Assembly: GCF_001677475.2 (NCBI RefSeq) | Contig: NZ_CP015229.1 | Reading direction: 5' to 3' (one strand) | DNA length: 64,000 nucleotides | Source: Escherichia coli | GTDB lineage: Bacteria > Pseudomonadota > Gammaproteobacteria > Enterobacterales > Enterobacteriaceae | Shown: one piece after another, positions 1-64,000 of the stretch | How the letters are laid out: each line of letters starts with the position of its first letter | Position numbering within the stretch: the stretch's first letter is position 1 | The notes under the pieces: model-generated | Told to the model about the DNA's origin: nothing | Databases searched by the model: none | What the model saw: the letters and a program-made list of their open reading frames with translations, nothing else | Translations under genes and position numbers: made by a program

Positions 1-555
1 TTCTTCCCAGGCGGACGCGCCGGAAACCACCAGATTGGGGCGGAATTGCTCCATTTTTACACTGGCCGGACAACGTTGTTGGAGATCACGTAACGAGGCT
101 TCGTTAGCAAGAAGGTAAGGATAGCCATCAGCAAATGACAGGGGTACAGTGTTGTGGCGTTTCACGCGCCGCGTCATTTGTGGCCCCACCCAGCGCAACT
201 GCACTTCGCGGGAGAAAAATCCACTTAGCCATTTGTTGATCGCGTCTGGCGCAATTCGCGCGGTAAAATGTGTGCCCCAAACTTCGGTTGGTGCGTCTTG
301 TGTGGCGAAATCAGCAAAACGAACATATGCGCTACTGCCATCTGGTGCGGTGAGATGCAAGCCATCATGCACAGGTGAAGGAGTAAACCGTACCATCTGG
401 GGAAACTGGCGAGCGGTAATAAACGTACCGTCAGGTTCCGTGATCATAAAGATGCGATCGAAGGCCAGACCACTGACATCTGCCAGGGCATGTGTAAGAC
501 CAATGCCGCGCATCGATTTAACAGGATGAATAAAAAGCCGGGTTAATGTCGCCAC
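1..555 (-). CDS. ycbX: YcbX (2Fe-2S/MOSC domain protein), N-terminal part; gene runs off window start
   Basis: Reverse-strand translation from ~555 gives [20 protein letters not shown]...; divergent from rlmL as in K-12; not in ORF track because it is truncated by the window edge. Confidence 0.8.
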
Positions 556-798
556 GGTGCGGTCCTCAAATGAAAATAAGCCCTCAACTTTATGACATGA
601 CGCGCTTATTAGCTATAATGCGCAACAATTTTCTTAGCGCCTGTCCCATTAGGCTATTTTATTTGTCAGTTTGGCCCAGGGAAGTGCTCGAAATCCTCAC
701 GTACTTGTGTACGCTCCGGTTTCTCCGCGCTGTCCATGTCCAGACTGACTGCAACAATTACGCCTACTGCGGTAGGCTCTTAGAGTAAAAGTGACGAT

Positions 799-2907
799 AT
801 GAATTCTCTGTTTGCCAGTACGGCCCGTGGGCTGGAAGAGCTGTTAAAAACTGAACTGGAAAACCTGGGGGCCGTTGAATGCCAGGTGGTTCAGGGTGGG
901 GTCCATTTCAAGGGCGACACACGGCTTGTTTACCAGAGCCTGATGTGGAGCCGCCTGGCCTCGCGTATTATGTTGCCGCTGGGCGAGTGTAAGGTTTACA
1001 GCGATTTAGACCTCTATCTCGGTGTTCAGGCGATCAACTGGACAGAGATGTTTAATCCTGGCGCGACCTTCGCTGTCCACTTCAGTGGTTTGAATGACAC
1101 CATCCGCAACAGTCAGTACGGTGCGATGAAAGTGAAAGACGCGATTGTCGATGCTTTCACGCGGAAAAATCTGCCGCGTCCAAATGTTGATCGCGATGCG
1201 CCGGATATCCGCGTTAACGTCTGGCTGCATAAAGAAACTGCCAGTATCGCCCTTGATCTCAGTGGTGATGGTTTACATCTGCGTGGCTATCGCGATCGTG
1301 CTGGTATTGCGCCGATCAAAGAAACCCTGGCAGCCGCGATTGTTATGCGATCCGGCTGGCAGCCAGGAACACCGCTGCTCGATCCGATGTGTGGTTCCGG
1401 TACGTTGCTGATTGAAGCGGCGATGCTGGCGACCGATCGCGCACCAGGCTTGCACCGTGGGCGTTGGGGCTTTAGCGGCTGGGCGCAGCATGATGAAGCT
1501 ATCTGGCAGGAAGTGAAAGCGGAAGCGCAAACTCGCGCCCGCAAAGGCCTGGCTGAGTATAGCTCTCATTTTTACGGTTCGGACAGCGACGCACGGGTGA
1601 TTCAACGTGCGCGCACTAACGCCCGTCTTGCGGGGATTGGTGAACTGATCACCTTTGAGGTGAAAGATGTCGCGCAACTGACCAATCCGCTGCCGAAAGG
1701 GCCGTACGGTACAGTGTTGAGTAACCCGCCATACGGTGAACGTCTGGACAGCGAACCGGCGCTGATTGCGCTGCATAGTCTGCTGGGCCGAATCATGAAA
1801 AACCAGTTCGGTGGCTGGAATCTCTCTTTGTTTAGTGCCTCGCCGGATCTGCTCAGCTGCCTGCAGCTGCGTGCAGACAAACAGTACAAGGCGAAAAACG
1901 GCCCGCTGGACTGCGTACAGAAAAATTACCACGTTGCCGAAAGCACACCAGACAGCAAACCGGCAATGGTAGCGGAAGACTACGCCAACCGCCTGCGTAA
2001 GAACCTCAAAAAATTCGAGAAGTGGGCTCGCCAGGAAGGGATTGAATGTTACCGCCTGTATGACGCCGATCTGCCGGAATATAATGTTGCCGTTGACCGT
2101 TATGCCGACTGGGTGGTGGTGCAGGAGTATGCGCCGCCAAAAACTATTGATGCGCACAAAGCGCGTCAGCGTCTGTTCGATATTATCGCTGCAACCATTT
2201 CGGTACTGGGGATTGCGCCAAACAAACTGGTACTGAAAACCCGCGAACGCCAGAAGGGCAAAAACCAGTACCAGAAACTGGGCGAGAAGGGCGAGTTTCT
2301 TGAAGTTACCGAATATAACGCTCACTTGTGGGTGAACCTGACGGATTATCTCGATACTGGTCTGTTCCTCGATCACCGTATCGCCCGCCGTATGCTCGGT
2401 CAGATGAGCAAAGGCAAAGATTTCCTCAACCTGTTCTCTTATACCGGCAGTGCCACCGTGCATGCGGGATTAGGCGGTGCACGCAGCACCACCACCGTGG
2501 ATATGTCACGTACTTATCTGGAGTGGGCAGAACGCAACCTGCGTCTGAATGGCCTAACCGGGCGTGCGCATCGCCTGATTCAGGCCGATTGCCTGGCGTG
2601 GCTGCGTGAGGCAAATGAACAGTTCGATCTGATCTTTATCGATCCGCCAACCTTCTCTAACTCAAAACGAATGGAAGATGCGTTTGATGTTCAGCGCGAT
2701 CATCTGGCGCTGATGAAAGATTTGAAACGTCTGCTGCGTGCAGGCGGGACGATCATGTTCTCGAACAACAAACGTGGCTTCCGTATGGATCTCGACGGCC
2801 TGGCAAAACTGGGACTGAAAGCACAAGAAATTACGCAAAAAACGCTCTCCCAGGATTTCGCCCGTAACCGCCAGATCCACAACTGCTGGCTGATTACCGC
2901 AGCCTGA
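799..2907 (+). CDS. rlmL: 23S rRNA m2G2445/m7G2069 methyltransferase RlmKL
   Basis: 702 aa ORF, THUMP plus two SAM-MTase regions ([16 protein letters not shown]), K-12 synteny. Confidence 0.93.
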
Positions 2908-2918
2908 AAGGAATAGTA

Positions 2919-4826
2919 ATGTCATTAATCAGTATGCATGGCGCATGGCTGTCGTTCAGCGACGCGCCGCTTCTCGATAACGCAGAACTGCATATCGAAG
3001 ATAACGAACGTGTTTGTCTGGTGGGCCGCAACGGCGCAGGCAAATCGACGTTAATGAAAATCCTCAACCGTGAACAAGGGCTGGATGACGGTCGCATTAT
3101 TTACGAGCAAGATTTGATTGTAGCTCGTCTGCAACAGGATCCGCCGCGTAACGTTGAGGGGAGTGTTTATGATTTCGTTGCCGAAGGCATTGAAGAACAA
3201 GCGGAATACCTGAAACGCTATCACGATATTTCGCGCCTGGTGATGAACGACCCGAGCGAGAAAAATCTCAACGAACTGGCGAAGGTTCAGGAACAGCTGG
3301 ATCACCACAACCTGTGGCAGCTGGAAAACCGCATCAACGAAGTGCTGGCGCAACTGGGGTTAGATCCTAACGTTGCGCTGTCGTCGCTTTCCGGCGGCTG
3401 GTTGCGTAAAGCGGCATTAGGACGCGCGCTGGTGAGCAATCCGCGCGTATTGCTGCTCGACGAACCGACTAACCACCTGGATATCGAAACCATCGACTGG
3501 CTGGAAGGATTCCTTAAAACCTTCAATGGGACGATAATTTTCATCTCCCACGACCGTTCGTTTATCCGCAATATGGCGACGCGCATTGTTGATCTCGATC
3601 GCGGCAAGCTTGTGACCTATCCTGGGAATTACGACCAGTACCTGCTGGAAAAAGAAGAAGCCCTGCGCGTGGAAGAACTACAAAATGCCGAGTTCGATCG
3701 CAAACTGGCGCAGGAAGAGGTGTGGATCCGCCAGGGGATCAAAGCACGCCGTACCCGTAATGAAGGCCGCGTACGCGCCCTGAAAGCAATGCGTCGCGAG
3801 CGTGGCGAACGTCGCGAAGTGATGGGTACCGCAAAGATGCAGGTGGAAGAGGCCAGCCGTTCCGGTAAGATCGTTTTCGAAATGGAAGACGTTTGCTACC
3901 AGGTCGACGGTAAGCAACTGGTGAAAGATTTTTCGGCCCAGGTTCTACGTGGCGACAAAATTGCCCTGATTGGTCCGAATGGATGCGGCAAAACCACGCT
4001 GCTGAAACTGATGCTCGGTCAGCTTCAGGCGGACAGCGGGCGTATTCACGTTGGCACCAAACTGGAAGTGGCTTATTTCGATCAGCACCGTGCGGAACTG
4101 GATCCCGATAAAACGGTGATGGATAACCTTGCTGAAGGTAAGCAAGAGGTGATGGTTAACGGCAAGCCACGCCATGTTTTGGGCTATTTGCAGGACTTCC
4201 TGTTCCATCCGAAACGGGCGATGACGCCGGTACGTGCGCTTTCTGGCGGTGAGCGTAACCGCTTGTTGTTGGCGCGTTTGTTCCTCAAACCAAGCAACTT
4301 ATTGATTCTTGACGAACCGACCAACGATCTTGATGTTGAAACGCTGGAACTGCTGGAAGAACTGATCGACAGCTACCAGGGCACGGTATTGCTGGTGAGC
4401 CACGATCGTCAGTTTGTCGATAACACCGTTACAGAATGCTGGATCTTCGAAGGCGGCGGTAAAATTGGTCGTTATGTCGGCGGTTATCATGATGCCCGTG
4501 GTCAGCAAGAACAGTATGTGGCGCTCAAACAGCCTGCGGTGAAAAAAATCGAAGAAGCCGCCGCGCCAAAAGCAGAAACTGTAAAACGCAGCAGTAGCAA
4601 ACTAAGCTATAAATTGCAGCGCGAACTGGAGCAGCTACCGCAATTGCTCGAAGATCTGGAGGCGAAGCTGGAAGCCCTACAGACGCAGGTGGCGGATGCT
4701 TCCTTCTTCAGTCAGCCGCATGAGCAGACACAAAAAGTGCTCGCTGATATGGCTGCTGCAGAGCAGGAGCTGGAGCAAGCCTTTGAACGCTGGGAGTATC
4801 TTGAAGCGTTAAAAAATGGTGGCTGA
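2919..4826 (+). CDS. uup: ABC-F family ATPase Uup
   Basis: 635 aa, two ABC cassettes (GRNGAGKST / GPNGCGKTT, LSGGE signatures), C-terminal coiled coil. Confidence 0.93.
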   Translation: MSLISMHGAWLSFSDAPLLDNAELHIEDNERVCLVGRNGAGKSTLMKILNREQGLDDGRIIYEQDLIVARLQQDPPRNVEGSVYDFVAEGIEEQAEYLKRYHDISRLVMNDPSEKNLNELAKVQEQLDHHNLWQLENRINEVLAQLGLDPNVALSSLSGGWLRKAALGRALVSNPRVLLLDEPTNHLDIETIDWLEGFLKTFNGTIIFISHDRSFIRNMATRIVDLDRGKLVTYPGNYDQYLLEKEEALRVEELQNAEFDRKLAQEEVWIRQGIKARRTRNEGRVRALKAMRRERGERREVMGTAKMQVEEASRSGKIVFEMEDVCYQVDGKQLVKDFSAQVLRGDKIALIGPNGCGKTTLLKLMLGQLQADSGRIHVGTKLEVAYFDQHRAELDPDKTVMDNLAEGKQEVMVNGKPRHVLGYLQDFLFHPKRAMTPVRALSGGERNRLLLARLFLKPSNLLILDEPTNDLDVETLELLEELIDSYQGTVLLVSHDRQFVDNTVTECWIFEGGGKIGRYVGGYHDARGQQEQYVALKQPAVKKIEEAAAPKAETVKRSSSKLSYKLQRELEQLPQLLEDLEAKLEALQTQVADASFFSQPHEQTQKVLADMAAAEQELEQAFERWEYLEALKNGG

Positions 4827-4955
4827 TCGCAAAATAGTCGATTTAAACAGAGACAGCTGACAACGGTAAAATTGCCTGATGAATTGGGTTTATCAGGCAT
4901 GAAAACCAACACTTTGTTCGTCATCTGTAAAATAGCGCATCATTAAGGAGTACCA

Positions 4956-6209
4956 ATGTGCGAACATCATCATGCCGCGAAGCACATCCTGTGCTCGCAG
5001 TGTGACATGCTGGTGGCGTTACCGCGCCTTGAGCATGGTCAGAAAGCGGCATGTCCCCGGTGTGGCACAACGTTAACCGTGGCGTGGGATGCCCCTCGGC
5101 AGCGTCCCACCGCCTATGCGTTGGCTGCACTGTTCATGCTGTTGCTGTCCAACTTGTTTCCTTTTGTGAATATGAACGTTGCAGGAGTTACCAGTGAAAT
5201 TACATTACTGGAAATTCCCGGCGTGCTTTTTTCTGAGGACTACGCCAGCCTCGGCACCTTTTTCCTGTTGTTTGTGCAACTGGTTCCCGCGTTTTGTCTG
5301 ATAACCATTCTGTTACTGGTGAATCGCGCGGAATTACCGGTCCGTTTAAAAGAGCAACTGGCACGGGTGCTTTTTCAACTCAAAACCTGGGGAATGGCGG
5401 AGATTTTCCTTGCGGGTGTGCTGGTCAGTTTCGTTAAACTGATGGCCTACGGCAGCATTGGTGTCGGCAGCAGCTTTCTCCCCTGGTGTTTATTTTGTGT
5501 CCTGCAACTGCGCGCCTTTCAGTGCGTTGATCGTCGCTGGTTGTGGGACGATATCGCCCCGATGCCAGAACTGCGCCAGCCGCTAAAACCTGGCGTCACG
5601 GGGATACGTCAGGGGCTGCGTTCTTGCTCCTGTTGTACGGCAATCCTTCCTGCTGATGAACCCGTATGCCCGCGCTGTGGTACTAAAGGGTACGTTCGGC
5701 GTAGAAACAGCCTGCAATGGACACTCGCGCTGCTTGTAACGTCCATCATGCTGTATCTTCCGGCTAATATTTTGCCCATCATGGTGACGGATTTATTAGG
5801 CTCGAAGATGCCATCGACGATTCTCGCTGGGGTCATCCTGTTATGGAGCGAAGGATCTTATCCCGTCGCTGCGGTTATCTTTCTGGCCAGTATTATGGTG
5901 CCAACGTTAAAGATGATCGCCATAGCGTGGTTGTGTTGGGATGCCAAAGGGCATGGCAAGCGCGACAGTGAAAGAATGCATTTGATTTATGAAGTTGTTG
6001 AGTTTGTAGGCCGCTGGTCGATGATTGACGTTTTCGTTATCGCGGTGCTCTCGGCGCTGGTGCGTATGGGAGGTTTAATGAGTATTTATCCGGCAATGGG
6101 TGCATTAATGTTTGCTTTAGTCGTCATAATGACAATGTTTTCTGCTATGACGTTTGACCCGCGTTTGTCGTGGGATCGTCAACCTGAATCAGAGCATGAG
6201 GAGTCCTGA
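4956..6209 (+). CDS. pqiA: Paraquat-inducible membrane protein A
   Basis: 417 aa, N-terminal Cys clusters, polytopic membrane protein, followed by pqiB and pqiC. Confidence 0.9.
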   Translation: MCEHHHAAKHILCSQCDMLVALPRLEHGQKAACPRCGTTLTVAWDAPRQRPTAYALAALFMLLLSNLFPFVNMNVAGVTSEITLLEIPGVLFSEDYASLGTFFLLFVQLVPAFCLITILLLVNRAELPVRLKEQLARVLFQLKTWGMAEIFLAGVLVSFVKLMAYGSIGVGSSFLPWCLFCVLQLRAFQCVDRRWLWDDIAPMPELRQPLKPGVTGIRQGLRSCSCCTAILPADEPVCPRCGTKGYVRRRNSLQWTLALLVTSIMLYLPANILPIMVTDLLGSKMPSTILAGVILLWSEGSYPVAAVIFLASIMVPTLKMIAIAWLCWDAKGHGKRDSERMHLIYEVVEFVGRWSMIDVFVIAVLSALVRMGGLMSIYPAMGALMFALVVIMTMFSAMTFDPRLSWDRQPESEHEES

Positions 6210-6213
6210 CAGT

Positions 6214-7854
6214 ATGGAATCTAATAATGGGGAAGCCAAAATCCAGAAAGTGAAGAACTGGTCTCCCGTGTGGATATTTCCTATCGTCACGGCGCTCATT
6301 GGGGCCTGGGTTCTTTTTTATCATTACAGCCATCAGGGGCCGGAAGTGACCCTGATCACCGCGAATGCGGAAGGAATAGAAGGTGGTAAAACCACCATTA
6401 AAAGCCGTAGCGTTGACGTCGGCGTGGTTGAAAGCGCCACACTGGCTGATGATTTGACGCACGTTGAAATCAAAGCGCGGCTGAATTCCGGTATGGAAAA
6501 ATTGCTGCATAAAGATACCGTCTTTTGGGTGGTGAAACCGCAGATTGGTCGAGAAGGGATTAGCGGCCTGGGAACTCTGCTGTCTGGTGTTTATATCGAA
6601 CTGCAGCCAGGCGCGAAAGGCAGCAAAATGGATAAATACGATTTGCTGGACTCACCACCGTTGGCCCCGCCTGATGCGAAAGGTATCCGTGTGATTCTCG
6701 ATAGCAAAAAAGCCGGGCAGCTCTCGCCAGGAGATCCCGTGCTGTTCCGTGGCTATCGGGTAGGTTCGGTTGAAACCAGCACCTTCGATACGCAAAAACG
6801 CAATATCAGCTATCAACTGTTCATCAATGCACCTTATGACCGACTGGTGACCAGCAATGTTCGCTTCTGGAAAGATAGTGGCATTGCGGTTGATTTGACG
6901 TCAGCGGGAATGCGTGTGGAGATGGGCTCATTGACAACGCTGCTTAGTGGCGGTGTCAGCTTTGATGTGCCGGAAGGTCTGGATTTAGGGCAGCCAGTGG
7001 CACCGAAAACAGCTTTCGTTTTGTATGATGATCAGAAGAGCATTCAGGATTCGTTGTATACCGATCACATTGATTATCTGATGTTCTTTAAAGATTCGGT
7101 ACGCGGTCTGCAACCGGGAGCTCCGGTAGAATTCCGGGGTATTCGCCTGGGTACCGTAAGCAAAGTGCCATTCTTTGCGCCGAATATGCGTCAGACATTT
7201 AACGATGATTACCGTATTCCGGTACTGATTCGTATCGAGCCAGAGCGGCTGAAAATGCAGCTTGGCGAAAATGCGGATGTTGTTGAGCACCTTGGCGAAT
7301 TGTTGAAACGTGGTTTACGCGGATCGCTGAAAACCGGAAACCTGGTCACTGGCGCACTGTATGTTGATCTCGATTTCTATCCAAATACGCCTGCAATAAC
7401 CGGTATTCGTGAATTTAATGGTTATCAGATTATCCCGACCGTTAGCGGCGGTCTGGCGCAAATCCAGCAACGACTGATGGAAGCGTTAGATAAGATCAAC
7501 AAACTGCCATTGAATCCGATGATTGAACAGGCAACCAGTACGCTTTCTGAAAGTCAGCGCACAATGAAAAACCTGCAAACGACGCTGGATAGCATGAACA
7601 AGATCCTCGCCAGCCAGTCGATGCAGCAGTTACCGACGGATATGCAGTCAACGTTGCGTGAATTGAATCGCAGTATGCAGGGCTTCCAGCCTGGCTCCGC
7701 AGCCTACAACAAGATGGTGGCGGATATGCAGCGACTTGATCAGGTGTTGCGAGAACTGCAACCGGTGCTGAAAACGCTCAACGAGAAGAGTAACGCGCTG
7801 GTATTTGAAGCGAAGGACAAAAAAGATCCAGAGCCGAAGAGGGCTAAACAATGA
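6214..7854 (+). CDS. pqiB: MCE-domain lipid transport protein PqiB
   Basis: ORF 6154-7854; likely start at ATG 6214 (MESNNGEAKIQ...), 546 aa. Confidence 0.9.
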   Translation: MESNNGEAKIQKVKNWSPVWIFPIVTALIGAWVLFYHYSHQGPEVTLITANAEGIEGGKTTIKSRSVDVGVVESATLADDLTHVEIKARLNSGMEKLLHKDTVFWVVKPQIGREGISGLGTLLSGVYIELQPGAKGSKMDKYDLLDSPPLAPPDAKGIRVILDSKKAGQLSPGDPVLFRGYRVGSVETSTFDTQKRNISYQLFINAPYDRLVTSNVRFWKDSGIAVDLTSAGMRVEMGSLTTLLSGGVSFDVPEGLDLGQPVAPKTAFVLYDDQKSIQDSLYTDHIDYLMFFKDSVRGLQPGAPVEFRGIRLGTVSKVPFFAPNMRQTFNDDYRIPVLIRIEPERLKMQLGENADVVEHLGELLKRGLRGSLKTGNLVTGALYVDLDFYPNTPAITGIREFNGYQIIPTVSGGLAQIQQRLMEALDKINKLPLNPMIEQATSTLSESQRTMKNLQTTLDSMNKILASQSMQQLPTDMQSTLRELNRSMQGFQPGSAAYNKMVADMQRLDQVLRELQPVLKTLNEKSNALVFEAKDKKDPEPKRAKQ

Positions 7855-8414
7855 AAAAGTGGCTAGTGACAATTGCAGCACTGTGGCTGGCCGGATGCAG
7901 CTCCGGCGAAATTAATAAAAACTATTACCAGTTACCTGTGGTGCAGAGCGGTACACAAAGTACCGCCAGCCAGGGCAATCGCCTGTTATGGGTAGAGCAG
8001 GTCGCTGTACCTGACTATCTGGCGGGGAATGGTGTGGTTTATCAAACCAGTGATGTGAAGTATGTGATTGCCAACAACAACTTGTGGGCCAGCCCGTTGG
8101 ATCAACAGTTGCGCAACACCCTGGTAGCCAACCTGAGCACGCAACTGCCCGGCTGGGTGGTTGCCTCCCAGCCTCTGGGAAGCGCCCAGGATACGCTCAA
8201 TGTTACCGTAACGGAGTTTAACGGGCGCTATGATGGCAAGGTCATTGTCAGTGGTGAGTGGTTGTTGAACCACCAGGGACAACTGATCAAACGTCCGTTC
8301 CGTCTGGAAGGGGTGCAAACTCAGGATGGTTACGATGAAATGGTTAAAGTGCTGGCCAGTGTCTGGAGTCAGGAAGCCGCTTCTATTGCGCAAGAGATAA
8401 AGCGTCTACCGTAA
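7851..8414 (+). CDS. pqiC: Lipoprotein PqiC (YmbA)
   Basis: 187 aa, lipobox LAGCSS, overlaps pqiB stop. Confidence 0.88.
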   Translation: MKKWLVTIAALWLAGCSSGEINKNYYQLPVVQSGTQSTASQGNRLLWVEQVAVPDYLAGNGVVYQTSDVKYVIANNNLWASPLDQQLRNTLVANLSTQLPGWVVASQPLGSAQDTLNVTVTEFNGRYDGKVIVSGEWLLNHQGQLIKRPFRLEGVQTQDGYDEMVKVLASVWSQEAASIAQEIKRLP

Positions 8415-8669
8415 TCATAAAGATTTGTAAATATAACCGTCTCCGGTATGTTGCCTGAGGCGGTTTTTTTGTTTCTAACTTGCGGAAAAAGTTGTTCCTC
8501 TTCACATTTTTTGTACAACCGACATGCCCGTGTAGCTCACAAATATGACAGTGGCGTGAATTTTGCGCATTGACGGCAGTTATGATTCGCGGTATTGCTT
8601 AACTGTGATTGCACATTTAGTAATCACTGTTTTCTTTTCCACCAGAAACCAGTATGAGGGAAACGAGGC

Positions 8670-8837
8670 ATGAAGAGACAAAAACGAGATCGCCTGGAAC
8701 GGGCACATCAACGTGGTTATCAGGCCGGCATCGCCGGACGCTCAAAAGAAATGTGTCCCTATCAGACGCTGAATCAAAGGTCACAATGGCTGGGAGGCTG
8801 GCGAGAAGCCATGGCGGACAGGGTAGTAATGGCCTGA
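8670..8837 (+). CDS. rmf: Ribosome modulation factor
   Basis: 55-aa ORF MKRQKRDRLERAHQRGYQAGIAGRSKEMCPYQTLNQRSQWLGGWREAMADRVVMA; below the 60-aa track threshold. Confidence 0.9.
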   Translation: MKRQKRDRLERAHQRGYQAGIAGRSKEMCPYQTLNQRSQWLGGWREAMADRVVMA

Positions 8838-8854
8838 TTCTGTCTCTTTAAAAA

Positions 8855-8887
8855 GAAACCTCCGCATTGCGGAGGTTTCGCCTTTTG
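8855..8887. terminator. Hairpin terminator between convergent rmf and fabA
   Basis: aaacctccgcattgcggaggttt stem-loop followed by T-run. Confidence 0.7.
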
Positions 8888-8906
8888 ATACTCTGTCTGA
8901 TTATAA

Positions 8907-9425
8907 TCAGAAGGCAGACGTATCCTGGAACAGACCGACTTTCAGGTCGCTGGCGGTATAGATCAGACGACCATCAACCAACACTTCGCCATCTGCCAGA
9001 CCCATAATCAGACGACGATTAACAATGCGTTTAAAGTGAATACGGTAGGTCACTTTTTTCGCTGTCGGCAGTACCTGACCAGTGAATTTCACTTCGCCAA
9101 CGCCCAGCGCGCGGCCTTTACCTTCGCCGCCCAGCCAGCCGAGGTAGAACCCTACCAGCTGCCACATTGCATCCAGGCCCAGGCATCCCGGCATAACCGG
9201 ATCGCCAATGAAGTGGCATCCGAAGAACCACAGATCCGGATTGATATCCAGTTCTGCTTCAACATACCCTTTGTCGAAGTTACCACCCGTTTCGGTCATT
9301 TTGACCACACGGTCCATCATCAGCATGTTCGGTGCTGGCAATTGCGGGCCTTTAGCGCCAAACAGTTCACCGCGACCAGAGGCAAGAAGGTCTTCTTTTG
9401 TATAGGATTCGCGTTTATCTACCAT
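8907..9425 (-). CDS. fabA: 3-hydroxydecanoyl-ACP dehydratase/isomerase FabA
   Basis: ORF 8907-9623; real start at [14 protein letters not shown] (172 aa). Confidence 0.93.
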
Positions 9426-9493
9426 GTTCTCTGTAAGCCTTATTTTATTGAAGCACGCAGGATAGCTAACACGTGTACGCTGAACAAGTCCGA

Positions 9494-11254
9494 TCAGTTC
9501 GGAATAAACCAGTTCAGCCAACGTAATGGCCATGGAAAACGGTGACGTCCTTCCTGTTGCGATGCTTGCGCGATACGTTCCTGGATGGTTTGCATCAGCG
9601 TCGTTTGGCCTTCGCCATCCCACACCAGATTTAATAATAACGGCAGTGCGTCAGTCACATCGTCTACTGCCCAGATGGTGAATTTGCCTTCTTCTACCGC
9701 TTTCACCAGTTCACTGTGAAGACTTAAATGGCGAACGTTAGCTGTGGGGATAATGACACCTTGTTTCCCGGTTAACTCACGTTGCTGGCAAATAGCAAAG
9801 AAGCCTTCGATTTTCTCATTTAAACCACCGACCGGCTGGGCGCGACCGAACTGATCGACTGAACCTGTGATAGCGATACTCTGATTCACCGGCACATCGG
9901 CGAGGGCGCTTATCAGGGCGCAGAGTTCAGCCATCGAGGCACTATCGCCATCCACTTCACTGTATGACTGCTCAAATGTCAGCGATGCTGAGAAGGGGAT
10001 CTGTTGCTCAAGCTGTAGTTCCGACATCAGGAACGCCTGCATGATCATCATCCCTTTCGCATGGATATTGCCGCCAAGCTCCGCTTTGCGTTCGATGTCG
10101 GTGAATTCACCATCGCCAATATGCACAACGCAGCTAATGCGAGAAGGTTCGCCAAAAGCGCGTGGATGACCCGGAAATTCAATGACCGAAAGGGCGTTAA
10201 TTTGCCCGATGCGTTCGCCTTCGGTTTCAATCAGGATTTGCTCCTGAAGGATCTCATCCTGCATGCGTTCAGCGAGGAAACCTTCACGCCATTCACGCTG
10301 CTGCAGCATTAAGTTTAGCTGCTCGCCGGAGAAGGTGTCGCCATCGCACAGGGAGGCGACCTCTTTACACTGGCGGAGGATCCACTGCGGGCTAAGCGGA
10401 AGTGTTTCTTGTTCACCGGTGTAGCGGGCTGCTTCGCGGATAAGTACCGGCCAGGCATCCGCTCCCGGTGCAGGTAAGTGATTATGTCTTGCGGTCAATG
10501 TTACCCAGCGACACCACTGACTTACTGACTCCGCATCGACAATCTGCAGAGTATCTTCAAATTCGCTATAAATAGCCTGCTCTGAAAGCTCTGGTTCCAT
10601 CTCCTGGAAATCAGCCAATGATTCGCGTTCGCCTACCAGAATGACTTTCAGCTTCAATGGCATCGAAGGCACAGAGACGGGGAGAGGGCGCGACTCATCA
10701 AACGCAACCCAGTCAAAACGCTCGCGGTTAACGATATTTTTCAGCCGCATCCACAGCAGAGGTTGCGCCAGCAGTGTACGCAAAGAGATGATGAGAATAC
10801 CGCCATTTGCCTGATGCACCAGACCTGGCTGCAGGGTAATGTCGCCATTAAACTGGCGCAGGCAGCCAAAGAGTTGTTCCGCTTCTACCCAGTCGGCAGC
10901 GACAACTTGCGTTAAAGTCGCAAAATTATCATCTGCACTCACTGCGTTACGTAAGCGGATGGTGTGCCCGGAAACCTCATAGTGACCGCCCACCAGTTGG
11001 CCTGCATCGCTTTGTAGCGCACGCGCGGCATCGGCAATAAGATTCAGATACTCAGACTCTTCCGGGGCCTTCGCCAGCATAAAAGAGGAGGATGCTCGCG
11101 TATGCAGCAGCTGCTCCAGCGCAAATTGCAGCCGCGGTTGAGTATCACTGAATAAAGGATCGTTTTCGTCAATCAAATGTGGCTGAGCAAATATTTCCTG
11201 ATAGCTATCGGTATCAGGAACCAGGTCACGCCATGCAAGTTTCGTAATGGTCAA
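9494..11254 (-). CDS. ycbZ: Lon-like protease YcbZ
   Basis: 586 aa, Lon C-terminal proteolytic-domain-like region, K-12 synteny. Confidence 0.88.
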
Positions 11255-11439
11255 AGTTGATGTTTTTTAGTCTGTTGTCAAAGCCGCGATTATACCGTAA
11301 CCGGCACTGCAGCACACGTATAAAGCACCGACAATACTCCTGGCATGGGCGTTAAAGCTCACAGGATGGAGATTCTTTTCTTCACTGGCCTAAAAAGCTG
11401 ATATTCTGTAAAGAGTTACACGGTAACATTGAGATCGCT

Positions 11440-11892
11440 ATGAAATATCAACAACTTGAAAATCTTGAAAGCGGTTGGAAATGGAAGTATCTGGTGAAGA
11501 AGCATCGCGAAGGGGAGTTAATCACCCGTTACATAGAAGCCAGTGCCGCCCAGGAAGCCGTCGATGTGTTGCTCTCGCTGGAAAATGAACCCGTGCTGGT
11601 CAATGGCTGGATTGACAAGCATATGAATCCGGAACTGGTCAATCGCATGAAGCAAACCATTCGGGCCAGACGGAAGCGCCATTTTAATGCGGAACACCAG
11701 CATACGCGCAAAAAATCGATCGATCTGGAATTTATTGTCTGGCAACGTCTGGCTGGTCTTGCGCAGCGTCGCGGTAAAACGCTTTCTGAAACGATTGTTC
11801 AGCTGATTGAAGATGCGGAAAACAAAGAGAAATACGCGAATAAAATGTCTTCTTTGAAGCAGGATCTGCAGGCATTGCTGGGTAAGGAATAA
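11440..11892 (+). CDS. matP: Macrodomain Ter protein MatP
   Basis: 150 aa [26 protein letters not shown]... Confidence 0.93.
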
Positions 11893-11923
11893 CTGACGAA
11901 AGTCAGTTCAATTTTCTAAAGAC

Positions 11924-11953
11924 GAAAAAAAACCCCGCAGCAGCGGGGTTTTT
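11924..11953. terminator. Bidirectional terminator between matP and ompA
   Basis: aaaaaaaaccccgcagcagcggggtttttt. Confidence 0.75.
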
Positions 11954-11967
11954 TACCAGACGAGAAC

Positions 11968-13020
11968 TTAAGCCTGCGGCTGAGTTACAACGTCTTTGAT
12001 GCCTTTAACTTCGATCTCTACGCGACGATCCGGAGCCAGGCAGTCGATCAGTGCAGCACGCTGTTTCACGTTGTCACAGGTGTTGCCAGTAACCGGGTTG
12101 GATTCGCCCATACCACGTGCGGAGATCTTGTCTGCCGGGATACCTTTGGAGATCAGGTAATCAACAACAGACTGAGCACGGCGCTCGGACAGACCCTGGT
12201 TGTAAGCGTCAGAACCGATGCGGTCAGTGTAACCCAGAACAACTACGGAACCGTCTTTCGGATCCAGGTTGCTCAGCTGGCTGTACAGCTGATCCAGAGC
12301 AGCCTGACCTTCCGGTTTCAGGGTTGCTTTGTTGAAGGTGAACAGAACGTCAGACTTCAGAGTGAAGTGCTTGGTCTGTACTTCCGGTGCCGGAGCTGGA
12401 GCCGGAGCAACTACTGGAGCTGCTTCGCCCTGACCGAAACGGTAGGAAACACCCAGGCTCAGCATGCCGTTGTCCGGACGAGTACCGATGGTGTGTGCGT
12501 CACCGATGTTGTTGGTCCACTGGTATTCCAGACGGGTAGCGATTTCAGGAGTGATCGCGTACTCAACACCGCCAGCGAAAACCGGAGAAACGCCGGTGTC
12601 GTGGTCTTTAAAAGATGCGCCACCAGGTACGTTAGCCTTGGTGTCTGCACGCCATACCATACCACCCAGACGAGTGTAGATGTCCAGATCGTCAGTGATT
12701 GGGTAACCCAGTTTAGCGGTCAGCTGAACGCCCTGAGCTTTGTATGCGCCGTTGATGTTGTCGCCTTTGTACGGCATACGACCTAACCAGTCGTAACCCA
12801 TTTCAAAGCCAACATACGGGTTAACCTGGTAACCACCAAAAGCACCTGCACCCAGTTGGTTTTCGTGGGTCGGACCATTGTTAGGAATAAAACCAGTGTC
12901 ATGGTACTGGGACCAGCCCAGTTTAGCACCAGTGTACCAGGTGTTATCTTTCGGAGCGGCCTGCGCTACGGTAGCGAAACCAGCCAGTGCCACTGCAATC
13001 GCGATAGCTGTCTTTTTCAT
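11968..13020 (-). CDS. ompA: Outer membrane protein A
   Basis: ORF 11968-13092; start at [21 protein letters not shown] signal peptide; 350 aa, slightly longer than the 346 aa I recall for K-12. Confidence 0.93.
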
Positions 13021-13376
13021 TTTTTGCGCCTCGTTATCATCCAAAATACGCCATGAATATCTCCAACGAGATAACACGGTTAAATCCTTCACCGGGGGAT
13101 CTGCTCAATATTAACTCTACCGATATCTTCGGCTTATGCCGAGCACCCCTGGCGATGTAAAGTCTACAACGTAGTTGAAAACTTACAAGTGTGAACTCCG
13201 TCAGGCATATGAAAAAAAAGTCTTGTATAAGGTACGTTTAATCTTTTTTGTCAGCGACAATTTACAGAAGAAAATCGCGGAAACCGCTTCAGACAAGCCT
13301 CTGCAAGGAAAATTAGTCACGACTGAAAGCATTGGCTGGGCGACAAAAAAAGTTCCAGGATTAATCCTAAATTTAC

Positions 13377-13886
13377 TTAATGATACAAATTAGAGTGAAT
13401 TTTTAGCCCGGAAAGTTGTCTCGTTGCGTGAGAGGATGCGCTTACCGGACGCATAATAAACCCCATAGCGTTACCTTCATTTGCCGCATCAACAAGTTCA
13501 GCATGCTCTTCTTCAGTCAAATCATCTGCCAACCAACCGATCACCACACTGTAATTGCCCGTGCGTAAAGCGCGAACCATTGACTCCACGGTGTGGCAAG
13601 GGGAGAGCTGGTTAATCTGCATTACTTTCGTTAAGGGTAGCCCAGATGCCTGAACCCATTCCCGACTCAGTTTTTGTTGCGGTGTTAACCAGAGTTGCCA
13701 GCGCGATTGCTGACCGAGTTGCTGTAACAATGGCAACAGTAGAAGTTGCGTCATCATGGGCTGATCTTCGCGATAGACAACTTCACTGATAAGCCCGGCT
13801 GTAGTGTTTTCCGTAGAGACACGCGCAATTTTACTTGCTGCGGATGAGAACGACGAAGAACGATGTGCATAGCCTGAAGTGTACAT
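13377..13886 (-). CDS. sulA: SOS cell-division inhibitor SulA
   Basis: 169 aa from [15 protein letters not shown]... Confidence 0.93.
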
Positions 13887-13908
13887 AATCAATCCAGCCC
13901 CTGTGAGT

Positions 13909-13928
13909 TACTGTATGGATGTACAGTA
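13909..13928. promoter_or_regulatory. LexA (SOS) box of sulA
   Basis: TACTGTATGGATGTACAGTA, CTGT-N8-ACAG consensus, directly upstream of sulA. Confidence 0.85.
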
Positions 13929-14104
13929 CATCCAGTGACGACAAAGATCAACCCTATTTTCGGAAAGAGCCTCGCAAATTTTGTCGTTGGTGACGGGAAA
14001 ACATAAATTAATCTTGCCCCTTAAGAATAAGTTGCCTATTTTCGTAGTTAACGGATCCGTTAATGTGAATCATTCTTTTACGTTATGATTTTAAAAGGAA
14101 TTTT

Positions 14105-14734
14105 ATGAAAAGCCTCTCCTATAAGCGGATCTATAAATCACAAGAATACCTGGCAACGTTGGGCACAATTGAATACCGATCATTGTTTGGTAGTTACAGC
14201 CTGACCGTTGACGACACGGTGTTTGCGATGGTTTCTGATGGTGAGTTGTATCTTCGGGCTTGTGAGCAAAGTGCACAGTACTGTGTAAAACATCCGCCTG
14301 TCTGGCTGACATATAAAAAGTGTGGCCGATCCGTTACCCTCAATTACTATCGGGTTGATGAAAGTCTATGGCGAAATCAACTGAAGCTGGTGCGTCTGTC
14401 GAAATATTCTCTCGATGCTGCGCTGAAAGAGAAAAGCACGCGCAATACCCGGGAAAGACTGAAAGATTTGCCCAATATGTCTTTTCATCTGGAAGCGATT
14501 CTCGGGGAGGTGGGGATTAAGGATGTACGGGCGTTACGTATACTTGGGGCAAAAATGTGTTGGTTGCGACTGCGGCAGCAAAACAGTCTGGTGACAGAAA
14601 AGATTCTGTTTATGCTTGAAGGGGCCATTATCGGCATTCATGAAGCTGCGCTCCCGGTGGCACGCCGCCAGGAGCTTGCAGAATGGGCTGACTCTCTTAC
14701 GCCGAAACAGGAGTTTCCTGCGGAACTTGAGTAA
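14105..14734 (+). CDS. sxy: Competence regulator Sxy/TfoX
   Basis: 209 aa MKSLSYKRIYKSQEYLATLG... Confidence 0.9.
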   Translation: MKSLSYKRIYKSQEYLATLGTIEYRSLFGSYSLTVDDTVFAMVSDGELYLRACEQSAQYCVKHPPVWLTYKKCGRSVTLNYYRVDESLWRNQLKLVRLSKYSLDAALKEKSTRNTRERLKDLPNMSFHLEAILGEVGIKDVRALRILGAKMCWLRLRQQNSLVTEKILFMLEGAIIGIHEAALPVARRQELAEWADSLTPKQEFPAELE

Positions 14735-16859
14735 TCTGGCGTTGCAGACGACCAATCTCTGGCAGTAATGCAATCAATAACCCAACTTGTTGTACGACCA
14801 GAGGTTCTTTGCTGTCTGCCCGTGGTTCAAGTTGCTGCATCCGCTGTTTCAGGCCAGCTAATGCCTGATTGACGCGTTCTTCATCAGCAGGTTGATGATG
14901 TAACGCGTCATCAACATAGCAAACTGCGTCATCAAGAAACGCCAGAATTTCAGGATTAGTTAACTGCTCCCGGTGAGCACCGAGGGCTGAGATATAGCTG
15001 GTAAACGTATGGTTAAGGCACAGCAACCGAAACGCGGCCTCACTAATTTGCGGGGTAACGTTCGGCTCGCTGGACATATTTGATACCACCGACGCCAGTT
15101 CAGCATCACGGTTGTGTGCATCGCGGCGGGCAATACGATACGCCAGACGGTTATCACGCCCCTGATGGTATTGCTCCAGTATGGCATCGAGATAGCGACA
15201 GTTGGCCTCGGTGGCGCGTTCGAGCATGCGCGGCAGATTGCGAAACTTCCAGTCAGGCCAGATGTAGCTCACCGCCGCCCACGCAATGGCACAACCAATC
15301 AGCGTATCGATTACGCGAGGTAACGCCACTTCAAAACCTTCACCCAGCAAGTTAAAACAAAGTAGCACCAAAAGTGTGATGAACATCGTTGCATGGGCAT
15401 ATTGCACGTTACGGAAGGCAAAAAAGAGCACGCCGGTAATAACCAGTAGCACCAGCTGCCCTTCCAGTGACGGCACAAACCACAGCACAGGAATGCCAAT
15501 GGCGATACCTACCAGCGTCCCAATAATCCTTAACTTCAGGCGGTGGCGAGTGGCGTTATAGTTTGGCTGGCAGACAAACAAACTTGTCAGCAAGATCCAA
15601 TACCCGTGATGCATTCCGGTTATCTGAATGATGGCGTAGCCGAAGCACAACACCAGCGACATTCTTACCGCATGACGGAAGAGGGCGGATTCCGGCGTGA
15701 AGTGACGGCTAAGACGCAGCCAGATATCACTCAATCCGTGCGGGCTGTCATCAGCGAGCTCATTTTCGTCATTATTATGGGGCAGTGCCTGGGCCTGTTC
15801 TGATTCAATTGTTGCCAGTTGGGCATCAATAGCGCGTAAATTGTTCAGCAAAAATCCCAGTGTTTTGAGTAAATCGGCAGGCGCGCCGTTATCGCGCATC
15901 CGCTCCAGCGCAGCATCAATATGCGTAAAAGCGCGCTCAAAATGCGGATCATGTTGATAAGGCTGGCGCAGCAAAATACAGCGTGACAGTTGCTGGCACG
16001 CCTGGCCCTGCATCGACATCAGCCGCTGAAAACGGAACAGCACGTCGCTGTGGCGAAAATGTTCACGCAATGTTTGATACTGAATATGAGAAGAGCTGGC
16101 ACGCTCGTGAATATCCTGCGCGACGAAGTAATAATGCAGCGTGCGACGCGTTCCCCGTTGACCACGATCGCCACGTAAGCGGGTCAGCAGCGAGAGTTTC
16201 GTCTGATTCAATGTCGCCATCAGCTGACCGTTGGCGAGAGCCAAATCGTACAGCGGTGCCTGGCTTTCATCTTCAATATCAGGATCAAACATGCGCGACT
16301 TGAGCTCAAGATAACGCGCCAGTTGTTCATAGCAACGCGCCAGGTTGTCCTGCAGCGGGCGGACCGGGAACAGCAGATGACCAATAAGTGTCAGGACGTT
16401 GTACCAGACGGCACCGGCCAGCAGATACATCGGCTGCTGATACCAGTGCTCATACAGTGATGTTCCCAACATAGTGTAAATGGCGATCAGCAATGCACCG
16501 AAGGCAATTGTTGCATAGCGTTGACCCAGACCGCCGAGCAAAATGAAGCCGCTGGTAGAGAGCGTTAAGCCAATCGCAAATAGCCAGGGCCAGGGAAACA
16601 GCAATTCTACTGAGGCCGAGGCGATAAAAAAGCAGAACAGCGTAATGATGAGGTTACGCAAACGTCCCGCCAGTCGGTCATCGAGATCGGTCAGCGCCGC
16701 TGCCACCATCCCCAGCGTTAGCGGAATCGTCAGTTTTACATCACCCAGCCACCACGGAAACGCTGTGGTTCCACAAAGCGCAATAAAAATACGCGCGTAA
16801 TACAGCCAGGCGCTGTTCCAGGTATAGCGTTTGAGCAAAGGACTTAGCATAAAGGCCAT
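14697..16859 (-). CDS. yccS: Inner membrane protein YccS (FUSC-like)
   Basis: 720 aa polytopic membrane protein, K-12 synteny. Confidence 0.85.
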   Translation of the reverse strand: MAFMLSPLLKRYTWNSAWLYYARIFIALCGTTAFPWWLGDVKLTIPLTLGMVAAALTDLDDRLAGRLRNLIITLFCFFIASASVELLFPWPWLFAIGLTLSTSGFILLGGLGQRYATIAFGALLIAIYTMLGTSLYEHWYQQPMYLLAGAVWYNVLTLIGHLLFPVRPLQDNLARCYEQLARYLELKSRMFDPDIEDESQAPLYDLALANGQLMATLNQTKLSLLTRLRGDRGQRGTRRTLHYYFVAQDIHERASSSHIQYQTLREHFRHSDVLFRFQRLMSMQGQACQQLSRCILLRQPYQHDPHFERAFTHIDAALERMRDNGAPADLLKTLGFLLNNLRAIDAQLATIESEQAQALPHNNDENELADDSPHGLSDIWLRLSRHFTPESALFRHAVRMSLVLCFGYAIIQITGMHHGYWILLTSLFVCQPNYNATRHRLKLRIIGTLVGIAIGIPVLWFVPSLEGQLVLLVITGVLFFAFRNVQYAHATMFITLLVLLCFNLLGEGFEVALPRVIDTLIGCAIAWAAVSYIWPDWKFRNLPRMLERATEANCRYLDAILEQYHQGRDNRLAYRIARRDAHNRDAELASVVSNMSSEPNVTPQISEAAFRLLCLNHTFTSYISALGAHREQLTNPEILAFLDDAVCYVDDALHHQPADEERVNQALAGLKQRMQQLEPRADSKEPLVVQQVGLLIALLPEIGRLQRQITQVPQETPVSA

Positions 16860-16868
16860 ATTAGTGGA

Positions 16869-17315
16869 TTATTGGAAACGACGACGTGCATTGGCTTCAC
16901 GCGCAGCTTGCGCTGTTTCTACCGATACCACGCGACGACCAACCGGCCATAGTGCAATAGCGGCAATTTTAAAGTTCGCAATGCCGACAGGAATGCCAAT
17001 GATTGAAATACATTGTGCGATGCCCGTTGCAATGTGCATCAGGCATAACCACCAGCCAAAGAAAATCAGCCAGAAAATATTCAATACCGTACCGCCAGTA
17101 TTTAGCAGCACATTTTTGCCAGCCGGGTTCAGTTCATCGACATGAATAGCTTCATTGCCATAAGGCACCAGAGACAGTTTAGTGATCTCCCAGCAGGATC
17201 GTGTCAGCGGTAAGGTAAAAATCAGCACAATACTGACCAGAGTCGCCAACAGCCAGCCCAGAGTGGTGGCAAATCCGCCAAGCACAAAGTTCAGAATGTT
17301 CAAAACGGTACGCAT
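16869..17315 (-). CDS. yccF: Inner membrane protein YccF
   Basis: 148 aa hydrophobic, K-12 synteny. Confidence 0.85.
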   Translation of the reverse strand: MRTVLNILNFVLGGFATTLGWLLATLVSIVLIFTLPLTRSCWEITKLSLVPYGNEAIHVDELNPAGKNVLLNTGGTVLNIFWLIFFGWWLCLMHIATGIAQCISIIGIPVGIANFKIAAIALWPVGRRVVSVETAQAAREANARRRFQ

Positions 17316-17437
17316 AAAACCTCGCTTTACTGTGGTTTTCAGTAATGGGCGGCAATTGTAACGTTTTTTTGGGCTGGAGCACGTTTTCTCTGACGGTTAC
17401 ACTGATAAGAAATCATTTCGTGTGGATCTACAGAGTC

Positions 17438-19492
17438 ATGGAACTGAAAGCGACAACGCTTGGAAAACGTCTGGCACAGCACCCTTACGATCGGGCGGTG
17501 ATCCTCAATGCCGGGATTAAAGTCTCCGGCGATCGCCACGAATACCTTATTCCTTTCAATCAATTACTGGCGATTCACTGTAAGCGCGGTCTGGTATGGG
17601 GCGAGCTGGAATTTGTACTGCCGGGCGAAAAAGTGGTGCGTCTGCACGGTACCGAATGGGGCGAGACGCAGCGTTTTTACCATCATCTTGATGCTCACTG
17701 GCGGCGGTGGAGTAGCGAGATGAGCGAAATTGCATCTGGTGTTTTACAGCAGCAACTGGATTTAATTGCCACGCGCACCGGAGAAAATAAATGGCTGACG
17801 CGTGAGCAAACCTCTGGCGTGCAGCAACAAATCCGCCAGGCTTTGTCGGCGTTGCCGTTGCCGGTTAACCGACTGGAAGAATTCGATAACTGCCGTGAGG
17901 CGTGGCGTAAATGTCAGGCCTGGTTGAAAGATATTGAAAGCGCTCGGTTGCAGCATAATCAGGCGTATACCGAAGCCATGCTTACCGAGTATGCGGATTT
18001 TTTCCGCCAGGTCGAGTCTTCACCGCTGAATCCGGCGCAGGCCCGGGCAGTCGTTAATGGCGAGCATTCTTTGTTAGTGCTGGCTGGTGCAGGAAGCGGA
18101 AAAACGTCGGTGCTGGTGGCCCGTGCAGGCTGGTTGCTGGCGCGTGGTGAAGCGTCCCCTGAGCAAATTTTATTGCTGGCGTTTGGTCGCAAAGCCGCTG
18201 AAGAGATGGACGAGCGTATTCGCGAACGGCTACATACCGAAGACATTACCGCACGCACGTTTCATGCGCTGGCGCTGCATATTATTCAGCAGGGCAGCAA
18301 AAAAGTTCCGATAGTCAGCAAACTGGAAAATGATACCGCTGCCCGTCATGAACTCTTTATTGCTGAGTGGCGCAAGCAATGCAGCGAAAAGAAAGCGCAG
18401 GCGAAGGGCTGGCGGCAATGGCTGACGGAAGAAATGCAGTGGTCAGTGCCAGAAGGTAACTTCTGGGATGATGAAAAATTACAGCGTCGTCTTGCCTCAC
18501 GCCTCGATCGTTGGGTAAGTCTGATGCGGATGCACGGTGGTGCACAGGCAGAAATGATTGCCAGTGCACCCGAAGAGATTCGCGATCTGTTCAGTAAACG
18601 TATCAAGTTGATGGCTCCGTTATTAAAAGCCTGGAAAGGTGCGCTGAAGGCAGAAAACGCTGTCGATTTTTCGGGCCTTATTCACCAGGCGATTGTGATT
18701 CTGGAGAAAGGTCGCTTTATCAGCCCGTGGAAGCATATTCTGGTTGATGAATTTCAGGATATCTCGCCGCAGCGCGCAGCGTTGTTAGCGGCATTACGCA
18801 AGCAAAATAGTCAAACGACGTTGTTCGCTGTTGGTGATGACTGGCAGGCGATTTACCGTTTCAGCGGTGCGCAAATGTCGCTCACCACCGCTTTCCATGA
18901 AAACTTTGGTGAAGGCGATCGCTGTGATTTAGACACGACTTACCGTTTTAACAGTCGTATCGGTGAGGTGGCAAACCGTTTTATTCAGCAGAACCCAGGC
19001 CAGCTGAAAAAGCCGCTAAACAGCTTAACCAATGGAGACAAAAAAGCCGTCACGTTATTGGATGAGAGTCAACTTGACGCTTTGCTGGATAAGCTCTCTG
19101 GTTATGCCAAACCGGAAGAGCGCATTCTGATCCTGGCGCGTTATCATCACATGAGGCCTGCCAGCCTGGAAAAAGCGGCAACACGCTGGCCGAAGTTGCA
19201 AATCGACTTTATGACCATTCATGCCAGCAAAGGGCAACAGGCGGATTACGTCATCATCGTTGGCTTGCAGGAGGGGAGTGATGGTTTTCCGGCTGCGGCG
19301 CGGGAGTCGATTATGGAAGAGGCGCTACTACCCCCGGTTGAGGATTTCCCGGACGCTGAAGAACGGCGGTTAATGTACGTGGCGCTGACCCGGGCACGCC
19401 ATCGGGTATGGGCATTATTTAACAAAGAGAATCCCTCTCCCTTTGTCGAAATACTGAAAAATCTGGATGTGCCGGTGGCGAGAAAACCGTAG
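17438..19492 (+). CDS. helD: DNA helicase IV (HelD)
   Basis: ORF 17345-19492; start at MELKATTLGKRLAQ; UvrD-like Walker A AGAGSGKTS; 684 aa. Confidence 0.92.
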   Translation: MELKATTLGKRLAQHPYDRAVILNAGIKVSGDRHEYLIPFNQLLAIHCKRGLVWGELEFVLPGEKVVRLHGTEWGETQRFYHHLDAHWRRWSSEMSEIASGVLQQQLDLIATRTGENKWLTREQTSGVQQQIRQALSALPLPVNRLEEFDNCREAWRKCQAWLKDIESARLQHNQAYTEAMLTEYADFFRQVESSPLNPAQARAVVNGEHSLLVLAGAGSGKTSVLVARAGWLLARGEASPEQILLLAFGRKAAEEMDERIRERLHTEDITARTFHALALHIIQQGSKKVPIVSKLENDTAARHELFIAEWRKQCSEKKAQAKGWRQWLTEEMQWSVPEGNFWDDEKLQRRLASRLDRWVSLMRMHGGAQAEMIASAPEEIRDLFSKRIKLMAPLLKAWKGALKAENAVDFSGLIHQAIVILEKGRFISPWKHILVDEFQDISPQRAALLAALRKQNSQTTLFAVGDDWQAIYRFSGAQMSLTTAFHENFGEGDRCDLDTTYRFNSRIGEVANRFIQQNPGQLKKPLNSLTNGDKKAVTLLDESQLDALLDKLSGYAKPEERILILARYHHMRPASLEKAATRWPKLQIDFMTIHASKGQQADYVIIVGLQEGSDGFPAAARESIMEEALLPPVEDFPDAEERRLMYVALTRARHRVWALFNKENPSPFVEILKNLDVPVARKP

Positions 19493-19523
19493 GAAACAGG
19501 TGGCGTTTGCCACCTGTGCAATA

Positions 19524-19982
19524 TTACTTCAGACGGTCCGCGAGATAACGTTGATAATCGGGGATCAGAATATCGACCGCGTCGTTGAAATGCGGTGACT
19601 GGATAATGAAGTCTGCCGTTGCCACGTTGGTGGCGACCGGAATGTTCCATACCGTCGCCAGACGCAGCAAGGCTTTCACGTCAGGATCGTGCGGCACGGC
19701 ATTTAGTGGATCCCAGAAGAAAATCAATACATCAATTTTCCCTTCTGAGATCAATGCGCCAACCTGCTGGTCACCCCCCATTGGGCCACTCAACATCGCG
19801 TTGACGTTCATGCCGGTCGCGCGGGAAATTAAGTTACCGGTAGTGCCTGTTGCATACAGTACGTGTTGTTCCAGTAACGGTTGATGCCGTTCCACCCAGC
19901 TCATCAGCATTTGTTTGCAGTGATCGTGTGCCACCAGCGCAATATGTTTCCGCGCAGGTAAAGTGCGTGTCGTCAGTTCCAT
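19524..19982 (-). CDS. mgsA: Methylglyoxal synthase
   Basis: 152 aa from [23 protein letters not shown]. Confidence 0.93.
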
Positions 19983-20077
19983 AATGTACATCCGTAGTTA
20001 ACTTTCCTACAGATTACTGTAAGCACTTATCGCTGCAAGATAAAGACCGAAAAAGCCTGCGCACAGGCACAAAAATC

Positions 20078-20740
20078 TCAGGAAGATGGTTGTTTTTCCG
20101 CCCATTGCAGAAAAGTATTTCGCGTTTGTGGGTCAGCCAGTTTAAACCAATACTTCAGCCGTTGTTCTGTGAGCACCTGAGACTGCGGTGGAATAGCATC
20201 CAGCTCGGAAACACCCGAAAGCAGCGTACTGTCATCTGCCATCATCGTGGCAAATTGCGGTAGTGAAGCGCGTTTCGCGGATTTGTTATAGCGTTCAACC
20301 TCGACCTCATAATCAATCGTTTTTGCCGTTGAGGTAATGGCGAGAATATCCAGCTTTACCGGAATCGGCGTCGCATCGCCATCCAACAATTCAAGGCGCG
20401 GCGCGGCATCAAAATGGTTAGCTTCCCGCTCATTCTCCAGGCGAGGCAGGCGAAAATTGACCTGGTTGATGAGCTGGGTATTAAAACTGACCACCAGCGG
20501 TGGGGAGATATACAGCCGTTCTTCACTATTGGAAAGATGAATCGTCTTCTCAACGCGAAACACTAACTGATGCGGTCCGTTATCCAGTTCAATGCTGTCC
20601 GCACCGCGCAGCAGAGAGCTGGAAACCTTCTTGCCGTCGAGTACCAGAAGATCGACATCGGTTGAAAGCCGCAGCGTGGTGGCAAAAACGGATACCGGCA
20701 AACATAATGCAATCAAGGTGGTCACGATGCCGGTTTTCAT
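20078..20740 (-). CDS. yccT: Periplasmic protein YccT
   Basis: 220 aa with signal peptide, K-12 synteny. Confidence 0.85.
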
Positions 20741-20912
20741 AGATAGCTCCTGTCAAAAGACCGCCCGAATAATAATGTGTCAAATTTTTTCTTTAATCAT
20801 ACTTACTAACATATAGACATATTTCCCGCTTTTGCTCTCATTCATTCGTATTAGCTGCATGGTTGGCATGTCGGCTTTGTCGTACACTTTGTTAAACAGT
20901 CTGGAGGAAATA

Positions 20913-21326
20913 ATGAAAGAAACCGATATTGCAGGCATTTTAACGTCCACTCACACCATTGCGCTGGTGGGGGCAAGCGACAAACCCGATCGTCCCAGCT
21001 ATCGCGTGATGAAATATCTACTCGACCAGGGGTATCACGTCATTCCGGTTTCACCAAAAGTTGCCGGCAAAACGCTGCTGGGCCAGCAGGGGTATGGCAC
21101 GCTGGCAGACGTTCCGGAAAAGGTCGATATGGTCGATGTTTTCCGTAATTCAGAAGCAGCGTGGGGCGTGGCGCAGGAAGCGATCGCCATAGGCGCGAAA
21201 ACCCTCTGGATGCAACTGGGGGTGATTAATGAGCAAGCGGCAGTACTGGCACGGGATGCCGGATTAAATGTGGTGATGGATCGCTGCCCGGCTATTGAGA
21301 TCCCTCGCCTGGGCCTGGCCAAATAA
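20913..21326 (+). CDS. yccU: CoA-binding protein YccU
   Basis: ORF 20832-21326; start at [11 protein letters not shown] (137 aa). Confidence 0.85.
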
Positions 21327-21365
21327 AAAATCCCCGGAAGGCTAAAACCTTCCGGGGATTTGTTC
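21325..21365. terminator. Bidirectional terminator between yccU and hspQ
   Basis: aaaaaatccccggaaggctaaaaccttccggggattt. Confidence 0.75.
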
Positions 21366-21370
21366 AGGGA

Positions 21371-21745
<375 letters not shown>

Positions 21746-22936
21746 TTACATGACGCGACAGGCAAACCCTTTCAGATATAGCCCTTCCGGATAGGTAGCG
21801 ATCACCGGATGATCGGCTGCCTGACGGAACTGCTCTATAAATTGTACATCACGACCGGCATCAATTGCGGCATCCGCGATGATTTTCTGAAATAAATCGC
21901 TGGTCATCAGACCGGAACAGGAGAAAGTCAGGAGAATACCGCCTTCATTCAGCAGCTGAATCGCCAGCATGTTGATATCTTTATAACCACGACACGCGCC
22001 CATCAACTGGCTTTTATTCTCAACAAACTTCGGCGGGTCCATCACGATAACGTCAAATTTTTCACCGCGATCGCGATAGGTACGCAGCAATTTAAAGACA
22101 TCATCACGGACAAACTCAGCCTTGCTCAGATCCAGTTTGTTCAGCTCAACGTTCTGCCGTGCAATATCCAGGGCTTCCTGGGAGGTATCAACGCTGACAA
22201 CCTGGCTGCAACCGCCCATCAGTGCCGATACGGCGAAACCACCGGTATAGGAGAAACAGTTCAGTACGCGTTTATTTTCAACGTAGCGGCGGGTAGCCAG
22301 GCGGCTATCACGCTGATCCAGGTAGTAGCCCGTTTTGTGTCCGTGCTGAATATCCACCAGCAGCTTCATGCCGTGTTCTTCAATCGGCAGCAGGGCAGGC
22401 GGCAACTCGCCGGTGACGGGGCCCTGGGTCAGCTCCATCCCTTCTTTTTTACGTACCGCAACATCGCTGCGATCGTAAATCGCACATTCCGGGTACAGCG
22501 TTTGCAGGGCGCTAATTAATGCCGCGCGCTGATATTCTGCGCCAGCACTCAGTAGTTGCAGTACCAGAAAATTACCGAAACGATCGATAGTAATACCCGG
22601 CAGGCCATCAGATTCTCCGGCGATTAAACGATAGCTGTCGAGGCCATCTTTTTGTGCCAGCCAGTCACGCCATTTTTGCGCTTGTTGCAAACGGCGGGTA
22701 AAAAAAGCAATGTCGATAGACTCAGACGGGTCAAACGTCCAGACGCGCGCCCGGATTTGCGAAGCTGGCGAATAAGCGCCGCGTGCTAACCATTTTCCCT
22801 GATGATCAACAATATCGATGGTTTCACCGAGGCTGGCTTTACCTTCCATGCGGGCAACGGCCCCGGAAAAGACCCACGGATGGCGACGAAGTAATGATTT
22901 TTCGCGCCCTTTGGCTAACACTAAACGTACACTCAT
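21746..22936 (-). CDS. rlmI: 23S rRNA m5C1962 methyltransferase RlmI
   Basis: 396 aa, PUA plus SAM-MTase. Confidence 0.92.
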
Positions 22937-23030
22937 AATTTACTTTTCTGTCGATGCAAAGAAATGGGCGTCATTGTCCGGAGTTTTCCATGGATTTGCA
23001 ACGCGTCCATTAAGGATAAGGAGAGCAGCA

Positions 23031-23309
23031 ATGTCGAAAGTCTGCATAATTGCCTGGGTTTACGGGCGAGTTCAGGGCGTAGGATTTCGCTACACCACGC
23101 AGTACGAAGCGAAAAAACTGGGCTTAACCGGGTATGCCAAAAATCTTGACGATGGCAGCGTGGAAGTGGTTGCCAGCGGTGAAGAAGGGCAGGTGGAAAA
23201 ATTAATGCAGTGGTTAAAAAGTGGCGGCCCGCGTTCTGCGCGTGTAGAACGGGTGCTTAGCGAGCCGCATCATCCCTCGGGGGAATTAACCGATTTTCGT
23301 ATCCGTTAA
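23031..23309 (+). CDS. yccX: Acylphosphatase
   Basis: 92 aa [21 protein letters not shown] acylphosphatase signature. Confidence 0.9.
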
Positions 23310-23635
23310 ATACATTTTACCGGTTTAGGCAGGCCAGCAATTTTGGTGGCTTGCTTTGCCGGACCTTTCGGAAACAGTCGGTATAAATAGCGGCTGTTAC
23401 CTTTTTCTTCGCCAAATTTATTCGCCATCGCTTTTACCAGCATACGAATCGCCGGAGAAGTATTGAATTCCAGATAGAAATCACGCACAAAACGCACCAC
23501 TTCCCAGTGTTCTGGCGACAGCGAAATCCCTTCGTTCTCTGCAATCACCACTGCCAGCGGCTCACTCCACTGGCTGCTTTCTTTGAGATAGCCTTCGGTA
23601 TCCGTTTCTATCTCTTTACCTTCGAAGATCAGCAT
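23306..23635 (-). CDS. tusE: Sulfurtransferase TusE
   Basis: 109 aa from [17 protein letters not shown], DsrC-like C-terminal Cys. Confidence 0.9.
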
Positions 23636-23725
23636 AATTATTACTACCTTAATCAGACTGGCGGCAGTGTAACAAAAAACAAAGCCCCGCATAAAGCGAG
23701 GCTCGGTAAGTAACCCTGGGCGAGA

Positions 23726-24385
23726 TTAATCGCGGCTGGCGAAGCCCAGAATGCTCAGCAGGCTGACGAAGATGTTGTACAGCGAAACATACAGGCTAAC
23801 CGTGGCACGAATATAGTTCGTTTCACCGCCATGAATGATGTTGCTGGTTTCAAACAAAATAGCGCCAGAGGAGATCAGAATGAAGACCGCGCTGATCGCC
23901 AGATGCAGAGCAGGCAGTTGCAGGAAGATATTCGCAACCATACCAATCAGCACCACCACAATACCCGCCATCAGCATACCGCCGAGGAACGACATATCTT
24001 TGCGGGTGGTCAGCACATATGCAGAGCAGCAGAAGAACACTAACGCCGTTCCGCCCAGTGCCATCGCGATTACGTCACCCATTCCGGCAGACAGATAGGT
24101 ATTCAGAATTGGTCCGAGGATATAACCCAGAAAACCGGTAAAGGCGAATGCGGAGATAATCCCGGTCGGCTTATTCGCCGTTTTATAGGTCAGGAACATC
24201 AAACCATACATACCCACCAGCGTCAGAATCAGACCCGGAGATGGCAGCATCAGCACCGTACTGGCAGTTGCGGTAATCGCCGAAAAGGCCAGCGTCAGGC
24301 TCAGCAGAAAATAGGTATTACGCAGCACCTTATGGGTGCTAAGCAGTGATGTACGGTCATGTGAAGAACTAACAATACGATCCAT
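23726..24385 (-). CDS. yccA: BAX-inhibitor family membrane protein YccA
   Basis: 219 aa, 7-TM, K-12 synteny. Confidence 0.9.
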
Positions 24386-24554
24386 TGAGTCACTCTCTAT
24401 GACAGATGTAATTAATTAAGCAGCATAATGATAATGCGTAAGGGCACCCAGAAGTTTTACCCATCTTTACGCATTTGATCTGGAACAGGTTTAACAGCGG
24501 ATTATCAGGTCATTAAGCAAATATAACGCCCTGAGAATTTCGACAGGCAAAAGA

Positions 24555-24590
24555 AAAAGGGGTTAGCATTTAGCTAACCCCTTATCTTAT
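24555..24590. terminator. Hairpin downstream of the serT 3' end
   Basis: ggggttagcatttagctaacccc stem-loop. Confidence 0.6.
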
Positions 24591-24591
24591 T

Positions 24592-24651
24592 TGGCGGAAG
24601 CGCAGAGATTCGAACTCTGGAACCCTTTCGGGTCGCCGGTTTTCAAGACCG
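24592..24651 (-). tRNA. serT: 3'-terminal ~60 nt of tRNA-Ser (serT), truncated at the anticodon stem; prophage attachment junction
   Basis: Reverse complement reads CGGTCTTGAAAACCGGCGACCCGAAAGGGTTCCAGAGTTCGAATCTCTGCGCTTCCGCCA; the 5' half (D-arm, acceptor) is absent and replaced by phage DNA. Confidence 0.85.
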
Positions 24652-24792
24652 AAGAAAAATAAAGAAAAATCAGTATAATACGCAAAATAGCCGAAAAGTT
24701 AATCAGACTTAACACCAAGAAAAATCAAGATGTTAGGGAGTTATTCAGAGTTAATATACCAGGTCTTTTTGCCAGAAAATTTTCTGGATTGT

Positions 24793-25812
24793 CTACTTAC
24801 TGACCACAAGCGGCAAATCCAGTGTTGGCGTGATTTTGGTTTTACGATCGTAAATCAACACCTGATTTTCTGTTTTGTGTCCACTGAAAATTTGTTTGTC
24901 GCGACTGCTGCCTTCGTAATCTGAAATCCCTTTGGCTTTTATGTCATGGAAGTTGCACCCAAACGGAACGCCGGCTTTTTGCTCGGCTGCACGTTTAGCC
25001 TGATTCCACCAGTTGTTCAGCGTCTTGGCTATTACCTTCCCGCCTTTGGTTGTGTTGATCACATACTCGCATGTGCCGGAAGATACATTTCGGGCTAACT
25101 GGATCGCCGTACGTAATCGCGGAGACCATTCCTTGATTTGTTTAGTGCCAGTCTTGTTTTGCTCAATGTAAATCCCTTTATCCATAATATCCTGCCATTT
25201 CAGCTCGAGTACATCACCGAGCCTTGCCGCACAAAGATAGGATATCTCCATTGCAATACGTAACTGTGGAATTGCTTCCGCATATATTGCTGCATACTGT
25301 TCATCGGTGATGTAAACAGTACGGGCTTTAAGTGTGAATTTTCTGACACCTTTGCATGGATTATTTTTCACATACCCACGCTCATATCCCCATCCGTATA
25401 CACGGCTCAGACTTGCCAGTTCATGGTTTGCCTGGGTCTTGCTCTCAAGTCCTCGCTTATCCATGAAAATTCTTACCTGTTCAATTTTTACATTATCAGC
25501 AAGCACTTTTCCGAATACTGCCAACAATGCCCTTTGATGTTGCCGATAATCTTTTTGGGTTCGGGGGGCCAGTTCTGTAAATGCAGGGGAGTCCATAAAC
25601 ATGTGCCATAATTTAGCTACTGTCATTATGTTGTGGAGTTTTGCTTTTTCCAGCTCATAATTTTGCCAGACTTTAGCTACGCTGGTTTCCCGCACTCTTC
25701 CGAGCCCTATAGTTCTTGTGCTTCCTTCGGGTTTCCATACGTAACTGTAACCGTTCGATCTAACACGCGGTGGTAGTGCATTATCTTTTTTGTTTTTTCT
25801 TGGTCTTCCCAT
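24793..25812 (-). CDS. int: Prophage tyrosine integrase
   Basis: 339 aa, adjacent to tRNA junction, C-terminal H-x-x-K...GH...Y catalytic pattern. Confidence 0.85.
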   Translation of the reverse strand: MGRPRKNKKDNALPPRVRSNGYSYVWKPEGSTRTIGLGRVRETSVAKVWQNYELEKAKLHNIMTVAKLWHMFMDSPAFTELAPRTQKDYRQHQRALLAVFGKVLADNVKIEQVRIFMDKRGLESKTQANHELASLSRVYGWGYERGYVKNNPCKGVRKFTLKARTVYITDEQYAAIYAEAIPQLRIAMEISYLCAARLGDVLELKWQDIMDKGIYIEQNKTGTKQIKEWSPRLRTAIQLARNVSSGTCEYVINTTKGGKVIAKTLNNWWNQAKRAAEQKAGVPFGCNFHDIKAKGISDYEGSSRDKQIFSGHKTENQVLIYDRKTKITPTLDLPLVVSK

Positions 25813-26032
25813 TGTTCAGCGCCTCAAAATCGGGTTCAGCGGAAACCAGCTCAGGTGCTTTTGGCATCGTTGTCAGTCCGTGTGGAATATCCCTGCGAAG
25901 AACTATTGGTTCGTTTTTAGGACCGATTACAAATGGGATGCCGTGCAGCCTTAACTGGTGTTGCTGTTTTGTGTATCGCTCGTATTTCGTGATCTCTTGA
26001 ATCTCTGCTGGCGATAGAGTTAATTCGTACAT
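25781..26032 (-). CDS. xis: Putative excisionase
   Basis: 83 aa basic protein overlapping the int start; call by position. Confidence 0.5.
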   Translation of the reverse strand: MYELTLSPAEIQEITKYERYTKQQHQLRLHGIPFVIGPKNEPIVLRRDIPHGLTTMPKAPELVSAEPDFEALNNGKTKKKQKR

Positions 26033-26098
26033 GTGGTCACGTGCCTTACAGCATGACCGCCGCCAATATAATTCGGAGACGGCGATCAGGGGTGAACA

Positions 26099-28549
26099 TT
26101 AAAAATCAACCGGATTCGGGATCAGTTTTTGCCAGATTGCTGAAACGTATTTTGCCTGGTAACGAGCGTCATCAAGTGCATTATGGCGCTCACCTTCGAA
26201 TGGGATAGCTGTTCTGGCATCGAAGTCTATGGCTTTCCCCAGCTCAACGATTGTGCGTACATCGCGATCGTTGCAGTAGCGCCAAGGGCAGGGGATACCC
26301 TGTCGTTCGTATGAACGGCGTAAAATCACGTTGTCGAAGTTGGCCCCATTACCCCAGACCTGAACAAAAAATTCACCGGAGTTTTCGTCGATAAATTCCC
26401 GCAATTGCAGCAGTGCATCATCTAACGGGATTTCATCGGTCAGAATGGCAGATTGCGCCTCGCGTGATTGCTTAAGCCACCATTTTATGGTGTCACGATT
26501 AATGACTCCGCCAGCAGTTTCCAGATCGATGGTCTTACTAAATTCCGGCCCCATATCTCCGGTTTGCGGATCGAAAAATATTGCACCTATTGAGATAATC
26601 GGGGCATCGGGATTTTTTCCCATGGTTTCAAGGTCGATCATAAGATGGTCACATGACCTGCTTGTGGATGTGATATTGTGATAACCGTTCACCTTAATTA
26701 AGGGATCTGTTGCTTCGCCAGTTTCATTATCGCTGGCGTGATGCTGATTGCCTCCAGTGTTCTCCTTGTGTGGATGTTCAGCGCCTTCCATTTCCTCCGG
26801 ATCATTCTCCTGAGCTTCAACCTGATTCTCTTCATCGAATGTTTCCTGGTATGTTGCGTTTCCCATGACCGCGCCACAGTCAGGACAGTTGCCGCCGCTG
26901 CTCTGACCGCAGACGGTGCAGACTTTTTCCGGTTCCTGTTGCACTACTGGTTCGGATTGTTTCGTTTCTGGTTCGTTTTGTTGCGCATTTGGGCTGTTTT
27001 GTTCCGCTTTCTGGTCGTTCTGTGCCGTTTCTTGCTGGTTCTGGTTCACAGAATCGCGGGTTTCAATCCCCTTCACCCATTTCGGATCATTCGGGTCGCT
27101 AATCCCTGCAACAAATTCACCACGTGATGCAGCGAGCAACTGACTGGCGTCAGGCAGGCTGATATTGGCTGCCTGCATAATTTTGTTTACTTCGTCAGCG
27201 GTAACTTTTACCTGATTAACCGGATCTATCTGTGCCTGAGTATCCAGCGATTGCGTGTCCTGGCGAAGTTCAGTTGTATCCGGCTCCATTGCTTCAGTCG
27301 TTGCCTGTTCATCTGCCATTGCGTCAGACGGTTGTGATTTTTCATCATTATTTTTTTCTTCTTCTGTTTCGCGTTTAGCAGCCAGTTCGCGGTTAACTTC
27401 TTCCTGGATATCTTTTTCCGGTGTATGTCGTGCAGCAGCGAGAGTTTCTTCGGTAGGGTTCTCGTGATCAGTCTCCGTTAAGTGGGCGTTGATATACTCC
27501 TGAAGGCGTCCCGGGTAGAGATAAAGTTCAGGGTGAGCACTTCGGATAAGTGCAAAAATAGCGGCACGGGAATAATCCAGAATACCAGGGGTTGCGCGAA
27601 GTGCTGCGGACCATTCTTTGAACGGACTTTCTTTCTTCCGGACGACTTCTTTTGCGCGACGATAAACGCTGCCCGGAATTTCATAAATATTAAAATCCAT
27701 CGGAAGTGTGGCCGCTGCAATCTCCACATCCAGCGTATCGAAGGTGTGTACTAAATTCGGATTGCGATCGGTTTTGTTCCCGCCGCCAGCATTAGCACCG
27801 GAAGCCGTGCGGATGATGCGTGAAACACGATTCCCCTTCATCCACTCTTTTGTAAGCAGACCGCGATCGGTGTAGTCAGCGCCCAGGTATGCTTCGAAAA
27901 AAGCAGTCATCAGTCCCAGGTCTGAATTGCCAGGATTAGGGAAAACTTTGTCAGTGTCACGAACCAGTTTGTGGAGATCGCGAATTTCCAGCGGTTCGAG
28001 TTGCGCTGCTTTATTTGAGATGGCCAGCGCGGTAACGGCGGGAAGTTTTTCATCCTGTGCGTTATGTAATGCGCGCAGTTCGCCCCGCGAAACGTGAGTG
28101 ATCGGTTTTTCGCTGCCGTGCTGAGCAAGCCAGCGAATGGGAAGTATCTGGCCAGAAACCGGGAGTAGCATATTCTCCTCAATATCAGTCATGTCTTCGC
28201 CGTTGACGTTGGTATTGTCAGTGCTGGCTGGTTTATCCTGAACAGAGGGCGCGATAAATACCATTGTGATACCATCTTCCCCGCCTTTTTCGTATCGGTT
28301 GCAGAATTCGGTATCAAACACACCTTCCGGAGGCAGGTCATTCACAACGGGTAAATGGACGCGGACGGGTTTTTTAAAGTCGTCTTCATCATAATCGTTG
28401 TCATCCATTGCGGTAATACAACGGGAGATGGCAACAGATAATTTTTTTGCTGTGGTCCAGTAAAAACCACCTTTAATTCCCAGGCGTTTTCTGACTTTGT
28501 CATTTTTTGCTTCGCAATATAGCGCAAATTCTTCTTTTTCAGTGCTCAT
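26099..28549 (-). CDS. Large prophage exonuclease with C-terminal DnaQ-like (DEDDh) 3'-5' exonuclease domain and central acidic/Q-rich region
   Basis: 816 aa; C-terminus LMIDLETMGKN...HNALDDARYQA; CxxC...CxxC zinc ribbon; low-complexity E/Q/N-rich segment. Confidence 0.6.
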   Translation of the reverse strand: MSTEKEEFALYCEAKNDKVRKRLGIKGGFYWTTAKKLSVAISRCITAMDDNDYDEDDFKKPVRVHLPVVNDLPPEGVFDTEFCNRYEKGGEDGITMVFIAPSVQDKPASTDNTNVNGEDMTDIEENMLLPVSGQILPIRWLAQHGSEKPITHVSRGELRALHNAQDEKLPAVTALAISNKAAQLEPLEIRDLHKLVRDTDKVFPNPGNSDLGLMTAFFEAYLGADYTDRGLLTKEWMKGNRVSRIIRTASGANAGGGNKTDRNPNLVHTFDTLDVEIAAATLPMDFNIYEIPGSVYRRAKEVVRKKESPFKEWSAALRATPGILDYSRAAIFALIRSAHPELYLYPGRLQEYINAHLTETDHENPTEETLAAARHTPEKDIQEEVNRELAAKRETEEEKNNDEKSQPSDAMADEQATTEAMEPDTTELRQDTQSLDTQAQIDPVNQVKVTADEVNKIMQAANISLPDASQLLAASRGEFVAGISDPNDPKWVKGIETRDSVNQNQQETAQNDQKAEQNSPNAQQNEPETKQSEPVVQQEPEKVCTVCGQSSGGNCPDCGAVMGNATYQETFDEENQVEAQENDPEEMEGAEHPHKENTGGNQHHASDNETGEATDPLIKVNGYHNITSTSRSCDHLMIDLETMGKNPDAPIISIGAIFFDPQTGDMGPEFSKTIDLETAGGVINRDTIKWWLKQSREAQSAILTDEIPLDDALLQLREFIDENSGEFFVQVWGNGANFDNVILRRSYERQGIPCPWRYCNDRDVRTIVELGKAIDFDARTAIPFEGERHNALDDARYQAKYVSAIWQKLIPNPVDF

Positions 28550-28639
28550 TGATAAACCTCATTACAGATTTAAGGGTGAACAAATCCCTGCCATTGCTGG
28601 CATATAAAAATGAAACCGGATATTTATTACTGTGCTGTT

Positions 28640-28831
28640 TTAAAGTCCTGCCGGGACTTCGTTATTATCCATGCGAATAACTTTATCGACCGGATAACAG
28701 TTACCGGGAATTTTTTGTTCTGCTGCGGCAGCCATGCATTCTTTCATTGAACCGTATAAGCCAGTCACCAGCTCAAGAGATTCGCCGGAAACAAGATAAA
28801 CTGTCAGAACGAGTGCAAATGTTGTATTCAT
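28640..28831 (-). CDS. YdfD-like small protein
   Basis: 63 aa immediately downstream of the dicB-like gene, as in the Qin dicB-ydfD arrangement. Confidence 0.45.
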   Translation of the reverse strand: MNTTFALVLTVYLVSGESLELVTGLYGSMKECMAAAAEQKIPGNCYPVDKVIRMDNNEVPAGL

Positions 28832-29016
28832 TGTTTATATCCTTTTTGCCGCAGGTCCAGACGAGCCAGCATTGAAGGAATGCATACTTCATTTAACAGG
28901 TCCTGCTCGAGTGTTCTCTGCTTAATGGCGTCTTCAATAAATGTTTTGTCTCCGGTGATAACGCCAATTTCGAAACGAAGTTCAGACGTACTGGCATTGC
29001 ATGATAACTTTTCCAT
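28828..29016 (-). CDS. dicB: DicB-like cell division inhibitor
   Basis: 62 aa; FEIGV...EDAI..R...LLN..CI.SMLARL pattern matches DicB as recalled. Confidence 0.75.
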   Translation of the reverse strand: MEKLSCNASTSELRFEIGVITGDKTFIEDAIKQRTLEQDLLNEVCIPSMLARLDLRQKGYKQ

Positions 29017-29190
29017 TATCGCGTCCTCAACAATGAATTTTGTGATGCGGTGCCTGGTGCCTCCAGGTGACGTTAACCAGTTAACAATTAACGCCGGAGT
29101 ATTTCACGTTACGCCAGTAAAGGACCGCTTTACTGTTTTAACTGTTCCGCGTGCGCTTAGCCGCATTCACCGCATCACAAAATTCACTTT

Positions 29191-29245
29191 AAAAAGGGCG
29201 GACATCAGCCAGCAATGAAAACTGATGCCGCCAAAGGTACCAATC
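29191..29245 (-). ncRNA. dicF: DicF-like small RNA with intrinsic terminator
   Basis: Reverse strand reads TTTGGCGGCATCAGTTTTCATTGCTGGCTGATGTCCGCCCTTTTT, close to the recalled DicF sequence, immediately upstream of dicB. Confidence 0.5.
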
Positions 29246-29784
29246 AACATGGAGTGTTGCGGCGGGGTTGTCACTCAGGCGTATGGTCAACCTGACAACC
29301 CGGTGTCACCAGTGGGGGTAAGGAAAACCCCGCCATACTTACCGCCGCGCCATTTCGCGGAGTGCCACAACCGGAAGCGCACGGTCGACGAAAATTTAAC
29401 GACAGGCTATCTATGAACCATAAACCTCGCCGTGCGCTTTCGCGTTATGCCCTGACTTTTCAGGGAAATATCCTTTCAGTAAACTGTCAGTGCCGGATGT
29501 TCACCCGTGTCCGGCGCACGCACTCCACCTCACCCGTGGAGAACCCCTTAATTACCAACCCTCAGGAGAGTGAATGTTAAAATCAACTCTTATTGCTAAA
29601 TGCCTTTATCAAAATCGCATGGTAAGCAGCATTTCAATAGGCGAGTCTGCAGTTAAAAGTATTTTCGAAGAGTTCTTTCCCGGGCATGATTTTAATAAAT
29701 GGAATACCAAATTACCGCCAGCAGTTTCAACGCGTATTCTGAAAGCAACTGAAAGAGCAAGTACAATTCGCGTTAACTATTTCA

Positions 29785-30204
29785 TTAAAGATTTGTGGGA
29801 TCTTTGATATCCACAGAGCCTAAAGTATGTGCATATGGATGTGCTATTGTGCGCCCTCGCAGATTTGCATCATTTTCTAAATTCACTGAACGAAACAGGG
29901 CATCAACAAGGCTCTGTACAATGCAAAGGCAATCGAAGACTGTCGCTGTTTCTGTTTTGATTGATGAAAGAACATGGCCATTCACGCAAACAGAAATTAC
30001 CCGTTCATTAACATCGCTTTCCTGCTTTTGATTATCAGAACTATATAGCCCAGAAAAAGCATTGCGCACATTATGAACCATATTATCGATGGTTTCTTTT
30101 TCTACGGTACTCAGGTCAAGAGTCGCCAGTTGAGAACGAACTATATTCGCTGCCATTTCCTGGAATGGTACTGGTAAATCTTTAAATTCCATCGTCAACC
30201 TCAT
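29785..30204 (-). CDS. Hypothetical prophage early protein
   Basis: 139-aa ORF in the leftward early operon. Confidence 0.4.
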   Translation of the reverse strand: MRLTMEFKDLPVPFQEMAANIVRSQLATLDLSTVEKETIDNMVHNVRNAFSGLYSSDNQKQESDVNERVISVCVNGHVLSSIKTETATVFDCLCIVQSLVDALFRSVNLENDANLRGRTIAHPYAHTLGSVDIKDPTNL

Positions 30205-30207
30205 CAG

Positions 30208-30462
30208 TCAGTGGTTTTCAATCTCTCGTGAAACGTTTAATGCCGCGCTTTTTGCCAGAGTGGTAATATCCAGCTCCGCTGACGCCAGTTCTTTAGAGAG
30301 GTGCTCTTTGTTGTTAGCAGCCTGTTTCAGGTCATTAATGGCGCGTATCTTCCCGAACATCCATTCGTAAATTTCATCATCGGTATAGCCTGGTGCGATG
30401 ATGGTGGGTTCTGGTTTCTGCATGTCAGCTCCTTGTGGTTCGCATTGCCTGCTTTTAACCAC
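30208..30462 (-). CDS. Hypothetical prophage early protein
   Basis: 84-aa ORF; start may be the internal Met (MQKPEPTII). Confidence 0.4.
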   Translation of the reverse strand: MVKSRQCEPQGADMQKPEPTIIAPGYTDDEIYEWMFGKIRAINDLKQAANNKEHLSKELASAELDITTLAKSAALNVSREIENH

Positions 30463-30515
30463 GTCAGGCGAGGTGGTATCCTCTGAGGGGTCTGTTACTC
30501 GAGAGGAAATTGGTT

Positions 30516-30716
30516 ATGAATACAATCAAGTTTTCTTGCCCAGAATGTGGTGGCGAAGTCTTTGACACATCCTTTAAGCCGCAGGGCTCTGACAGTTTCG
30601 CGGGAGCCATCTGCAAAAATTGTGGTCACCTTGTAACTGAAGATGAGTCCTCGCAGTTCGATGACGAAATCGTTGATAATATCTTCGGCGCACTCACCAG
30701 AGATTTCCTGAAGTAA
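30516..30716 (+). CDS. Hypothetical zinc-ribbon protein
   Basis: CPECGG...CKNCGH pattern and GAGAGGAAA RBS; conflicts with antisense ORF 30495-30851. Confidence 0.35.
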   Translation: MNTIKFSCPECGGEVFDTSFKPQGSDSFAGAICKNCGHLVTEDESSQFDDEIVDNIFGALTRDFLK

Positions 30717-31116
30717 AAGCGCATGCCGTTTAGTTACCGCTCTGATCATTCTTACTTGTCCGGTAATGGCGCTGACATCAGTATAAAGCGCCATTGCTGC
30801 TTCTTTGCCGATCCCAGGATGCCTTCCATTCTGATGTTTGACTTCGCCCACTGAGAAATCCTCTGTTTCCCCTTAACGCCGGGGTAGCGGAACAAAAACC
30901 TGCTGCATAGTTAAAGTTGAACCCTGCCGTCATGTTCTTACGCCTCGGGCTGGCTACTTAACCCCTGACCACTGCCTGGTAACTCGAAGTATTGCCCTGC
31001 GTTTTGTGGGGCGGGGTGGGTTAGTAAAAATAGTTTATACAAAAATAAACTAAACAGTCAATATGCAACTTAACTCTTTGGCGAGGATAACCCCTGTTGA
31101 GAGGGGCTTCGGGGGA

Positions 31117-31404
31117 TTAAGGTGTTACAGGGAACTGTCGGCGGGCGTGAACTACGCTAACAATTTCAATGCCTGAAATTGTCACGCGGTATAGAATTAT
31201 GTAATTGGGGTGAGCAACAATTTCACGCAAACCCGGAACTCTGTCGCTTGGCGGGTATAAATACGGATGCTCAGATAATGGCAGGACGCAAGTCCTTAAG
31301 CGTTTCCACAAACGTTCTGCCGCATCTATATCAAAACGAGCAATATAGCTAGTTATATCATCCAAGTCGGCATCTGCGCTTTCGAGCCATAAAACCGGTA
31401 ACAT
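31117..31404 (-). CDS. RelE/ParE-family toxin
   Basis: 95 aa, small basic protein immediately downstream of a small antitoxin-like ORF. Confidence 0.6.
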   Translation of the reverse strand: MLPVLWLESADADLDDITSYIARFDIDAAERLWKRLRTCVLPLSEHPYLYPPSDRVPGLREIVAHPNYIILYRVTISGIEIVSVVHARRQFPVTP

Positions 31405-31596
31405 TTACTGCTTGCTCCGTTCCTTGCGCATGTTAGCAAAGCGTTCAGCCATTCTGCGTTCAACTTCGTCATGTGGGATGGCTGGACGTGGATCAGCAAG
31501 GCTTGCGGCCACTTTTGCACGCAGCCATTCGTTATAACTATTTTCTTGCTCGATGGTTTCAAATTCAGAAACCATTGGTGAAAGGGCTGTGTTCAT
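31405..31596 (-). CDS. Cognate antitoxin (small acidic DNA-binding protein)
   Basis: 63 aa from MNTALSPMVSEFE...; abuts the toxin start. Confidence 0.5.
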   Translation of the reverse strand: MNTALSPMVSEFETIEQENSYNEWLRAKVAASLADPRPAIPHDEVERRMAERFANMRKERSKQ

Positions 31597-31631
31597 GGCG
31601 AACCTCGTTTTGTAAGTGCTGGTAATTCTGC

Positions 31632-32027
31632 CTAGGTAACTTTTTGTTGTGCTGCTAGCCACCTTGCAACTATACGATCCATTGTCTCTTTTTTTTCCTT
31701 CATATCTTTAAGTATTTGCTGTTGATCTTCCTCTGGAAATGCCTCAAATGTTTGAAGTAGCTCCTTTTGCTTAGGAGATATTTTTAATATATCCTGTGTT
31801 TTGTCTTCTTTTTCTTCATTTAATGGTAAGAAAAACCAATGTTGGGGAAAACCCGTTACTTCAGATAGTTTATCTAGATTAGCTGCTGTAGGGCTTGATA
31901 TACCACAAACCCACCTTTGGACGGATTGTTGAGCAATACCAATTCTGCGCGCAAGCTCTGCTTGACTCCAGCCTTTTTCTAATAGAAGCATCTTAATTCT
32001 AAGAGCACTAATTTCGAGTACGCCCAT
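31632..32027 (-). CDS. XRE-family HTH repressor (CI/RacR-like), paralog A
   Basis: N-terminal HTH LRIKMLLLEKGWSQAELARRIGIAQQSVQRW; C-terminal domain shared with the next ORF. Confidence 0.65.
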   Translation of the reverse strand: MGVLEISALRIKMLLLEKGWSQAELARRIGIAQQSVQRWVCGISSPTAANLDKLSEVTGFPQHWFFLPLNEEKEDKTQDILKISPKQKELLQTFEAFPEEDQQQILKDMKEKKETMDRIVARWLAAQQKVT

Positions 32028-32057
32028 CTGATATCTCTTGTTCCAGTATGTATCCCG

Positions 32058-32429
32058 TCAGGCTCGGCGACCTTGTCGCGCCAACCAACGTGCAACAAGA
32101 TCTTCCATTGCCTCTTTTTTATTTCTTAGTTCTTTTATGATCTCCTGCTGTTCATTATCAGGAAAAGCACTAAATATTTGTAGTAATTCCAATTGGTTAG
32201 GGGTTAATGCCATAGATCTTGATGACGAAGATTCTGTTGTGTCTTCAGGTTCCATATCAAGATAACCCCCAGGCATCCCATATGTTTGCTCAATACGTCT
32301 AGCTGCCTTTTCGCCAAACGTAGATTTACCGCTCATTAACTGAGATAAGTAACTTTTCTCTTTAGGCGGCAAAGTCCTGTCTTTGAACCACTCTTTGAGG
32401 CGTAAACGCCGAATCTCTTTTGTTTCCAT
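32058..32429 (-). CDS. HTH repressor, paralog B, divergent from cro-like gene
   Basis: C-terminus LTPNQLELLQIFSAFPDNEQQEIIKELRNKKEAMEDLVARWLA parallels paralog A. Confidence 0.6.
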   Translation of the reverse strand: METKEIRRLRLKEWFKDRTLPPKEKSYLSQLMSGKSTFGEKAARRIEQTYGMPGGYLDMEPEDTTESSSSRSMALTPNQLELLQIFSAFPDNEQQEIIKELRNKKEAMEDLVARWLARQGRRA

Positions 32430-32531
32430 ACATTCATTATCTTTAGTAATTGCAAAACAAGCAAATACTTGACTGGTTTATTTAGTTGCGTATAAACTTT
32501 CGCTTGTTCTAAATGTGCTGAGATAAAAATT
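32430..32531. promoter_or_regulatory. Divergent promoter/operator region of the immunity switch
   Basis: AT-rich intergenic region between divergent repressor and cro-like genes; AACAAGC/GCTTGTT inverted half-sites. Confidence 0.4.
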
Positions 32532-32819
32532 ATGACGCTAAAGGAATTCATCAAATCATTAAAAATTGGAGAAGCAAAAAAATTTGCGACCAACCTTGGT
32601 GTGTCTCCATCCTTCTTGTCCCAAATGGCATCTGGAACTTCACCTGTGTCTCCTGTTCGTGCGTTGATGATAGAAGCAGAAACTGGAGGACACGTTACAA
32701 GACGCGAATTGAGACCTAATGACTGGGAGCTTATATGGCCCGAATACACTGGAATCACGTCCCCTTCACGTCACAAATATGAACTTAACACCAAAAAGGC
32801 TGATGGGGTTGACTCATGA
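32532..32819 (+). CDS. Cro/YdaS-like HTH protein
   Basis: 95 aa; position and HTH as for Rac YdaS. Confidence 0.55.
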   Translation: MTLKEFIKSLKIGEAKKFATNLGVSPSFLSQMASGTSPVSPVRALMIEAETGGHVTRRELRPNDWELIWPEYTGITSPSRHKYELNTKKADGVDS

Positions 32820-33241
32820 TAATCAAGCATGAACACATCCGCATGGCGATGAATGCATGGGCGCATCCGGACGGTGAAAAAGTTCCGGCAGCTGAAATAA
32901 CCCGGGCTTATTTTGAGCTGGGTATGACGTTCCCGGAGCTATATGACGACAGGCATCCGGAAGCGCTGGCTCGTAATACCCAGAAAATTTTCCGCTGGCT
33001 GGATAAAGACACCCCTGATGCGGTTAAAAAAATTCAGGCGTTGTTACCAGCTATCGAAAAAGCAATGCCGCCTCTGCTGGTGGCCCGAATGCGCAGCCAC
33101 AGTTCAGCCTATTTTCGGGAACTGGTGGAGACGCGGGAACGACTGGTGAGAGACGCTGATGATTTTGTCGCAGTGGCGATCGCTGGTTTCAATCAGATGA
33201 ATCGTGGTGGTCCGGCGGGAAATGCCGTGGTGATGCACTAA
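32816..33241 (+). CDS. YdaT-like / CII-position protein
   Basis: 141 aa immediately after the cro-like gene. Confidence 0.4.
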   Translation: MIIKHEHIRMAMNAWAHPDGEKVPAAEITRAYFELGMTFPELYDDRHPEALARNTQKIFRWLDKDTPDAVKKIQALLPAIEKAMPPLLVARMRSHSSAYFRELVETRERLVRDADDFVAVAIAGFNQMNRGGPAGNAVVMH

Positions 33242-33248
33242 AAGCACG

Positions 33249-34232
33249 GTGTTCGGGGGTTTTATGAGCAGCAAGCTTCATGGTCTTGTCTGGGAAGGGT
33301 GCGCCTTCACTGGCATGATCTTATCCAGGGTGGCGGTTATGGCCCGTCTTGCAGACTACAGCAATGACGAGGGCGTGTCATGGCCTGCCATTGAAACTAT
33401 CCGGCGTCAGATCGGTGCAAGAAGTGAATCCACCGTGAAATCTGCTATTGCAGAACTGGCGAAAGAGGGCTGGCTGACGAAGGAAGAGCGTAAGGTCGGT
33501 GGGCGTAACGTAAGCAATATCTATCGGCTTAATGTGGAAAAACTCGAAGCAGCTGCAGCGGCGGCGCGTGAGGCATATAAACCGAAAAGAAAAATTAGCC
33601 CGGCAAAAAATGACCAGTTAACAGTTGACCAGTCAAATATTGCCCCATCAATGGTTGGCCCGTCAAATTTTGATGGATCAACTGTTGATAAAAAACTGCC
33701 GATTAGGGGGACGATGATTGACCCCGATCAGTCATTATTAAAACCTGATCCGTCAGATGAAAGATCTTCTTGTCCTGACGTTTCACTGCCGGACAAAAAA
33801 CAATCATCACCAGTTGAGCGATTTCTGGAGAAACACCCGGATGCGCATACCTGGAATGTGCAGAAGCGACAGTGGGGTACCCGTGAGGATGTCGCCTGTG
33901 CGCAGTGGATTTGGGGACGGGTTGTTGCGTTGTATGAACAGGCCGCCAGTGATGATGGTGAGGTATCACGCCCCAGAGAACCTAACTGGACGACCTGGGC
34001 GAATGATGTGCGCATGATGCGTATGCTGGATGGACGTAGTCACCGGCAGATTTGTGAAATGTTTGGGCGTGTCCAGCGGGATTCGTTCTGGGTAAAAAAC
34101 ATCATGAGTCCGGCAAAACTCCGGGAAAAATGGGATGAGCTGGTTATTCGTCTGGGGCGTTCGCCTGTACAGCGTTGCGTGAATCACATTTCTGAACCGG
34201 ATACCGAAATTCCGCCGGGGTTCAGGGGGTAA
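33249..34232 (+). CDS. Putative replication initiation protein (YdaU-like, N-terminal winged HTH)
   Basis: 327 aa; position in early-right operon. Confidence 0.45.
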   Translation: MFGGFMSSKLHGLVWEGCAFTGMILSRVAVMARLADYSNDEGVSWPAIETIRRQIGARSESTVKSAIAELAKEGWLTKEERKVGGRNVSNIYRLNVEKLEAAAAAAREAYKPKRKISPAKNDQLTVDQSNIAPSMVGPSNFDGSTVDKKLPIRGTMIDPDQSLLKPDPSDERSSCPDVSLPDKKQSSPVERFLEKHPDAHTWNVQKRQWGTREDVACAQWIWGRVVALYEQAASDDGEVSRPREPNWTTWANDVRMMRMLDGRSHRQICEMFGRVQRDSFWVKNIMSPAKLREKWDELVIRLGRSPVQRCVNHISEPDTEIPPGFRG

Positions 34233-34274
34233 GTGCTGATTTGAGGTCATGAAGTTATTTTCTCAGGAGAGTTT

Positions 34275-34676
34275 ATGGGGGCTATTTATACCGAAGAACA
34301 GCGGGAAAGGTTACAGCGTCACATCGTTGACCTTGTACGTAAAAACGGGCGTATGACAATGCCACAACTGGCATCGGCAACATATGCTTCACATGATTCC
34401 ATTCGCCGGTACCTGAAGATGCTGGTGAGCCAGGGCGAAGTGTATGTTGTCAGCGGAAAAGGGGTATTCCTTTCAGAGAGAGTTTACCGTGAATGGCTGG
34501 CAAGTTCGGCAAAAAAATCAAGGGTTATCCGCAAACCAGCACAAAAACAGGGTAAGGCCGGAGTACAACCCTACGACCGGCACCAGAACGTAATTTGCCG
34601 GGAATGTCGTAACAGCGAATCAATGCAGCGGGTACTGGCTTTTTACAGGGGTGGATTTCAGGAGCTCGTATCGTGA
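34275..34676 (+). CDS. Hypothetical protein
   Basis: 133-aa ORF. Confidence 0.4.
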   Translation: MGAIYTEEQRERLQRHIVDLVRKNGRMTMPQLASATYASHDSIRRYLKMLVSQGEVYVVSGKGVFLSERVYREWLASSAKKSRVIRKPAQKQGKAGVQPYDRHQNVICRECRNSESMQRVLAFYRGGFQELVS

Positions 34677-34981
34677 AAAAGTGGGTGCGTGCCGAGATAC
34701 TGATTCTACGGCAGTGTGCGGGAACAATGACGGTGGAATGCATCGGGATGCTTATTGGTCGTAGTGAGGCTGCGGTCAGAACGAAAGCGCGGGAACTGGG
34801 TATTAGTATGATGTTACGGGGTGATTATCACCAGTCAGCAAAATATCCGCAGAGTGATATTGAGCTGGCGCGACAGCTGCATCAGCGTGGCGTGTCCAGG
34901 AGAGAAATCGCCAGAAAATTTGGAATGCCGCTGCGCACAGTGAATAACTACGTTTATTTCGACAGGAGGGTGTCTGCGTGA
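34673..34981 (+). CDS. Hypothetical HTH protein
   Basis: 102-aa ORF, overlapping stop/start. Confidence 0.4.
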   Translation: MKKWVRAEILILRQCAGTMTVECIGMLIGRSEAAVRTKARELGISMMLRGDYHQSAKYPQSDIELARQLHQRGVSRREIARKFGMPLRTVNNYVYFDRRVSA

Positions 34982-35223
34982 AAATCCTGTATCAGGATTA
35001 CGGCCCGGTGGGACAGGTGGTTATCAGCAGTACTGTAATGGAGTTCCGGAAGCATAACCGTGTGGTGGATGCAGTGCTGTTAGCCTGTCCGGGGATATCG
35101 GCGAGCCGTGCAGGTGTGTTTTTTATGAAGACGAAGTTATATGGCAGTACAGCGTGGATAAAGAAGGCGTACCGGGTAGCGTTGCAGGAGGTAAACAGTG
35201 AGCGAATCGGCAACCATTCTTGA
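34978..35223 (+). CDS. Hypothetical protein
   Basis: 81-aa ORF. Confidence 0.35.
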   Translation: MKILYQDYGPVGQVVISSTVMEFRKHNRVVDAVLLACPGISASRAGVFFMKTKLYGSTAWIKKAYRVALQEVNSERIGNHS

Positions 35224-35686
35224 TATGTCCTGTGGCAGTCGTATGTTCTGGTTCGATAAGAATGACGACCGGGCGATATTTAGCGATATCAGAAAAGAAG
35301 AGCACACATTATGTGATGGACGACGCCTGATAATTAGCCCTGACCTGATAGCAGATTTTCGTGCATTACCATTTGCAGACGCATCGTTTCCGGTTGTTGT
35401 ATTCGACCCTCCGCATCTTGAGCGTGTTGGTGATAACGCCTGGATGGGAAAGAAATATGGACGGCTGAATAAAGATACCTGGCGTGATGATTTGCGGCAG
35501 GGATTTAAAGAAGCCTTTCGTGTGTTGTGGCCACACGGTGTTCTGATTTTTAAATGGAATGAAACGCAAATACCTGTCCGCCAGATATTGGCACTAACCG
35601 ACGCGAAACCAATCATCAGCCAGCGCACCGGTAAGAACGATAAAACACATTGGATTATTTTTGTGAAGGAAGCGACCAGTGGGTAA
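35198..35686 (+). CDS. Small orphan DNA methyltransferase (DPPH motif)
   Basis: 162 aa; VVVFDPPHLER motif IV-like; no adjacent restriction gene. Confidence 0.55.
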   Translation: MSESATILDMSCGSRMFWFDKNDDRAIFSDIRKEEHTLCDGRRLIISPDLIADFRALPFADASFPVVVFDPPHLERVGDNAWMGKKYGRLNKDTWRDDLRQGFKEAFRVLWPHGVLIFKWNETQIPVRQILALTDAKPIISQRTGKNDKTHWIIFVKEATSG

Positions 35687-35933
35687 ATCAAAATGCCAGG
35701 TTTATGGCAACAAGATAGAACCGAGTACGGCACTGGCAAACTCCCTTGAGCATGATGCTGAATACACGACGCGAAAAGGTCTGCTGATATACAAAATCTG
35801 GAATGAGAGTTTAACTCGCGACCCTGATTTGGTGATGTTGCGTTCCGGTGAATTTTCTAAATCACCAGTGCGGGTTTCATTTTGTCCGTTCTGTGGTGAA
35901 AGTCTGAAAACGTGGGAGAACAGAAATGAATGA
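35679..35933 (+). CDS. Hypothetical protein (CxxC)
   Basis: 84-aa ORF. Confidence 0.35.
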   Translation: MGKSKCQVYGNKIEPSTALANSLEHDAEYTTRKGLLIYKIWNESLTRDPDLVMLRSGEFSKSPVRVSFCPFCGESLKTWENRNE

Positions 35934-36237
35934 AATTAAAGAAATACCAGTAGTACGTGATGAATATGGCTGCTGGACGCATCCTGAATATGAAAAATTC
36001 TGTGATGGTAGAGAACATATTTCAACGGAAGAGTTTAACGCCTGGATGGAGGAAAATAATCTTCAATGGACCATCAGAACTATGGATGAAGATGATTTTA
36101 ATCTGGACGCAGATGGTCCCGATATTGCCTCCTGGAAACCGGAGCGCCCGGAAGGTGAAGGCTGGTTCATTGGTTCAATTCATGACACTGAAGATGGTCC
36201 GGTTTGTGTATGGCTGAGAAATAAGGTTGAAGCATAA
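35926..36237 (+). CDS. Hypothetical acidic protein
   Basis: 103-aa ORF. Confidence 0.35.
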   Translation: MNEIKEIPVVRDEYGCWTHPEYEKFCDGREHISTEEFNAWMEENNLQWTIRTMDEDDFNLDADGPDIASWKPERPEGEGWFIGSIHDTEDGPVCVWLRNKVEA

Positions 36238-36368
36238 AGGCGATAAACCACCTGACAACAAAACACTGAAAAATTTAAATCAGAAGTGAATTTTATTAAA
36301 TCCTTAACCGGAGGGATTCCTGCACTCTCAGAACATCAGGAGACCGCCCGAAAGGGCGGTAATGAAAA

Positions 36369-36836
36369 ATGGCTGAATTAACCAAATGGCTACAAAACAC
36401 GATTACCGGAATTGAAACGGTAGTAGACGATAAATCGTTTGTATGTGATGAAATAGTATTCAAAATCGATGTGGTTAAAAACGTACTTACCGCATTTAAA
36501 GTCGCGCTGGCATCGCTGGAAGCCGAACCGGTGACATGGCGATATCGCTACGTGAGAAAAGGCGTTACGAACTTTCAGGAGAAGCCGTGGGTTGGTGACT
36601 GGAAATATGTACCGACAAAAGAGGATTGCAACGACAGACCGAACTATGAAATTCAGGCGTTATTCACGGCCCAGCCTGTGCCACTGACACCCGAAGGATT
36701 GATTAAAGCGGTGCGCTTCTATGAACAGGTTAAGAGTGAAAATCCGCCAGTCGAAACCGGAGCATGGAAAGACGCTGTTGACTGGGTGCTCAAAGAGGCT
36801 TGTCAGGCTGTAAACATTGGCATCAAAGGAGAGTGA
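36369..36836 (+). CDS. Hypothetical protein
   Basis: 155-aa ORF; N-terminal WLQNTIT motif shared with ORF 37032. Confidence 0.4.
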   Translation: MAELTKWLQNTITGIETVVDDKSFVCDEIVFKIDVVKNVLTAFKVALASLEAEPVTWRYRYVRKGVTNFQEKPWVGDWKYVPTKEDCNDRPNYEIQALFTAQPVPLTPEGLIKAVRFYEQVKSENPPVETGAWKDAVDWVLKEACQAVNIGIKGE

Positions 36837-36837
36837 G

Positions 36838-37029
36838 ATGAACGGACAAATATCAATTGTTCGACCGGGAGCATGTGACGATCGCGAGATACGAATGATT
36901 ATTCGTCTGGCGATGGGGAAAACAATAACTGCTCTCATTACTCCTGAAAATCTCGCATTAGCATTAACAGGAAAGTCAGACCTGCCAATAGAGCTAAAGC
37001 TGCGAAATGTTGAGATTAAGGTGAAATAG
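36838..37029 (+). CDS. Hypothetical small protein
   Basis: ORF 36817-37029, start at MNGQISIV. Confidence 0.3.
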   Translation: MNGQISIVRPGACDDREIRMIIRLAMGKTITALITPENLALALTGKSDLPIELKLRNVEIKVK

Positions 37030-37031
37030 TT

Positions 37032-37244
37032 ATGAATACTCTTACCAAAGAATGGTTACAGAACACGATTACCAGCATTGAGTCAGCACGGGATGAAATA
37101 CCATTCGGACTCGATGAAGATCAAAGCAACATGCTTACCGCATTTACATTCCGGCGAGGAGAAGCAACGATTAAGCCGGGTAATGGTATTGAGCAGGCAA
37201 CTCACAGGATGAAATTACCGGAACCGCCGCAGGAGGTGAACTGA
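37032..37244 (+). CDS. Hypothetical protein
   Basis: 70-aa ORF; N-terminus paralogous to ORF 36369. Confidence 0.35.
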   Translation: MNTLTKEWLQNTITSIESARDEIPFGLDEDQSNMLTAFTFRRGEATIKPGNGIEQATHRMKLPEPPQEVN

Positions 37245-37639
37245 TGAAAGATGAAGTCGACAATGTTATCACCCTGGTACAGCCAAAATCAGAGGAGGAA
37301 GGACTCCTCAACGTTGTGATAACCGACAGAAAAAGCGGCGAGCAAAAATGCTGTCAGCATATCCGTACAACAATTTCAGAAGTGAATCGTACGATTACCT
37401 GCAACCGGTGTGGATTAGCTTTAGAGCCATTCGAGTTTATTCTCGATCGTGCGAGAAACGGTGAAAACATCGTGTCTGAGATTAAATCACTCTATGCAAA
37501 GCGGGATGCTCTTCGTGAAGCTGTGGCAAAACTTGAACGTGAAGAGAAAAACGCCAAAGCCCGGTTACGAGCAGCCAGGACAGCAATACTGTATGCGGAA
37601 AATGACCTTAAAAATATTGAGCAGGAGGTGAATCGATGA
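37244..37639 (+). CDS. Hypothetical protein with CxxC zinc motif and coiled coil
   Basis: 131-aa ORF. Confidence 0.4.
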   Translation: MKDEVDNVITLVQPKSEEEGLLNVVITDRKSGEQKCCQHIRTTISEVNRTITCNRCGLALEPFEFILDRARNGENIVSEIKSLYAKRDALREAVAKLEREEKNAKARLRAARTAILYAENDLKNIEQEVNR

Positions 37640-37719
37640 CCTGGCCTGAGGCATTCACCACGGTAGGAATTGCGATGGCGGTGGCGCTGGTGGTGTATTC
37701 GATTTGCCGCTGGGGATAA
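37636..37719 (+). CDS. Possible 27-aa hydrophobic peptide
   Basis: MTWPEAFTTVGIAMAVALVVYSICRWG, ATGA overlap with upstream gene. Confidence 0.25.
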   Translation: MTWPEAFTTVGIAMAVALVVYSICRWG

Positions 37720-37843
37720 ATCGCCGAAAAAAGATCCCGACACAAACATGAGCCGGGATCTTTGATTTATATAGCCTACGAATCCGCCAGTAAGAGAGGG
37801 GGCGGATGGTTTATTCTACCACCGGAATGATGTGGGTAAAAAT

Positions 37844-38143
37844 TTATAAGAAATCGGTTTCATAACTTTGCCCACCATGATAGATACCGACAATAAAGAC
37901 TTTTCTGCCATCAACGGCAAAAGCAATAATCGTTCTGTGGCGGAAATGAGTTACCCGCATCCCCTGGCGAATATCATCGCGTTTATTGCCCCGATGCGGG
38001 AATGTAGAAAACCCATCAAGATAATCAAGAAGCGCATTGGCATAATTGTCAGCAATGACGTTCCCTGCTTTCTCCGTTATATATCTGTGCAGGTTGATTA
38101 TTTGTTGTTCGGCCTCAGGAGTAATGATGACTTCATATGTCAT
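37844..38143 (-). CDS. ParE/RelE-family toxin
   Basis: 99 aa; paired with upstream ParD-like gene. Confidence 0.65.
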   Translation of the reverse strand: MTYEVIITPEAEQQIINLHRYITEKAGNVIADNYANALLDYLDGFSTFPHRGNKRDDIRQGMRVTHFRHRTIIAFAVDGRKVFIVGIYHGGQSYETDFL

Positions 38144-38148
38144 GCAGA

Positions 38149-38406
38149 TTACTTCCCGGATCGAATCGCGGCGCGAACCTGTGAAATGGAGCGTCCGTTG
38201 TTTGGATTTTCGCGGATAGAATCAAGAGAGGGGGCGGCTGAATGCGTTAACCACGCTTCGATTGCTTTATCGCGCTCATTCAGTGCGCGAAGCCCTTCAC
38301 GAATGACCTCGCTTTCTGAAGCATAGGCACCGGAAGCCACACGGGCGCGCACCATGTCAGCCATCTCGTTAGTTAATGTAATGCTGAATTGTTGGGTTGT
38401 ACGCAT
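38149..38406 (-). CDS. ParD-like ribbon-helix-helix antitoxin
   Basis: From MRTTQQFSITLTNEMADMVRARVASGAYASESEVIREGLRAL. Confidence 0.65.
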   Translation of the reverse strand: MRTTQQFSITLTNEMADMVRARVASGAYASESEVIREGLRALNERDKAIEAWLTHSAAPSLDSIRENPNNGRSISQVRAAIRSGK

Positions 38407-38487
38407 GGTAAACCTCACGGAGTAGGATAGAACACCATTCGATGATAGCACGTTGCCTGTTGACGACAACAGAAATCAGAGACAATA

Positions 38488-38820
38488 TTGCCGCACGCCA
38501 GCCTGAACAACTGGCACCTGCTGCGCCAGCAGAGACAACCGATGGCGCACGATACCAAATTACACAATTCTGATGATTCTGCCGTCTTTGCCAGCAGGCA
38601 CGGGCGGCGTTCCTGCACTTTCAAATCTGACTGGTTCCAGCATGACCCATGCACTGAAGAACAGGCCGAGTGGCTGATTCAGTGCTACCGCAGACACGGA
38701 TACGAGATTAAGAAAGCCCTCAGCCTCGATTATCGTCACTGGATAATCTCCGTCAGGCTTCCTTACTCTGAACGCCCACCACGTCCATCCCGCACATTCC
38801 AGCAACGCATCTGGAGGTAA
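38488..38820 (+). CDS. Hypothetical protein
   Basis: 110-aa ORF. Confidence 0.35.
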   Translation: MPHASLNNWHLLRQQRQPMAHDTKLHNSDDSAVFASRHGRRSCTFKSDWFQHDPCTEEQAEWLIQCYRRHGYEIKKALSLDYRHWIISVRLPYSERPPRPSRTFQQRIWR

Positions 38821-38821
38821 C

Positions 38822-39880
38822 ATGCGGGTATTGCTTCGACCTGTTCTGGTACCGGAACTCGGACTGGTTATCGTTAAGCCAGGCCGTGAATCCATGCAGG
38901 TATTCCATAACGGCAGAGTACTGGTGGAACCGGAACCGAAAAGTATGCGCGGTCTGCCGTCCGGAGTCGTTCCTGCCGTTCGCCAGCCGCTGGAGGAGGA
39001 TAAATCATTACTGCCGTTTTTCAGTAACGCACGGGTGATTCGTGCTGCTGGTGGTGCTGGTGCATTGTCTGACTGGCTGTTGCGCCATATTAAATCCTGC
39101 CAGTGGCCACACGGCGATTATCACCACAGTGAAACCGTCATTCACCGTTATGGCGCTGGCGCGATGGTGTTGTGCTGGCACTGCGACAACCAGTTGCGTG
39201 ACCAGACAGCCGAATCACTCGAGCAACTTGCTCATCAAAACCTGTCAGCATGGATGATTGACGTCATCCGTCACGCAATGAATGGCACACAGGAGCGGGA
39301 ATTATCGCTGGCTGAATTATCCTGGTGGGCAGTCTGCAATCAGGTGGCGGACGCGCTACCGGAGACAGTATTACGTCGTTCTCTGAGGTTACGTGCGGAA
39401 AAAATCCGCTCGGTGTATCGCGAAAGCGACATCGTACCGGGAGAGCAGACCGCCACCAGCATACTAAAGCAGCGCACAAAAAATCTTGCGCCGTTGCCTC
39501 ACTCTCATCAGCAACAGAACCCGCCACAGGAAAAGACGGTGGTCAGCATTGCCGTTGATCCGGAGTCACCGGCTCAGTATCTCCAGCGCCAGAAACCACA
39601 ACGGGAAGAGATGCCCGTATACACGCGCTGGGTAAAAACGCAGAAATGCATGACGTGCGGTAATCAGGCAGATGATCCGCATCACATCATTGGTCATGGA
39701 CTGGGAGGGATGGGAACAAAGGCTGATGATTTGTTTGTTATTCCGCTGTGCCGTAAATGTCATAACGAACTGCACGCCGGGGTAAAAGATTTTGAAGAAA
39801 AACACGGCAGCCAGCTGTTGTTGCTGATTCGTTTTTTAATGCACGCGAGAAATTCGGGTGTCCTGAAGTGGAAAGCATGA
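38822..39880 (+). CDS. YdfU-like (DUF968-type) protein with C-terminal Cys/His zinc motif
   Basis: 352 aa; CMTCGN...HHIIGHG...CRKCHNELH. Confidence 0.5.
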   Translation: MRVLLRPVLVPELGLVIVKPGRESMQVFHNGRVLVEPEPKSMRGLPSGVVPAVRQPLEEDKSLLPFFSNARVIRAAGGAGALSDWLLRHIKSCQWPHGDYHHSETVIHRYGAGAMVLCWHCDNQLRDQTAESLEQLAHQNLSAWMIDVIRHAMNGTQERELSLAELSWWAVCNQVADALPETVLRRSLRLRAEKIRSVYRESDIVPGEQTATSILKQRTKNLAPLPHSHQQQNPPQEKTVVSIAVDPESPAQYLQRQKPQREEMPVYTRWVKTQKCMTCGNQADDPHHIIGHGLGGMGTKADDLFVIPLCRKCHNELHAGVKDFEEKHGSQLLLLIRFLMHARNSGVLKWKA

Positions 39881-40261
39881 ATGACTGAACGCATAGAATT
39901 TGTTTTGCCTTACCCGCCGACGGTAAACACCTACTGGAGACGTCATGGCAATACGTATTTCATCTCGGAAGTCGGAAAGCGTTATCGCCGTGATGTGGCT
40001 CTAATTGTTCGCCAGCAGCGACTGAAATTAAACCTGTCCGGAAGGCTGGCGATAAAGATTATTGCAGAGCCACCGGATAAGCGCCGTCGTGACCTGGACA
40101 ATATCCTGAAAGCACCGCTGGATGCGTTGACGCATGCGGGACTGCTTATCGACGACGAGCAGTTTGATGAAATCAATATTGTGCGCGGTCAGCTTGTTCC
40201 TGGTGGTCGGCTGGGCGTGAAGATTGACGAAATAATGCATGACGGGCAGGTCCAAAAATGA
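39881..40261 (+). CDS. rusA: Holliday junction resolvase RusA
   Basis: 126 aa; PPTVNTYWRRHGN...RRRDLDNILKAPLDALTHAGLLIDDEQ. Confidence 0.85.
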   Translation: MTERIEFVLPYPPTVNTYWRRHGNTYFISEVGKRYRRDVALIVRQQRLKLNLSGRLAIKIIAEPPDKRRRDLDNILKAPLDALTHAGLLIDDEQFDEINIVRGQLVPGGRLGVKIDEIMHDGQVQK

Positions 40262-41079
40262 AACTGGAAGATTTACCGAAATACTATTCCCCAAAATCGC
40301 CAGGCCTGACTGATGCATCCGCCTCGACGTCAAAAGATGCGCTGAGTATCACTGATGTGATGGCTGCGCAGGGTATGACACAGAACCGGGCTGAGATGGG
40401 ATTTTCTGCGTTCCTGGGGAAAATGGGCATTAGTATGAATGACAGGGCGCGGGCAACAGAATTACTGGCAGATTATGCATTAAGTCAGTGCGGTCGTGTG
40501 GCTGCGTTAAGAAAACTTCCGGCAGAGATAAAACCGGCAGTGATGCGCATTATGGCTTCGTACGCTTTTGAGGATTATGCCCGCAGCGCAGCGAGTAAAA
40601 AGCAATGCCCTTGTTGCCGAGGGGAAAAATTTATTGAAAGCGAGGTTTTTACAAACAAGGTTCAGTATCCGGATGGTAAGCCGCCAGTATGGGCAAAGTG
40701 TACAAAAGGCGTGTATCCGTCTTACTGGGAAGAATGGAAAAAAATCCGGGAGGTGGTGAAGGTTTCCTGTCCTGAATGTAAAGGGAAGGGAGAGATTTCG
40801 ACCGCCTGTAAAGACTGCCGTGGGCGTGGTGTAGCCATTCATCGTGAAGAGTCAGAAAAACGGGGTATGCCTGTTATCAGGGACTGCCAGCGTTGTGGCG
40901 GTCGTGGCTATGAAAGACAGCCGTCGACGGAGGCATTTAATGCCATATGTGAGGTGACAAATCAAATAACACGCGCGTCATGGGAAAAAACGGTTAAGCA
41001 ATTCTATGACACTCTGGTGGTTCGGTTTGACATTGAAGAGGCATGGGCGGAGCGGCAGTTAAAAAAGGTAACCAGATAA
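40258..41079 (+). CDS. Putative late-gene antiterminator (Q-like) with zinc-finger cysteines
   Basis: 273 aa; position after rusA and before tR'-like terminator and lysis genes. Confidence 0.5.
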   Translation: MKLEDLPKYYSPKSPGLTDASASTSKDALSITDVMAAQGMTQNRAEMGFSAFLGKMGISMNDRARATELLADYALSQCGRVAALRKLPAEIKPAVMRIMASYAFEDYARSAASKKQCPCCRGEKFIESEVFTNKVQYPDGKPPVWAKCTKGVYPSYWEEWKKIREVVKVSCPECKGKGEISTACKDCRGRGVAIHREESEKRGMPVIRDCQRCGGRGYERQPSTEAFNAICEVTNQITRASWEKTVKQFYDTLVVRFDIEEAWAERQLKKVTR

Positions 41080-41084
41080 CAAGG

Positions 41085-41186
41085 TTGATTTTTCCGGAAT
41101 CTGTGGTAAATTTTCCCTAACGATGGGCGTTTTATGCCTGACGTTAGGATGATTTTTACAACCCGCCGTTGAGCGGGTTTTTTATT
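41085..41186 (+). promoter_or_regulatory. Candidate late promoter with tR'-like terminator
   Basis: TTGATT-N17-TAAATT-like promoter, then hairpin aacccgccgttgagcgggtttttta ~60 nt downstream. Confidence 0.4.
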
Positions 41187-41305
41187 GCCCGAAAAACGGT
41201 ACAGGACGTTAAACGCCCTGGTGGTTATGAATACAGTCTTTCAGCTTGCTGGCTTTTTCGACAAGAGTTATTGGTGTGTCACGTTAACCAGAAAAGGGAA
41301 AAGGC

Positions 41306-41503
41306 ATGCTAAAACAGCAGGATATGACCGAAACCGCCAGAGCCGTGTTTAATGAATTAAGCGTCACCGAACCGGCGACAGTCGGGGAGATTGCTCAGAA
41401 TACTTACCTTTCACGCGAACGCTGTCAGTTAATACTGACCCAGCTTGTTATGGCGGGTCTGGCAGATTATCAGTTCGGTTGTTACAGACGCCTTCCGCAG
41501 TGA
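41306..41503 (+). CDS. Hypothetical small protein
   Basis: 65-aa ORF. Confidence 0.35.
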   Translation: MLKQQDMTETARAVFNELSVTEPATVGEIAQNTYLSRERCQLILTQLVMAGLADYQFGCYRRLPQ

Positions 41504-41639
41504 AGGCTTTTTTATTTGTGGTAATGGGCGGCTGGTGGGTGTTAGCGGCACCTGTCAGTCATGCTCTTATGTGTTGATGAGAATTTACCTTTTGGGGCTA
41601 TAATTGAGCCAACCAATTGCTAATTAAAGTAAAATTATA

Positions 41640-42353
41640 ATGGCTGTTGTCTGTTCAGTTATCATGGTTTGCTCCCCAATTAATATTTTTCTTGAAAAGG
41701 ATAAGTTGTCACTTAAGCCCGGCTCAGTCGTTCTGGCCACCAAATGCATCAGGGAGCTGTTCCTTATGCATTATGGCAAAGTTAAAATTGTCGATATAAA
41801 CCATTCCATAGTAAGTCAATATCTGGAAAGTCAGCATAAGCTGACGAGGACTCGTCTGACTGACATTCCGCTTTACCTGTTCCTGGAACCCAACAATCCT
41901 GCGTTGGCTGCGGCTTTAATTACCAGCCAGAGATTTTACGGAGATACCACGGATATGTTTCTTATGATGGCCTGCCTGTCGCTGTTTGAATCAGATGAAC
42001 GGATGTCATTATTTTTAAGTGGATGTTTATCCAGTATAAGTGCCAAAGTCAGAGCGATAATTCAAACAGATATATCTGCAAACTGGATGCTCGGTGCGAT
42101 TGCGTTACGCCTGCATATGAGTGAGAGTTTGTTAAAGATAAAACTGAAAAATGAAGGGCATATGTTCAGTCGCTTGTTGCTGGAAGAGCGGATGCGGGTT
42201 GCTGTAAATATGTTATGTTCCCGGGATGGGTATGGACAGACAGTGGCAGAAAAATGCGGTTATTCAAGTAGGTCCTATTTTATCTCTGTATTTCACCGCT
42301 ATTATGGCTTCCCGCCAGACAGATATGTATCTATGCAAGGGCTTGATTTTTGA
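41640..42353 (+). CDS. AraC-family transcriptional regulator (prophage cargo)
   Basis: C-terminal AraC HTH (...GYSSRSYFISVFHRYYGFPPDRY); AT-rich; start may be internal Met. Confidence 0.6.
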   Translation: MAVVCSVIMVCSPINIFLEKDKLSLKPGSVVLATKCIRELFLMHYGKVKIVDINHSIVSQYLESQHKLTRTRLTDIPLYLFLEPNNPALAAALITSQRFYGDTTDMFLMMACLSLFESDERMSLFLSGCLSSISAKVRAIIQTDISANWMLGAIALRLHMSESLLKIKLKNEGHMFSRLLLEERMRVAVNMLCSRDGYGQTVAEKCGYSSRSYFISVFHRYYGFPPDRYVSMQGLDF

Positions 42354-42379
42354 TTTCATCTGATTATTATTTTCGGCCC

Positions 42380-42455
42380 GGCCCTTTAGCTCAGTGGTGA
42401 GAGCGAGCGACTCATAATCGCCAGGTCGCTGGTTCAAATCCAGCAAGGGCCACCA
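42380..42455 (+). tRNA. tRNA with CAT anticodon (Met or Ile2-lysidine; ileZ-like)
   Basis: 76 nt cloverleaf, anticodon loop CTCATAA, terminal CCA. Confidence 0.8.
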
Positions 42456-42460
42456 CCTTA

Positions 42461-42541
42461 CCGCCATTAGCTCATCGGGAAGAGCAAATGACATGATAAC
42501 AGGGTTGTTGGTGCGGGGTTCGAGTCCTCGATGGCGGTCCA
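42461..42541 (+). tRNA. tRNA-like sequence (argN-like; non-canonical anticodon arm)
   Basis: Acceptor stem CCGCCAT/ATGGCGG, D-arm and T-arm (GGTTCGAGTCC) present, terminal CCA; anticodon stem does not fold canonically. Confidence 0.5.
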
Positions 42542-42554
42542 TTATCTGCATCAT

Positions 42555-42631
42555 GCGTTGTTAGCTCAGTCGGACAGAGCAATTGCCTTCTAAGCAATCG
42601 GTCACTGGTTCGAATCCAGTACAACGCGCCA
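42555..42631 (+). tRNA. tRNA-Arg (anticodon TCT; argO-like)
   Basis: 77 nt, anticodon loop CTTCTAA, GGTTCGAATCC T-loop, terminal CCA. Confidence 0.8.
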
Positions 42632-42804
42632 TACTTATTTTCCTGGCTCGCTTTTGCGGGCCTTTTTTGTATCCGCGCCACGCCCGGCGCATATCAAAAA
42701 CCACAGAGCCTTTCAGGGGTGAGCTTACGGGATGGTCAGTGTGACTTTCTCTGTGGGCTGGTCACCCCCGGGCGCAGGCTCACCCACTAAAAGGAAAAGT
42801 CACG

Positions 42805-43230
42805 ATGTTTGGTATTTTTAAAAAGAAAACCCGCAAGGCCATTACCGAAGTGAAGAAGATGGAGAACCGCGACGCAGTGGAGGCGACCGTCTGGGGTGCG
42901 TATTCCATTGCATACGCTGACGGCACCTGTGACGCGAAAGAAATCGCAGTGCTGGAGAAAACCATTGCAGCACTTCCTGCCTTTGCGCCGTTCTCCGGTG
43001 AGATTGCACAAATGAGTGCAAATATCCGCGCCCGTTATGAAGCGTCACCGCGTTCTGCCAATGCCGAAGCCCTTCGTCAGCTGGCTGATGTTGCCGGTAC
43101 TGATGATGCAGTTAATGTGCTGTGCCTGTGTCTGGATATCGCTGACCAGGACGGCATTGGCCCGGATGAAGAAGCGCAGCTCAAGAAAATTGCTCAGGCG
43201 CTGCAGTTGCCGCTGGAGCAGTACCTGTGA
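42805..43230 (+). CDS. TerB-like domain protein
   Basis: 141-aa acidic helical protein between tRNA cluster and holin; family assignment is tentative. Confidence 0.4.
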   Translation: MFGIFKKKTRKAITEVKKMENRDAVEATVWGAYSIAYADGTCDAKEIAVLEKTIAALPAFAPFSGEIAQMSANIRARYEASPRSANAEALRQLADVAGTDDAVNVLCLCLDIADQDGIGPDEEAQLKKIAQALQLPLEQYL

Positions 43231-43491
43231 AAAGTGCGCGCCTTGTGCTGGCTGCCATCCTGCTGTTTCTGGTAGTGGTGGTGGATTTTACCGGACGGCT
43301 GATGTCGGTACTGGCAGATGGTGTGCTGGTGGTGATGGTGCTGGTCGTGCTCCGGCCTTTACTGCGCAAATCTGAATAACACCACGCAAAAGGCATCTGC
43401 GGGTGCCTTTGATTGGGTGTTGTTTTTACGGGCCGCTGGTGGCCTTTTTTTGTTTCCATTACACAACGCCCGCATCTGCGAGGTGGGGGTT

Positions 43492-43707
43492 ATGAAATCC
43501 ATGGACAAAATTTCAACGGGCATTGCCTATGGCACCTCCGCAGGCAGTGCTGGCTACTGGTTTTTACAGTGGCTTGATCAGGTCAGTCCGTCACAGTGGG
43601 CTGCGATTGGTGTATTGGGGAGTCTGGTTCTGGGCTTCCTGACTTATCTGACAAATCTGTACTTCAAAATCAGAGAAGACAGAAGAAAGGCTGCGAGAGG
43701 TGAATAA
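43492..43707 (+). CDS. Pinholin (phage 21 S-like) with dual-start motif
   Basis: [29 protein letters not shown]...; two Met codons three residues apart. Confidence 0.8.
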
Positions 43708-44204
43708 TGCCTCCATCATTACGAAAAGCCGTTGCTGCTGCTATTGGTGGCGGGGCTATTGCTATAGCATCTGTGTTAATCACTGGCCCAGGTGGTAACG
43801 ATGGTCTGGAAGGTGTCAGTTACATACCATACAAAGATATTGTTGGTGTATGGACTGTATGCCACGGACACACCGGAAAAGACATCATGCTCGGTAAAAC
43901 GTATACCGAAGCAGAATGCAAAGCCCTCCTGAATAAAGACCTTTCCACGGTCGCCAGACAAATTAACCCGTACATCAAAGTCGATATACCGGAAACAATG
44001 CGCGGCGCTCTTTACTCGTTCGTTTACAACGTGGGTGCTGGCAATTTCAGAACATCGACTCTTCTTCGCAAAATAAACCAGGGTGATATCAAAGGCGCAT
44101 GTGATCAGCTACGGCGCTGGACATACGCTGGCGGTAAGCAATGGAAAGGGCTGATGACCCGTCGTGATATTGAGCGTGAAGTCTGTTTGTGGGGGCAGCA
44201 ATGA
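43707..44204 (+). CDS. SAR endolysin (T4-lysozyme fold)
   Basis: 165 aa; N-terminal Gly/Ala-rich SAR segment [18 protein letters not shown]. Confidence 0.8.
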
Positions 44205-44665
44205 GCAGGGTAACCGCGATTATCTCCGCTCTGGTTATCTGCATCATTGTCTGCCTGTCGTGGGCGGTCAATCATTACCGTGATAACGCCATCGCCTACA
44301 AAGAACAGCGTGATAAAAAAGTCAGTGAGCTGAAGCAGGCAATCGCCACCATCGCTGACATGCAGCAGCGTCAGCGTGATGTTGCTGCGCTCGATGCAAA
44401 GTACTCGAGAGAATTAGCCAATGCGAAAGCTGAAAATGAAACTCTGCGCGCTGATGTTGCCGCTGGTCGTCGTCGGTTGCACATCAAAGCAGTCTGTCAG
44501 TCAGTGCGTGAAGCCACCACCGCCTCCGGCGTGGATAATGCAACCAGCCCCCGACTGGCAGACACCGCTGAACGGGATTATTTCACCCTCAGAGAGCGGC
44601 TGATGACGATGCAGATGCAACTGGAAGGGGCACAGGAGTATATCCGCACTCAGTGCATTAAGTAG
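44201..44665 (+). CDS. Spanin inner-membrane subunit Rz
   Basis: N-terminal TM, coiled coil, overlaps endolysin stop. Confidence 0.75.
44421..44603 (+). CDS. Spanin outer-membrane lipoprotein Rz1, embedded in Rz
   Basis: 60 aa in +1 frame inside Rz; lipobox VVGC; PPPPP tract. Confidence 0.75.
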
Positions 44666-44707
44666 CCTTTTTATCGTGGTAAACATTTCGCAGGGTATGA
44701 GGTATTT

Positions 44708-45058
44708 ATGCCATCACGAATCCCACGCGCCTGCCGTAAGCGTGGATGTGCAGGTACAACCACAGACAGTTCTGGTTACTGCGATAAACATCGTGGCGAA
44801 GGATGGGTACAGCATCAACGCGGACTGAGCCGCCACCAGCGTGGCTATGGCTCGAAATGGGATGCCATACGTGCGCGCATACTGAAGCGTGATAATCATC
44901 TGTGTCAGAACTGCCTGCGCAATGGGAGAGCCGTTGAAGCCAGAACTGTGGACCACATCATTCCGAAAGCTCATGGTGGCACGGATGCAGACAGTAACCT
45001 GCAGAGTCTGTGCTGGCCCTGTCATAAAGCAAAAACAGCGCGCGAACGCATCAATTGA
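44708..45058 (+). CDS. HNH endonuclease (terminase-associated)
   Basis: 116 aa; HIIPKAHGG...CWPCH motif; directly upstream of terS. Confidence 0.75.
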   Translation: MPSRIPRACRKRGCAGTTTDSSGYCDKHRGEGWVQHQRGLSRHQRGYGSKWDAIRARILKRDNHLCQNCLRNGRAVEARTVDHIIPKAHGGTDADSNLQSLCWPCHKAKTARERIN

Positions 45059-45206
45059 TAACAGTTCCCATCTGTAGGGGAGGGGCGGGTCAAATCTCTG
45101 CAACCCTGGCTGCTCAGTACCGCCGCCTGACCCTTCTTCACATCGCCGCAGGTTCGAAAACTTTTTTTTGGAAATGTGAACAAACGATTGATAGGTAAGG
45201 CCGATT

Positions 45207-45689
45207 ATGTCAGGACCTCCGAAAACCCCGCCACGCCTGCATTTGATACGAGGCAACCCCTCAAAGCGCCCCGTTAAAGACCACAAAAAAACCGCTAAAA
45301 AGGATGAAAAAGGTCTTCCTAAAATTCCGCAGCATTTAGGGGCTCAGGGGAAGTACTGGTTCAGGCGAATGGCGGAAGAGCTGAATGCGGAAGGGATCAT
45401 TTCTCAGCTTGATGCGCGTGCACTCGAGTTGCTGGTGGAAGCCTACACCGAATATCGGCATCACTGCGAAACACTCGATGTTGAGGGGTATACCTACCGC
45501 ACGGAAACGCAGAGCGGTGATGTACTGATTAAGGCGCACCCCGCGGCGGCAATGAAAGCGGATGCCTGGAAGCGGATCCGGGCAATGCTTGCAGAGTTTG
45601 GTATGTCACCGGCAAGCCGGGCTAAAGTAAATATCGCCGGACCGGATGATGTTGATCCGCTGGCGGAGCTTTTAAAAGCGAGAGACTGA
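45207..45689 (+). CDS. Terminase small subunit (P27-family-like)
   Basis: 160 aa; homologous to the satellite TerS at 59601. Confidence 0.7.
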   Translation: MSGPPKTPPRLHLIRGNPSKRPVKDHKKTAKKDEKGLPKIPQHLGAQGKYWFRRMAEELNAEGIISQLDARALELLVEAYTEYRHHCETLDVEGYTYRTETQSGDVLIKAHPAAAMKADAWKRIRAMLAEFGMSPASRAKVNIAGPDDVDPLAELLKARD

Positions 45690-46716
45690 TGGCAAAAGTG
45701 GCTGACGGGATCCGCTACGCCGAACGTGTTGTTGCAGGAGAAATTGTTGCTGGCGAATTTGTCCGCCTGGCCTGCCAGCGTTTTCTTGATGATCTGAAGT
45801 ACGGCGAAGAGCGGGGGATTTATTTCAGTGAACCCCGTGCGCAGCACATCCTGAATTTCTACAAATTTGTGCCTCATGTAAAAGGGGCGCTGGCAGGCCA
45901 GCCCATTGAGTTGATGGACTGGCATGTATTTATTCTCATTAATATTTTTGGTTTTGTCATTCCGCTGGTCAATGAAGAGACCGGGGAAGTTGTCATGCGC
46001 AGCGATGGCAGTGGACGTCCGGTGATGGTGCGCCGGTTCCGGACGGCGTACAACGAAGTCGCTCGTAAAAACGCAAAATCAACTCTGTCATCGGGTATCG
46101 GCCTGTATATGACGGGGGCAGATGGTGAAGGCGGAGCTGAGGTGTATTCAGCCGCAACCACGCGTGACCAGGCCAGAATCGTGTTTGAAGACGCCAAAAA
46201 TATGGTCAGAAAAGCCCGGTCGACACTCGGGCGGTTGTTTGATTTCAACAAGCTGGCGATTTACCAGGAGCAGAGCGCATCAAAATTTGAACCGCTTTCT
46301 TCGGATGCAAACAACCTAGACGGTCTGAACATCCACTGCGCCATTATTGATGAGCTGCATGCACATAAAACCCGCGACGTGTGGGACGTTCTGGAAACGG
46401 CAACCGGTGCCCGTCTGCAGTCCCTGTTATTTGGTATCACCACGGCGGGCTTTAACAAGGAAGGGATTTGTTACGAGCAACGCGATTACGCCATCAAGGT
46501 ATTGCGAGGCTATAACAGCGACGTGGAGGGCGCGGTAAAAGACGACTCCTACTTTGCGATTATTTACACGCTCGATGAGGGAGATGATCCGTTTGATGAA
46601 ACGGTCTGGCAGAAAGCGAATCCGGGCCTGGGCATCTGTAAACGCTGGGATGATCTGCGTCGTCTGGCGAAAAAAGCGAAGGAGCAGGTCTCGGCGCGGG
46701 TGAATTTTTTCACGAA
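45689..46716 (+). pseudogene. Prophage terminase large subunit, N-terminal ~343 codons, interrupted by satellite insertion
   Basis: Aligns with satellite TerL N-terminus (PHVKGA..G.PIEL..W); frame runs into unrelated satellite DNA and stops at 46882. Confidence 0.8.
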
Positions 46717-46845
46717 GAAAGTAACATCACGCCGTAACAACAGTGCAGTCTGTCCTGATTTTTTTAGTAACCAAATGAAAGAAAAAGATTTTTTCTTGTT
46801 CGTCGTTTTTGTTTTTTCTGGATGGTTCTGGCTGTTTTCATCATT

Positions 46846-46867
46846 TGTGTATTGCACTGTGTATTGC
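46846..46867. repeat. Tandem GTGTATTGC repeats near satellite left end
   Basis: tgtgtattgcactgtgtattgc; near-identical copy at 62023-62043. Confidence 0.6.
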
Positions 46868-46887
46868 AAAAACGGGTTATAAATCAC

Positions 46888-48111
46888 ATGGCGCTAAACA
46901 AACTGAGCGATAAAAAACTTCGTTCCCTGCTTGGACGCAGGAGTGAGAGACAGGAAACCATCGCTGATGGTAACGGGCTTTCGGTACGGGTCAGTAAATA
47001 CGGATGTGTTAGTTTTGTTTTCTTTTACAGACTGGCGGGAAGGGGAACCGCGCCCATCTGGCTGACACTTGGAAAATATCCTGATCTGAGTCTCAAATCA
47101 GCGAGAGAGATGCGCGATCAGTGTCGAACCTGGCTTGCGGAGGGCAGAGATCCACGGATTCAGATAAAAATTGAACGGGAAGCCACCTTGCAACCTGTTA
47201 CCGTTCGTGAGGCACTTGAATACTGGCTTGATAATTATGCAATGGATAAGCGTAGGGGAGCAGAACATATCAGGCAGTGCTTTGGTAAACATATTTATCC
47301 GGTGATTGGTCATGTACCACTTAGTGATTGCTCTATATCTATGTGGATTAAGTGTTTTGACAAAATAAAAAAAGTAGCACCTGTACAGGCCGGAGCTTTG
47401 TTGCGTATATCAAAACAGGCGCTTAAATTTTGTAGGGTAAGAAAATACGCGATTAGTCATGAAATTGATGATCTTGAGGTCTGTGATGTGGGAAAAAAGT
47501 CTGCGCGAAGAAGCAGGGTTTTAACAGATGATGAAATCAGAGATTTATGGCGAAGTATTAATACTGATTATGACAATCACGAATTATCATATGAAAACCG
47601 AATTATTTTACGTTTCCTGGTAGTTTTTGGTTGCCGACTGTCAGAAGTATTACTGTCGTCCTGGGGAGAGTGGGATTTTGATAAGAAATTATGGCGCGTT
47701 CCCGCTGAACATAGCAAAAATGGCAGGGAAATAATCAGACCGATTCCTGATGGCATGTTTAACTGGTTAGTTACGTTAAAAAAAATAACAGGTAACAAAG
47801 AAAATGTGATTGGGTTTGATATGCGTCAGTGTACGGCAAGCGTAACTATCGGTAAGACATGGAAAAGGATGAAACACTCGGAGAAATGGACGGCGCATGA
47901 TATGCGAAGAGTGTTTGCCACAAAACTAAGTGATCATGGTTTTGAACATAATGTGGTTGAACAGTTGCTTGGGCACACATTAGGCGGTGTTGCCGGGGTT
48001 TATAACAGAAGCCAGTATATGGACAGAAAAAAAGAAGCTATGAACTGGTGGTACGACTATCTGAATAAGCAAATTAGTGGTGACGGTAATGATTCAAATA
48101 GTTACGCGTGA
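46888..48111 (+). CDS. int: P4-type tyrosine integrase
   Basis: 407 aa from MALNKLSDKKLRSLLGRR..GLSVRVSKYG (typical P4-family N-terminus); HDMRRVFAT...LGH...Y. Confidence 0.85.
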   Translation: MALNKLSDKKLRSLLGRRSERQETIADGNGLSVRVSKYGCVSFVFFYRLAGRGTAPIWLTLGKYPDLSLKSAREMRDQCRTWLAEGRDPRIQIKIEREATLQPVTVREALEYWLDNYAMDKRRGAEHIRQCFGKHIYPVIGHVPLSDCSISMWIKCFDKIKKVAPVQAGALLRISKQALKFCRVRKYAISHEIDDLEVCDVGKKSARRSRVLTDDEIRDLWRSINTDYDNHELSYENRIILRFLVVFGCRLSEVLLSSWGEWDFDKKLWRVPAEHSKNGREIIRPIPDGMFNWLVTLKKITGNKENVIGFDMRQCTASVTIGKTWKRMKHSEKWTAHDMRRVFATKLSDHGFEHNVVEQLLGHTLGGVAGVYNRSQYMDRKKEAMNWWYDYLNKQISGDGNDSNSYA

Positions 48112-48142
48112 AGAACTTGAAAATGATAAAACAATCGACAGG

Positions 48143-48310
48143 ATGATTAAGGAAGATGAATGTGCATGGTTAACCGCTCTTGGCAGGAGACACAGATCGT
48201 TACTTGAAAAGGAAGGAAAATTTCCACGAAAAATATGTATTGGTCCACAAACAAAAGTCTGGCGCTTATCTGAGGTGCTGGAATGGGTAAAAGGTGAATG
48301 GAAACCCTGA
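48143..48310 (+). CDS. AlpA-family DNA-binding protein, copy 1
   Basis: ORF 48077-48310; start at the internal Met (MIKEDECAWLTALG...); LSEVLEWV. Confidence 0.6.
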   Translation: MIKEDECAWLTALGRRHRSLLEKEGKFPRKICIGPQTKVWRLSEVLEWVKGEWKP

Positions 48311-48333
48311 GCTAAATTAAATGAGATATAATC

Positions 48334-48357
48334 AACCCGTCTTTTGGCGGGTTTTTT
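48334..48357 (+). terminator. Intrinsic terminator
   Basis: aacccgtcttttggcgggttttttt. Confidence 0.6.
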
Positions 48358-48373
48358 TATAGGTGATATTTTT

Positions 48374-48652
48374 ATGCAAAAATTTATTTATCCTACACCC
48401 GAAGAACGCATTCAGATTCTGAAAGATCATGGCGAACCGTATGATCGCCGTATACGCGAACATGAGTGTGCCAATCGTACCGGGCTTTCAAGAAGCAGAC
48501 GTTGGGTACTTGAACAGGAGGGAGCATTTCCTGCTCGTGCTCATTTAGGGAAAGTGTCTGTTTCCTGGTTGCTCTCTGATGTGCTCTGGTGGGTTATGCA
48601 TCCGCCAGGAGTAAAGGAAGTAAACAGCCCATACAAAAACGCCAATAAGTAA
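48374..48652 (+). CDS. AlpA-family DNA-binding protein, copy 2
   Basis: From MQKFIYPTPEER; ECANRTGLSRSRRWVLEQEGAFPA. Confidence 0.6.
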   Translation: MQKFIYPTPEERIQILKDHGEPYDRRIREHECANRTGLSRSRRWVLEQEGAFPARAHLGKVSVSWLLSDVLWWVMHPPGVKEVNSPYKNANK

Positions 48653-48660
48653 TTACCGAC

Positions 48661-48690
48661 AACCCCGCACCACGCAATGCGGGGTTTTTT
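48661..48690 (+). terminator. Intrinsic terminator
   Basis: aaccccgcaccacgcaatgcggggtttttt. Confidence 0.65.
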
Positions 48691-48706
48691 GTATGTGAGG
48701 TAGAAA

Positions 48707-49303
48707 GTGATGAATAAAAATATTGCCGTGACGGGCAAGGGTGACGCACGTCATGTGAAAAAATTCTGTGATATTCGTGATCTGGTCGTTCTGCGCTTTG
48801 ATAGTGTGAACGTTCGCGTGGTGTATCTGAACGGCGATCCGTGGTTTGTTGGCGCTGATGTGTGTGCGGCGCTGGAAATTAGCAACGTTACCGATGCTGT
48901 TTCAGTTCTGGATAACGATGAGGTAATGACCCTAGCTTTAACCGAGGGTCATTCAGGTAAGCGTGGTGGTGCCAGAAGTTGGAATGTTGTATCAGAATCA
49001 GGTTTTTACAAGTTGATCGCCAGAAGTCGCAAAGCTGTTAATCCTGGCACGTTCGCCCATCGTTTCAGTAATTGGGTATTCAGAAATGTGATACCGGGTA
49101 TCAGAAAAACGGGGGCTTATGGTATCCCGTGGGGCGCATTACAGGATTTTTCCCGCCGCAAAGAGCAATATCAGGTAAGTGCCAGCGAGAAGGGGAGGGA
49201 GCTACAGGCATGTAAGCGCAAAAAGCGTGAGCTAGAGGAAGAAGAAAAAAGGCTGATACGTGAATATCAGCCTGAGTTTTACTTTGGTGAGCGTATTCAG
49301 TAA
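48707..49303 (+). CDS. Bro-N domain protein (antirepressor-like)
   Basis: 198 aa; N-terminal ...VYLNGDPWFVGADVCAALEISNVTDAVSVLDNDE. Confidence 0.6.
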   Translation: MMNKNIAVTGKGDARHVKKFCDIRDLVVLRFDSVNVRVVYLNGDPWFVGADVCAALEISNVTDAVSVLDNDEVMTLALTEGHSGKRGGARSWNVVSESGFYKLIARSRKAVNPGTFAHRFSNWVFRNVIPGIRKTGAYGIPWGALQDFSRRKEQYQVSASEKGRELQACKRKKRELEEEEKRLIREYQPEFYFGERIQ

Positions 49304-49915
49304 CCACACGCGGTGCTGATTATACGGTACATCGTGTTAACCGAGAAGCTACCCACCAGCAAGGCAAAATCTTCTGCTAAAAAATGACATATGGCCAGTC
49401 GTCTGGAAAGCATGAAATTTTACAAAAATGGAAAATGAAGATTTTTATTGTGCTGGTGGGTAAAAACAAAAAGCGCCCCGTTGCCGGAGCGCCCTTGCGA
49501 ACAATTAACCTACTGCGCAAAAAAATGAATCTGTGCAGGGGGATTATATCAACCGTGTGACGAAGCGCCACAATTGCCGGATAACAGGCAAAGAAAAGGC
49601 CACCCGCTACGGTGGCCCTTCGACACAAGCTACACGTTATCCCCAACGCATGAGCGTCGCCAACAATGCCACATTTGCGGCTGGTGGGCAATGTGATCAG
49701 TGTGCTGGCTTGCTGGTGGGCTATTCCTGCTCTTTGGCCTTGCGTTGCTTTAGTGCTGCACGAGCTAATCAATCATTGTATATGAGGCGTGGAATCTTTT
49801 TTTCATCACTCCTGCATACACGCTCATTACTGACGTGTTCATTGCTGATGCAATTTCCCAGGAGGAAAGCAAATAAAAACAAAGAGCCAAGCCAGTATAG
49901 TACTTGCTGCATAAG

Positions 49916-50101
49916 TTATTCCTTATCTGATTCTTTGGTTTTTTTCCGTTGGCGGCGTTTGATCTCGCCACGCATGGCTGCGCTTATAAACTGCCCTGTA
50001 CTTTCGCCATCTTCTTTCACGTTTTCCATGCCTTCAATAATTTCATGGGCAATACGTGCAGTTACAGATTGTGATTTTGCATTCTTTGGACCTGTTGCCA
50101 T
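49916..50101 (-). CDS. Small putative ribbon-helix-helix regulator
   Basis: 61 aa from MATGPKNAKSQSVTARIAHEIIEG; GAGGGG RBS; divergent from rightward operon. Confidence 0.4.
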   Translation of the reverse strand: MATGPKNAKSQSVTARIAHEIIEGMENVKEDGESTGQFISAAMRGEIKRRQRKKTKESDKE

Positions 50102-50122
50102 GTCTAACCCCTCATGTTTTTG

Positions 50123-50204
50123 GTGTAAGACAATATACACGAAAAAAAACTATTTTAAAGGGTTGACGTGTAAGACACTGTTGTTTTATGTTGTGTCTTA
50201 CACC
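50123..50204. promoter_or_regulatory. Candidate operator array: three GTGTAAGACA(C) sites
   Basis: Sites at 50123-50132, 50168-50178 and inverted 50194-50204 (11-bp palindrome, 15-bp spacer) overlapping a TTGACG -35-like hexamer. Confidence 0.5.
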
Positions 50205-50300
50205 TTGAGTGTTCAAGGTTCAGAAACTGCGAAGCCCGTAGGTGCCGCTAACACCCACAGGCTTCTAACCACCAACGATAGTAATAGTATCGAGGCAGCT

Positions 50301-50504
50301 ATGAGAAATCATACCACACACCCGCAAGGGCGGGACTCGCACAACCTGAATAAATACATCTGGCGTTTTATCGCCCTGAGCACGGCACAACCGCGCGTAA
50401 TTCACATCGTGGCCACCAGCGAACAGGAAGCGCGTCAGCAATCTCCTGATGGCTGCGTGATGGTATTCGCCGCCCGTATTCGTCAGGGGTCACATCATGC
50501 GTAA
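50301..50504 (+). CDS. Small Icd-like/Ash-family-like protein, copy 1 (tentative)
   Basis: C-terminal WRF...ATSEQEARQQ...VFAARIRQG motif shared with the next ORF. Confidence 0.35.
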   Translation: MRNHTTHPQGRDSHNLNKYIWRFIALSTAQPRVIHIVATSEQEARQQSPDGCVMVFAARIRQGSHHA

Positions 50505-50790
50505 AAACCGCTTGCAAAAAATTATCACGGGACTGTATGCTTCCCGCGTCACCCACATGGTGACCGGGTTTGACAGCCTGAATACTACAGCGGACAGCCG
50601 CTTACATTCCGATATGCGGTTTTTTTGTGTCCGTAAACCTACCCATACCCGCATTATGGCGGGGCGTAACGGGGGAGCCTTTGCGCTCGCTGGTTCCTGT
50701 AGTGCCAGTCTGTCAACCCTGTTACGTCTCGCCACCATGTTTGACAGCGTAGTAGCGAGACTCCTTAATTTCACTACAGGAGCCTTTCAC

Positions 50791-50964
50791 ATGGCTGTAT
50801 CCACACGCCCTTATTTTGTCTGGCGCTTCATGCAGTGCCATGAAAAACAAACCTCACTCTTTACCGTCACGGCTGCCACTGAGCGCGAAGCACGCGCGCA
50901 GCTGCCGCACGCACATCTGATTTTTGTCGCCCGTATCCGTCAGGGGGTAAACCATGTTCAGTAA
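50791..50964 (+). CDS. Small Icd-like/Ash-family-like protein, copy 2 (tentative; may extend upstream to 50497)
   Basis: C-terminal VWRF...AATEREARAQ...IFVARIRQG. Confidence 0.35.
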   Translation: MAVSTRPYFVWRFMQCHEKQTSLFTVTAATEREARAQLPHAHLIFVARIRQGVNHVQ

Positions 50965-51175
50965 CAACACACCGGACGCAGCCGCAAAAGCGTTAACCAC
51001 GCTGATGCACGCGCTGATTGATATTGAATGCACGGCAGAGCTTGCGCAGAACAAAGGGAAGGAAGATTACACCGCGTTCTGCCTGGAATGTATCCGCTAT
51101 ATTTCTTCCCGCTCTCTGGATGAGGCTAAAAATATTCTTATTGCTGATTGTGAAAATGGGGGGGGTTATGCGTGA
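50954..51175 (+). CDS. Hypothetical protein
   Basis: 73-aa ORF. Confidence 0.3.
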   Translation: MFSNNTPDAAAKALTTLMHALIDIECTAELAQNKGKEDYTAFCLECIRYISSRSLDEAKNILIADCENGGGYA

Positions 51176-51391
51176 TGATCGTTTTAATTCCCTGAAACAG
51201 GAATTTTCCGGCGTGCCTGATGATGCGGCTGATGCGCTTTCGTCAATATCTGAAATAATGAGGGCGGCTTTTTTTCTTTCTTTGCACTGATGAGCACAGG
51301 GATACAGGGTTAAATATTCTTGATATCGCCGCTAACTATGCTGACTTCGTAACGGAAGCAGCGTCAAGAAAAACAACGGGTGGGGATTAAT

Positions 51392-51625
51392 ATGCGTGAT
51401 ATTTACATTGAAACAATAGACCGCGTATTTCTTGCACTTTCTCACAGTGAAAACATGCTGGAAATATTACGCATATGGCTTGAAACGCTTGGAGATAATG
51501 AACGTGATAAACAGAAATCCAGAATTGCCACGGCATTAATAACGCTTCTTGAGCCTGTAATAAATGAGTTACAGGAAATAGAGACATTACACGACAGATA
51601 TAAAGAACAGCACACCGGAGAATAA
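51392..51625 (+). CDS. Hypothetical protein
   Basis: ORF 51380-51625, start at MRDIYIETID. Confidence 0.35.
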   Translation: MRDIYIETIDRVFLALSHSENMLEILRIWLETLGDNERDKQKSRIATALITLLEPVINELQEIETLHDRYKEQHTGE

Positions 51626-51630
51626 AAATA

Positions 51631-51930
51631 ATGAAACTTAAATATTCTGGCTTAACTGCCAGCGGCCCCGCTCGGCCTGAAATCCGTAACGGCGATATTT
51701 ACCGCGACCAGTACGGTGGCACGGTAATGATTAAGGGCGTGGCGGGACGGTGCGTTACCTACCGCCGTGAAGGTTACGAATATGACTGCGTGATGCCTGT
51801 TTATCAGTTCCGGCGTGATTTTTCTCTGGTACAGGCAGCGCAACGCGGTAAGCCCACCAGCAACGCCAGGGCACGTGCAAACATCCAGAAACTGAAAACC
51901 ATGATTAACGGATTCAGGGGTAAAAAATGA
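51631..51930 (+). CDS. Hypothetical protein
   Basis: 99-aa ORF upstream of the rep gene. Confidence 0.35.
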   Translation: MKLKYSGLTASGPARPEIRNGDIYRDQYGGTVMIKGVAGRCVTYRREGYEYDCVMPVYQFRRDFSLVQAAQRGKPTSNARARANIQKLKTMINGFRGKK

Positions 51931-53336
51931 AACTGGCACCGAACGTAAAACTATTACCGAAAGATAAGCACACAGAAGCGATTATTTTCGCGGGTGTTGA
52001 TGCTCACTCATTTGCAGAGCACTACATCATTGCACAGGCCAAAAAGGCGGGAGACCCGACGCCTCCCGTTTACCTGGGCCGTTATCAGTTAAGCGAACTG
52101 GATAACTTGCAGATTGTTGATGAGGGGCGGTACAGGGCGACAGTGATACGCGCCGGAAATATTGACGAAGCGCAGCTGCTAACCATCGCGACGAAACTGG
52201 CGATCGCCGGAGTCCAGGAAGCGCGGCTGCTTTCTGAAAATTTCGAATTGCTGGAGAAATGGACCGACCAGCTACCACGGTTGCGGGAGACATGGGAGAG
52301 AGGGGAAAGCCTGGTAATGGCAAAAAACCCCCAACGAAACACCACGCTACCGATGAGCGTTGGATCTGCCGGATACGACACGCAGCTGGATTACGTGGTT
52401 AAGGGCATTATTCCGGCGTCGTCGCTGTGCAGCATATACGGGGCGAGCGGTTCCTATAAATCATTCCTTGCGGGTTCGTGGGCGTGTCACGTTTCCACGG
52501 GCCGCCAGTGGGGAGGCCGCAGGGTTGCGCATGGTGCCGTTCTCTATGTGGTTGGTGAAGGCGGTATTGGTGTACCACGTCGTGTAAAAGCCTGGGAGGT
52601 TGTGCACGATGTACAGGTGAAAAATCTGTACCTGGTAAACCGCCCCGTCTTTCCGGCGGTCCCGCTTGATGTTGATGAAATGGTTATCGCTGCCCGTCAG
52701 GTGGAGCGGGAAACGGGTAAACCTGTACGCATGATTATTCTGGATACGCTGGCGCGTTGCTTTGGCGGCAATGATGAAAATGATTCCCGTGATATGGGGG
52801 CGTTTATCCGTGGGTGTGACGAACTGAAACGACGCACAGGGGCTACGGTGCTGGTGGTTCACCATTCCGGCAAGGATGAGACGAAAGGCGCGCGAGGTTC
52901 CAGTGCATTCCGTGCGTCACTGGATGCCGAATACCGGATACGCAGAGAGGACGCAGGAAGCGAGGCGCTGGTAATCTCATGTACCAAAATGAAGGACGCG
53001 GAGGAACTTAAAGAAGCCGCCTACGATTTGCGGGTGGTGGAGCTATTTACCGACGCTGACGGCGAATTAATTACGTCGCTGGTGGTGGTGGATAAGCCGC
53101 GTCCTCCCGTTGAACTGGAGCGCATCGAGGAGGCAGGCAACAAGACGGAAAACCATACCGCGTTATGGGGGTGCATCCGGTCGCGCACACAGAACGGTGA
53201 TAAGTGCACTATTGCGCTGTTACGTGACGATATGAAAAAGCTGGGGTATGAGATGAAGCACTTCAGCCGCTGGTTACGCAAGCTGGAAAAAGACGGGGTT
53301 ATTTATATCGACGGTGATGACGTAGGCACGCTGTAA
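51927..53336 (+). CDS. Replication protein: RepA-like RecA-fold helicase/ATPase with C-terminal DNA-binding region
   Basis: 469 aa; Walker A GASGSYKS, Walker B MIILD, HHSGKDETKGARGSSA; iterons immediately downstream. Confidence 0.7.
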   Translation: MKLAPNVKLLPKDKHTEAIIFAGVDAHSFAEHYIIAQAKKAGDPTPPVYLGRYQLSELDNLQIVDEGRYRATVIRAGNIDEAQLLTIATKLAIAGVQEARLLSENFELLEKWTDQLPRLRETWERGESLVMAKNPQRNTTLPMSVGSAGYDTQLDYVVKGIIPASSLCSIYGASGSYKSFLAGSWACHVSTGRQWGGRRVAHGAVLYVVGEGGIGVPRRVKAWEVVHDVQVKNLYLVNRPVFPAVPLDVDEMVIAARQVERETGKPVRMIILDTLARCFGGNDENDSRDMGAFIRGCDELKRRTGATVLVVHHSGKDETKGARGSSAFRASLDAEYRIRREDAGSEALVISCTKMKDAEELKEAAYDLRVVELFTDADGELITSLVVVDKPRPPVELERIEEAGNKTENHTALWGCIRSRTQNGDKCTIALLRDDMKKLGYEMKHFSRWLRKLEKDGVIYIDGDDVGTL

Positions 53337-53530
53337 AAAGTGGGGTGCAAAAGTGGGGAGAGTGAGCAAAACGCCCGAAAAACGCCATTATTCCCCACTT
53401 TTCAACGTATATATACCCAAAAAAGTGGGGAGTAAAAAAATCTTTATGAAACAGCACGATAAAAATCAAAAACTCCCCACCTGTAACGAGGTGGGGAAGT
53501 GTAAAAAGTGGGGCGCAAAAGTGGGGAGTG
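53336..53530. repeat. Iteron array, candidate satellite replication origin
   Basis: Eight or more copies of AAAGTGGGG / CCCCACTTT in both orientations within ~195 bp. Confidence 0.7.
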
Positions 53531-53786
53531 ATGGGGAAATGACCAGAATACGCAGAGACAGAACAGAGCCGAAATATAAAGCGTTAGACATGACAGAGCT
53601 TTCCTTAACGGTGGCAATCAAAGCGATAGACCGCCACACGCGGGAAGGATACGCGAAGGAACATCCCGAACTGATAAGCGCATTCATGGCCGCAGCGGCT
53701 GCAAACTTTGCCACGCTGACAGAACGGGAGACAGCCGAGGCAGAACAGGTAACAACCATCAACGTTAAAACCGGAGGGGTGGAATC

Positions 53787-54212
53787 ATGACGGCACAGAT
53801 AGCAGCTTACGGGCGGCTGGTGGAGGACCCGCAGGTAAAACAGACCAGCAAGGGAACACCCATGACGCTGGCGAGTATGGCGGTTCCCCTGCCATGCAGC
53901 CAGGCAGATGACGGAACGGCGACGATGTGGTTATCCGTCCTGGCGTTTGGCAGACAGGCCGACGCACTGGCAAAACACCGCAAAGGCGAACTGGTGAGCG
54001 TGGCGGGTAACATGCAGGTAAGCCAGTGGACAGGGCAGAACGGCGAAACGCGGCAGGGCTGGCAGGTTATTGCAGACAGCGTAATCAGTGCGCGAACGGC
54101 GCGACCGGGCGGCAAAAAAGGCCAACAGGGGCAGGCCACTGACGCACTGAACAGGGCAAAACAACAGACAGGCCAGCACGATGATCCGTACGGGGACGGG
54201 ATACCGTTTTAA
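53787..54212 (+). CDS. ssb: Single-stranded DNA-binding protein
   Basis: 141 aa; OB-fold-like N-terminus, Gly/Gln-rich linker, acidic tail ending DDPYGDGIPF. Confidence 0.7.
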   Translation: MTAQIAAYGRLVEDPQVKQTSKGTPMTLASMAVPLPCSQADDGTATMWLSVLAFGRQADALAKHRKGELVSVAGNMQVSQWTGQNGETRQGWQVIADSVISARTARPGGKKGQQGQATDALNRAKQQTGQHDDPYGDGIPF

Positions 54213-54227
54213 GCAGTGAGGTACAGC

Positions 54228-54509
54228 ATGATTAAAGACAGCAAAGCGGAAGAACTGGAGGCTAAAGGGCTGTACCGGAGAGCGGCGGCACGTTGGGCTG
54301 ATGTTATGTGGCTGGTGAGCACTGACAAGGAGCGCGAACAAGTGGCAAAGCGTCGCGCGGAATGTATCCGTAAGGCAGCACGCCCACCAGTCATACCGGA
54401 TAATTTCGGAATACTGAAAGAGGCCATAAACCGCACACATACCGGGATGGGCTTACAGAAGCCTGGCGGTGAGATGTTCAGGAACTACCCGAAAAAAGGG
54501 GATAATTGA
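54228..54509 (+). CDS. Hypothetical small basic protein (possibly PerC-like regulator; tentative)
   Basis: ORF 54216-54509; KGLYRRAAARWADVMW motif. Confidence 0.3.
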   Translation: MIKDSKAEELEAKGLYRRAAARWADVMWLVSTDKEREQVAKRRAECIRKAARPPVIPDNFGILKEAINRTHTGMGLQKPGGEMFRNYPKKGDN

Positions 54510-54554
54510 TAACGGTTGTTAACTGTTTCTGGTATCGTGGTAGCAGGAGGAAAC

Positions 54555-54803
54555 ATGCCAGTGACATTTGAAGAAGTCCAGCAACATAAAAAGCTTCATG
54601 GTTTTGATGATCTGGAAACCACGACAGCAAAAAAATATCGCCGGCTGCTTTCTTCCGATGCGTTATTTTTTGTGGATCATCATGATTTTCTGCGTAGCTC
54701 ACTGACCGGGGAAATTTTCGCAACCAACCGTGAGCAGGTGGAAGCGATGATCGAATATCTGTGGAAAATAAGGCGCAGAATGCGTGATCCCGTGAAACGG
54801 TAG
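54555..54803 (+). CDS. Hypothetical protein
   Basis: ORF 54516-54803, start at MPVTFEEVQQ. Confidence 0.35.
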   Translation: MPVTFEEVQQHKKLHGFDDLETTTAKKYRRLLSSDALFFVDHHDFLRSSLTGEIFATNREQVEAMIEYLWKIRRRMRDPVKR

Positions 54804-54811
54804 AATAATAA

Positions 54812-54842
54812 TGGCCTGGTATTTTCCAGGCCATTTTTTTTT
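54812..54842 (+). terminator. Intrinsic terminator
   Basis: ggcctggtattttccaggcc followed by T-run. Confidence 0.7.
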
Positions 54843-55314
54843 AGAAGTCGATCTCTGTATCGCGATTAAATTCATCGCTAAGGTAAAGTGCTTCGCTTGG
54901 GCATTTTCCGTTTTCCAGTAATGTTTCCCAGAAATCTTTATCGAAACACCCCTCAAGATACAGATAGCGGCAGATGTGAAGTAAATCACTTCGTGTCCAT
55001 CCGTGCATGCTGCTACTTGTTACACCATATTCACTTTCTAGTTTATAGAATGTGAGCGCCTCCCGGTCGTGCCAGGCTTTGCACAGACGATCGTATATCT
55101 TTTTAGCTTTGTTTTTAGATGTGCCGAAAAACTCTTCGTAAATTTCATGTGGGCGAGTAGGAATACTTCCGTCGCCATCCTGCAAGAAAGGATAAACATC
55201 TGCCTCCCAGGCATACACGTAAGAATCGCTGAACTCATCATAGTGTTTACCAAGGTGGAGAATCTGCAATCGTTGCTGAATGAACATTGCTTTTTTCAGT
55301 TCATTTTCTGACAT
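54841..55314 (-). CDS. Hypothetical 157-aa protein on the opposite strand (candidate accessory/cargo gene)
   Basis: Only minus-strand gene within the replication-packaging span; no family recognised. Confidence 0.5.
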   Translation of the reverse strand: MSENELKKAMFIQQRLQILHLGKHYDEFSDSYVYAWEADVYPFLQDGDGSIPTRPHEIYEEFFGTSKNKAKKIYDRLCKAWHDREALTFYKLESEYGVTSSSMHGWTRSDLLHICRYLYLEGCFDKDFWETLLENGKCPSEALYLSDEFNRDTEIDF

Positions 55315-55608
55315 AGTTCGTTCCTCCTGATTAACGAGCAGAAAATGTACGGAACAGCTTATTTATTTTTTCAGGTTTTGTAAGTTATTTGTTCGTGGTT
55401 GTTCCAGGTTGTTCGGTGATTCTGGCTGATGTTTACATACTGATTTTTATGTATATGTTGGCGTGTGGCACTCAGACGTGAGCCGCCACAATGCCGCCTG
55501 ACCCCCTGCGCGATGCCGGGTTGATCTGCGAGATGCCGAGAGTGTCGGGCGGCGCTCCCTCCGTGTTGGTTTCACGTCCTGAATCTTAACCAATACGAGA
55601 AAACCTTC

Positions 55609-56754
55609 ATGAAGAAATTAATCGAACTCCGCCAGCAAAAAACCGCCCTGAAAAACCAGATGCGATCCCTGCTGGAAAAAGCCGACAGTGAAAACCGCAG
55701 CCTGAACGATGACGAAGGCAAACAGTTTGATGAACTGCGTGCAAAAGCCGATTCCCTCGACACAGAAATCTCCCGTCTTGAAGCTGTTGCGGATGAAGAA
55801 CGTAACCAGCCAGGTGTTTGCGTCGAAGAGAAAATTACCAAAGACGAACTGCGCTCTTACATTCTGACCGGGGAAACCCGCAACCTGTCCGGCAGTGTTC
55901 CGGCTGATGGTGGTTATACGGTTATCCCGGAACTGAACAGAGAAATTATGCGTCAGCTTTCTGATGAATCGGTGATGCGTAAAATCTGTACTGTTAAAAC
56001 CATTCACAGCAATGAATTTAAGCAACTGGTTTCTGCCGGGGGCGCGGTCGTTGAACACGGTGAAGAAGGCACTACACGTAACCAGACGGCAACCCCAAAA
56101 CTGAATGAAGTCAGTATCCGCCTGTATCCGATCTACGCTTACCCGAAAACCACTCAGGAAATTATCGATTTTTCCGAAGTCGATATTATGGGCTGGTTAT
56201 CTTCTGAAATTGGCGACACTTTCGTTGATACCGAAGAAACGGATCTGGTTTCTGGTGATGGCGAGAAAAAAGCTAAAGGTTTCCTGGCTTTTCCGCGCAC
56301 TGAGGATAACGACAAAACCCGTCCTTTCGGTACGCTCCAGACGAAAAAAGTTACTGGCAGTCTTAGCGCCGACATGCTGATTGACCTGAAATTTACGCTG
56401 CGCAATAAGTACCGCAAAAAAGCTGTATGGGTGATGAACTCAAATACAGCCGCCTCCGCACAAAAACTGAAAAATGCCACTGGTGATTACATCTGGCGCG
56501 ATCGTTTACAGGCTGGTGATCCTGATTCTCTGCTGGGGCTTCCGGTTGAATATCTGGAATTTATGCCGGACGGTGTGATTGCAGTAGGTGACTTTAAGCG
56601 CGGTTATTTCATCGTTGACCATGAAACCGGTACGCGTACCCGTCCGGATTTCAGCGAACCTGGATTCATTAACATCTATACCCAGAAATATCTGGGCGGT
56701 GGTGTGGTGGATTCGAACGCCATCAAGATTCTGGAAATTCAGGCTGGCAAGTAA
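55609..56754 (+). CDS. Major capsid protein (HK97 fold)
   Basis: 381 aa; N-terminal coiled-coil delta region; hairpin after stop. Confidence 0.8.
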   Translation: MKKLIELRQQKTALKNQMRSLLEKADSENRSLNDDEGKQFDELRAKADSLDTEISRLEAVADEERNQPGVCVEEKITKDELRSYILTGETRNLSGSVPADGGYTVIPELNREIMRQLSDESVMRKICTVKTIHSNEFKQLVSAGGAVVEHGEEGTTRNQTATPKLNEVSIRLYPIYAYPKTTQEIIDFSEVDIMGWLSSEIGDTFVDTEETDLVSGDGEKKAKGFLAFPRTEDNDKTRPFGTLQTKKVTGSLSADMLIDLKFTLRNKYRKKAVWVMNSNTAASAQKLKNATGDYIWRDRLQAGDPDSLLGLPVEYLEFMPDGVIAVGDFKRGYFIVDHETGTRTRPDFSEPGFINIYTQKYLGGGVVDSNAIKILEIQAGK

Positions 56755-56803
56755 TGAGCAAAGGGGGCTTCGGCCTCCTTTTTCAGCTTTATGGAGTACA
56801 CCG

Positions 56804-57364
56804 ATGAAAAACACCGATTTTGAAATCCGTACATCTGAACTGACCGCCAGCGATAAAAAACTGGTGGGTTATGCCGTTCGCTGGAACAGCCTTTCAGAAA
56901 TTATTTGGGACGAATTCCGCGAACAGTTCACGCCGGGGGCTTTTGCTGACTATCTGGCGGCGGGTAATGATGTGCGCTGCCTGTATGAGCATGACTATAC
57001 CCGACTGCTGGGGCGCACCAAATCCGGAACACTGGTACTGACTGAGGACAACACCGGGCTACGTTTTGAACTGACACCGCCTGATACCCAGCTTGGAAAA
57101 GATGTGCTTACGCTGGTGGAGCGTGGCGACATTACAGGAATGAGCTTTGGCTTTCGCGCATTATGCGAAGAGTGGAATATCGCGCAAAAACCGTATCTGC
57201 GCACTGTTACCGCCGCAGAACTCCGTGAAATCACGATAACGTCGATGCCTGCTTATCCCGAATCTGGCGTGGAGATTGCCCACCGTTCGTTGTTTGCACA
57301 GCACCCTGAATTACGCCCGGCAGGAAATAATCGTCATCGCTGGGCTGAACTGGCGGGGTTGTGA
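56804..57364 (+). CDS. Prohead maturation protease (HK97 family)
   Basis: 186 aa from MKNTDFEIRTSELTASDKKLVGYAVRWNS. Confidence 0.75.
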   Translation: MKNTDFEIRTSELTASDKKLVGYAVRWNSLSEIIWDEFREQFTPGAFADYLAAGNDVRCLYEHDYTRLLGRTKSGTLVLTEDNTGLRFELTPPDTQLGKDVLTLVERGDITGMSFGFRALCEEWNIAQKPYLRTVTAAELREITITSMPAYPESGVEIAHRSLFAQHPELRPAGNNRHRWAELAGL

Positions 57365-57365
57365 T

Positions 57366-58580
57366 ATGTGGTGGCCTTTTAGTCGTAAAAAAAGCGATCT
57401 GCGTAACCTGTCCATTGATGATTTTCTGGCGCTGTCCGGCGTACCGAATACCGGATCCGGAGAATATGTTTCTGCCGGGACGGCTGAATCATTGCCTGCT
57501 GTGATGAACGCGGTTTCTGTCATCGCTGAGGCGGTGGCCACGATGCCGTGTTATCTGTATCTGGTACGCAATGATAAGGGCAGGGAGGCGCGGGAGTGGC
57601 TGGACAGTCATCCGGTCGATATTCTGCTGAATGAGCAGCCTAATTCGTGCCAGACACCTTACCAGTTTAAACGCACAATGATGCGTCACTGCCTGCTGAA
57701 CGGTAACGCCTATGCGGTTATTGAGTGGGGGCGGGACGGTCAGCCAAAATCACTTCATCCTTATGCGCCGGGGTGTGTTGTACCGGAACGCACTGGCGCG
57801 CACAAATACCGCTATACCATCACCGAACCCTATACAGGAACGGTGCGCACGTATTTACAGGAAGAAGTCCTGCATCTCCGCTATGCCTCGGATGATGGCT
57901 TTCTGGGACGTTCCCCCGTCACGATTTGCCGTGAGGCGCTGGGGCTTGGCCTTGCTCAACAGCGTCACGGAGCCAGCATTATGAAAGATGGCATGATGGC
58001 GGCAGGGATTATCACGTCAGGCGAATGGCTGGACGGTGTGAAAGGTAAACAGGCATTAGACGCCCTGGAACGCTACAAGGGGGCGAAAAATGCCGGAAAA
58101 ACGCCAATCCTTGAAGGGGGCATGGATTACAAGCAACTGGGGATGAGTAACCAGGATGCGGAATGGCTGGCCTCCCGTCGCTTCTCCATTGAAGACATCG
58201 CCCGGATGTTCAACGTGTCGCCGATTTTTCTTCAGGAATACAGCAACAGCACCTACAGCAATTTCAGTGAGGCAAGCCGCGCGTTTCTGACCATGACAAT
58301 GCGCCCATGGCTGGCGAACTTCGAACAGCAAATTAAGGCCGCTTTGCTGGTGGCTTCTCCCGTACCTGGTACCCGTTATCTGGTTGAGTTTGATTCAGCC
58401 GATTTACTGCGCGCTACTCCAACCGAGCGTTACGCCACGTATGAGAAAGGGATTAAGAACGGGATCATGAATCCGAACGAAGCCCGCGAACGTGAGGGGA
58501 TGCCGCCGCGTGAAGGTGGCGACGAATTCAGCCAGGCATGGAAGCAGACGGTGGAAATTAAAGGTGAAAAAGATGAGTGA
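57366..58580 (+). CDS. Portal protein (HK97 family)
   Basis: 404 aa from MWWPFSRKK; homologous to the prophage portal at 63049. Confidence 0.8.
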   Translation: MWWPFSRKKSDLRNLSIDDFLALSGVPNTGSGEYVSAGTAESLPAVMNAVSVIAEAVATMPCYLYLVRNDKGREAREWLDSHPVDILLNEQPNSCQTPYQFKRTMMRHCLLNGNAYAVIEWGRDGQPKSLHPYAPGCVVPERTGAHKYRYTITEPYTGTVRTYLQEEVLHLRYASDDGFLGRSPVTICREALGLGLAQQRHGASIMKDGMMAAGIITSGEWLDGVKGKQALDALERYKGAKNAGKTPILEGGMDYKQLGMSNQDAEWLASRRFSIEDIARMFNVSPIFLQEYSNSTYSNFSEASRAFLTMTMRPWLANFEQQIKAALLVASPVPGTRYLVEFDSADLLRATPTERYATYEKGIKNGIMNPNEAREREGMPPREGGDEFSQAWKQTVEIKGEKDE

Positions 58581-58872
58581 AGAAAAAATTACACCTGATG
58601 AAGTCAGGGCACATCTTCGCCTTGATGACTTTTCCGGAGAGGGCGAACTTCTGAAAATGTATACCGATGCGGCGCTGGAAGCCTGCCAGAAGCATATCGG
58701 GAAACGTTTTGAAGACGGCCTGGAATTTACCCCGGCAATACGTGTTGGTTGCCTGATGTACATTGCTTTCCTGTACGAGAACAGGGAAGCGGTTTCACCT
58801 GTGGAGCAGTCTGAACTGCCTATGGCTATTTCTGCGCTCTGGTCGGTTTATCGTGATGTGGGGGTGTACTGA
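58573..58872 (+). CDS. Head-tail connector/adaptor (gp6-like)
   Basis: 99 aa from MSEEKITPDEVRAHLRLDDFSGEGELL. Confidence 0.6.
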   Translation: MSEEKITPDEVRAHLRLDDFSGEGELLKMYTDAALEACQKHIGKRFEDGLEFTPAIRVGCLMYIAFLYENREAVSPVEQSELPMAISALWSVYRDVGVY

Positions 58873-59312
58873 TGCCGTGGCAACCATTAAGGCGATGCAC
58901 TGAGCCGGGCTGTAATAAGCGCGTGAAGTCCGGCAAGTGTGAAGAGCACAGGCGGGCTGCATGGCGTGCAGAGGATGCCAGACGGGGACACCGCCGCGCG
59001 CGCGGGTATTCCCGACAGTGGGACAAATACCGCGCCCTGTACCTGAGCAAAAACCCGTTATGCGTGCGTTGTCTGGCTAAGGGGATTTATACGCCAGCTC
59101 TTGTGGTGGATCACATCATTCCCATCAATGGCGGCGGTGATGTTCTCTTCTGGCCTGAGTGGAACCACCAGGCATTGTGCCAGACGTGCCACAACCGTAA
59201 GACGACACGGGAAGACCCAGCCACGAAAGCGAACCGTAAGGCGGGCATGTATCGCGAGCAGGAAGAACGGGCGGCACACCGTAACGACTGGATGTATGGC
59301 GATGATGACTGA
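58872..59312 (+). CDS. HNH endonuclease (terminase-associated)
   Basis: 146 aa; CVRCL...VDHIIPINGGG...CQTCHNRKT. Confidence 0.75.
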   Translation: MPWQPLRRCTEPGCNKRVKSGKCEEHRRAAWRAEDARRGHRRARGYSRQWDKYRALYLSKNPLCVRCLAKGIYTPALVVDHIIPINGGGDVLFWPEWNHQALCQTCHNRKTTREDPATKANRKAGMYREQEERAAHRNDWMYGDDD

Positions 59313-59481
59313 ACATGAGCAAAACAGGCTGATACGTGGACTGATAAGGCAACGTGACTTATGGAAGACACAGGAGACAGGGCACAAAGCCAACAGGACA
59401 GGGCGCACAGAACGCACCACAGCGAAGCGATTAACCGACCGTGACCGCGAGGTCATGGAATGTTTTCGCAATCGCTGGTGA
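59302..59481 (+). CDS. Hypothetical small basic protein
   Basis: ~59 aa Arg-rich ORF between HNH and terS. Confidence 0.3.
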   Translation: MMTEHEQNRLIRGLIRQRDLWKTQETGHKANRTGRTERTTAKRLTDRDREVMECFRNRW

Positions 59482-59600
59482 GGCTGTCAGAGGGGGTGGG
59501 GGAGGTTTTCAGGACGAAACCGTCCCTGCCGGACACCGACCGCCTCCTCAAATTTTTGTGCACGGTAATTTTTTTGAAAATAATTGGGCGAAAAAAGAAC

Positions 59601-59957
59601 ATGGCAAGACCACCAAAAGCCCCCGCTTACCTGGATGAAATCGCGGTCAGGCAGTGGAAGGAAAAATCGCGCCAGCTTTCCGTGCGGGAAGACCTTACCC
59701 CCGCCGACTGGAGCAATCTGGAACTGTATTGTGTTAACTACTCCATATACCGCAAAGCCGTCGAAGACCTTGCGACGCGCGGGTTCAGCATTGTTAACAG
59801 TCAGGGCAGCGAGAGCAGAAACCCCGCCCTGAGCGCAAAGGCTGACGCGGAAAGAATAATGATCAAAATGGCTTCTTTGCTGGGTTTTGACCCGGTAAGC
59901 CGCCGCAGAAATCCACCGGAAACAGAGGAAGAGGACGAGCTTGACCGCCTGGCATGA
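59601..59957 (+). CDS. Terminase small subunit (P27-family-like)
   Basis: From MARPPKAPAYLDEIAV; same M-x-x-PPK-xP start as prophage TerS. Confidence 0.7.
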   Translation: MARPPKAPAYLDEIAVRQWKEKSRQLSVREDLTPADWSNLELYCVNYSIYRKAVEDLATRGFSIVNSQGSESRNPALSAKADAERIMIKMASLLGFDPVSRRRNPPETEEEDELDRLA

Positions 59958-61602
59958 GTACGCAGAAGGCGTAAAAAACGGCAAAATTACGGCCTGTAAA
60001 CGACTGAAACAGGCCGTTAAACGGTATTTTTCTGACCTTGAAAACCCCCTTTACACGTTCGAGCCGGAGGTCGTGGAGCGGTTTATTGCCTTTTCCAGGG
60101 TGTGTCCGCACGTAAAAGGCGCAATGCGCGGTAGCCCCATTGAGCTGGAGCCGTGGCAGCAGTTCGCCTTTGCGTGCATCCTGGGCTTTAAGGTTAAGGC
60201 CACCGGACGGCGCAAATACACCAGCGCATTCATTGAAGTACCGCGTAAAAATGCCAAATCCACGGTCGCCGCTATCCTGGCTAACTGGTTTCTGGTTATG
60301 GAAAACGGGCAGCAGGATATTTACACCGCCGCCGTGAGTCGTGATCAGGCGCGGATCGTGTTTGATGATGCGCGTCAGATGTGCCTTTTATCCCGACCGT
60401 TACGAAAGCGGGTAAATATTCAGGCACACAAGGTGATACACCCGAAAACCAACAGCCTGTTAAAGCCACTGGCAGCAAAAGCGGCAACCATTGAAGGTAC
60501 AAACCCGAGTCTTGCTATTGTGGATGAATATCACCTGCACCCTGACAACGGGGTTTATTCCGCGCTTGAACTGGGAATGGGGGCGCGTCCGGAGGGGTTA
60601 TTATTTGCCATCACCACATCGGGGAGCAACGTTGTTTCAGCCTGTAAACAACACTACGACTATTGCTGCCAGATACTGGATGGTGAAGAGGTGAACGAAT
60701 CCATGTTCGTGCTGATTTACGAGCTGGATGATGAAAGCGAGGTTGACGATCCGGCGATGTGGATAAAGGCGAATCCCAATATCGATGTTTCCGTCGATCG
60801 TGAAAAACTGGCCTCAACCATCCAGAAAGCGCGGGGTATTCCGTCGCAGTGGGTGGAGATGCTCACCAAGCGATTCAATATCTGGTGTCAGGGGGCTACG
60901 CCGTGGATGGGTAACGGTGCATGGGCGGAGTGCGCCGGAACGTTCGCGGAGGCGGATTTATACGGGCAGGAGTGCTACGCGGGGCTGGACTTATCATCAA
61001 CCAGCGATATTTCCAGCGTGTGCTATGCCTTTCCGGTCGGTAAAAAGATTATGCTGGTTTCCCGTCACTATCTGCCGGAATTTCAGCTACAGAACCCCGC
61101 CAATAAAAACCGCGCCATCTATCGCCAGTGGGTAAAGGCGGGCTGGATACGCACAACACCGGGTGACTGCATTGATTATGACCGTATCCGTGATGACATC
61201 ATGGCGGATGCAGAGAATTTCAATATCAGGCTGGTGGGCTTCGATACATGGAACGCCACGCACCTGAGGACGCAGCTACAGGGCGCAGGATTTGAGGTGG
61301 AGCCGTTCCCGCAAACATACCTTCGTTTCAGTCCGGCGGCGAAATCGTTCGAAGTTTTTGTTAACCGGAAGGTGATTGTGCATCGTGGTGATCCGGTGCT
61401 GGCCTGGTCAATGAGTAATGTTGTGATGCAGAGTGACGCGAACGCCAATATCAAGCCGAACAAGAAAAAATCATCCAACAAGATAGACCCGAGCGTTGCG
61501 GCGCTGATGGCGTTTGGCACATTCCAGGCAGAGCATGAGGAATTTGCATTCGATATGAGCGACAGCCACAAAGAGCGGCTTGCGGCGTTTGATGGTGTGT
61601 AA
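59941..61602 (+). CDS. Terminase large subunit (intact, satellite-encoded)
   Basis: 553 aa; collinear homolog of the two prophage terL fragments. Confidence 0.85.
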   Translation: MTAWHEYAEGVKNGKITACKRLKQAVKRYFSDLENPLYTFEPEVVERFIAFSRVCPHVKGAMRGSPIELEPWQQFAFACILGFKVKATGRRKYTSAFIEVPRKNAKSTVAAILANWFLVMENGQQDIYTAAVSRDQARIVFDDARQMCLLSRPLRKRVNIQAHKVIHPKTNSLLKPLAAKAATIEGTNPSLAIVDEYHLHPDNGVYSALELGMGARPEGLLFAITTSGSNVVSACKQHYDYCCQILDGEEVNESMFVLIYELDDESEVDDPAMWIKANPNIDVSVDREKLASTIQKARGIPSQWVEMLTKRFNIWCQGATPWMGNGAWAECAGTFAEADLYGQECYAGLDLSSTSDISSVCYAFPVGKKIMLVSRHYLPEFQLQNPANKNRAIYRQWVKAGWIRTTPGDCIDYDRIRDDIMADAENFNIRLVGFDTWNATHLRTQLQGAGFEVEPFPQTYLRFSPAAKSFEVFVNRKVIVHRGDPVLAWSMSNVVMQSDANANIKPNKKKSSNKIDPSVAALMAFGTFQAEHEEFAFDMSDSHKERLAAFDGV

Positions 61603-61681
61603 CGGAATGGATGAGAGAGGACAATGCTCATTTAATGGAATAAATTTTCAGTATTACCGGCACCCACTTTCAGGGATGTTT

Positions 61682-61837
61682 TTGCGGGTTATTTGAGGGG
61701 TGTTTGCGGGTTATTTTGAATGTCTTGCGGGTTACATTCTGGCTGATATTTAAATACGTTGTTTTTTTAACGTATTGATATTAAAGAGTAAAAGATAATT
61801 AGCACGCGAAGATAACCCGCTAACCCGCATAACCCGC
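61682..61837. repeat. Symmetric repeat array near satellite right end
   Basis: Three direct TTGCGGGTTA and three inverted TAACCCGC copies flanking an AT-rich palindrome (aatacgtt...aacgtatt). Confidence 0.6.
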
Positions 61838-62022
61838 ACTGTTTTGTATATATATACGAAAAATTGCATTCAGGGGGGATCGAAATTTCTACTGCCTCTT
61901 ATCTCTTTGAGTGCTCACCTCGTCAGATTGTTACACACAAGAAATAAAAAATGCTTCGCGATGGTAGGTCGAATCACTGTATCAAAAAACGGTGTGTATC
62001 AGCATTAAAACAATACAGATAC

Positions 62023-62043
62023 GTGTATTGCGCTGTGTATTGC
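62023..62043. repeat. Tandem GTGTATTGC repeats near satellite right end
   Basis: gtgtattgcgctgtgtattgc, matching 46846-46867. Confidence 0.6.
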
Positions 62044-62118
62044 TCGATGATTTATAAAGACTGTTTTTTCATGTTAAACGATTGATATACAGACGATTTT
62101 AAAAAGCTTGAAATATTC

Positions 62119-62855
62119 TCACGAAACACATGAATGTGTGGGTCACTGCCGAATCGGCCTGGATGGACATGATTAAGTGGGAGAAGTGCGAATACATCGC
62201 TCCACAGCATGAGCTGAAAACGTATCCCATGTGGGTCGGCGTCGACCTTGCACATAAGATTGATATCTGTGCGGCGGCAAAACTCTGGCGAACGGATAAC
62301 GGGCATGTTCATGCCGATTTTAAATTCTGGCTTCCGGAAGGGCGACTGGAACGGTGTTCACGGCAGCAGGCAGAACTTTACCGGAAGTGGGCGGAGATGG
62401 ATAAGCTCATCCTGACGGATGGTGATGTTATCGATCATGCTCAGATAAAAAGTGACTTACTGGAATGGATTGGTGGTGAAAACCTCAGGGAACTGGGATT
62501 TGACCCGTGGAGCGCGATGCAGTTCAGCCTGGCACTGGCTGAAGAAGGGATACCGCTGGTGGAGGTTCCGCAGACGGTCCGCAATCTGTCAGAGGCCATG
62601 AAGGAAACGGAATCACTGGTCTATGCCGGACGTTTCCACCACAGCAATCACCCGGTCATGAACTGGATGATGTCTAACGTTACGGTGAAACCGGACAAAA
62701 ACGACAATATCTTCCCGAATAAATCCACGCCGGAAGCCAAAATCGACGGCCCTGTTGCGATGTTTACAGCAATGAGCCGGATGCTGGTCAATGGCGGTGA
62801 ACCGGAGCCGGATCTGTCTGAACACCTGATCAGTGTTGGTATCCGCTCGCTTTAA
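62119..62855 (+). pseudogene. Prophage terminase large subunit, C-terminal ~245 codons (resumes after satellite)
   Basis: LTKHMNVWVTAESAWM aligns with satellite TerL LTKRFNIWCQGATPWM. Confidence 0.8.
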
Positions 62856-62866
62856 CTGAGGGCATT

Positions 62867-63049
62867 ATGTTTCTGATAATTCTCACGCCACTGGTGGGCG
62901 TGCTGGGGGCGCTTTTGCTGTCGTATGGCACATGGCTGATTTATCCCCCGGCAGGTTTTGTTGTTGCCGGGGGGCTGTGCCTGTGCTGGTCGTGGCTGGT
63001 TGCGCGATATCTCGACCGTACACAGCCGTCTGTCGGCGGAGGTAAATAG
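62867..63049 (+). CDS. Small hydrophobic protein
   Basis: 60 aa, two predicted TM segments, between terL and portal. Confidence 0.4.
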
Positions 63050-64000
63050 TGTTCTTTTCGGGATTATTTCAACGAAAAAGTGACGCGCCGGTGACCACGC
63101 CAGCAGAGCTGGCGGATGCCATCGGGTTGTCCTACGACACCTATACCGGAAAGCAGATCAGCAGTCAGCGGGCCATGCGACTGACGGCGGTGTATTCCTG
63201 TGTCAGGGTGCTGGCTGAGTCTGTTGGTATGCTGCCCTGCAGTCTCTACAAAATCAGCGGCACCCTTAAAACACGGGCGGTGGATGAACGACTGCATAAG
63301 CTGGTTTCGGCAAAACCTAATGGCTACATGACGCCGCAGGAATTCTGGGAACTGGTCATTGTCTGCCTGTGTCTGCGGGGGAATTTTTACGCCTACAAGG
63401 TAAAGGCACTGGGGGAAGTGGTGGAGCTTCTCCCGATAGATCCGGGCTGTGTGGAACCGAAGCTGAACAGCCAGTGGCAGCCGGTTTATCAGGTGACGTT
63501 TCCGGATGGTTCCGTGGATGTGTTGACCCAGGATGAAATCTGGCATGTGCGCACCCTGACGCTGGATGGACTTGTCGGTCTGAATCCCATTGCGTATGCG
63601 CGTGAGGCCATTTCACTGGCAGCGGCAACCGAGGAGCACGGCGCCAGGCTGTTTGGTAACGGCGCTGTGACATCCGGTGTGTTGCGTACAGAACAAAAGC
63701 TCACGCCGGATGCTTATGAGCGCATGAAGAGGGATTTTGAGGAGCGTCATCTTGGGCTGGGTAATGCGCACCGTCCGATGATTCTGGAAATGGGGCTGGA
63801 CTGGAAGCCGGTGGCACTGAATGCCGAGGACAGCCAGTTCCTGGAAACCCGCAAGTTTCAGCTGGAAGAAATCTGTCGCCTGTTCCGCGTTCCGCTGCAT
63901 ATGGTGCAGAACACTGATCGCGCCACCTTCAACAATATTGAAGAGCTGGGGCTTGGCTTCATTAACTATTCCCTTGTGCCGTATCTGACCCGTATTGAAC
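63049..64000 (+). CDS. Prophage portal protein (HK97 family), N-terminal part; runs off window end
   Basis: Open frame from GTG 63049 with GGAGG RBS; ...MRLTAVYSCVRVLAESVGMLPCSLYKI...; homologous to satellite portal. Confidence 0.8.
   Translation, partial: MFFSGLFQRKSDAPVTTPAELADAIGLSYDTYTGKQISSQRAMRLTAVYSCVRVLAESVGMLPCSLYKISGTLKTRAVDERLHKLVSAKPNGYMTPQEFWELVIVCLCLRGNFYAYKVKALGEVVELLPIDPGCVEPKLNSQWQPVYQVTFPDGSVDVLTQDEIWHVRTLTLDGLVGLNPIAYAREAISLAAATEEHGARLFGNGAVTSGVLRTEQKLTPDAYERMKRDFEERHLGLGNAHRPMILEMGLDWKPVALNAEDSQFLETRKFQLEEICRLFRVPLHMVQNTDRATFNNIEELGLGFINYSLVPYLTRIE

Follow-up and report, generated by a model that had tools for sequence, protein, structure and literature searches.

The closest described relative of the locus reported here is paaR2-paaA2-parE2 of prophage CP-933P in Escherichia coli O157:H7 EDL933 (Sp12 in strain Sakai; PDB accession numbers 3ZBE, 5CW7, 5CZE, and 5CZF), a three-component toxin-antitoxin (TA) system from Hallez et al. 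2010, as cited in PMC8630535, PMC4803016, and PMC3141249. ParE2 is a toxin that associates with the nucleoid and triggers the SOS response (Jurenas et al. [quoted passage not shown] The antitoxin PaaA2 is devoid of DNA-binding motifs; its binding to ParE2 is cooperative, and the proteases ClpAP and ClpXP degrade it (PMC8630535). In this three-component regulation, full repression requires PaaR (PMC4803016), and the PaaA-ParE complex is reported to repress the paaR promoter in part (Hallez et al. 2010, as reviewed in PMC4803016). PaaR2 is the analogue of cI that represses both PR and PL, and YdaS and YdaT play the parts of Cro and CII, which results in bistable expression (PMC8630535). In EDL933, the PRM933P promoter was mapped by 5' RACE, leaderless translation was shown, and PaaR2 was found by N-terminal sequencing to start with MQKKE (PMC8630535). 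The paaA2-parE2 pair takes the place of rexA and rexB in CP-933P (PMC9986795). [quoted passage not shown] The same authors propose that the locus guards the immunity region from loss and from recombination (PMC8630535).

A second type, paaR1-paaA1-parE1, is that of O157:H7 prophage CP-933M (Sp4), which is represented in our comparison by locus L007 of strain Xuzhou21 and by its relatives L005 and L006. No cross-neutralization occurs between the A1/E1 and A2/E2 systems through PaaA1 and PaaA2 (PMC4803016).

Here we describe a paaA-parE pair in a 64,000-nt stretch of E. coli DNA (contig NZ_CP015229.1), referred to below as the window. The pair is already known in the sense that, for its orthologue, crystal and NMR structures have been solved, the regulatory circuit has been mapped, and an addiction phenotype has been demonstrated; the sole mildly new element is a second repressor gene in tandem. 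The useful outcome is a set of corrections to the annotation, namely, that the module is PaaA type and regulator dependent, that it lies in the cI/PRM operon and not the PL operon, and that the toxin is ParE type and not RelE type. The features discussed are collected in Table 1.

Table 1. Positions of genes and sites in the window, with the basis of each call
Feature	Position	Strand	Basis or remark
Integrase gene	24793-25812		Left of the locus
Exonuclease VIII-like gene	26099-28549		Left of the locus
PL-like promoter/operator (TTGACT, 18 nt, TAAACT)	31032..31061	-	Promoter scan; downstream of parE
parE toxin gene, ParE2 type, 95 aa	31117..31404	-	ATG start; Pfam, PDB, dN/dS
paaA antitoxin gene, PaaA2 type, 63 aa	31405..31596	-	ATG at 31596; Pfam, NCBIfam, PDB
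Extra regulator gene, PaaR1/DicA-like, 131 aa	31632..32027	-	N-terminal HTH_3 and PaaR/DicA-type C-terminal domain
paaR2-like repressor gene, lambda cI analogue, 123 aa	32058..32429	-	Identity to EDL933 PaaR2; PHROG
PRM-like promoter (TTGCTT, 17 nt, GATAAT)	32436..32464	-	Homology to PRM933P
PR-like promoter for ydaS-ydaT (TTGACT, 18 nt, TAAACT)	32469..32498	+	Promoter scan
ydaS, Cro analogue, 95 aa	32532..32819	+	Pfam YdaS_toxin, E = 1e-9; PHROG 35 transcriptional repressor
YdaT operator-like inverted repeat TTGACTCATGATAATCAA	32809..32826	.	At the ydaS/ydaT junction
ydaT, CII analogue, 141 aa	32816..33241	+	PHROG 163 CII-like activator, E = 2.3e-45
Second ParE-type toxin gene, 99 aa	37844-38143	-	Pfam ParE_toxin, E = 3.2e-10; PHROG "toxin", E = 3.4e-43
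ParD/RHH antitoxin gene, 106-aa ORF	38149-38469	-	Pfam ParD_antitoxin, E = 2.3e-7; TIGR02606 above cutoff

Toxin and antitoxin genes

The original prediction, made from the letters alone, described a 63-aa antitoxin-like gene that directly abuts a 95-aa toxin gene, and this arrangement was confirmed. The junction of the two genes reads TAAATG, in which the stop codon of paaA (TAA, 31407-31405) is followed by the start codon of parE (ATG, 31404-31402) with a spacer of zero. A Shine-Dalgarno motif, GAGG, is located 7 to 10 nt 5' of the paaA start codon, and a GGAG motif precedes the start codon of parE, inside the 3' end of paaA. In the program-made list of open reading frames, the antitoxin is stretched to a GTG at 31662 (85 aa); the 63-aa form is preferred because it equals full-length PaaA2 and is preceded by the GAGG motif. 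The position of the GGAG motif and the TAAATG junction suggest that paaA and parE may be translationally coupled, and the junction taken together with the short spacers (30 to 35 bp) between the genes of the operon suggests co-transcription as well.

The toxin covers the whole of the Pfam ParE_toxin profile (PF05016; E = 1.2e-16, 61.4 bits, cutoff = 23). With O157:H7 ParE2 (PDB accession number 5CW7_B), it shares 90% identity (E = 2.7e-55 among PDB sequences). It differs from ParE2 at 9 of the 92 aligned residues and is 3 residues longer at the C terminus. The remaining matches to solved ParE structures are distant (3KXE, 6X0A, and 5CEG; E = 1e-5 to 3e-4 among PDB sequences), and all of the PDB matches of the toxin are ParE toxins. 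The toxin had been predicted as "ParE/RelE type," of which the ParE part holds. The RelE assignment was rejected; i.e., the RelE/StbE model TIGR02385 scored 22.4 bits, below its cutoff of 27.9, and the closest structures are all ParE.

The sole Pfam match of the antitoxin is PaaA2 (PF21217, "stability determinant"; E = 1.1e-20, 73.7 bits, cutoff = 27). Among the NCBIfam models, the antitoxin matches equivalog NF050103 (E = 1.7e-24), for which NCBI uses the name "RelB family antitoxin." It shares 95% identity with PaaA2 (PDB accession numbers 3ZBE and 5CW7; E = 8.9e-35). No ParD, ribbon-helix-helix (RHH), or helix-turn-helix (HTH) match to the antitoxin was found among the Pfam and NCBIfam profiles. 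These profile matches, the HMM evidence to which the original prediction had pointed, place both proteins in toxin-antitoxin families at a level that chance cannot explain. By sequence, the toxin-binding C-terminal part of the antitoxin, ERRMAERFANMRKERSKQ, is of the A2 type and not of the A1 type, and the DNA of the TA pair clusters with that of CP-933P; the pair is thus assigned to the A2/E2 specificity group and not to A1/E1. Compared with paaR1-paaA1-parE1, which has the same three-gene order, the toxin is 68% identical and the antitoxin 63% identical, and the C terminus of the antitoxin differs.

Both genes are full length with respect to the references (92 to 95 aa for ParE and 63 aa for PaaA). 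The dN/dS ratio is 0.04 to 0.08 for parE and 0.02 to 0.08 across paaA and parE, at dS values of up to approximately 1.3. On these comparisons, paaA-parE is classified as an intact type II toxin-antitoxin pair that is orthologous to PaaA2-ParE2.

Organization of the immunity region

The arrangement around the pair is very similar to that of CP-933P. As in that prophage, a PaaR2-type repressor gene is the first gene of the operon, the PRM-like and PL-like sites occupy the same positions, and ydaS and ydaT are transcribed divergently from the repressor gene, from which they are separated by 102 bp. The hexamers of the PRM-like promoter and their spacing are identical to those of the mapped PRM933P region of EDL933, and 6 nt separate the -10 box from the ATG of the paaR2-like gene, implying that the predicted transcript would be a leaderless mRNA. 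The strict consensus promoter scan missed this site, and its call rests on homology. The PR-like and PL-like sites form a 30-nt inverted repeat (80% identity) that flanks the operon on both sides. The PL-like site has its homologue in the PL933P region of EDL933, whose -35 and -10 boxes are identical to those of PR933P, and the same bracketing by PR and PL is present in CP-933P. The promoter scan gave no promoter-like site directly 5' of paaA, and the scan for intrinsic terminators found none between parE and PL, where a weak hairpin (31089-31108; z = -1.9) lacks a U-run. The Rfam search of positions 30700-32600 gave no match, even at E ≤ 1.

From these predicted promoters, the TA pair is placed in the immunity (cI-like) operon between the PRM-like and PL-like promoters, which is the position of rexAB in lambda. 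The original prediction had assigned it to the early-left (PL) operon. That assignment has to be withdrawn; the PL-like promoter is situated beyond the 3' end of parE, and the PRM-like promoter is followed first by the repressor genes and then by the pair. Similar to lambda cI-rexA-rexB, the accessory genes are located after a predicted leaderless repressor gene, would be co-transcribed with it from PRM, and lie between OR and OL. On the other hand, the proteins are unrelated to those of lambda, and a TA addiction module (PaaA-ParE) stands in the place of an exclusion system (RexAB).

YdaS and YdaT are 65% and 86% identical to their counterparts in CP-933P, respectively. The inverted repeat TTGACTCATGATAATCAA has one mismatch from the published OM site (TTGATTN6AATCAA) and is found at the published place, the end of ydaS (PMC9986795); such motifs are no more numerous across the window as a whole than expected by chance, and the position alone is informative. 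The operator half-site of CP-933P, GTTTAGTAA, has 14 matches in the whole window against 10.3 expected, which is not significant, and 4 of the 14 lie in 30728-32449. The PaaR2-like repressor (73% identity), YdaS, and the operators have diverged from those of CP-933P, so the prophage of the window is probably heteroimmune to CP-933P.

Two further observations were made beside the PL-like site. A transcribed leader of approximately 170 nt (~30856-31025, minus strand), immediately 3' of the PL-like promoter, is strongly conserved, with mostly invariant columns, across CP-933P, the CP-933M-type locus, and L005. The conservation holds despite the differing repressors and operators of these loci, and the adjacent TA genes are only ~62 to 69% identical. 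A consensus fold of the leader exists with almost no covariation, and the leader overlaps a 51-codon ORF (30778-30933); we make no claim for an RNA because the sequences are too alike for covariation. In the orientation opposite to that of the PL operon, an ORF of 68 aa with a CxxC...CxxC pattern (30510-30716, plus strand) matches the position of an EDL933 gene annotated as "ECs_2282 family putative zinc-binding protein."

Regulator genes upstream of the pair

The pair had been described as a two-gene module. It is a type II pair but is not self-contained; it belongs to the paaR-paaA-parE family, and two regulator genes precede it. The product of the first of these is 72 to 73% identical to EDL933 PaaR2 over its full length and matches the transcriptional regulator family PHROG 5736 (E = 1.1e-29), and its gene has a dN/dS ratio of 0.09. 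The second gene encodes a 131-aa protein that matches Pfam HTH_3 (E = 6.7e-13) and gives 56 bits with the NCBIfam DicA subfamily model, under the cutoff of 101. Its dN/dS ratio is 0.13 to 0.24, and no PDB sequence match was found for it. The order of the array is therefore R2-like, R1-like, A2-type, and E2-type, and purifying selection acts on each of the four genes (dN/dS = 0.02 to 0.24).

The second regulator gene is the main difference from the type locus. In the alignment with EDL933, a clean indel of 460 bp (window positions 31598-32057) takes the place of the 19- to 20-bp spacer between the paaR2 stop codon and the paaA start codon, and the 131-aa gene sits within this segment; it is not present in CP-933P. 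The HTH_3-type regulators of the paaR1 loci, on the other hand, resemble its product, with identities of 56% for the O157:H7 CP-933M-type locus (L007) and 66% for L005. The window is collinear with the paaR1 loci from PL via parE and paaA to nearly the whole of the regulator gene. In those loci, however, the HTH regulator is the sole repressor and faces ydaS directly. The regulator of L007 adjoins a gene of the ECs1072 family.

Operator-like repeats for the 131-aa regulator were derived from its closest relatives that act as sole repressors, and each of these repeats is common to OR and PL in the locus of origin. They are CACTTTTAAAGTTA for the L005 type and AAAAACTGT and ACAGTTTTT for the L007 type. 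Window positions 30900-32600 have no 9-mers in common with the L005 operator region, and the L005-type motif has 4 matches in the window, about the number that chance would give (5.2), of which the immunity region contains none. No operator for this regulator emerged from the comparison, as the repeats of its closest relatives occur in the window no more often than expected by chance.

Distribution and evolution

Among 5,426 complete E. coli genomes, DNA of the A2/E2 pair is found in 612, the A1/E1-type module in 537, and the four-gene layout in 16. The A2/E2 loci inspected outside the four-gene set (4 of 4) have the three-gene layout of CP-933P and identical antitoxin proteins. In the RefSeq annotation of E. 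coli SCU-171, the antitoxin and the 131-aa regulator are identical to those of the window, and the toxin differs by one residue. Among deposited phage genomes, a single record, Escherichia phage Evi, encodes a toxin of this type, and its layout is the three-gene one.

In a neighbor-joining tree of the TA DNA, which comprises eight loci of highly recombinogenic DNA, the three-gene locus of CP-933P groups with the four-gene locus L004 (90%) and not outside the four-gene loci. The A1/E1 outgroup likewise has an HTH-type regulator adjoining paaA. Taken together, the outgroup regulator and the nesting of CP-933P make it the simplest reading, and only a lead, that the R1-like/A/E arrangement may be ancestral and that CP-933P may have lost the R1-like gene.

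A further step, which we regard as doubtful, is that the array functions as a "double-repressor" immunity operon from which the CP-933P form was derived by loss of the R1-like gene. In such an operon, the 131-aa repressor could confer immunity in trans to heteroimmune lambdoid phages of the PaaR1 type, or it could be a dedicated regulator of the TA genes. If this were true, PaaA2-ParE2 would have had a PaaR1-type HTH protein as its ancestral partner. The minority of E. coli prophages in which two CI-like repressors stand in tandem before the TA pair offers a small lead on the question of Jurenas et al. about how TA genes came to depend on a phage repressor, and the four-gene loci also bear on the idea of those authors that the TA pair protects immunity regions during recombination.

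One four-gene locus carries a natural variant of the regulator gene. In L003 (positions 4449-4910; E. coli STECUZB006), the PaaR1-like gene has lost its stop codon, extends to 153 aa, and overlaps the start of paaA, which might change the coupling between regulator and antitoxin.

Proposed function and alternative explanations

We consider it probable, at nearly nine chances in ten, that the pair is the orthologue of the CP-933P PaaA2-ParE2 module in a lambdoid immunity region and would act as an addiction element that stabilizes this region. In the lysogen, the PRM-like promoter would give a leaderless transcript that encodes the PaaR2-like protein, the PaaR1/DicA-like protein, PaaA, and ParE, in this order. 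PaaA, a small and largely disordered protein with no DNA-binding domain, would wrap around ParE and neutralize it. PaaA would be turned over by ClpAP and ClpXP, and ParE would be stable. If the immunity region were lost or replaced by recombination, PaaA would decay and free ParE would poison the cell, with nucleoid association and SOS induction as the expected outcome, as in the orthologue. The module would in this way stabilize the immunity region of the prophage. Its transcription would be set by the phage switch, in which the PaaR2-like repressor is opposed to YdaS (Cro) and YdaT (CII), and not by autoregulation through the antitoxin. We infer the single four-gene transcript and any role of the extra repressor from the layout of the locus, and toxicity, neutralization, proteolysis, plasmid stabilization, and bistable regulation would carry over from the orthologue; with the extra regulator gene present, the locus may be regulated differently from CP-933P. 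Stabilization of the prophage had been raised in the original prediction, and it is a reasonable expectation, given that plasmid stabilization by post-segregational killing was shown for an orthologue with 90 to 95% identity (PMC8630535).

Some type II TA modules defend against phages. A role of this kind, in which the pair would be an anti-phage system acting by abortive infection or exclusion as the functional equivalent of lambda RexAB, is unlikely here, and it is compatible with, rather than exclusive of, an addiction element. Its location downstream of the repressor gene, as for rexAB (PMC9986795), and the expression of the orthologue in the lysogenic state (PMC8630535) would fit such a role. 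The toxin and the antitoxin, however, have no match in PADLOC-DB, in which the 131-aa regulator has only generic HTH matches, and the cited literature on PaaA2-ParE2 reports no defense phenotype, the demonstrated phenotype being post-segregational killing. Abortive infection, the other function offered by the original prediction, is thus not borne out.

It is highly improbable that the genes form a canonical two-component, autoregulated ParD-ParE or RelB-RelE pair whose toxin would poison gyrase or act as an mRNA interferase. The membership of the toxin in the ParE/RelE superfamily, the name "RelB family" that NCBI gives to the antitoxin family, and the partial repression of the paaR promoter by PaaA-ParE (Hallez et al. 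2010, per PMC4803016) are all in line with such a pair, and the module resembles the ParD-ParE systems of RK2, Caulobacter (ParDE1), and Vibrio (ParDE2) in the ParE fold family of the toxin and in having the antitoxin gene first. Unlike in these systems, the antitoxin has no RHH domain and its regulation is outsourced; i.e., its only Pfam match is PaaA2, the orthologue has no DNA-binding motifs, and PaaR is needed for full repression. The score of the RelE/StbE model below its cutoff, the lack of direct GyrA interaction for EcParE2, and the scan result directly 5' of paaA also argue against this alternative. That the pair is a decaying passenger of a cryptic prophage with no current function is equally improbable, for although the prophage of the type locus is defective and its toxin activity is undetected at steady state, both ORFs here are intact and under strong constraint (dN/dS as given above), the module is conserved in the 612 genomes, and the toxin of the orthologue is activated on plasmid loss.

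Other features of the prophage

The setting of the pair in a prophage, as originally proposed, is well supported. The locus is surrounded by a lambdoid prophage, with an integrase gene and an exonuclease VIII-like gene on its left and replication genes on its right, and the flanking rlmKL-uup-pqiA genes are 98.9% identical to those of E. coli genomes.

A second, unrelated ParE-type module is located at 37844-38469. The title of the original prediction, which called the pair described here the first, implies a "second pair," and this module probably corresponds to it. Its ParD ORF probably starts further in than listed, since the family matches span residues 22 to 106. The 99-aa ParE of this module has no BLASTP similarity to the PaaA-associated ParE, and no PDB sequence match was found for the module.

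In the late region of the prophage, positions 50652-50739 (plus strand) match the Rfam C4 antisense RNA family (RF01695; 72.3 bits, gathering score = 45). As a speculation, this match could mark an immunity module of the antirepressor type; such a module would be relevant because PaaR2-type repressors have no RecA-cleavable peptidase domain (PMC8630535). The prophage also carries two tRNA genes (42380-42452 and 42555-42628, plus strand), which are located downstream of the predicted Q/nin region.

Follow-up and report, generated by a model that had tools for sequence, protein, structure and literature searches.

The locus described here raises the question of why one prophage would carry two different repressor genes side by side, and whether the second of these is a copy of the first, a partner of it, or a regulator directed elsewhere. 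The two genes, here termed A and B, lie in a 64,000-nt stretch of Escherichia coli DNA (assembly GCF_001677475.2, contig NZ_CP015229.1), hereafter the window, where they form part of the immunity switch of a CP-933P-type lambdoid prophage. The features of this region are as follows.

31032-31061, minus strand: PL-like promoter and OL repeats (TTGACT-18-TAAACT by promoter scan), resembling PR but inverted
31117-31404, minus strand: parE-like toxin gene, 95 aa, the final gene of the leftward operon
31405-31596, minus strand: paaA-like antitoxin gene, 63 aa, identified by match to the PaaA2 structure
31598-32057, minus strand: 460-bp insertion relative to prophages with B only, located by breaks in blastn alignments
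31632-32027, minus strand: gene A, 131-aa repressor with HTH_3 and a shared C-terminal helical domain
32058-32429, minus strand: gene B, 123-aa PaaR2 orthologue (CI analogue), the first gene of the operon
32430-32531, no strand assigned: 102-bp OR region between B and ydaS, closely resembling the OR of CP-933P in its left half
32436-32441 and 32459-32464: PRM-like promoter, the complements of which are the -10 element GATAAT and the -35 element TTGCTT, respectively
32469-32474 and 32493-32498: PR-like promoter, TTGACT and TAAACT, by promoter scan
32532-32819, plus strand: ydaS-like gene (Cro analogue), 95 aa, by Pfam YdaS_toxin
32809-32826, plus strand: YdaT-box-like inverted repeat TTGACTCATGATAATCAA at the ydaS/ydaT junction, a PRE-like position
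32816-33241, plus strand: ydaT-like gene (CII analogue), 141 aa, by solved YdaT structures and Pfam YdaT_toxin

The first-pass annotation had described two neighboring minus-strand HTH proteins that face a Cro-like YdaS-type gene and a YdaT-like gene, and this description was borne out. Gene A carries a Pfam HTH_3 domain (E=1e-12). No Pfam match was obtained for B, which is an HTH protein too, as its residues 1-67 differ by only a few substitutions from the N-terminal domain of the PaaR2 regulator, the structure of which has been solved (7nkv, E=3.2e-31); Foldseek comparison of B to 7nkv, 8c3k and 8c3l gave a probability of 1.0 for each. The facing genes encode proteins that match Pfam YdaS_toxin (1.2e-9) and YdaT_toxin (1.5e-10). 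Both repressor reading frames are intact, and neither A nor B is frameshifted in the window.

Gene B is labeled 'hypothetical protein' in RefSeq. Compared to PaaR2 of strain EDL933, it was found to be 73% identical overall and 67% identical in the C-terminal domain, with an identical recognition helix, and homology makes it the orthologue of PaaR2, which acts as the CI analogue in CP-933P, a cryptic prophage of E. coli O157:H7. We propose that it be named a PaaR2-family CI-like repressor. The -35 and -10 hexamers of its PRM-like promoter are those of CP-933P and the geometry is conserved in sequence, with GATAAT followed after 6 nt by the ATG of B, and translation of B is probably leaderless, as is that of paaR in CP-933P, whose switch is further marked by bistable expression. 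The paaR2-paaA2-parE2 region of CP-933P is reportedly also described by Hallez et al. 2010.

In the CP-933P (Sp12) immunity region, paaR2-paaA2-parE2 faces ydaS-ydaT (Jurenas et al. 2021, PMC8630535), and the window resembles this region in nearly every part. The OR contains TTTAGT/GTTTAT repeats, and its left half is near-identical to the 97-bp CP-933P region that has been footprinted (PMC8630535). A further, internal OR-like sequence lies at 32168-32192. Downstream of the toxin-antitoxin genes lies a PL-like promoter with the -35/-10 elements of PR and similar repeats; the two promoter regions form a 30-nt inverted repeat (I1) at 80% identity (31032-31061 versus 32469-32498), both with TTGACT-18-TAAACT, and the PL-like promoter is the counterpart of PL933P (PMC8630535). 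PR and PL are likewise similar to one another in CP-933P. The window YdaS is 65% identical to that of CP-933P, with a near-identical HTH, and the window YdaT is orthologous and matches solved structures 3c4r (1e-87) and 8bt1 (6e-81) as well as PHROG 163, a CII-like activator family (2e-45). The inverted repeat TTGACTCATGATAATCAA differs by one mismatch from the TTGATT-N6-AATCAA site of YdaT (PMC9986795); a single match of this quality is no more than chance would give over the window as a whole, so only its position is meaningful, and a YdaT-box-like site occupies the same ydaS/ydaT junction in CP-933P. PaaA matches the solved PaaA2 (3zbe, E=8.9e-35), the NCBIfam RelB antitoxin model (3.6e-24) and, at 95% identity, EDL933 PaaA2, and ParE matches the solved ParE2 (5cw7, E=2.7e-55). 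The position in the prophage is also the same, with the dicB side to the left and O/P-like replication genes to the right.

CP-933P differs from the window in two respects. It lacks the 460-bp insertion, such that its operon has three genes compared to the four of the window, which includes a second, heterologous repressor; and the right half of the OR, the C-terminal domain of B (67%) and YdaS have diverged, suggesting that the window may represent a distinct immunity group.

The first-pass annotation had compared the arrangement to that of the Rac prophage, in which derepression of ydaS/ydaT has been reported to be toxic (PMC5700373, PMC5700377). Part of this comparison stood: Rac also has a leftward repressor facing ydaS-ydaT, followed by replication genes, and its YdaS and YdaT fall within the Pfam families of the window proteins. 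By contrast, identity to the window proteins is only 36% for K-12 YdaS and 32% for K-12 YdaT, and RacR gave no tblastn match to the window at E<=0.01 and aligned to A with 19% identity, making Rac a distant relative and CP-933P the close one. In CP-933P, YdaS and YdaT have been shown to be the Cro and CII analogues and not toxins, and toxicity of YdaT was not seen (PMC8630535). Toxicity of YdaS/YdaT is specific to the Rac literature and is disputed, and the label 'toxin YdaT' is misleading for this locus; PaaA-ParE is the real toxin-antitoxin of the region. By these likenesses, B is the resident CI-like repressor, transcribed leftward from the PRM-like promoter, and by homology binds the TTTAGT-type repeats at OR and OL in competition with YdaS, while YdaT would drive a PRE-like promoter and PaaA-ParE would be carried along in the operon of B. 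The locus is therefore a known CP-933P-type switch, and its new part is the second, foreign repressor within the repressor operon.

DicA of the Qin prophage (E. coli K-12) and the repressors of Gifsy-1 and Gifsy-2 are short, non-cleavable lambdoid repressors under antirepressor control, and A resembles this group in having HTH_3, a linker and a ~45-aa helical C-terminal domain with no S24 peptidase. A matches the NCBIfam DicA model (NF007257) over nearly its full length at 3e-15, with a score of 56.2 bits that is far below the cut-off of 101, and shares 34% identity with the repressors of Gifsy-1 and Gifsy-2. Its AlphaFold model gave fold matches to 434 Cro, P22 C2 and SinR. The recognition helix is 434-like (QQSVQRW) and identical in all lineages with the tandem A-B arrangement, and the residues that correspond to the base-contacting Q17, Q28 and Q29 of 434 are invariant among A-type proteins. 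Unlike DicA and the Gifsy repressors, A has no Cro partner, promoter or operators of its own and sits inside the operon of another repressor. Search with PADLOC returned generic HTH matches only for A and none for B, PaaA or ParE.

A C-terminal domain of ~45 aa had been proposed in the first-pass annotation to be common to A and B, and pairwise comparison upheld this at a significant level. By BLASTP, A and B are 36% identical over 77 C-terminal residues (E=1e-18), rising to 49% over a core of ~50 aa. Both proteins match PHROG 5736 (A, 1e-15; B, 1e-29) and the C-terminal part of the DicA model, B with 32.3 bits, below the cut-off of 101. Their AlphaFold models share one layout, namely a helical DNA-binding domain, a disordered linker, a short helix and a helix of ~30 residues, and hydrophobic positions of the C-terminal domain (L90, L91, F94, A96, F97 and P98) are conserved. 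Sequence and fold searches for a solved structure of this domain found none. A and B are both, as proposed, immunity-type repressors with a common C-terminal domain.

The further proposal that the two repressors are duplicates was not upheld. A local tandem duplication followed by divergence would account for their adjacency, common orientation and common C-terminal domain; however, the N-terminal domains are drawn from two families (HTH_3/434-like versus PaaR2-type), and the C-terminal domain of A groups with those of stand-alone A-type repressors (67-69% identity) and not with that of B (49%). The flanking DNA also argues against duplication, as it shows A to be inserted in an operon that is otherwise collinear with B-only operons. 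When the window was aligned by blastn to a prophage with the same immunity but no A (L008, from STEC17-183) and to CP-933P of EDL933, both alignments were found to break exactly at 31597|32058. The 460 bp in between consist of gene A with 34 bp of flank on its 3' side and a spacer of 30 bp on its 5' side, and take the place of about 20 bp at the corresponding spot in B-only loci. Local duplication is thus extremely unlikely. By these alignments, A is best described as a single-gene insertion between paaR and paaA, which parts the usual paaR-then-paaA three-gene operon to give four genes, and A-B as a juxtaposition of two diverged members of the family. The toxin-antitoxin genes beside A are of the B type, with ParE 87% identical to EDL933 ParE2 versus 65-68% identical to ParE proteins that adjoin A-type repressors.

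The B-only loci further indicate that the switch can operate without A. STEC17-183 and NCTC9112 (L008 and L009) have the same B (92% DNA identity) but lack A, and the OR of L008, the locus for which the OR comparison was made, has 97 of 102 bases in common with the window and differs at 5.

The tandem A-B arrangement is rare, being detected in 16 of 5,426 complete E. coli genomes and in 10 IMG/VR contigs; strain SCU-171 is among the carriers. Four tandem lineages were examined, three of which were scored and have 88-96% DNA identity to the window. The overall dN/dS of A was 0.15-0.24 at dS of up to 0.49, with values of 0.05-0.20 for the N-terminal domain and 0.15-0.45 for the C-terminal domain, compared to 0.12 or less in both domains of B. 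A is therefore under purifying selection that is strongest in its DNA-binding domain. These results bear on whether A has a function at all. Lambdoid immunity regions recombine readily (PMC8630535), and A could be a relic of recombination between heteroimmune phages that hitch-hikes beside the addictive PaaA-ParE. Decayed copies consistent with such a relic were found, with both genes frameshifted in L022, B disrupted in L104 and further examples in P0073 and P0079, and the C-terminal tail of A is unstable, being shortened, canonical or extended depending on the lineage. A functionless relic is nonetheless quite improbable. The dN/dS of 0.05-0.20 in the HTH domain was obtained at dS 0.25-0.5, A is annotated as full length in 16 of 16 tandem genomes with an intact reading frame in the lineages examined, a Shine-Dalgarno-like AAGAG 7 nt 5' of its ATG is conserved, and the insertion is a precise single-gene cassette and not a ragged hybrid junction.

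The same pattern of constraint weighs on the idea that A is a decoy for antirepressors, buffering B against induction. Rem inactivates DicA and the Gifsy repressors are inactivated by their own antirepressors (PMC10448788; PMC3121763). The likeness of A to the Gifsy repressors and the absence of an S24 cleavage domain (Pfam) from both A and B would suit such a role, but a decoy would have no use for the DNA-binding domain, on which selection is strongest, and no Rem homologue was detected in the window by tblastn. We consider a decoy function very improbable, and we know of no antirepressor for A.

The DNA sites of A-type proteins were deduced from seven loci that carry A only, at each of which the A-type protein faces its own Cro-like gene. 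The OR regions of these loci were found to contain evenly spaced 15-bp sites of the ACA-N9-TGT type, numbering three in each OR that was tabulated (L110-L113); the OL regions examined have similar sites. An A-type protein thus appears from its genomic setting to be normally a stand-alone CI analogue with a divergent Cro-like partner and cognate OR/OL, an arrangement that A, internal to the operon of B, does not have. The window was scanned for ACA-N9-TGT, ACAC-N7-GTGT, relaxed AT-rich versions of these and repeated palindromes with 5- or 6-bp arms. By this approach, no ACA-N9-TGT sites were found in the window OR or OL, and the 12 detected in the 64 kb (compared to 16.5 +/- 4.6 expected) were not clustered; the best and sole AT-rich match, at 14309, is inside the coding sequence of the host gene sxy. 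Operators in cis were accordingly rejected for A, a result that holds provided A keeps the ACA-N9-TGT site type of its family. A finer assignment of the target was attempted by relating residue 6 of the recognition helix (R/K/Q) to operator position 4, where QQTVQR corresponds to ACAC and QQTVQQ to ACAA/G. This code failed for QQSIQR, and only the family-level operator type is therefore claimed for A. The helix AQQSVQRW was seen only in proteins of tandem context, and the closest stand-alone relatives of A are at most 69% identical, so that none of the phages compared has operators demonstrably cognate to A. No binding site for A was identified in the window or elsewhere.

Because A-type operators are missing from the prophage that carries A, and because the same switch functions elsewhere without this gene, we tentatively favor the reading that A is a captured repressor, acting in trans to provide an additional immunity specificity. 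A foreign A-type gene would have entered the space between paaR and paaA as a single-gene cassette, gained a ribosome-binding site and come to be co-transcribed with B. In the lysogen, the targets of A would be operators of the ACA-N9-TGT type in lambdoid phages or prophages with A-type immunity, and the outcome would be a second, heterotypic superinfection immunity or cross-repression. Points against this reading are the absence of an identified site for A, the imperfect residue-to-base code and the decayed copies in L022 and L104. There is a parallel in mycobacteriophage Mcgavigan, in which a horizontally acquired 'Bxb1-like' repressor is dispensable for lysogeny but required for heterotypic immunity (PMC12700041). 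In both cases a temperate phage has a foreign-type second repressor that is dispensable, as deduced for A from the B-only prophages. The proteins and hosts are unrelated, however; A is embedded in a PRM operon and shares a putative oligomerization domain with the resident repressor, and the immunity phenotype shown for Mcgavigan is predicted for A. If the prediction is correct, a lambdoid prophage could broaden its superinfection immunity by taking up a foreign repressor gene in its PRM operon, a slot that lambda uses for rexAB. This would be a simple, portable kind of inter-phage defense that is, to our knowledge, undescribed for the PaaR2/DicA class.

A regulator acting in trans could instead serve genes of the host or of other elements. 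Control of host operons by prophage regulators, including those of Rac and Qin, is documented (PMC11879457; PMC11430063), and such a role for A would be in keeping with its DNA-binding domain being the most conserved part and with its lack of operators in cis. Every stand-alone relative examined is by contrast a phage repressor in the CI position with phage operators, and no host target was found among the 24 kb of host sequence that the window covers, where the only AT-rich site lies inside sxy. A non-immunity function of this kind is improbable.

A physical interaction of A and B would account equally well for the shared C-terminal domain and for the obligatory co-expression of the two. SinR, SlrR and SinI of Bacillus subtilis offer a model for this, as these are HTH regulators that heteromerize via a shared C-terminal helical domain. 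By such logic, A and B would form mixed dimers or octamers through their C-terminal domains, and A would modulate the cooperativity or looping of B or, as a variant, tether B-bound OR/OL to A-type sites elsewhere. We regard this main alternative to immunity in trans as unlikely, although several results agree with it. The C-terminal domains are 49% identical with conserved hydrophobic positions and the same predicted helix-turn-long-helix architecture; A and B are encoded 30 bp apart in one operon and the proteins would thus be made together; and the model of A aligns over 95 columns with SinR of the SinR/SinI complex (1b0n), the C-terminal domain of which has no sequence relationship to that of A/B, limiting the analogy to mechanism. 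PaaR2 itself octamerizes in solution (PMC8630535, which cites De Bruyn 2019). One protein (L106) has two different HTH domains and one such C-terminal domain. Against mixed oligomers, A is dispensable in B-only prophages with the same B and, in L008, a near-identical OR; no A-type half-sites lie beside B-type sites in the OR or OL; and A is less constrained in its C-terminal domain than in its N-terminal domain and variable in its tail. The C-terminal domains of A and B also display no signal of convergence or insulation, with 48-51% identity at tandem loci versus 51-57% between non-tandem A- and B-types.

The two ideas may be combined, at a somewhat lower likelihood than mixed oligomers in general, in a mixed A/B oligomer with two different DNA-reading heads, through which the resident OR/OL switch would become linked to operators belonging to a second immunity group; the L106 protein would be the fused form. 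Such an oligomer would be a dual-specificity immunity complex.

A superficially similar 'CI followed by DicA' order in phage phi467 and Stx2a phages was considered and set aside, as the downstream proteins do not have the shared C-terminal domain and are located behind PL. Short matches from the profile search with this domain were examined as possible small proteins of the C-terminal domain only (SinI-like); most start inside an HTH domain and look like fragments. Comparison of the domain establishes a modular family of repressors, which may cross-talk via the domain they have in common. One ~45-aa helical C-terminal domain was found joined to three or more distinct DNA-binding heads, and the PaaR2-type head was also found with an S24 peptidase domain.

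Positions 31632-33241 contained four intact open reading frames:

31632-32027, minus strand: gene A, inner repressor gene, 131 aa
32058-32429, minus strand: gene B, first gene of the operon, 123 aa
32532-32819, plus strand: ydaS-like gene
32816-33241, plus strand: ydaT-like gene

Pairwise alignment of A and B spanned the 77 C-terminal residues (36% identity, E=1e-18), with 49% identity across a core of ~50 residues. A was found to contain a Pfam HTH_3 domain (1e-12). A Pfam search of B gave no match, and B residues 1-67 aligned with few substitutions (E=3e-31) to PDB chains 7nkv, 8c3k and 8c3l, which are titled 'PaaR2 regulator N-terminal domain'. The AlphaFold models of A and B (pLDDT 77 and 78, respectively) had a common layout, in which the DNA-binding domain is helical and is followed by an acidic, disordered linker, a short helix and then a helix of ~30 residues. 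Thus, the first-pass annotation was correct in describing adjacent minus-strand HTH proteins that are similar at their C-termini. A 25-nt stretch within the B C-domain coding region (32168-32192) shared 76% identity with the section of the operator region between B and the ydaS-like gene (OR) that spans PRM and the first repeat (32431-32455), and could be an internal operator, a promoter or a chance match.

The surroundings of A and B were compared to prophage CP-933P of E. coli EDL933, with the following features matched:

3' of A, minus strand: PaaA2 homologue, 63 aa (solved structure 3zbe, E=9e-35), 95% identical to EDL933 PaaA2
3' of A, minus strand: ParE2 homologue, 95 aa (5cw7, E=3e-55), 87% identical to EDL933 ParE2
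32469-32498: PR-like promoter, TTGACT-18-TAAACT
31061-31032, past parE: counterpart of PL933P, an inverted near-copy of the PR-like promoter
ydaS/ydaT junction, exactly: YdaT-box-like site, one mismatch from the published box (PMC9986795)

The window YdaT matched solved CP-933P-type YdaT structures at 1e-87. The left half of the 102-bp OR was nearly base-identical to the footprinted 97-bp region of CP-933P, including PRM hexamers (TTGCTT-17-GATAAT) that lie 6 nt 5' of the first gene's start codon; PaaR2 of CP-933P is leaderless (PMC8630535). The PRE promoter of CP-933P is at the position that matches the ydaS/ydaT junction (PMC9986795, PMC8630535). Based on these matches in PaaA2, ParE2, YdaT, the OR left half, the promoters and the YdaT-box position, the locus is a CP-933P-type immunity region, and every feature tested fits that family except the three-gene operon structure. 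In CP-933P, PaaR2, YdaS and YdaT were shown by experiment to be analogues of CI, Cro and CII, and PaaA2-ParE2 is an addiction module embedded in the immunity region (PMC8630535). The earlier likening of the locus to Rac is remote, and a reading of YdaS/YdaT as toxins is at odds with CP-933P, the closest characterised relative. At four of the compared loci (L001, L002, L003 and L008), RefSeq calls the PaaR2 orthologue a 'hypothetical protein' and enters YdaT as 'toxin YdaT family protein', and both labels trail the experimental literature. The DNA of the locus shared 96% identity with a prophage of E. coli SCU-171 and, over 6.4 kb, 100% identity with IMG/VR contig IMGVR_UViG_2721755653_000010.

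The EDL933 operon is paaR2-paaA2-parE2, with a paaR2-paaA2 gap of 20 bp; in the window, by contrast, A intervenes. Alignments of the window to EDL933 ended exactly at 31597|32058, and the same break was found against STEC17-183 (L008), which has B without A, its B being 92% DNA-identical to that of the window and its OR matching at 97/102 bases. NCTC9112 has a B-only gene order like that of STEC17-183. The 460-bp insert consists of gene A, preceded by a spacer of 30 bp in which an AAGAG Shine-Dalgarno-like motif occurs, and followed by a further 34 bp. The window PaaA and ParE were 87-95% identical to the EDL933 proteins and 65-70% identical to their counterparts beside A-type repressors (those resembling A), and by these identities are of the B-associated type. 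Thus, A came by itself and not within an A-paaA-parE block, and, since the B-only OR of STEC17-183 matches, its presence goes with no operator change.

A is a repressor of a different type from B. Its N-domain has the classical 434/P22/SinR-like five-helix HTH fold and keeps the base-contacting residues Q17, Q28 and Q29 of 434. Its C-domain was 67-69% identical to stand-alone A-type proteins compared to 49% for B, by which A as a diverged copy of B was rejected; the 'duplicated' repressors of the first-pass annotation were thus not borne out. A-type proteins are the sole repressor in the CI position of other E. coli, Salmonella, Klebsiella and Raoultella prophages. Identity of A to the Gifsy-1 and Gifsy-2 repressors was 34%, and almost all of A aligned with the DicA model, with a score below the cut-off. 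A is thus one of the short non-cleavable repressors of the broad DicA/Gifsy class, yet is not an orthologue of DicA and is without its own switch. The shared C-domain, also present in DicA, is a family-wide module. A third head was seen in P0147 (166 aa), in which a lambda-CI-like HTH is joined to the same C-domain; PaaA and ParE follow such genes, and cro-like and ydaT genes face them (L107:1680-2681, L108 and L109). PaaR2-type N-terminal domains fused to an S24 (LexA-like) peptidase were also detected (P0110, P0113 and P0120; ~210 aa; Yersinia and others), and thus this head occurs in both SOS-cleavable and non-cleavable repressors.

Stand-alone A-type ORs (7/7 loci examined) carried evenly spaced 15-bp ACA-N9-TGT sites whose centre is rich in T/A. 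Each OR had three of them in the four loci tabulated, and similar sites recurred at OL (operators at the PL-like promoter past the parE-like gene) where this was examined. By contrast, the window OR and OL had no ACA-N9-TGT site. Across the 64-kb window, 12 matches were found vs 16.5 +/- 4.6 expected, none clustered, and the sole AT-rich match (14309, ACATATAAAAAGTGT), which lies within coding sequence of what we take by eye to be the host sxy/tfoX gene (14105-14734), was judged to be chance. A search of the whole window for repeated palindromes found no other.

Selection was compared in four tandem lineages (A and B in one operon) at dS up to 0.5, three of which had DNA identity scores of 88-96% against the window. 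The dN/dS of A was 0.15-0.24 overall, 0.05-0.20 for the N-domain and 0.15-0.45 for the C-domain, and that of B was 0.12 or less for each domain. The recognition helix of A, AQQSVQRW, was identical across all tandem lineages and found in tandem loci only. The main alternative is that A and B build mixed oligomers via the shared C-domain, consistent with the octamerisation of PaaR2 (PMC8630535); however, the C-domain of A is under weaker constraint than its N-domain, the A/B C-domain identities give no sign of convergence or insulation, and B-only prophages such as STEC17-183 have matching operators. The extreme C-terminus of A was unstable between tandem lineages: canonical ...KGHRA (L006:2727-2745), shortened ...QQKVT (window 31632-31650 and L001), or a 22-residue read-through overlapping the paaA start (L002, 3166-3230, and L016).

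Taken together, the best-supported reading is a captured repressor A alongside a switch run by B. B would run the prophage's own switch in the manner of PaaR2, and A would be expressed from the lysogenic promoter it has in common with B. As the conserved DNA-binding head of A would have no site in its home prophage, we infer that A may act in trans on A-type lambdoid phages or prophages, with cross-repression or heterotypic immunity as the outcome. Mycobacteriophage Mcgavigan offers a direct precedent for a captured repressor with heterotypic immunity (PMC12700041).

Of 5,426 complete E. coli genomes, 16 carried the tandem, compared to ~590 with B-type alone and ~100 with A-type alone; 10 IMG/VR contigs carried it as well. 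A few copies looked decayed (L022:2995-3800 and L104:2926-3296): A was frameshifted in the linker, after ...LNEEKK, in two independent sequences, and B was frameshifted near the C-terminus in L022 and disrupted at the N-terminus in L104. Such copies, which leave annotated C-domain-only ORFs of 66-72 aa (P0073 and P0079), would reflect either decay or sequencing error.

Elsewhere, too, a resident head may be paired with an additional A-type head. In a distant low-GC phage contig (L078:2673-4880, IMGVR_UViG_2744054871_000055), a PaaR2-type switch (ydaS', B') adjoins a complete A-type switch, which has gene A' (4364-4771), its own small cro-like gene on the minus strand (~4244-4090) and repeats like those of PL. 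The contig carries two immunity modules next to each other. In Logan SRR34266833 contig 149 (L106:4001-4753; one raw-read assembly, unconfirmed), cro-like and ydaT genes are faced by a single 250-aa ORF that joins two HTH domains, the first lambda-CI-like and the second A-type, to one shared C-domain. At OR and OL of this locus, all sites were of the AATAAC-N5-GTTATT type also seen in L107 and ACA-N9-TGT sites were absent, which fits the first (CI-like) head alone.

Elsewhere in the window, the ORF following the O-like replication gene (34275-34676) matched PHROG 142, 'Ren-like exclusion protein' (1e-31), and two tRNA genes (42380-42452 and 42555-42628) lie past the prophage early region. A full-length Rfam match to C4 antisense RNA, a P1/P7 immI-type regulator, was detected at 50652-50739 (72 bits, E=4e-12) near a 469-aa ORF (51927-53336); this region may serve in antirepressor control or represent a separate element.

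Follow-up and report, generated by a model that had tools for sequence, protein, structure and literature searches.

PamA, a 141-aa protein of the Staphylococcus aureus phage mPhi11 with an NPPY motif, methylates DNA, as shown by DpnI sensitivity, and increases the expression of fnbA in its host; DNA methylation is thus within reach of a very small phage enzyme. M.EcoPA8orf6770P of the Stx phage PA8 carried the annotation of a DNA adenine methyltransferase, but when bound to the phage protein PNB-2 it prefers 16S rRNA, which shows that DNA methyltransferase labels can be wrong. It also alters spontaneous induction of the phage. The M.EcoGII-like proteins L24 of phage phiP27 and p25 of Serratia phage OS31 are non-specific adenine DNA methyltransferases.

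The protein family studied here resembles PamA in comprising very small orphan phage methyltransferases encoded just downstream of replication genes, with an (N/D)PPx motif near residue 65-70. The family motif is DPPH whereas that of PamA is NPPY, the motifs are laid out differently, and PamA lacks the N-terminal LDxCCGS motif for S-adenosylmethionine (SAM); a BLASTP comparison of the two proteins aligned 22 residues in the motif IV region (E = 0.18), and PamA was set aside as unrelated. M.EcoPA8orf6770P is likewise an E. coli prophage enzyme with a DNA methyltransferase label and a DPPx motif, but it is an MT-A70 protein with DPPW and needs its partner PNB-2. When an MT-A70 neighbour gene was compared with the family by hhalign, it aligned over 12 columns with a probability of 2%, and no Pfam MT-A70 match was found; membership in MT-A70, and a relationship with the Stx-phage rRNA methyltransferase, were therefore rejected. 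M.EcoGII-like enzymes are also orphan and prophage-borne and, with their relaxed specificity, offer a model for an enzyme without a dedicated recognition domain, but they are about 350 aa long and are encoded beside the lysis or tRNA region. They are of the beta class. L24 and p25 were not retained as relatives, as they belong to a different family at a different locus and homology did not extend beyond the stretch from motif IV to motif VI; the protein studied here has no Pfam match to the beta-class model N6_N4_Mtase, and its motif I precedes motif IV, the reverse of the permuted beta-class order. The closest neighbours of solved structure, by sequence and by fold, are generic Methyltransf_11 proteins such as PH0226 (PDB 1ve3) and the small Trm112-dependent methyltransferases Bud23 and Trm11, on which 121-128 of 162 residues superpose with TM ≤0.6, motifs I-III aligning with those of PH0226. 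These proteins lack the invariant DPPH (the Trm11 motif is DPPY), and strands 1-3 are followed in them by helices that neither of our models of the family contains.

The member analysed here is encoded in a 64,000-nucleotide stretch of an Escherichia coli genome (contig NZ_CP015229.1), referred to below as the window. Core chromosomal genes of E. coli (helD, rlmI, yccA) occupy the left part of the window, and a Rac-like lambdoid prophage begins about 24.8 kb into it. The features relevant to the analysis are the following.

24793-25812, minus strand, integrase
26099-28549, minus strand, RecE-like exonuclease
31632-32027, minus strand, cI-like repressor
32469..32498, plus strand, promoter-like site 5' of the cro-like gene, likely the early-right promoter of the methyltransferase operon (consensus match only)
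32532-32819, plus strand, cro-like gene
32816-33241, plus strand, YdaT/CII-like gene
33249-34232, plus strand, O-like replication initiator
34275-34676, plus strand, DUF977
34673-34981, plus strand, HTH protein
34978-35223, plus strand, 81-aa ORF of PHROG 1001, a family that assigns no function; overlaps the methyltransferase start by 26 nt
35186..35191, plus strand, AGGAGG ribosome-binding site read from the sequence, 6 nt 5' of the GTG
35198..35686, plus strand, 162-aa methyltransferase coding sequence, GTG start, TAA stop; matches PHROG 954, PADLOC PDLC03288, and PDLC03730
35219..35236, plus strand, codons for LDMSCG, residues 8-13, equivalent to SAM-binding motif I (family consensus LDxCCGS)
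35405..35416, plus strand, codons GAC CCT CCG CAT for DPPH, residues 70-73, equivalent to motif IV after strand beta4
35679..35933, plus strand, 84-aa ORF of PHROG 4030, a family that assigns no function; overlaps the methyltransferase stop by 8 nt
35679-37639, plus strand, several small ORFs with no assigned function
37844-38469, minus strand, ParE/ParD pair
38822-39880, plus strand, DUF968 (DUF968/HNH)
39881-40261, plus strand, RusA
40258-41079, plus strand, Q antiterminator

By this gene order, the methyltransferase belongs to the nin-like portion of the early-right operon, between the O-like gene and Q, in agreement with a previous reading of the sequence only (hereafter, the sequence-only reading), which had assigned it to the prophage early region. 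The flanking genes are replication and regulatory genes, ParDE, DUF968, RusA, and Q, and the late-region ORFs that were scanned encode structural, packaging, or integrase functions. No restriction endonuclease was found among the neighbouring early genes checked or the larger late-region ORFs scanned, as that reading had also noted; with no cognate endonuclease nearby, the methyltransferase is an orphan and not part of a Type II restriction-modification system. Between 31.5 and 41.5 kb, promoter-like sites were not above chance (11 found versus 13.9 expected from shuffled sequence), terminator-like matches did not exceed the frequency seen after shuffling, and no signal above chance was detected for a promoter of the methyltransferase's own. 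The tight packing downstream of the cro-like gene, together with this lack of an own promoter signal, suggests that the methyltransferase should be repressed in the lysogen.

The gene is intact. The peptide VVVFDPPHLERVG of the ORF at 35198-35686 (+) contains DPPH at residues 70-73, and the 162-aa protein of the sequence-only reading was thus confirmed as an open GTG-initiated frame preceded by AGGAGG. In E. coli 08-00022, RefSeq gives DNA 100% identical to it the same boundaries and the name class I SAM-dependent methyltransferase, and eleven further complete genomes agree in identity, boundaries, and name. The exact 162-aa protein is present on 278 public contigs, and the gene was found in 874 of 5,426 complete E. 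coli genomes (~16%). The best homologue matched with E = 1.9e-103, 1,934 clusters at 50% identity matched at E ≤0.001, and the median dN/dS was 0.12 when calculated against the 14 homologues with unsaturated dS; it is thus not a chance ORF, and a dN/dS of about 0.12 points to purifying selection acting on the gene and its family. A 200-aa antisense ORF (35137..35739, minus strand) that covers the methyltransferase gene was unsupported as a gene. The exact prophage was found in no complete E. coli genome (best coverage, 60%), and the 1.4 kb around the methyltransferase gene is mosaic. The terminase region of the prophage looks rearranged or interrupted.

The protein matched PHROG 954, named DNA methyltransferase, with E = 3.6e-86 over residues 3-160; PADLOC PDLC03288 (MTase_II, a Type II label) with E = 8.9e-71 over residues 6-159, covering profile positions 3-163 of 169; and PADLOC PDLC03730 (oMTase, an orphan methyltransferase label) with E = 1.2e-46. 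These profile matches identify it as a full-length member of the family that the three models describe. PADLOC restriction-modification models are presumably derived from REBASE sequences, and the PHROG and PADLOC family names are annotations, not tests. The window protein keeps all seven invariant columns and the DPPH of the family signature, which reads LDxCCGS, DxR, PDxxxDF, FDPPH, KYGxL, RVL, and FKW. An E. coli homologue named class I SAM-dependent methyltransferase by NCBI (WP_000004205.1) has the same length, motifs, and prophage position. In Pfam, the window protein scored 20.2 bits against Methyltransf_11 (PF08241), versus a cut-off of 21.2. Among 94 members scanned against Pfam at a lax threshold, 90 matched this model at E ≤1 (best, 3.7e-10) and 84 matched Methyltransf_25, which suggests that the family may be a peripheral relative of Methyltransf_11. 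Nothing significant was found in NCBIfam, where the best match, NF011527 (putative methyltransferase), was weak (E = 0.0046).

A Mannheimia member used as the query retrieved no fewer than 7,996 protein clusters of the family at 90% identity, and the family was found in 253 phage records, the hosts being Streptococcus, Vibrio, Acinetobacter, Porphyromonas, Listeria, Gordonia, Lactobacillus, Enterococcus, and Staphylococcus. These phage members are 45-65% identical to the E. coli protein. Only 61 of 72,556 plasmids, mostly non-mobilisable, carried a member, and the family is thus mostly phage-borne. Its public names contradict one another (TRM11 family, UbiE, DNA cytosine methyltransferase, M.RsrI), and Listeria phage A118 ORF50 and Enterococcus phage phiFL1B gp24 were annotated early as DNA cytosine methyltransferases. 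Full-text searches of the literature retrieved no paper characterising a member of the family and no mention of a DPPH motif in a methyltransferase. The gene of the window is an ordinary accessory gene of prophages, widespread and annotated before, whose DNA methyltransferase label already stands in phage-specific libraries, and the copy itself matters little. The family is of more use, being very large and inconsistently named: the residual interest lies in its great abundance, its minimal size, an unusual motif that is invariant, and conflicting public names. Settling its activity would put the names of thousands of genes in order and would show how a methyltransferase without a recognition domain chooses its target.

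Conservation was determined from an alignment of 94 diverse members. Seven residues are invariant (D9, D30, R32, P48, P71, P72, and R108) and all are kept in the window protein. At least 90% conservation was found for L8, C12, G13, D49, D53, F54, F64, V67, F69, D70, H73, Y87, G88, and L90 and, further along the protein, for W95, G102, F103, E105, V109, L110, G114, L116, F118, K119, W120, P138, F155, and K157. The successive residues of DPPH are conserved in 93, 94, 94, and 93 of the 94 sequences, so the motif is not a chance occurrence; histidine as the fourth residue of motif IV is unusual. The window copy departs from the family majority at S11, A106, and S141, and the same variants occur in other members. 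No clear signal of covariation was obtained for the cysteines at positions 11 and 106.

[quoted passage not shown] The motif order, I and then IV, is that of gamma-class amino-methyltransferases. An AlphaFold2 model of the 162-aa protein (pLDDT 95.5, pTM 0.90) has strands at residues 7-9, 26-30, 34-37, 43-46, 64-69, 110-121, 138-144, and 150-156, and its helices are limited to 82-87, 95-109, and 127-131; DPPH, at 70-73, comes directly after strand 64-69. Where class I enzymes usually have helices after strands 1, 2, and 3, the model has a hairpin and conserved loops. The Listeria phage A118 ORF50, 51% identical, was modelled too and has the same helix-poor first half (pLDDT 95.5); this modification of the Rossmann fold is a predicted feature of the family. 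The protein is thus predicted to have a class I methyltransferase fold in which the SAM-binding motif I is present. The family core is about 155 residues long, with a median pI of 8.45. No DNA-binding domain was found in the 162-aa protein, and no target-recognition domain, as the catalytic fold of the model uses all 162 residues. The N- and C-terminal extensions seen in database entries are heterogeneous and mutually unrelated, share no common domain, and mostly look like artefacts of gene calling or fused neighbour genes; a Lar-like zinc ribbon suspected in the N-terminal extension of P0128 was unsupported.

The substrate cannot be read from similarity. In structure searches, generic, rRNA, tRNA, and lipid methyltransferases came first: the first Foldseek match was Bud23-Trm112, a small, partner-dependent rRNA methyltransferase, and Trm11, TrmM, M.TaqI, a cytosine-N4 DNA methyltransferase, HemK, and N6AMT1 followed at similarly weak scores (TM ≤0.6). 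A library of viral structures gave one good match (TM 0.91), itself a family member, the rest being generic. In the lax Pfam scan, 32 of the 94 members touched N6_N4_Mtase (PF01555), always below threshold (best E, 3e-4), with matches that span motif IV to RVLxxxG at profile positions of about 2-60. The RNA methyltransferase models Cons_hypoth95 and UPF0020 were weakly touched by 5 of 94 members each. Taken together, the fold, Pfam, and pI results incline towards a nucleic acid as the substrate and, weakly, towards DNA.

The neighbourhood of the gene was also considered in other phages, where the 15 annotated contexts inspected placed it among early replication, recombination, or accessory genes, next to genes for SSB, RecT, RusA, MazG, an exonuclease, or a primase, and at the int/xis end in some. 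When two genes on each side of the methyltransferase were clustered over 96 loci, no gene family accompanied it across divergent loci. The commonest neighbour, present at 28 of the 96 loci, looks like a mosaic DUF551-type module by its sequence, and the PHROG 1001 and PHROG 4030 ORFs were beside the methyltransferase in just the 3 near-identical loci. As no adjacent gene is conserved over these loci, an obligate partner encoded next door, comparable to Trm112 or PNB-2, is unlikely and was rejected. At 21 of the 96 loci, the same strand carries a second recognisable DNA methyltransferase, of the C5, MT-A70, PamA-like, or EcoGII-like type, no more than 4 kb away and often within a few hundred bases; at 11 of the 96, a C5-type gene stands in tandem with the family member. 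In Pseudomonas phage phPA-G, a Lar-like restriction-alleviation gene lies directly downstream of the family member. Such clustering fits a theme of DNA modification and anti-restriction, although this is guilt by association.

These results favour, with a probability that we put roughly at 0.55, a stand-alone DNA amino-methyltransferase that is made during lytic growth and protects phage DNA. We infer DNA as the substrate from the database labels and the gene neighbourhood; the methylated atom, the timing of expression, and the anti-restriction role are inferred as well. The early-right operon would be transcribed after prophage induction or on infection, so that the enzyme would be made together with the replication proteins. 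SAM would be bound through the N-terminal motifs I-III (LDxCCGS, DxR, and PDxxxDF), and a flipped base would be held in the pocket of the invariant DPPH loop after strand beta4 for methylation of an exocyclic nitrogen, either N6 of adenine or N4 of cytosine. The target would be replicating phage DNA, and the progeny genomes would then resist the restriction enzymes of the next host. Since there is no separate recognition domain, specificity must lie in loops of the catalytic domain, where the conserved segments 10-25, 33-46, and 74-95 are candidates, and it would probably be short or relaxed. The sequence-only reading had named the protein a small orphan DNA methyltransferase that could protect phage DNA: its orphan status and its identity as a SAM-dependent methyltransferase are supported, the latter by fold, motifs, and profiles, and DNA as the substrate rests on the PHROG and PADLOC labels and on the gene neighbourhood.

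It is unlikely, although several observations speak for it, that the enzyme is instead an RNA amino-methyltransferase that acts on rRNA or tRNA (m2G, m6A, or m4C), perhaps with a partner, so that the phage changes the translation of its host or weakens a defence directed at RNA. Among proteins with a (D/N)PPx site, those closest in structure are RNA enzymes (Trm11, TrmN, Trm14, RsmC, and TrmM), Bud23-Trm112, the top Foldseek match, is a small rRNA methyltransferase that depends on its partner, and one NCBI record names a member as TRM11 family. A target that is conserved universally would be in keeping with the 45-65% identity seen between phages from distant phyla, and the Stx phage PA8 provides the precedent of an enzyme that prefers 16S rRNA together with a second phage protein. 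However, this precedent concerns an unrelated MT-A70 (DPPW) protein, the structural scores are generic (TM ≤0.6), and the absence of a neighbour conserved over the 96 loci makes an adjacent obligate partner unlikely. The protein has no THUMP, PUA, or other RNA-binding domain; with this and with weak profile matches, it could not be placed among the RNA m2G methyltransferases (Trm11, RsmC/RsmD, Trm14), and the Pfam RNA methyltransferase models touch 5 of 94 members each, versus 32 of 94 for the DNA model. We also regard it as possible, if doubtful, that the family departs from conventional DNA methyltransferases with a specific site: with about 155 residues, no recognition domain, no helices flanking strands 1-3, and an invariant DPPH, it may be one of the smallest scaffolds of nucleic-acid amino-methyltransferases and may be an m4C or m6A DNA enzyme that is non-specific or reads 2-3 bases, or else an enzyme acting on a conserved host RNA. 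In that case, thousands of phage DNA methyltransferase labels would describe an activity that nobody has measured.

An epigenetic action on the host had been proposed in the sequence-only reading as well, and it now appears the less likely option, the operon lying downstream of the cro-like gene with no own promoter signal for the methyltransferase. Phage-borne precedents for a DNA methyltransferase that is expressed from the resident prophage and mainly changes host expression or induction do exist, in PamA for fnbA expression and in the Stx-phage enzyme for spontaneous induction, but such a role is improbable for a gene within a tightly packed early-right operon whose region has no more promoter-like sites than shuffled sequence (11 against 13.9 expected). 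In group A streptococci, the prophage orphan methyltransferases were barely transcribed in lysogens, and no m6A was present in a strain without its Type I system, which also speaks against an epigenetic role, although the families covered in that study were not stated; a prophage of MGAS10750, one of the strains mentioned in it, carries a member of the family. Quite unlikely, too, is a methyltransferase whose target is not a nucleic acid but a small molecule or a protein, the latter perhaps at a glutamine in the manner of HemK/PrmC. The strongest matches outside the phage libraries are to Methyltransf_11 (90/94) and Methyltransf_25 (84/94), the weak NCBIfam match (NF011527) is to an unspecified putative methyltransferase, the best structural matches are to the uncharacterised PH0226 and to a phosphatidylethanolamine N-methyltransferase, and HemK and N6AMT1 are in the Foldseek list; yet the invariant D-P-P-aromatic/His loop after beta4 is foreign to the small-molecule enzymes of Methyltransf_11, and the setting in a phage replication module, as well as the clustering with DNA methyltransferases, does not suggest metabolism. 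A loop of this kind typifies the enzymes whose methylation targets are the exocyclic amino groups of bases, or glutamine. Finally, it is very improbable that the window copy is an inactive remnant in a decaying prophage. The aspect of the terminase region and the three departures from the family majority, S11, A106, and S141, could be read in this way, but the ORF is full length, all the invariant residues (D9, D30, R32, P48, P71, P72, R108) are kept, the three variants are seen in other members, the identical protein is found on 278 contigs, and dN/dS is about 0.12.

A further lead comes from a name. A 160-aa member from Klebsiella variicola bears the legacy GenBank name DNA N-4 cytosine methyltransferase M.NgoMXV. 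The M.NgoMXV gene is reportedly in tandem with a C5-type methyltransferase gene, going by the title of a paper. M.NgoMXV of Neisseria gonorrhoeae is a characterised N4-cytosine DNA methyltransferase, described as an unusual enzyme of the gamma class; a passage of a review places M.NgoMXV and its homologues in the gamma class and has them methylate cytosine, and a paper cited there has a catalytic aspartate in its title, as would be consistent with a D-P-P motif. The family studied here has a gamma-like order, with motif I before motif IV, and a relation to M.NgoMXV can be regarded as a lead that comes from a legacy name and from the statement of a review. Were M.NgoMXV a member, the family would be a known family of m4C DNA methyltransferases. 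A gonococcal methylome paper does not name M.NgoMXV, and no N. gonorrhoeae entry was found among the homologues listed for the Mannheimia- and Neisseria-type seeds or on the scanned Neisseria-type phage contigs. A Mu-like phage contig with the Neisseria DNA uptake sequence carries a family member.

The small methyltransferase was frequently found in tandem with a second methyltransferase, either a large C5-cytosine enzyme (~710-760 aa) or an MT-A70 (DPPW) enzyme, encoded on the same strand at a distance of 9-800 bp. This arrangement was observed at the loci L029, L036, L048, L057, L060, L061, L064, L067, and L097 of other genomes and phages, and also at L079 and L088. These tandem loci form methyltransferase clusters within phage early regions.

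The public names given to members of the family contradict one another between sources. The same family is referred to as class I SAM-dependent methyltransferase, DNA methyltransferase, DNA cytosine methyltransferase, or M.NgoMXV, and also as TRM11 family methyltransferase, UbiE C-methylase, or modification methylase RsrI. One member is encoded in L151, a contig corresponding to a Mu-like phage, with transposase-like and MuB-like genes and a Neisseria DNA uptake sequence:

8385-8882 (L151), minus strand, family member ~60% identical to the member P0131

In NCBI, relatives carry the name "unclassified Neisseria". In other Enterobacteria (P0013, P0064, and P0096, from Leclercia, Citrobacter, and Klebsiella), the gene call for the methyltransferase yields 248 aa, and these three proteins share a conserved C-terminal extension of ~85 aa that is not present in the protein of the window. 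This extension is probably a fused downstream gene.

In the window, a 200-codon ORF (35137-35739, minus strand) covers the entire methyltransferase gene, but was rejected as a real gene and considered a shadow ORF, because all the homology support was found exclusively on the plus strand. The nin-like region also contains a toxin-antitoxin pair on the opposite strand, flanked by small early ORFs on one side and by DUF968 on the other, and the Q antiterminator gene is followed downstream by a regulator and two tRNA genes:

37844-38469, minus strand, ParE toxin/ParD antitoxin pair
41640-42353, AraC-type regulator
42380-42455, tRNA-Met
42555-42631, tRNA-Arg UCU

Further along, the terminase region of the prophage (45689-62855) was interrupted or duplicated in appearance:

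45689-46882, ORF whose match to the large terminase is confined to the N-terminal part of that protein
46822-48111, tyrosine integrase ORF, directly after the former, with a C-terminal end that also matches the terminase C-terminus
49533-50504, repressor-like gene
51927-53336, primase/helicase-like gene
55609-56754, major head gene
57276-58580, portal gene
59941-61602, full large terminase gene
62130-62855, further terminase fragment

This arrangement suggests that a second phage, or else an integrative element, is nested in the terminase gene or adjoins it.

Follow-up and report, generated by a model that had tools for sequence, protein, structure and literature searches.

A Conserved 27-Codon ORF of Lambdoid and P1-like Phages of Escherichia Is Very Probably an Overlooked Membrane-Peptide Gene, and a Neighbouring 50-Codon ORF Is a tciB Homologue

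Gene Content of the Prophage Region

The window analysed here (64,000 nt of Escherichia coli, contig NZ_CP015229.1) holds a lambdoid prophage carrying two short hydrophobic ORFs, ORF-A and ORF-B (Table 1). The closest complete genome is that of E. coli RM10466, with 99.7% identity over positions 37200-37860, in which the genes run in the order DUF1627, DUF977, HTH, DUF4406, hypotheticals, a 131-aa hypothetical, convergent RelE/ParE and ParD, DUF968, RusA and the Q antiterminator. This gene order places ORF-A in the delayed-early, nin-like accessory region. To its right in the window come an AraC-like gene, tRNAs, a TerB-family gene, ORF-B, an S21-type pinholin, a phage lysozyme and Rz/Rz1. The original prediction, that both ORFs encode small hydrophobic peptides, is very likely to be correct, judging from the comparative evidence described below, and the stop/start overlaps point to translational coupling of each ORF with the gene before it. 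Short ORFs as such are plentiful by chance, with 198 of at least 20 aa within 11 kb of the window, and one of them alone is not above expectation, so the significance of both ORFs comes solely from comparison with other genomes.

Table 1. Positions of ORF-A, ORF-B and neighbouring features in the window.
Feature	Position	Strand	Remarks
131-aa gene, 5' of ORF-A	37244-37639	+	phrog_1621, function unknown
Conserved linker CAGGAGGTGAAT	37622-37633	+	holds the Shine-Dalgarno sequence of ORF-A; also codes for the last residues of the 131-aa gene
ORF-A	37636-37719	+	ATG 37636 to TAA 37717-37719; 27 codons, 84 nt; predicted product MTWPEAFTTVGIAMAVALVVYSICRWG
Terminator-like hairpin, bidirectional	37730-37763	both	between ORF-A and convergent ParE/ParD; fold z = -3.8 (+), -4.0 (-)
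ParE/RelE toxin	37844-38143	-	convergent to ORF-A
ParD antitoxin	38149-38406	-	accessory module (moron) with ParE, 37730-38406
AraC-like gene	41640-42353		before the tRNAs and tciA
tRNA-Met(cat)	42380-42455	+	between AraC-like gene and tciA
tRNA-Arg(tct)	42555-42631	+	between AraC-like gene and tciA
tciA/TerB-family gene, partner of ORF-B	42805-43230	+	Pfam TerB E = 1.2e-7; phrog_632 E = 4e-65
ORF-B, tciB homologue, DUF3927 family	43227-43379	+	GTG 43227 to TAA 43377-43379; 50 aa, two hydrophobic segments
Hairpin and terminator-like site, tciB to holin	43389-43455	+	9-bp hairpin 43389-43410; GC stem 43430-43445 and T-run

ORF-A was found exactly as it had been described, a 27-aa hydrophobic reading frame whose start codon overlaps the TGA stop of the upstream 131-aa gene in the sequence ATGA. 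The overlap is 4 nt and the frame of ORF-A is -1 relative to that of the upstream gene. A Shine-Dalgarno (SD) sequence, AGGAGG, lies at 37623-37628, 7 nt 5' of the ATG. The 12-nt linker that contains it, CAGGAGGTGAAY, occurs twice in the window, at 37230-37241 and 37622-37633, bracketing the 131-aa gene (chance expectation 0.17), and in many other phages the DUF551/Ea22-like genes (ending ...PEPPQEVNQ before the stop) finish in the same 12 nt. The linker looks like a short recombination joint for cassette swapping. Just upstream of the 131-aa gene, a 70-aa ORF (37032-37244) terminates with ...KLPEPPQEVN, a C-terminus characteristic of DUF551/Ea22-like proteins; its counterparts in RM10466 are partial pseudogenes according to PGAP, and it is probably a remnant of cassette insertion.

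On the other side of ORF-A, the terminator-like hairpin at 37730-37763 is part of the toxin-antitoxin module and not of ORF-A, because it accompanies RelE/ParE elsewhere and is missing where ORF-A is followed by hok or xis. In other phages, hok/sok fills the slot after ORF-A that is occupied here by ParE/ParD.

ORF-B and the tciA-tciB Pair

ORF-B is in the predicted position, starting at GTG 43227 between the TerB-like gene and the holin, but it has 50 codons and not about 49. Its start codon overlaps the TGA of the TerB-like gene as GTGA. It is the already known tciB/DUF3927 gene. Its score with the Pfam family DUF3927 (PF13064) is 49.2 bits, for which the cutoff is 25 (E = 5e-13; profile positions 4-48 of 53), it matches PHROG 1470, 'TciB-like', with E = 1.9e-23, and BLASTP gives 45% identity and 72% similarity to TciB of P1 over 47 aa (E = 2e-9). 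Both proteins have about 50 aa and two hydrophobic segments, and both are encoded directly 3' of, and overlapping, a TerB-family tciA, which in the window has 79% nucleotide identity to tciA of P1. A tblastn search of the phage collection with ORF-B gave no match, probably as a result of low-complexity masking, and a DNA search was used instead.

PGAP calls an ORF-B homologue with the same start in strain 08-00022, "DUF3927 family protein" (WP_000833650.1). The claim that both genes had been missed therefore stands for ORF-A, which carries no annotation in the records inspected, but not for ORF-B, which is routinely annotated by PGAP and was hidden only by the 60-aa cutoff of the ORF list. The role of TciB (tellurite/colicin resistance, cell-division inhibition) is given in the P1 annotation only 'by homology', and a literature search for 'TciB' returned only papers on Trypanosoma genotypes.

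The surroundings of the pair differ between the two phages. In P1, tciA-tciB lies beside tRNAs and ban, away from the lysis genes, and there are tRNA genes on both sides of tciABC, whereas in the window its neighbours are the Q antiterminator/tRNAs on one side and the S21-type pinholin of a lambdoid prophage on the other. Unlike P1, no tciC-like third ORF was seen after ORF-B in the window. The whole tciA-tciB-holin arrangement is common to only five E. coli records. The true start of the S21-type holin is ATG 43492, since its longest ORF matches Pfam only from residue 30 onwards, and the holin annotated by PGAP in the closest relative has 71 aa. Since ORF-B travels with tciA, is located off the lysis genes in P1, and is separated here from the holin by hairpins and a terminator-like site, it is best read, on comparative grounds, as part of a tciA-tciB accessory pair (a moron) located after the Q antiterminator and before the lysis cassette, and not as a component of that cassette. 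The suggestion that it could be a lysis modulator is thereby disfavoured.

ORF-A as a Mosaic Block

When ORF-A was compared by blastn with complete E. coli genomes and phages, the homology block was found to begin 2 nt 5' of the ATG and to end 1 nt past the stop codon, with differing flanks on either side. In the DUF551/Ea22 contexts the block begins 15 nt 5' of the ATG, and so includes the SD. At least four unrelated gene ends precede it, namely those of DUF551/Ea22-type proteins (...PEPPQEVNQ), a 114-aa protein (...VEDILR), the 131-aa protein of the window (...IEQEVNR) and EaA, and at least five contexts follow it, including hok/sok, parDE, small genes before xis-int, and ea22. In 173 of 180 copies the start of ORF-A overlaps the stop of a long upstream ORF as ATGA, and these upstream ORFs come in dozens of different lengths. 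ORF-A is often situated about 150 nt 5' of a hok/sok locus, but the hok module is a separate mosaic unit with its own boundaries. Inclusion of ORF-A in the hok promoter region or mRNA was considered and rejected; a -35/-10-like pair (TTTGCG...TAGAAT, identified by eye) falls after the ORF-A stop codon, and ORF-A also occurs without hok.

With a 90-nt query, ORF-A was detected in 1,609 of the 5,426 complete E. coli genomes (about 30%), at 3,061 places altogether, with up to seven per genome and 163 on plasmids. Carriers include the Stx phages 933W, VT2-Sakai and VT1-Sakai, other lambdoid phages, and P1-like phage-plasmids; a shorter relative of 24 aa is found in the P1-like Salmonella phage SJ46. 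A collection of 100,044 species, with one genome each, gave only two matches, one in an Escherichia sp. and the other in a 369-bp contig labelled Acinetobacter, and the family is thus essentially limited to phages of Escherichia/Shigella. Given this narrow taxonomic range, the sampled sequences are closely related and not independent of each other. No homologue was detected by tblastn with three peptide variants in the Rac and Qin prophage regions of K-12 MG1655 (the two regions covered by the search), so that small-protein data sets from K-12 are probably uninformative on ORF-A.

Some host labels among the matching records look doubtful. The 369-bp contig, assigned to 'Acinetobacter idrijaensis', encodes a peptide with 81% aa identity to that of ORF-A, and a record named 'Actinobacillus phage vB_Apl-pPE4' (PP818812.1) has ORF-A, hok and tciA-tciB, which are 95-97% identical to those of the prophage in the window.

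Evidence for Coding

Searches by tblastn aligned the whole of ORF-A (residues 1-27) in 91 of the 93 phage records, with aa identities as low as 59%, which indicates that the 27-codon length is conserved. All intact copies have 27 codons, apart from the 24-aa relative in SJ46 and two copies with in-frame deletions. Because an initial set of IMG/VR sequences had kept only the best protein matches and was biased towards identical peptides, the codon analysis was redone on a frame-blind sample of 120 IMG/VR loci, fetched only by the DNA of a 17-mer at the 3' end of ORF-A; two chance matches were dropped, leaving 118. Of these, 109 are intact, two have in-frame deletions of 6 nt, four have TAG at codon 3, two (representing one allele) have a 1-nt deletion, and one is truncated. 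Two of the three indel events are multiples of three.

Over the 66 nt outside the anchor, this sample gave a pN/pS of 0.33 for the ORF-A frame, compared with 1.12 and 2.20 for the two alternative forward frames, and minimum changes at codon positions 1, 2 and 3 of 20, 13 and 32. A more divergent set, derived by blast, gave 0.41 in frame against 1.06 and 1.70. Values of 0.3-0.4 represent moderate constraint only. An SD motif precedes the ATG by 4-12 nt in all but two of the 53 distinct upstream contexts, and in 43 of these 51 it is GGAGG or AGGAGG.

Nonsense alleles (TGG to TAG) at codon 3 were found in four of the 118 copies and in two phage records (loci L011, L016, L133, L140, L170 and L177), on at least three sequence backgrounds, and codon 3 is the only nonsense position among about 200 copies. 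The same tryptophan, W3, has become R in six copies, and one copy lacks both W3 and P4. The TAG alleles may stem from repeated mutation, from recombination over short tracts, or from selection acting against the peptide. With about 5% of copies broken, mostly by the codon-3 amber, the gene must be dispensable.

The peptide does not appear in the supplementary tables of two ribosome-profiling studies, on EHEC strains Sakai and EDL933, of which the Sakai translatome study took only intergenic ORFs of at least 30 aa, above the size of ORF-A. A full-text search with the peptide strings found no paper, and two papers on the exo-xis/ea22 region make no mention of a transmembrane ORF after ea22.

The Predicted Peptide

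Residues 6-24 of the predicted product have a mean Kyte-Doolittle value of 2.1, and the best 19-mer has a Hessa sum of about +0.2 kcal/mol (mean 0.18 over 32 variants). Residues M1, A6, G11, R25 and W26 are nearly invariant, and W3 (mostly), P4, E/D5, Y/F21, S/A22 and G27 are also conserved, with positions 1-6 being partly constrained by the way in which the sequences were retrieved. The middle of the peptide varies among V, I, L, M, A, T and F, so that one hydrophobic residue is swapped for another. The two tryptophans, W3 and W26, flank the hydrophobic stretch 23 positions apart, a spacing that fits two membrane interfaces. Altogether, the product looks like a single Trp-flanked transmembrane helix, running roughly from A6 to C24. 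According to the positive-inside rule, with R25 as the sole basic residue, the helix is predicted to run from an N-terminus outside to a C-terminus inside; the N-terminal end, which is short and acidic (E5), would then probably face the periplasm, and R25 would be on the cytoplasmic side. The small residues at positions 6, 13 and 17, together with G11 and A15, would permit close helix packing.

AcrZ, MgtS, PmrR, KdpF, CydX and YohP are small single-pass inner-membrane proteins of E. coli, a class discovered by comparative genomics and models of ribosome binding sites. ORF-A resembles them in having fewer than 50 aa, one hydrophobic helix and a strong SD, and also in having been missed by annotation, in its moderate constraint and in its hydrophobic substitutions. 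Of the features of the class, small size, a hydrophobic stretch, conserved start, SD and frame, and purifying selection in frame are found in ORF-A. It differs from the AcrZ/MgtS-type proteins in that it has no sequence relationship to them, is phage-borne, and is coupled to variable upstream genes. By analogy, ORF-A most likely works like the small single-pass inner-membrane proteins of E. coli.

Annotation and Family Status

No CDS is annotated on ORF-A in the four RefSeq E. coli loci inspected, nor in the phage records inspected, which included 933W, Stx2 converting phage I, ArgO145, VT1-Sakai, POCJ13 and SJ46. In the 933W record the corresponding stretch is 58832-58912 on the minus strand. 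Common gene callers have a length floor of 90 nt, and ORF-A is 84 nt long. Some submitters have nevertheless deposited the exact 27-aa sequence in NCBI nr, as "bacteriophage protein", "hypothetical protein FORC28_2400" or "prophage protein", and one variant is named "DUF551 domain-containing protein". The latter name seems to derive from the adjacent gene; a Pfam scan of the peptide detects no DUF551, and DUF551 proteins in the same 90% clusters are without the peptide.

No significant match of ORF-A to a Pfam, NCBIfam or PHROG family was found. KdpF (TIGR02115) was rejected, its 14.7 bits falling short of the cutoff of 26.85, and the match to DUF883_C has E = 0.04. PHROG 4612, a 57-position profile of unknown function, gave a weak and non-significant match (E = 0.019) of residues 1-23 to its positions 33-54, a match that may reflect upstream-extended calls of ORF-A in some phage records. 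ORF-A is very probably a conserved, widespread and overlooked membrane-peptide gene, almost never annotated and belonging to no named family.

Discussion

The reading that is considered likely is that ORF-A is a genuine, translationally coupled 27-codon gene of the lambdoid and P1-like phages of Escherichia/Shigella, specifying a single-helix accessory peptide, and that ORF-B is tciB. From the anatomy of the junction, ribosomes ending at the upstream TGA would re-initiate at the overlapping ATG of ORF-A, aided by the strong SD, while some may start directly on that SD, and ORF-A would be the terminal gene of an early accessory operon. The peptide would then insert in the inner membrane as one helix. 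It could be speculated, from the features of its sequence, that it packs against a host or phage membrane protein in early lytic development, for which G11 and the stripe of small residues A6/A13/A17 would be suited. A narrower proposal is that the peptide binds or modulates a specific host inner-membrane machine (a transporter, sensor kinase, or DNA-entry or defence component) early in infection, with the codon-3 amber reflecting a cost in lysogens; this is tentative, and rather unlikely in so specific a form.

The mosaic nature of the region invites an entirely different view of the conserved 87-bp block, as a non-coding linker kept as a homologous-recombination joint for cassettes, in which the open frame is incidental. 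The block does fall exactly at mosaic joints, the linker CAGGAGGTGAAY flanks the 131-aa gene on both sides, and some copies have an amber codon or a frameshift. A joint, however, needs none of the coding-like traits of ORF-A: the third-position bias, the pN/pS of 0.33 against values above 1 in the other forward frames, an ATG, stop codon and 27-codon length that are kept down to 59% aa identity, indels of which two of three events are multiples of three, an SD in 51 of 53 contexts, and a hydrophobicity that is preserved. For these reasons the joint hypothesis is judged improbable. The conserved element could also work on the opposite strand, as an antisense ORF or RNA, or as a structured RNA on the + strand. 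In favour of this, the antisense frame that shares wobble positions with ORF-A has a pN/pS of 0.32 and contains no stop codon in 82 of 85 contexts. As this ratio matches that of the sense frame, codon statistics alone leave the strand unfixed, and it is the ATG, the SD, the block boundaries and the transmembrane-like composition that assign ORF-A to its strand. In the antisense frame neither a start codon nor an SD is conserved, both ends fall within the variable flanks, and the ratio is the expected mirror of a hydrophobic sense ORF. As for RNA, no Rfam family matched either strand at ORF-A (whole window at gathering thresholds, and a permissive scan of 37400-37900), the fold z values for the two strands are -0.84 and -0.23, and the alignment consensus of -1.7 kcal/mol shows no compensatory pairs. 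An opposite-strand or structured-RNA element is therefore very improbable.

The original prediction pointed out that small membrane peptides in prophages are often toxins or lysis modulators, and ORF-A might accordingly be thought of as a membrane toxin or a modulator of lysis timing, like DinQ, TisB and Hok or the partners of holins and antiholins. Its length and single hydrophobic helix do resemble those of type I toxins (Hok/Gef, DinQ, TisB, Ibs, Ldr), it often adjoins hok/sok or parDE modules, and the restriction of nonsense alleles to codon 3, on at least three backgrounds, could mean counter-selection of a harmful peptide. Unlike the type I toxins, however, ORF-A has no sequence similarity to them and no promoter of its own, there being no promoter-like site on the + strand near it, no long or folded 5' UTR, and no match to an antisense RNA family. 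It is coupled to the upstream early gene, and the adjacent toxin-antitoxin modules are separate mosaic units. It also lies in a delayed-early region far from the lysis cassette, being in the nin-like or ea22-xis region, 5.8 kb 5' of the holin in the window and elsewhere beside xis-int or hok; it is without the charged C-terminal tail that is typical of holins, and 92-94% of its copies are intact. A toxin or lysis role is thus less likely than that of an accessory peptide, and the chances of it are put as low as those of a recombination joint. Even slighter is the prospect that ORF-A is appended to the upstream protein as a C-terminal membrane anchor by a programmed -1 frameshift at ...CGA-TGA. 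The geometry would allow it, with ORF-A in the -1 frame and a 4-nt overlap; one allele on an IMG/VR contig (L019/L191) is an in-frame fusion, a 237-aa ORF with the 27-aa peptide as its C-terminal tail, and partial proteins in the ORF-A frame are named 'DUF551 domain-containing' in NCBI. Against this, the overlap has no slippery heptamer and is followed by no conserved stimulatory structure, the upstream genes are many and unrelated, the single 237-aa fusion looks like an ordinary frameshift mutation, and ATGA with a strong SD is the textbook layout for termination-reinitiation.

If ORF-A is translated, it would be a gene of approximately one in three sequenced E. coli strains, including those with 933W and Sakai Sp5/Sp15, that is systematically absent from RefSeq. 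Small membrane peptides have repeatedly been found to regulate transporters, kinases and pumps, and ORF-A offers an inexpensive, clearly delimited target for work on small proteins in the exo-xis/ea22 and nin accessory regions, which are poorly understood. No concept would be changed by it, and ORF-B adds only confirmation of the tciA-tciB pair next to a pinholin cassette.

Other parts of the prophage also have features of note. A C4 antisense RNA (RF01695; Rfam type antisense RNA) was detected at 50652-50739 on the + strand with 72.3 bits, above the gathering score, within an apparently late/structural section of the prophage. An ORF of 397 aa (45689-46882), which follows a 160-aa ORF (45207-45689), has an odd hydrophobic tail and is overlapped by the ORF at 46822-48111, an overlap that may reflect a frameshift or insertion.

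Follow-up and report, generated by a model that had tools for sequence, protein, structure and literature searches.

ParE toxins, where characterized, trap DNA gyrase, and their usual partner is a ribbon-helix-helix (RHH) antitoxin of the ParD family. Some ParE-like pairs, PfiT/PfiA and PrpT/PrpA, are said to have regulatory roles as well, in phage production and plasmid copy number. The canonical systems, Caulobacter ParDE1 (3KXE), M. opportunistum ParDE3 (5CEG/6X0A) and ParDE of plasmid RK2, share a simple layout: the antitoxin gene comes first and encodes an RHH ParD protein with a C-terminal extension, and the toxin gene encodes a ParE-fold protein of about 100 residues. PfiT/PfiA of Pseudomonas Pf4 (9W3A), which is prophage-encoded, and PrpT/PrpA of Pseudoalteromonas (7YCS) also join a ParE-like toxin to a ParD-like antitoxin on mobile elements. 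A third arrangement, PaaR-PaaA-ParE, is a known three-component system found in the immunity region of prophages like CP-933P; its representative in O157:H7 CP-933P, PaaR2-PaaA2-ParE2 (5CW7), likewise places a ParE-fold toxin in a lambdoid prophage (PMC8630535).

The pair described here follows the canonical antitoxin-first plan. It lies in a stretch of 64,000 nucleotides from Escherichia coli (contig NZ_CP015229.1), called the window below, and is very probably a self-contained type II toxin-antitoxin (TA) cassette, a moron lying within the nin-like region of a lambdoid prophage next to yccA. The elements of the cassette are these:

37634..38489, minus strand: mobile cassette of about 856 bp (terminator, parE, parD, promoter region), bounded by homology break-points in pairwise blastn
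37727..37763, minus strand: predicted intrinsic terminator downstream of parE, stem AAAGAUCCCGGC…GUCGGGAUCUUU, then U6
37844..38143, minus strand: parE, 99 aa, ATG start (Pfam, PHROG, AlphaFold2 model, Foldseek)
38149..38406, minus strand: parD, 85 aa, ATG start (Pfam, NCBIfam and PHROG matches, solved ParD chains)
38413..38416, minus strand: Shine-Dalgarno sequence GAGG, 6 nt upstream of the parD ATG, conserved
38442..38469, minus strand: candidate sigma-70 promoter of parDE (consensus scan, 9/12 plus TG)
38458..38471, no strand assigned: 14-bp palindrome TGTTGTCGTCAACA with core GTCGTCAA, spanning the -35 region, read from the sequence
38460..38489, plus strand: outward promoter-like site, -35 TTGACG, 18-nt spacer, -10 AATATT (scans)

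The interval 37844-38406 is filled exactly by the two adjoining minus-strand open reading frames, parD and then parE. Only 5 nt separate the parD stop from the parE start in this antitoxin-first bicistron, a gap that makes translational coupling plausible. Purifying selection acts on both genes (dN/dS about 0.05-0.15), with values of 0.095 for parE, from the window and a 90%-identical allele, and 0.045-0.15 for parD. A longer form of parD starting at TTG (to 38469) was unsupported and was dropped, because RefSeq annotates 258 nt and PHROG 6494 matches residues 1-85 of 85.

The original prediction had named the products a ParD-like RHH antitoxin and a ParE-like toxin, and had singled out profile searches as the result that might overturn this. 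Instead, profile searches support the assignment, both proteins scoring above curated cut-offs, and fold comparison, operon anatomy and comparative boundaries agree with them. The parD product matches Pfam PF03693 (ParD_antitoxin; E=1.6e-7, 32.1 bits, cut-off 21), NCBIfam TIGR02606, which is the Caulobacter CC2985-type ParD (1.5e-14, 53.8 bits, cut-off 46.2), and PHROG 6494 'antitoxin' (1.7e-56), and its best PDB matches are the solved ParD chains 3KXE_C, 7YCV, 7B22, 6X0A_a and 8C24_C. The Pfam and PDB alignments span residues 6-51, and the N-terminal RHH DNA-binding part is predicted to comprise about these residues; the C-terminal part, residues 52-85, presumably binds the toxin. In a fused ParD-linker-ParE model, the helices of ParD, at 13-24, 31-66 and 74-83, have high pLDDT, and the N-terminal strand is absent from this monomer, as is expected of an RHH strand that lacks its dimer partner. 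Residues 51-80 have pLDDT of at least 90 in the fused model, values that express confidence and are not a contact map, and the model is consistent with docking of these residues on ParE.

The parE product matches Pfam PF05016 (ParE_toxin) over profile positions 1-89 of 89 (E=3.2e-10, 40.9 bits, cut-off 23) and PHROG 5232 'toxin' at 3.4e-43; an NCBIfam search with the toxin gave no meaningful match. PF05016 includes a subcluster (#4) of true RelE-like mRNases beside the gyrase-poisoning ParE toxins (Gerdes 2025, PMC11980606), so the question of ParE versus RelE was examined separately, by fold and by PDB profile. Because a single-sequence PDB search with the toxin returned just one weak match, 6X0A (E=0.007), the family was aligned, a profile search was run, and an AlphaFold2 model was made from 18 homologues. 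The model (pLDDT 83.6) has two long N-terminal helices and then a three-stranded sheet (elements E4-7, H9-26, H28-47, E61-67, E71-78 and E81-89). When it was compared with the PDB by Foldseek, ranks 1-22 were all ParE-type toxins (E 2e-5 to 9e-4, TM about 0.7), among them PfiT, M. opportunistum ParE3, P. aeruginosa ParE, PrpT, V. cholerae ParE2, M. tuberculosis ParE1, E. coli ParE2 and Caulobacter ParE1. In contrast, the RNases RelE, YoeB, YafQ and HigB matched much worse, with E of at least 0.009 and TM of 0.4-0.55. The family profile, run against all PDB sequences, retrieved ParE-class chains only and no RelE. As modeled, then, the toxin fold is closer to solved ParE proteins than to the RelE, YoeB, YafQ and HigB RNases.

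These comparisons bear directly on the alternative that the toxin is a RelE-like, ribosome-dependent mRNase acting on translation, an activity with which the module would remain a type II TA system. The Pfam name by itself leaves the target unfixed, given the mRNases within PF05016; RefSeq calls the protein only a 'RelE/ParE family toxin', and its identity to any solved ParE is low, 11-24%. However, the twenty-two leading structural matches, the profile search devoid of RelE, and a partner antitoxin that is a ParD-family RHH protein of the Caulobacter CC2985 type all point the other way, and we consider a RelE-like activity improbable. For the ParE-type toxin that we prefer, the target is most likely DNA gyrase, by analogy with characterized ParE toxins. 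To our knowledge, none of the closest structural neighbors, PfiT, PrpT and M. opportunistum ParE3, is itself an established gyrase poison; with such neighbors and 11-24% identity, the gyrase assignment is not secure.

Compared with the canonical systems, among which M. opportunistum ParE3 (6X0A/5CEG) and Caulobacter ParD1 (3KXE) are the best sequence or profile matches, the pair stands apart in this low identity and in belonging to a narrow, mostly enterobacterial prophage subfamily with an invariant motif of its own. PfiT and PrpT, although top-ranking structural neighbors, are only 16-17% identical to the toxin of the window and come from a different phage type and host. A word-seeded homologue search found the narrow ParE family in E. 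coli, Salmonella, Yersinia, Enterobacter and Erwinia, plus one Desulfovibrio member at 51% identity. The motif FPxRGNxRDDIRxGxRxTHFRH marks the subfamily, and its FPxRGNxRDDIRxGxRxT portion is common to all members found. At every homologous locus examined (E. coli, Yersinia, Enterobacter, Desulfovibrio, Erwinia and Salmonella), parD precedes parE, and in prophages of E. coli, Salmonella, Erwinia and Yersinia the pair is usually antisense to the adjacent prophage genes. In all six of these bacteria the pair belongs to a mobile element.

The cassette is ordinary and already known: hundreds of public genomes carry the same annotation. In a set of 5,426 complete E. coli genomes, 327 carry parE, always on the chromosome and never on a plasmid, and 364 carry parD; the parE of RM10466 is identical in DNA to that of the window. 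RefSeq labels the products 'RelE/ParE family toxin' and 'ParD family antitoxin', and the counterparts WP_000220600.1 and WP_000220601.1 (toxin) and WP_001260977.1 (antitoxin) are the same proteins or near-identical alleles. Neither these entries nor PHROG 5232 and 6494 differ in substance from the pair described here; they are annotations and not experimental characterizations. Indeed, we know of no experimental characterization of the ParE subfamily of enterobacterial prophages. The literature searched yielded no experimental study of the cassette; it refers just to orphan ParD and HigA antitoxins of EHEC phages, whose role is called unclear (PMC12502783).

Such an orphan parD, intact and with its promoter, is present in O157 Stx2a phages (LC727840, 1799-2777; 37 E. 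coli genomes). It has 86% nucleotide identity to the parD of the window, with the N-terminal 47 residues identical, the changes confined to the C-terminal half, and dN/dS of 0.15. In these phages a lipoprotein-like ORF replaces parE, and a HigA-like antitoxin ORF comes next.

The boundaries of the cassette emerge from pairwise blastn comparisons. Phage ArgO145 matches the window at 97.4% over 37634-38489 and is unrelated to it on either side of this block; in ArgO145 the copy belongs to the early-left arm, close to the integrase gene. Homology to BCE049 likewise starts at 37634, and homology to OkiPb01697 starts at 37845. Directly downstream of parE, OkiPb01697 carries a Hok/Gef type I toxin gene and a 117-aa ORF (2323-2938), which stand in place of the terminator region found in the window; TA-type genes thus stack at this hotspot. 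BCE049 has a 28-bp tandem duplication (GCTGGCGCAGCAGGTGCCAGTTGTTCAA; about 20720-20880) immediately beyond the edge of the cassette, on the upstream side of the parDE promoter; the window lacks it.

Around the cassette, the genes run on the plus strand. It is preceded by the early-right genes, the cro-like ydaS, ydaT, a replication gene and small nin-like ORFs, the last of which extend to 37639, and is followed by a 92-aa ORF (38542-38820), a DUF968 gene (38822-39880) and then RusA- and Q-like genes. The antisense layout of parDE is therefore real, as had been predicted for a minus-strand pair inside a plus-strand block, and the predicted coordinates were exact. The predicted moron layout also holds: there are a promoter-like site, a terminator and break-points at 37634 and 38489, the PHROG category is 'moron', and the anatomy together with the insertion polymorphism justifies the description. 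The prophage adjoins yccA, as in strain BCE049, and the helD gene of the window is 99.5% identical to E. coli genomes. The prophage is a mosaic, for no complete E. coli genome covers at least 80% of the 7.7 kb that reach from its immunity region to the cassette. What lies divergent from parD varies as well. At this position, ArgO145 (5032-5709), the Stx2a phages (3102-3779) and Erwinia and Salmonella prophages (1814-2410 and 1836-2414) have an ORF of 190-225 aa, which in the last two includes an ORF6N domain; the window has the 92-aa ORF and DUF968 there.

The candidate parDE promoter consists of a -35 element TTGTCG (38469-38464), a 16-nt spacer and an extended -10 element TGcTATCAT (38450-38442). 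The -35 block and the -10 element are invariant in five E. coli or phage copies whose flanks are variable, and equivalent sites are present in the Yersinia, Erwinia, Salmonella and Enterobacter copies. Around the cassette there are 4 promoter-like sites against 2.4 expected in shuffled sequence, only a slight excess, and the site is put forward as a candidate promoter. The TGTTGTCGTCAACA palindrome, too, is constant in five E. coli or phage copies while its flanks vary, and the GTCGTCAA core occurs in 8 of the 9 copies examined, including those of Yersinia, Enterobacter, Erwinia and Salmonella. From the behavior of RHH antitoxins, the palindrome is a candidate operator for ParD or for ParD-ParE. 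The strict palindrome was rejected as a universal operator: its left arm is not conserved in Yersinia and Enterobacter, where only the GTCGTCAA core is kept, and for this reason the operator is called a candidate only.

At the other end of the cassette, the terminator, predicted to be strong, is formed by an inverted repeat with arms at 37730-37744 and 37749-37763, and the RNA of 37715-37845 folds at -39.5 kcal/mol (z = -3.6). A consensus terminator scan missed this hairpin, which was recovered by inverted-repeat search and folding. On the plus strand, a weaker T-rich tract, TTTGATTTAT, comes after the hairpin (37730-37763), which may therefore be bidirectional and also end early-right transcription entering from the gene at 37244-37639.

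The outward promoter-like site stands back-to-back with the parDE promoter, shares its GTCGTCAA core, and faces the 92-aa ORF, DUF968, RusA and Q. Its score is 9/12 in the window, but the copies of ArgO145, the Stx2a phages, Yersinia, Erwinia and Salmonella reach 10/12 (-10 TATATT). Position 38489, where the cassette stops, is also where the -10 element of the outward site ends.

The pair had also been described as the second ParD/ParE module of the prophage, which did not hold up. Searches of the window by tblastn with both proteins revealed no second ParD and no close ParE paralogue, and the other module is of the PaaR-PaaA-ParE2 type, a close homologue of the O157:H7 system:

31117..32027, minus strand: three-gene PaaR-PaaA-ParE2-type module (Pfam PaaA2 and PDB 5CW7 matches)
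31117-31404, minus strand: ParE2-type toxin (5CW7 ParE2 at 2.7e-55; nearly identical to E. coli O157 ParE2)
31405-31599, minus strand: PaaA2-domain antitoxin (Pfam PaaA2 at 1.2e-20)
31632-32027, minus strand: HTH regulator (PaaR-like), third gene of the module

In contrast to this module, parDE has an RHH ParD rather than PaaA2 as its antitoxin, includes no third gene for a separate HTH regulator in its cassette, and lies in the nin-like region, not the immunity region. The prophage thus carries two unrelated ParE-type systems, PaaR-PaaA-ParE2 in the immunity region and the ParDE moron in the nin-like region. Nor is it notable, as had been suggested, that one prophage should hold two pairs, as both modules are also annotated in the equivalent OkiPb01676 prophage; nine sister genomes gave matching search results. 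Comparison of toxin with toxin and antitoxin with antitoxin gave no BLASTP alignment at E <=100, which makes cross-neutralization between the parDE and PaaA-ParE2 modules unlikely. In the window, a second PaaR-like gene (32058-32429, minus strand) stands in tandem with the first, beside the divergent ydaS/ydaT, and is 36% identical to the first regulator over the C-terminal 77 residues; in related prophages, OkiPb01676 for example, there is a single regulator.

From the anatomy of the cassette, parD and parE would be co-transcribed from their own sigma-70 promoter, opposite to the early-right strand, as far as the intrinsic terminator, and with its own promoter and terminator the pair should be expressed in the lysogen independently of phage early transcription. 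Family knowledge suggests that a ParD dimer would bind the GTCGTCAA-containing palindrome over the -35 element through its ribbon-helix-helix, giving autorepression, and that the C-terminal part of ParD would wrap and neutralize ParE. If ParD were lost, whether by proteolysis, by loss of the prophage segment or by shut-off of host transcription, free ParE would poison the cell, most likely by trapping DNA gyrase. The pay-off could be stabilization of the prophage segment (addiction), abortion of infection by other phages, or both.

It is with this pay-off that the readings diverge. The same mechanism might have been selected for anti-phage defense, or superinfection exclusion by abortive infection, and not for prophage stabilization. 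A cassette with its own promoter-like site and terminator, moving between unrelated prophage contexts and sitting at the usual site of lysogen-expressed accessory genes in lambdoid prophages, would suit this role, and the intact orphan parD of some Stx2a phages would fit a counter-defense antitoxin, an idea also raised in PMC12502783. However, PADLOC-DB v2 gave no match at E <=0.01 for the toxin or antitoxin of either module, leaving the defense role without database support, and for the PaaA2-ParE2 system of related prophages, addiction and not defense has been demonstrated (PMC8630535). Selection for defense is thus a tentative reading that we find rather doubtful. Far less can be said for the view that parD and parE are chance ORFs, or remnants that have decayed or lost their function. 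It is true that no complete E. coli genome matches in full the exact arrangement of the 7.7 kb between immunity region and cassette, and that many prophage accessory genes decay; but both frames are intact and under purifying selection, and the pair is conserved across genera with profile E-values down to 1e-56, so that decay is effectively refuted.

A further departure from the plain type II TA moron would have ParD, alone or with ParE, double as a phage regulator, the shared operator controlling the outward promoter to DUF968-RusA-Q, or to the ORF6N genes, and so linking the TA module to prophage development. A link of this kind between TA state and prophage development has reportedly been proposed for PfiT/PfiA in Pf4, and PfiT is the best structural match of ParE. 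The back-to-back promoter-like sites that share the conserved GTCGTCAA core, the 10/12 outward site in five divergent copies, and the boundary at the end of its -10 element are all in keeping with regulation. Against it, these are consensus matches only, the outward -10 of the window (AATATT) is weaker, and the gene downstream varies with the context, and we think such a dual role quite unlikely. Slightly less likely still is a fuller scheme in which ParD or ParD-ParE would gate the outward promoter into the DUF968-RusA-Q late-control genes (or ORF6N antirepressor-like genes), antiterminated antisense early-right transcription would shut off the antitoxin on induction, and the orphan parD of Stx2a phages would act as a trans-acting regulator or anti-toxin. 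If true, this gating and antisense shut-off would couple the TA state to the lysis-lysogeny program. For the self-contained TA moron that we favor, the importance beyond correct annotation is small: exact cassette boundaries and candidate control elements are now supplied.

Two minor features lie elsewhere in the window. Stx phages carry tRNAs ahead of stx, and Stx2A has 319 aa. At the corresponding position here, downstream of the Q-like gene, are tRNA-Met(CAT) and tRNA-Arg(TCT) (42380-42631, plus strand); an stx-sized ORF was not seen directly after the two tRNAs, the next listed ORF having 141 aa. In the late/structural region, a full-length match to the Rfam C4 antisense RNA (RF01695, 72.3 bits) occupies 50652-50739 on the plus strand.
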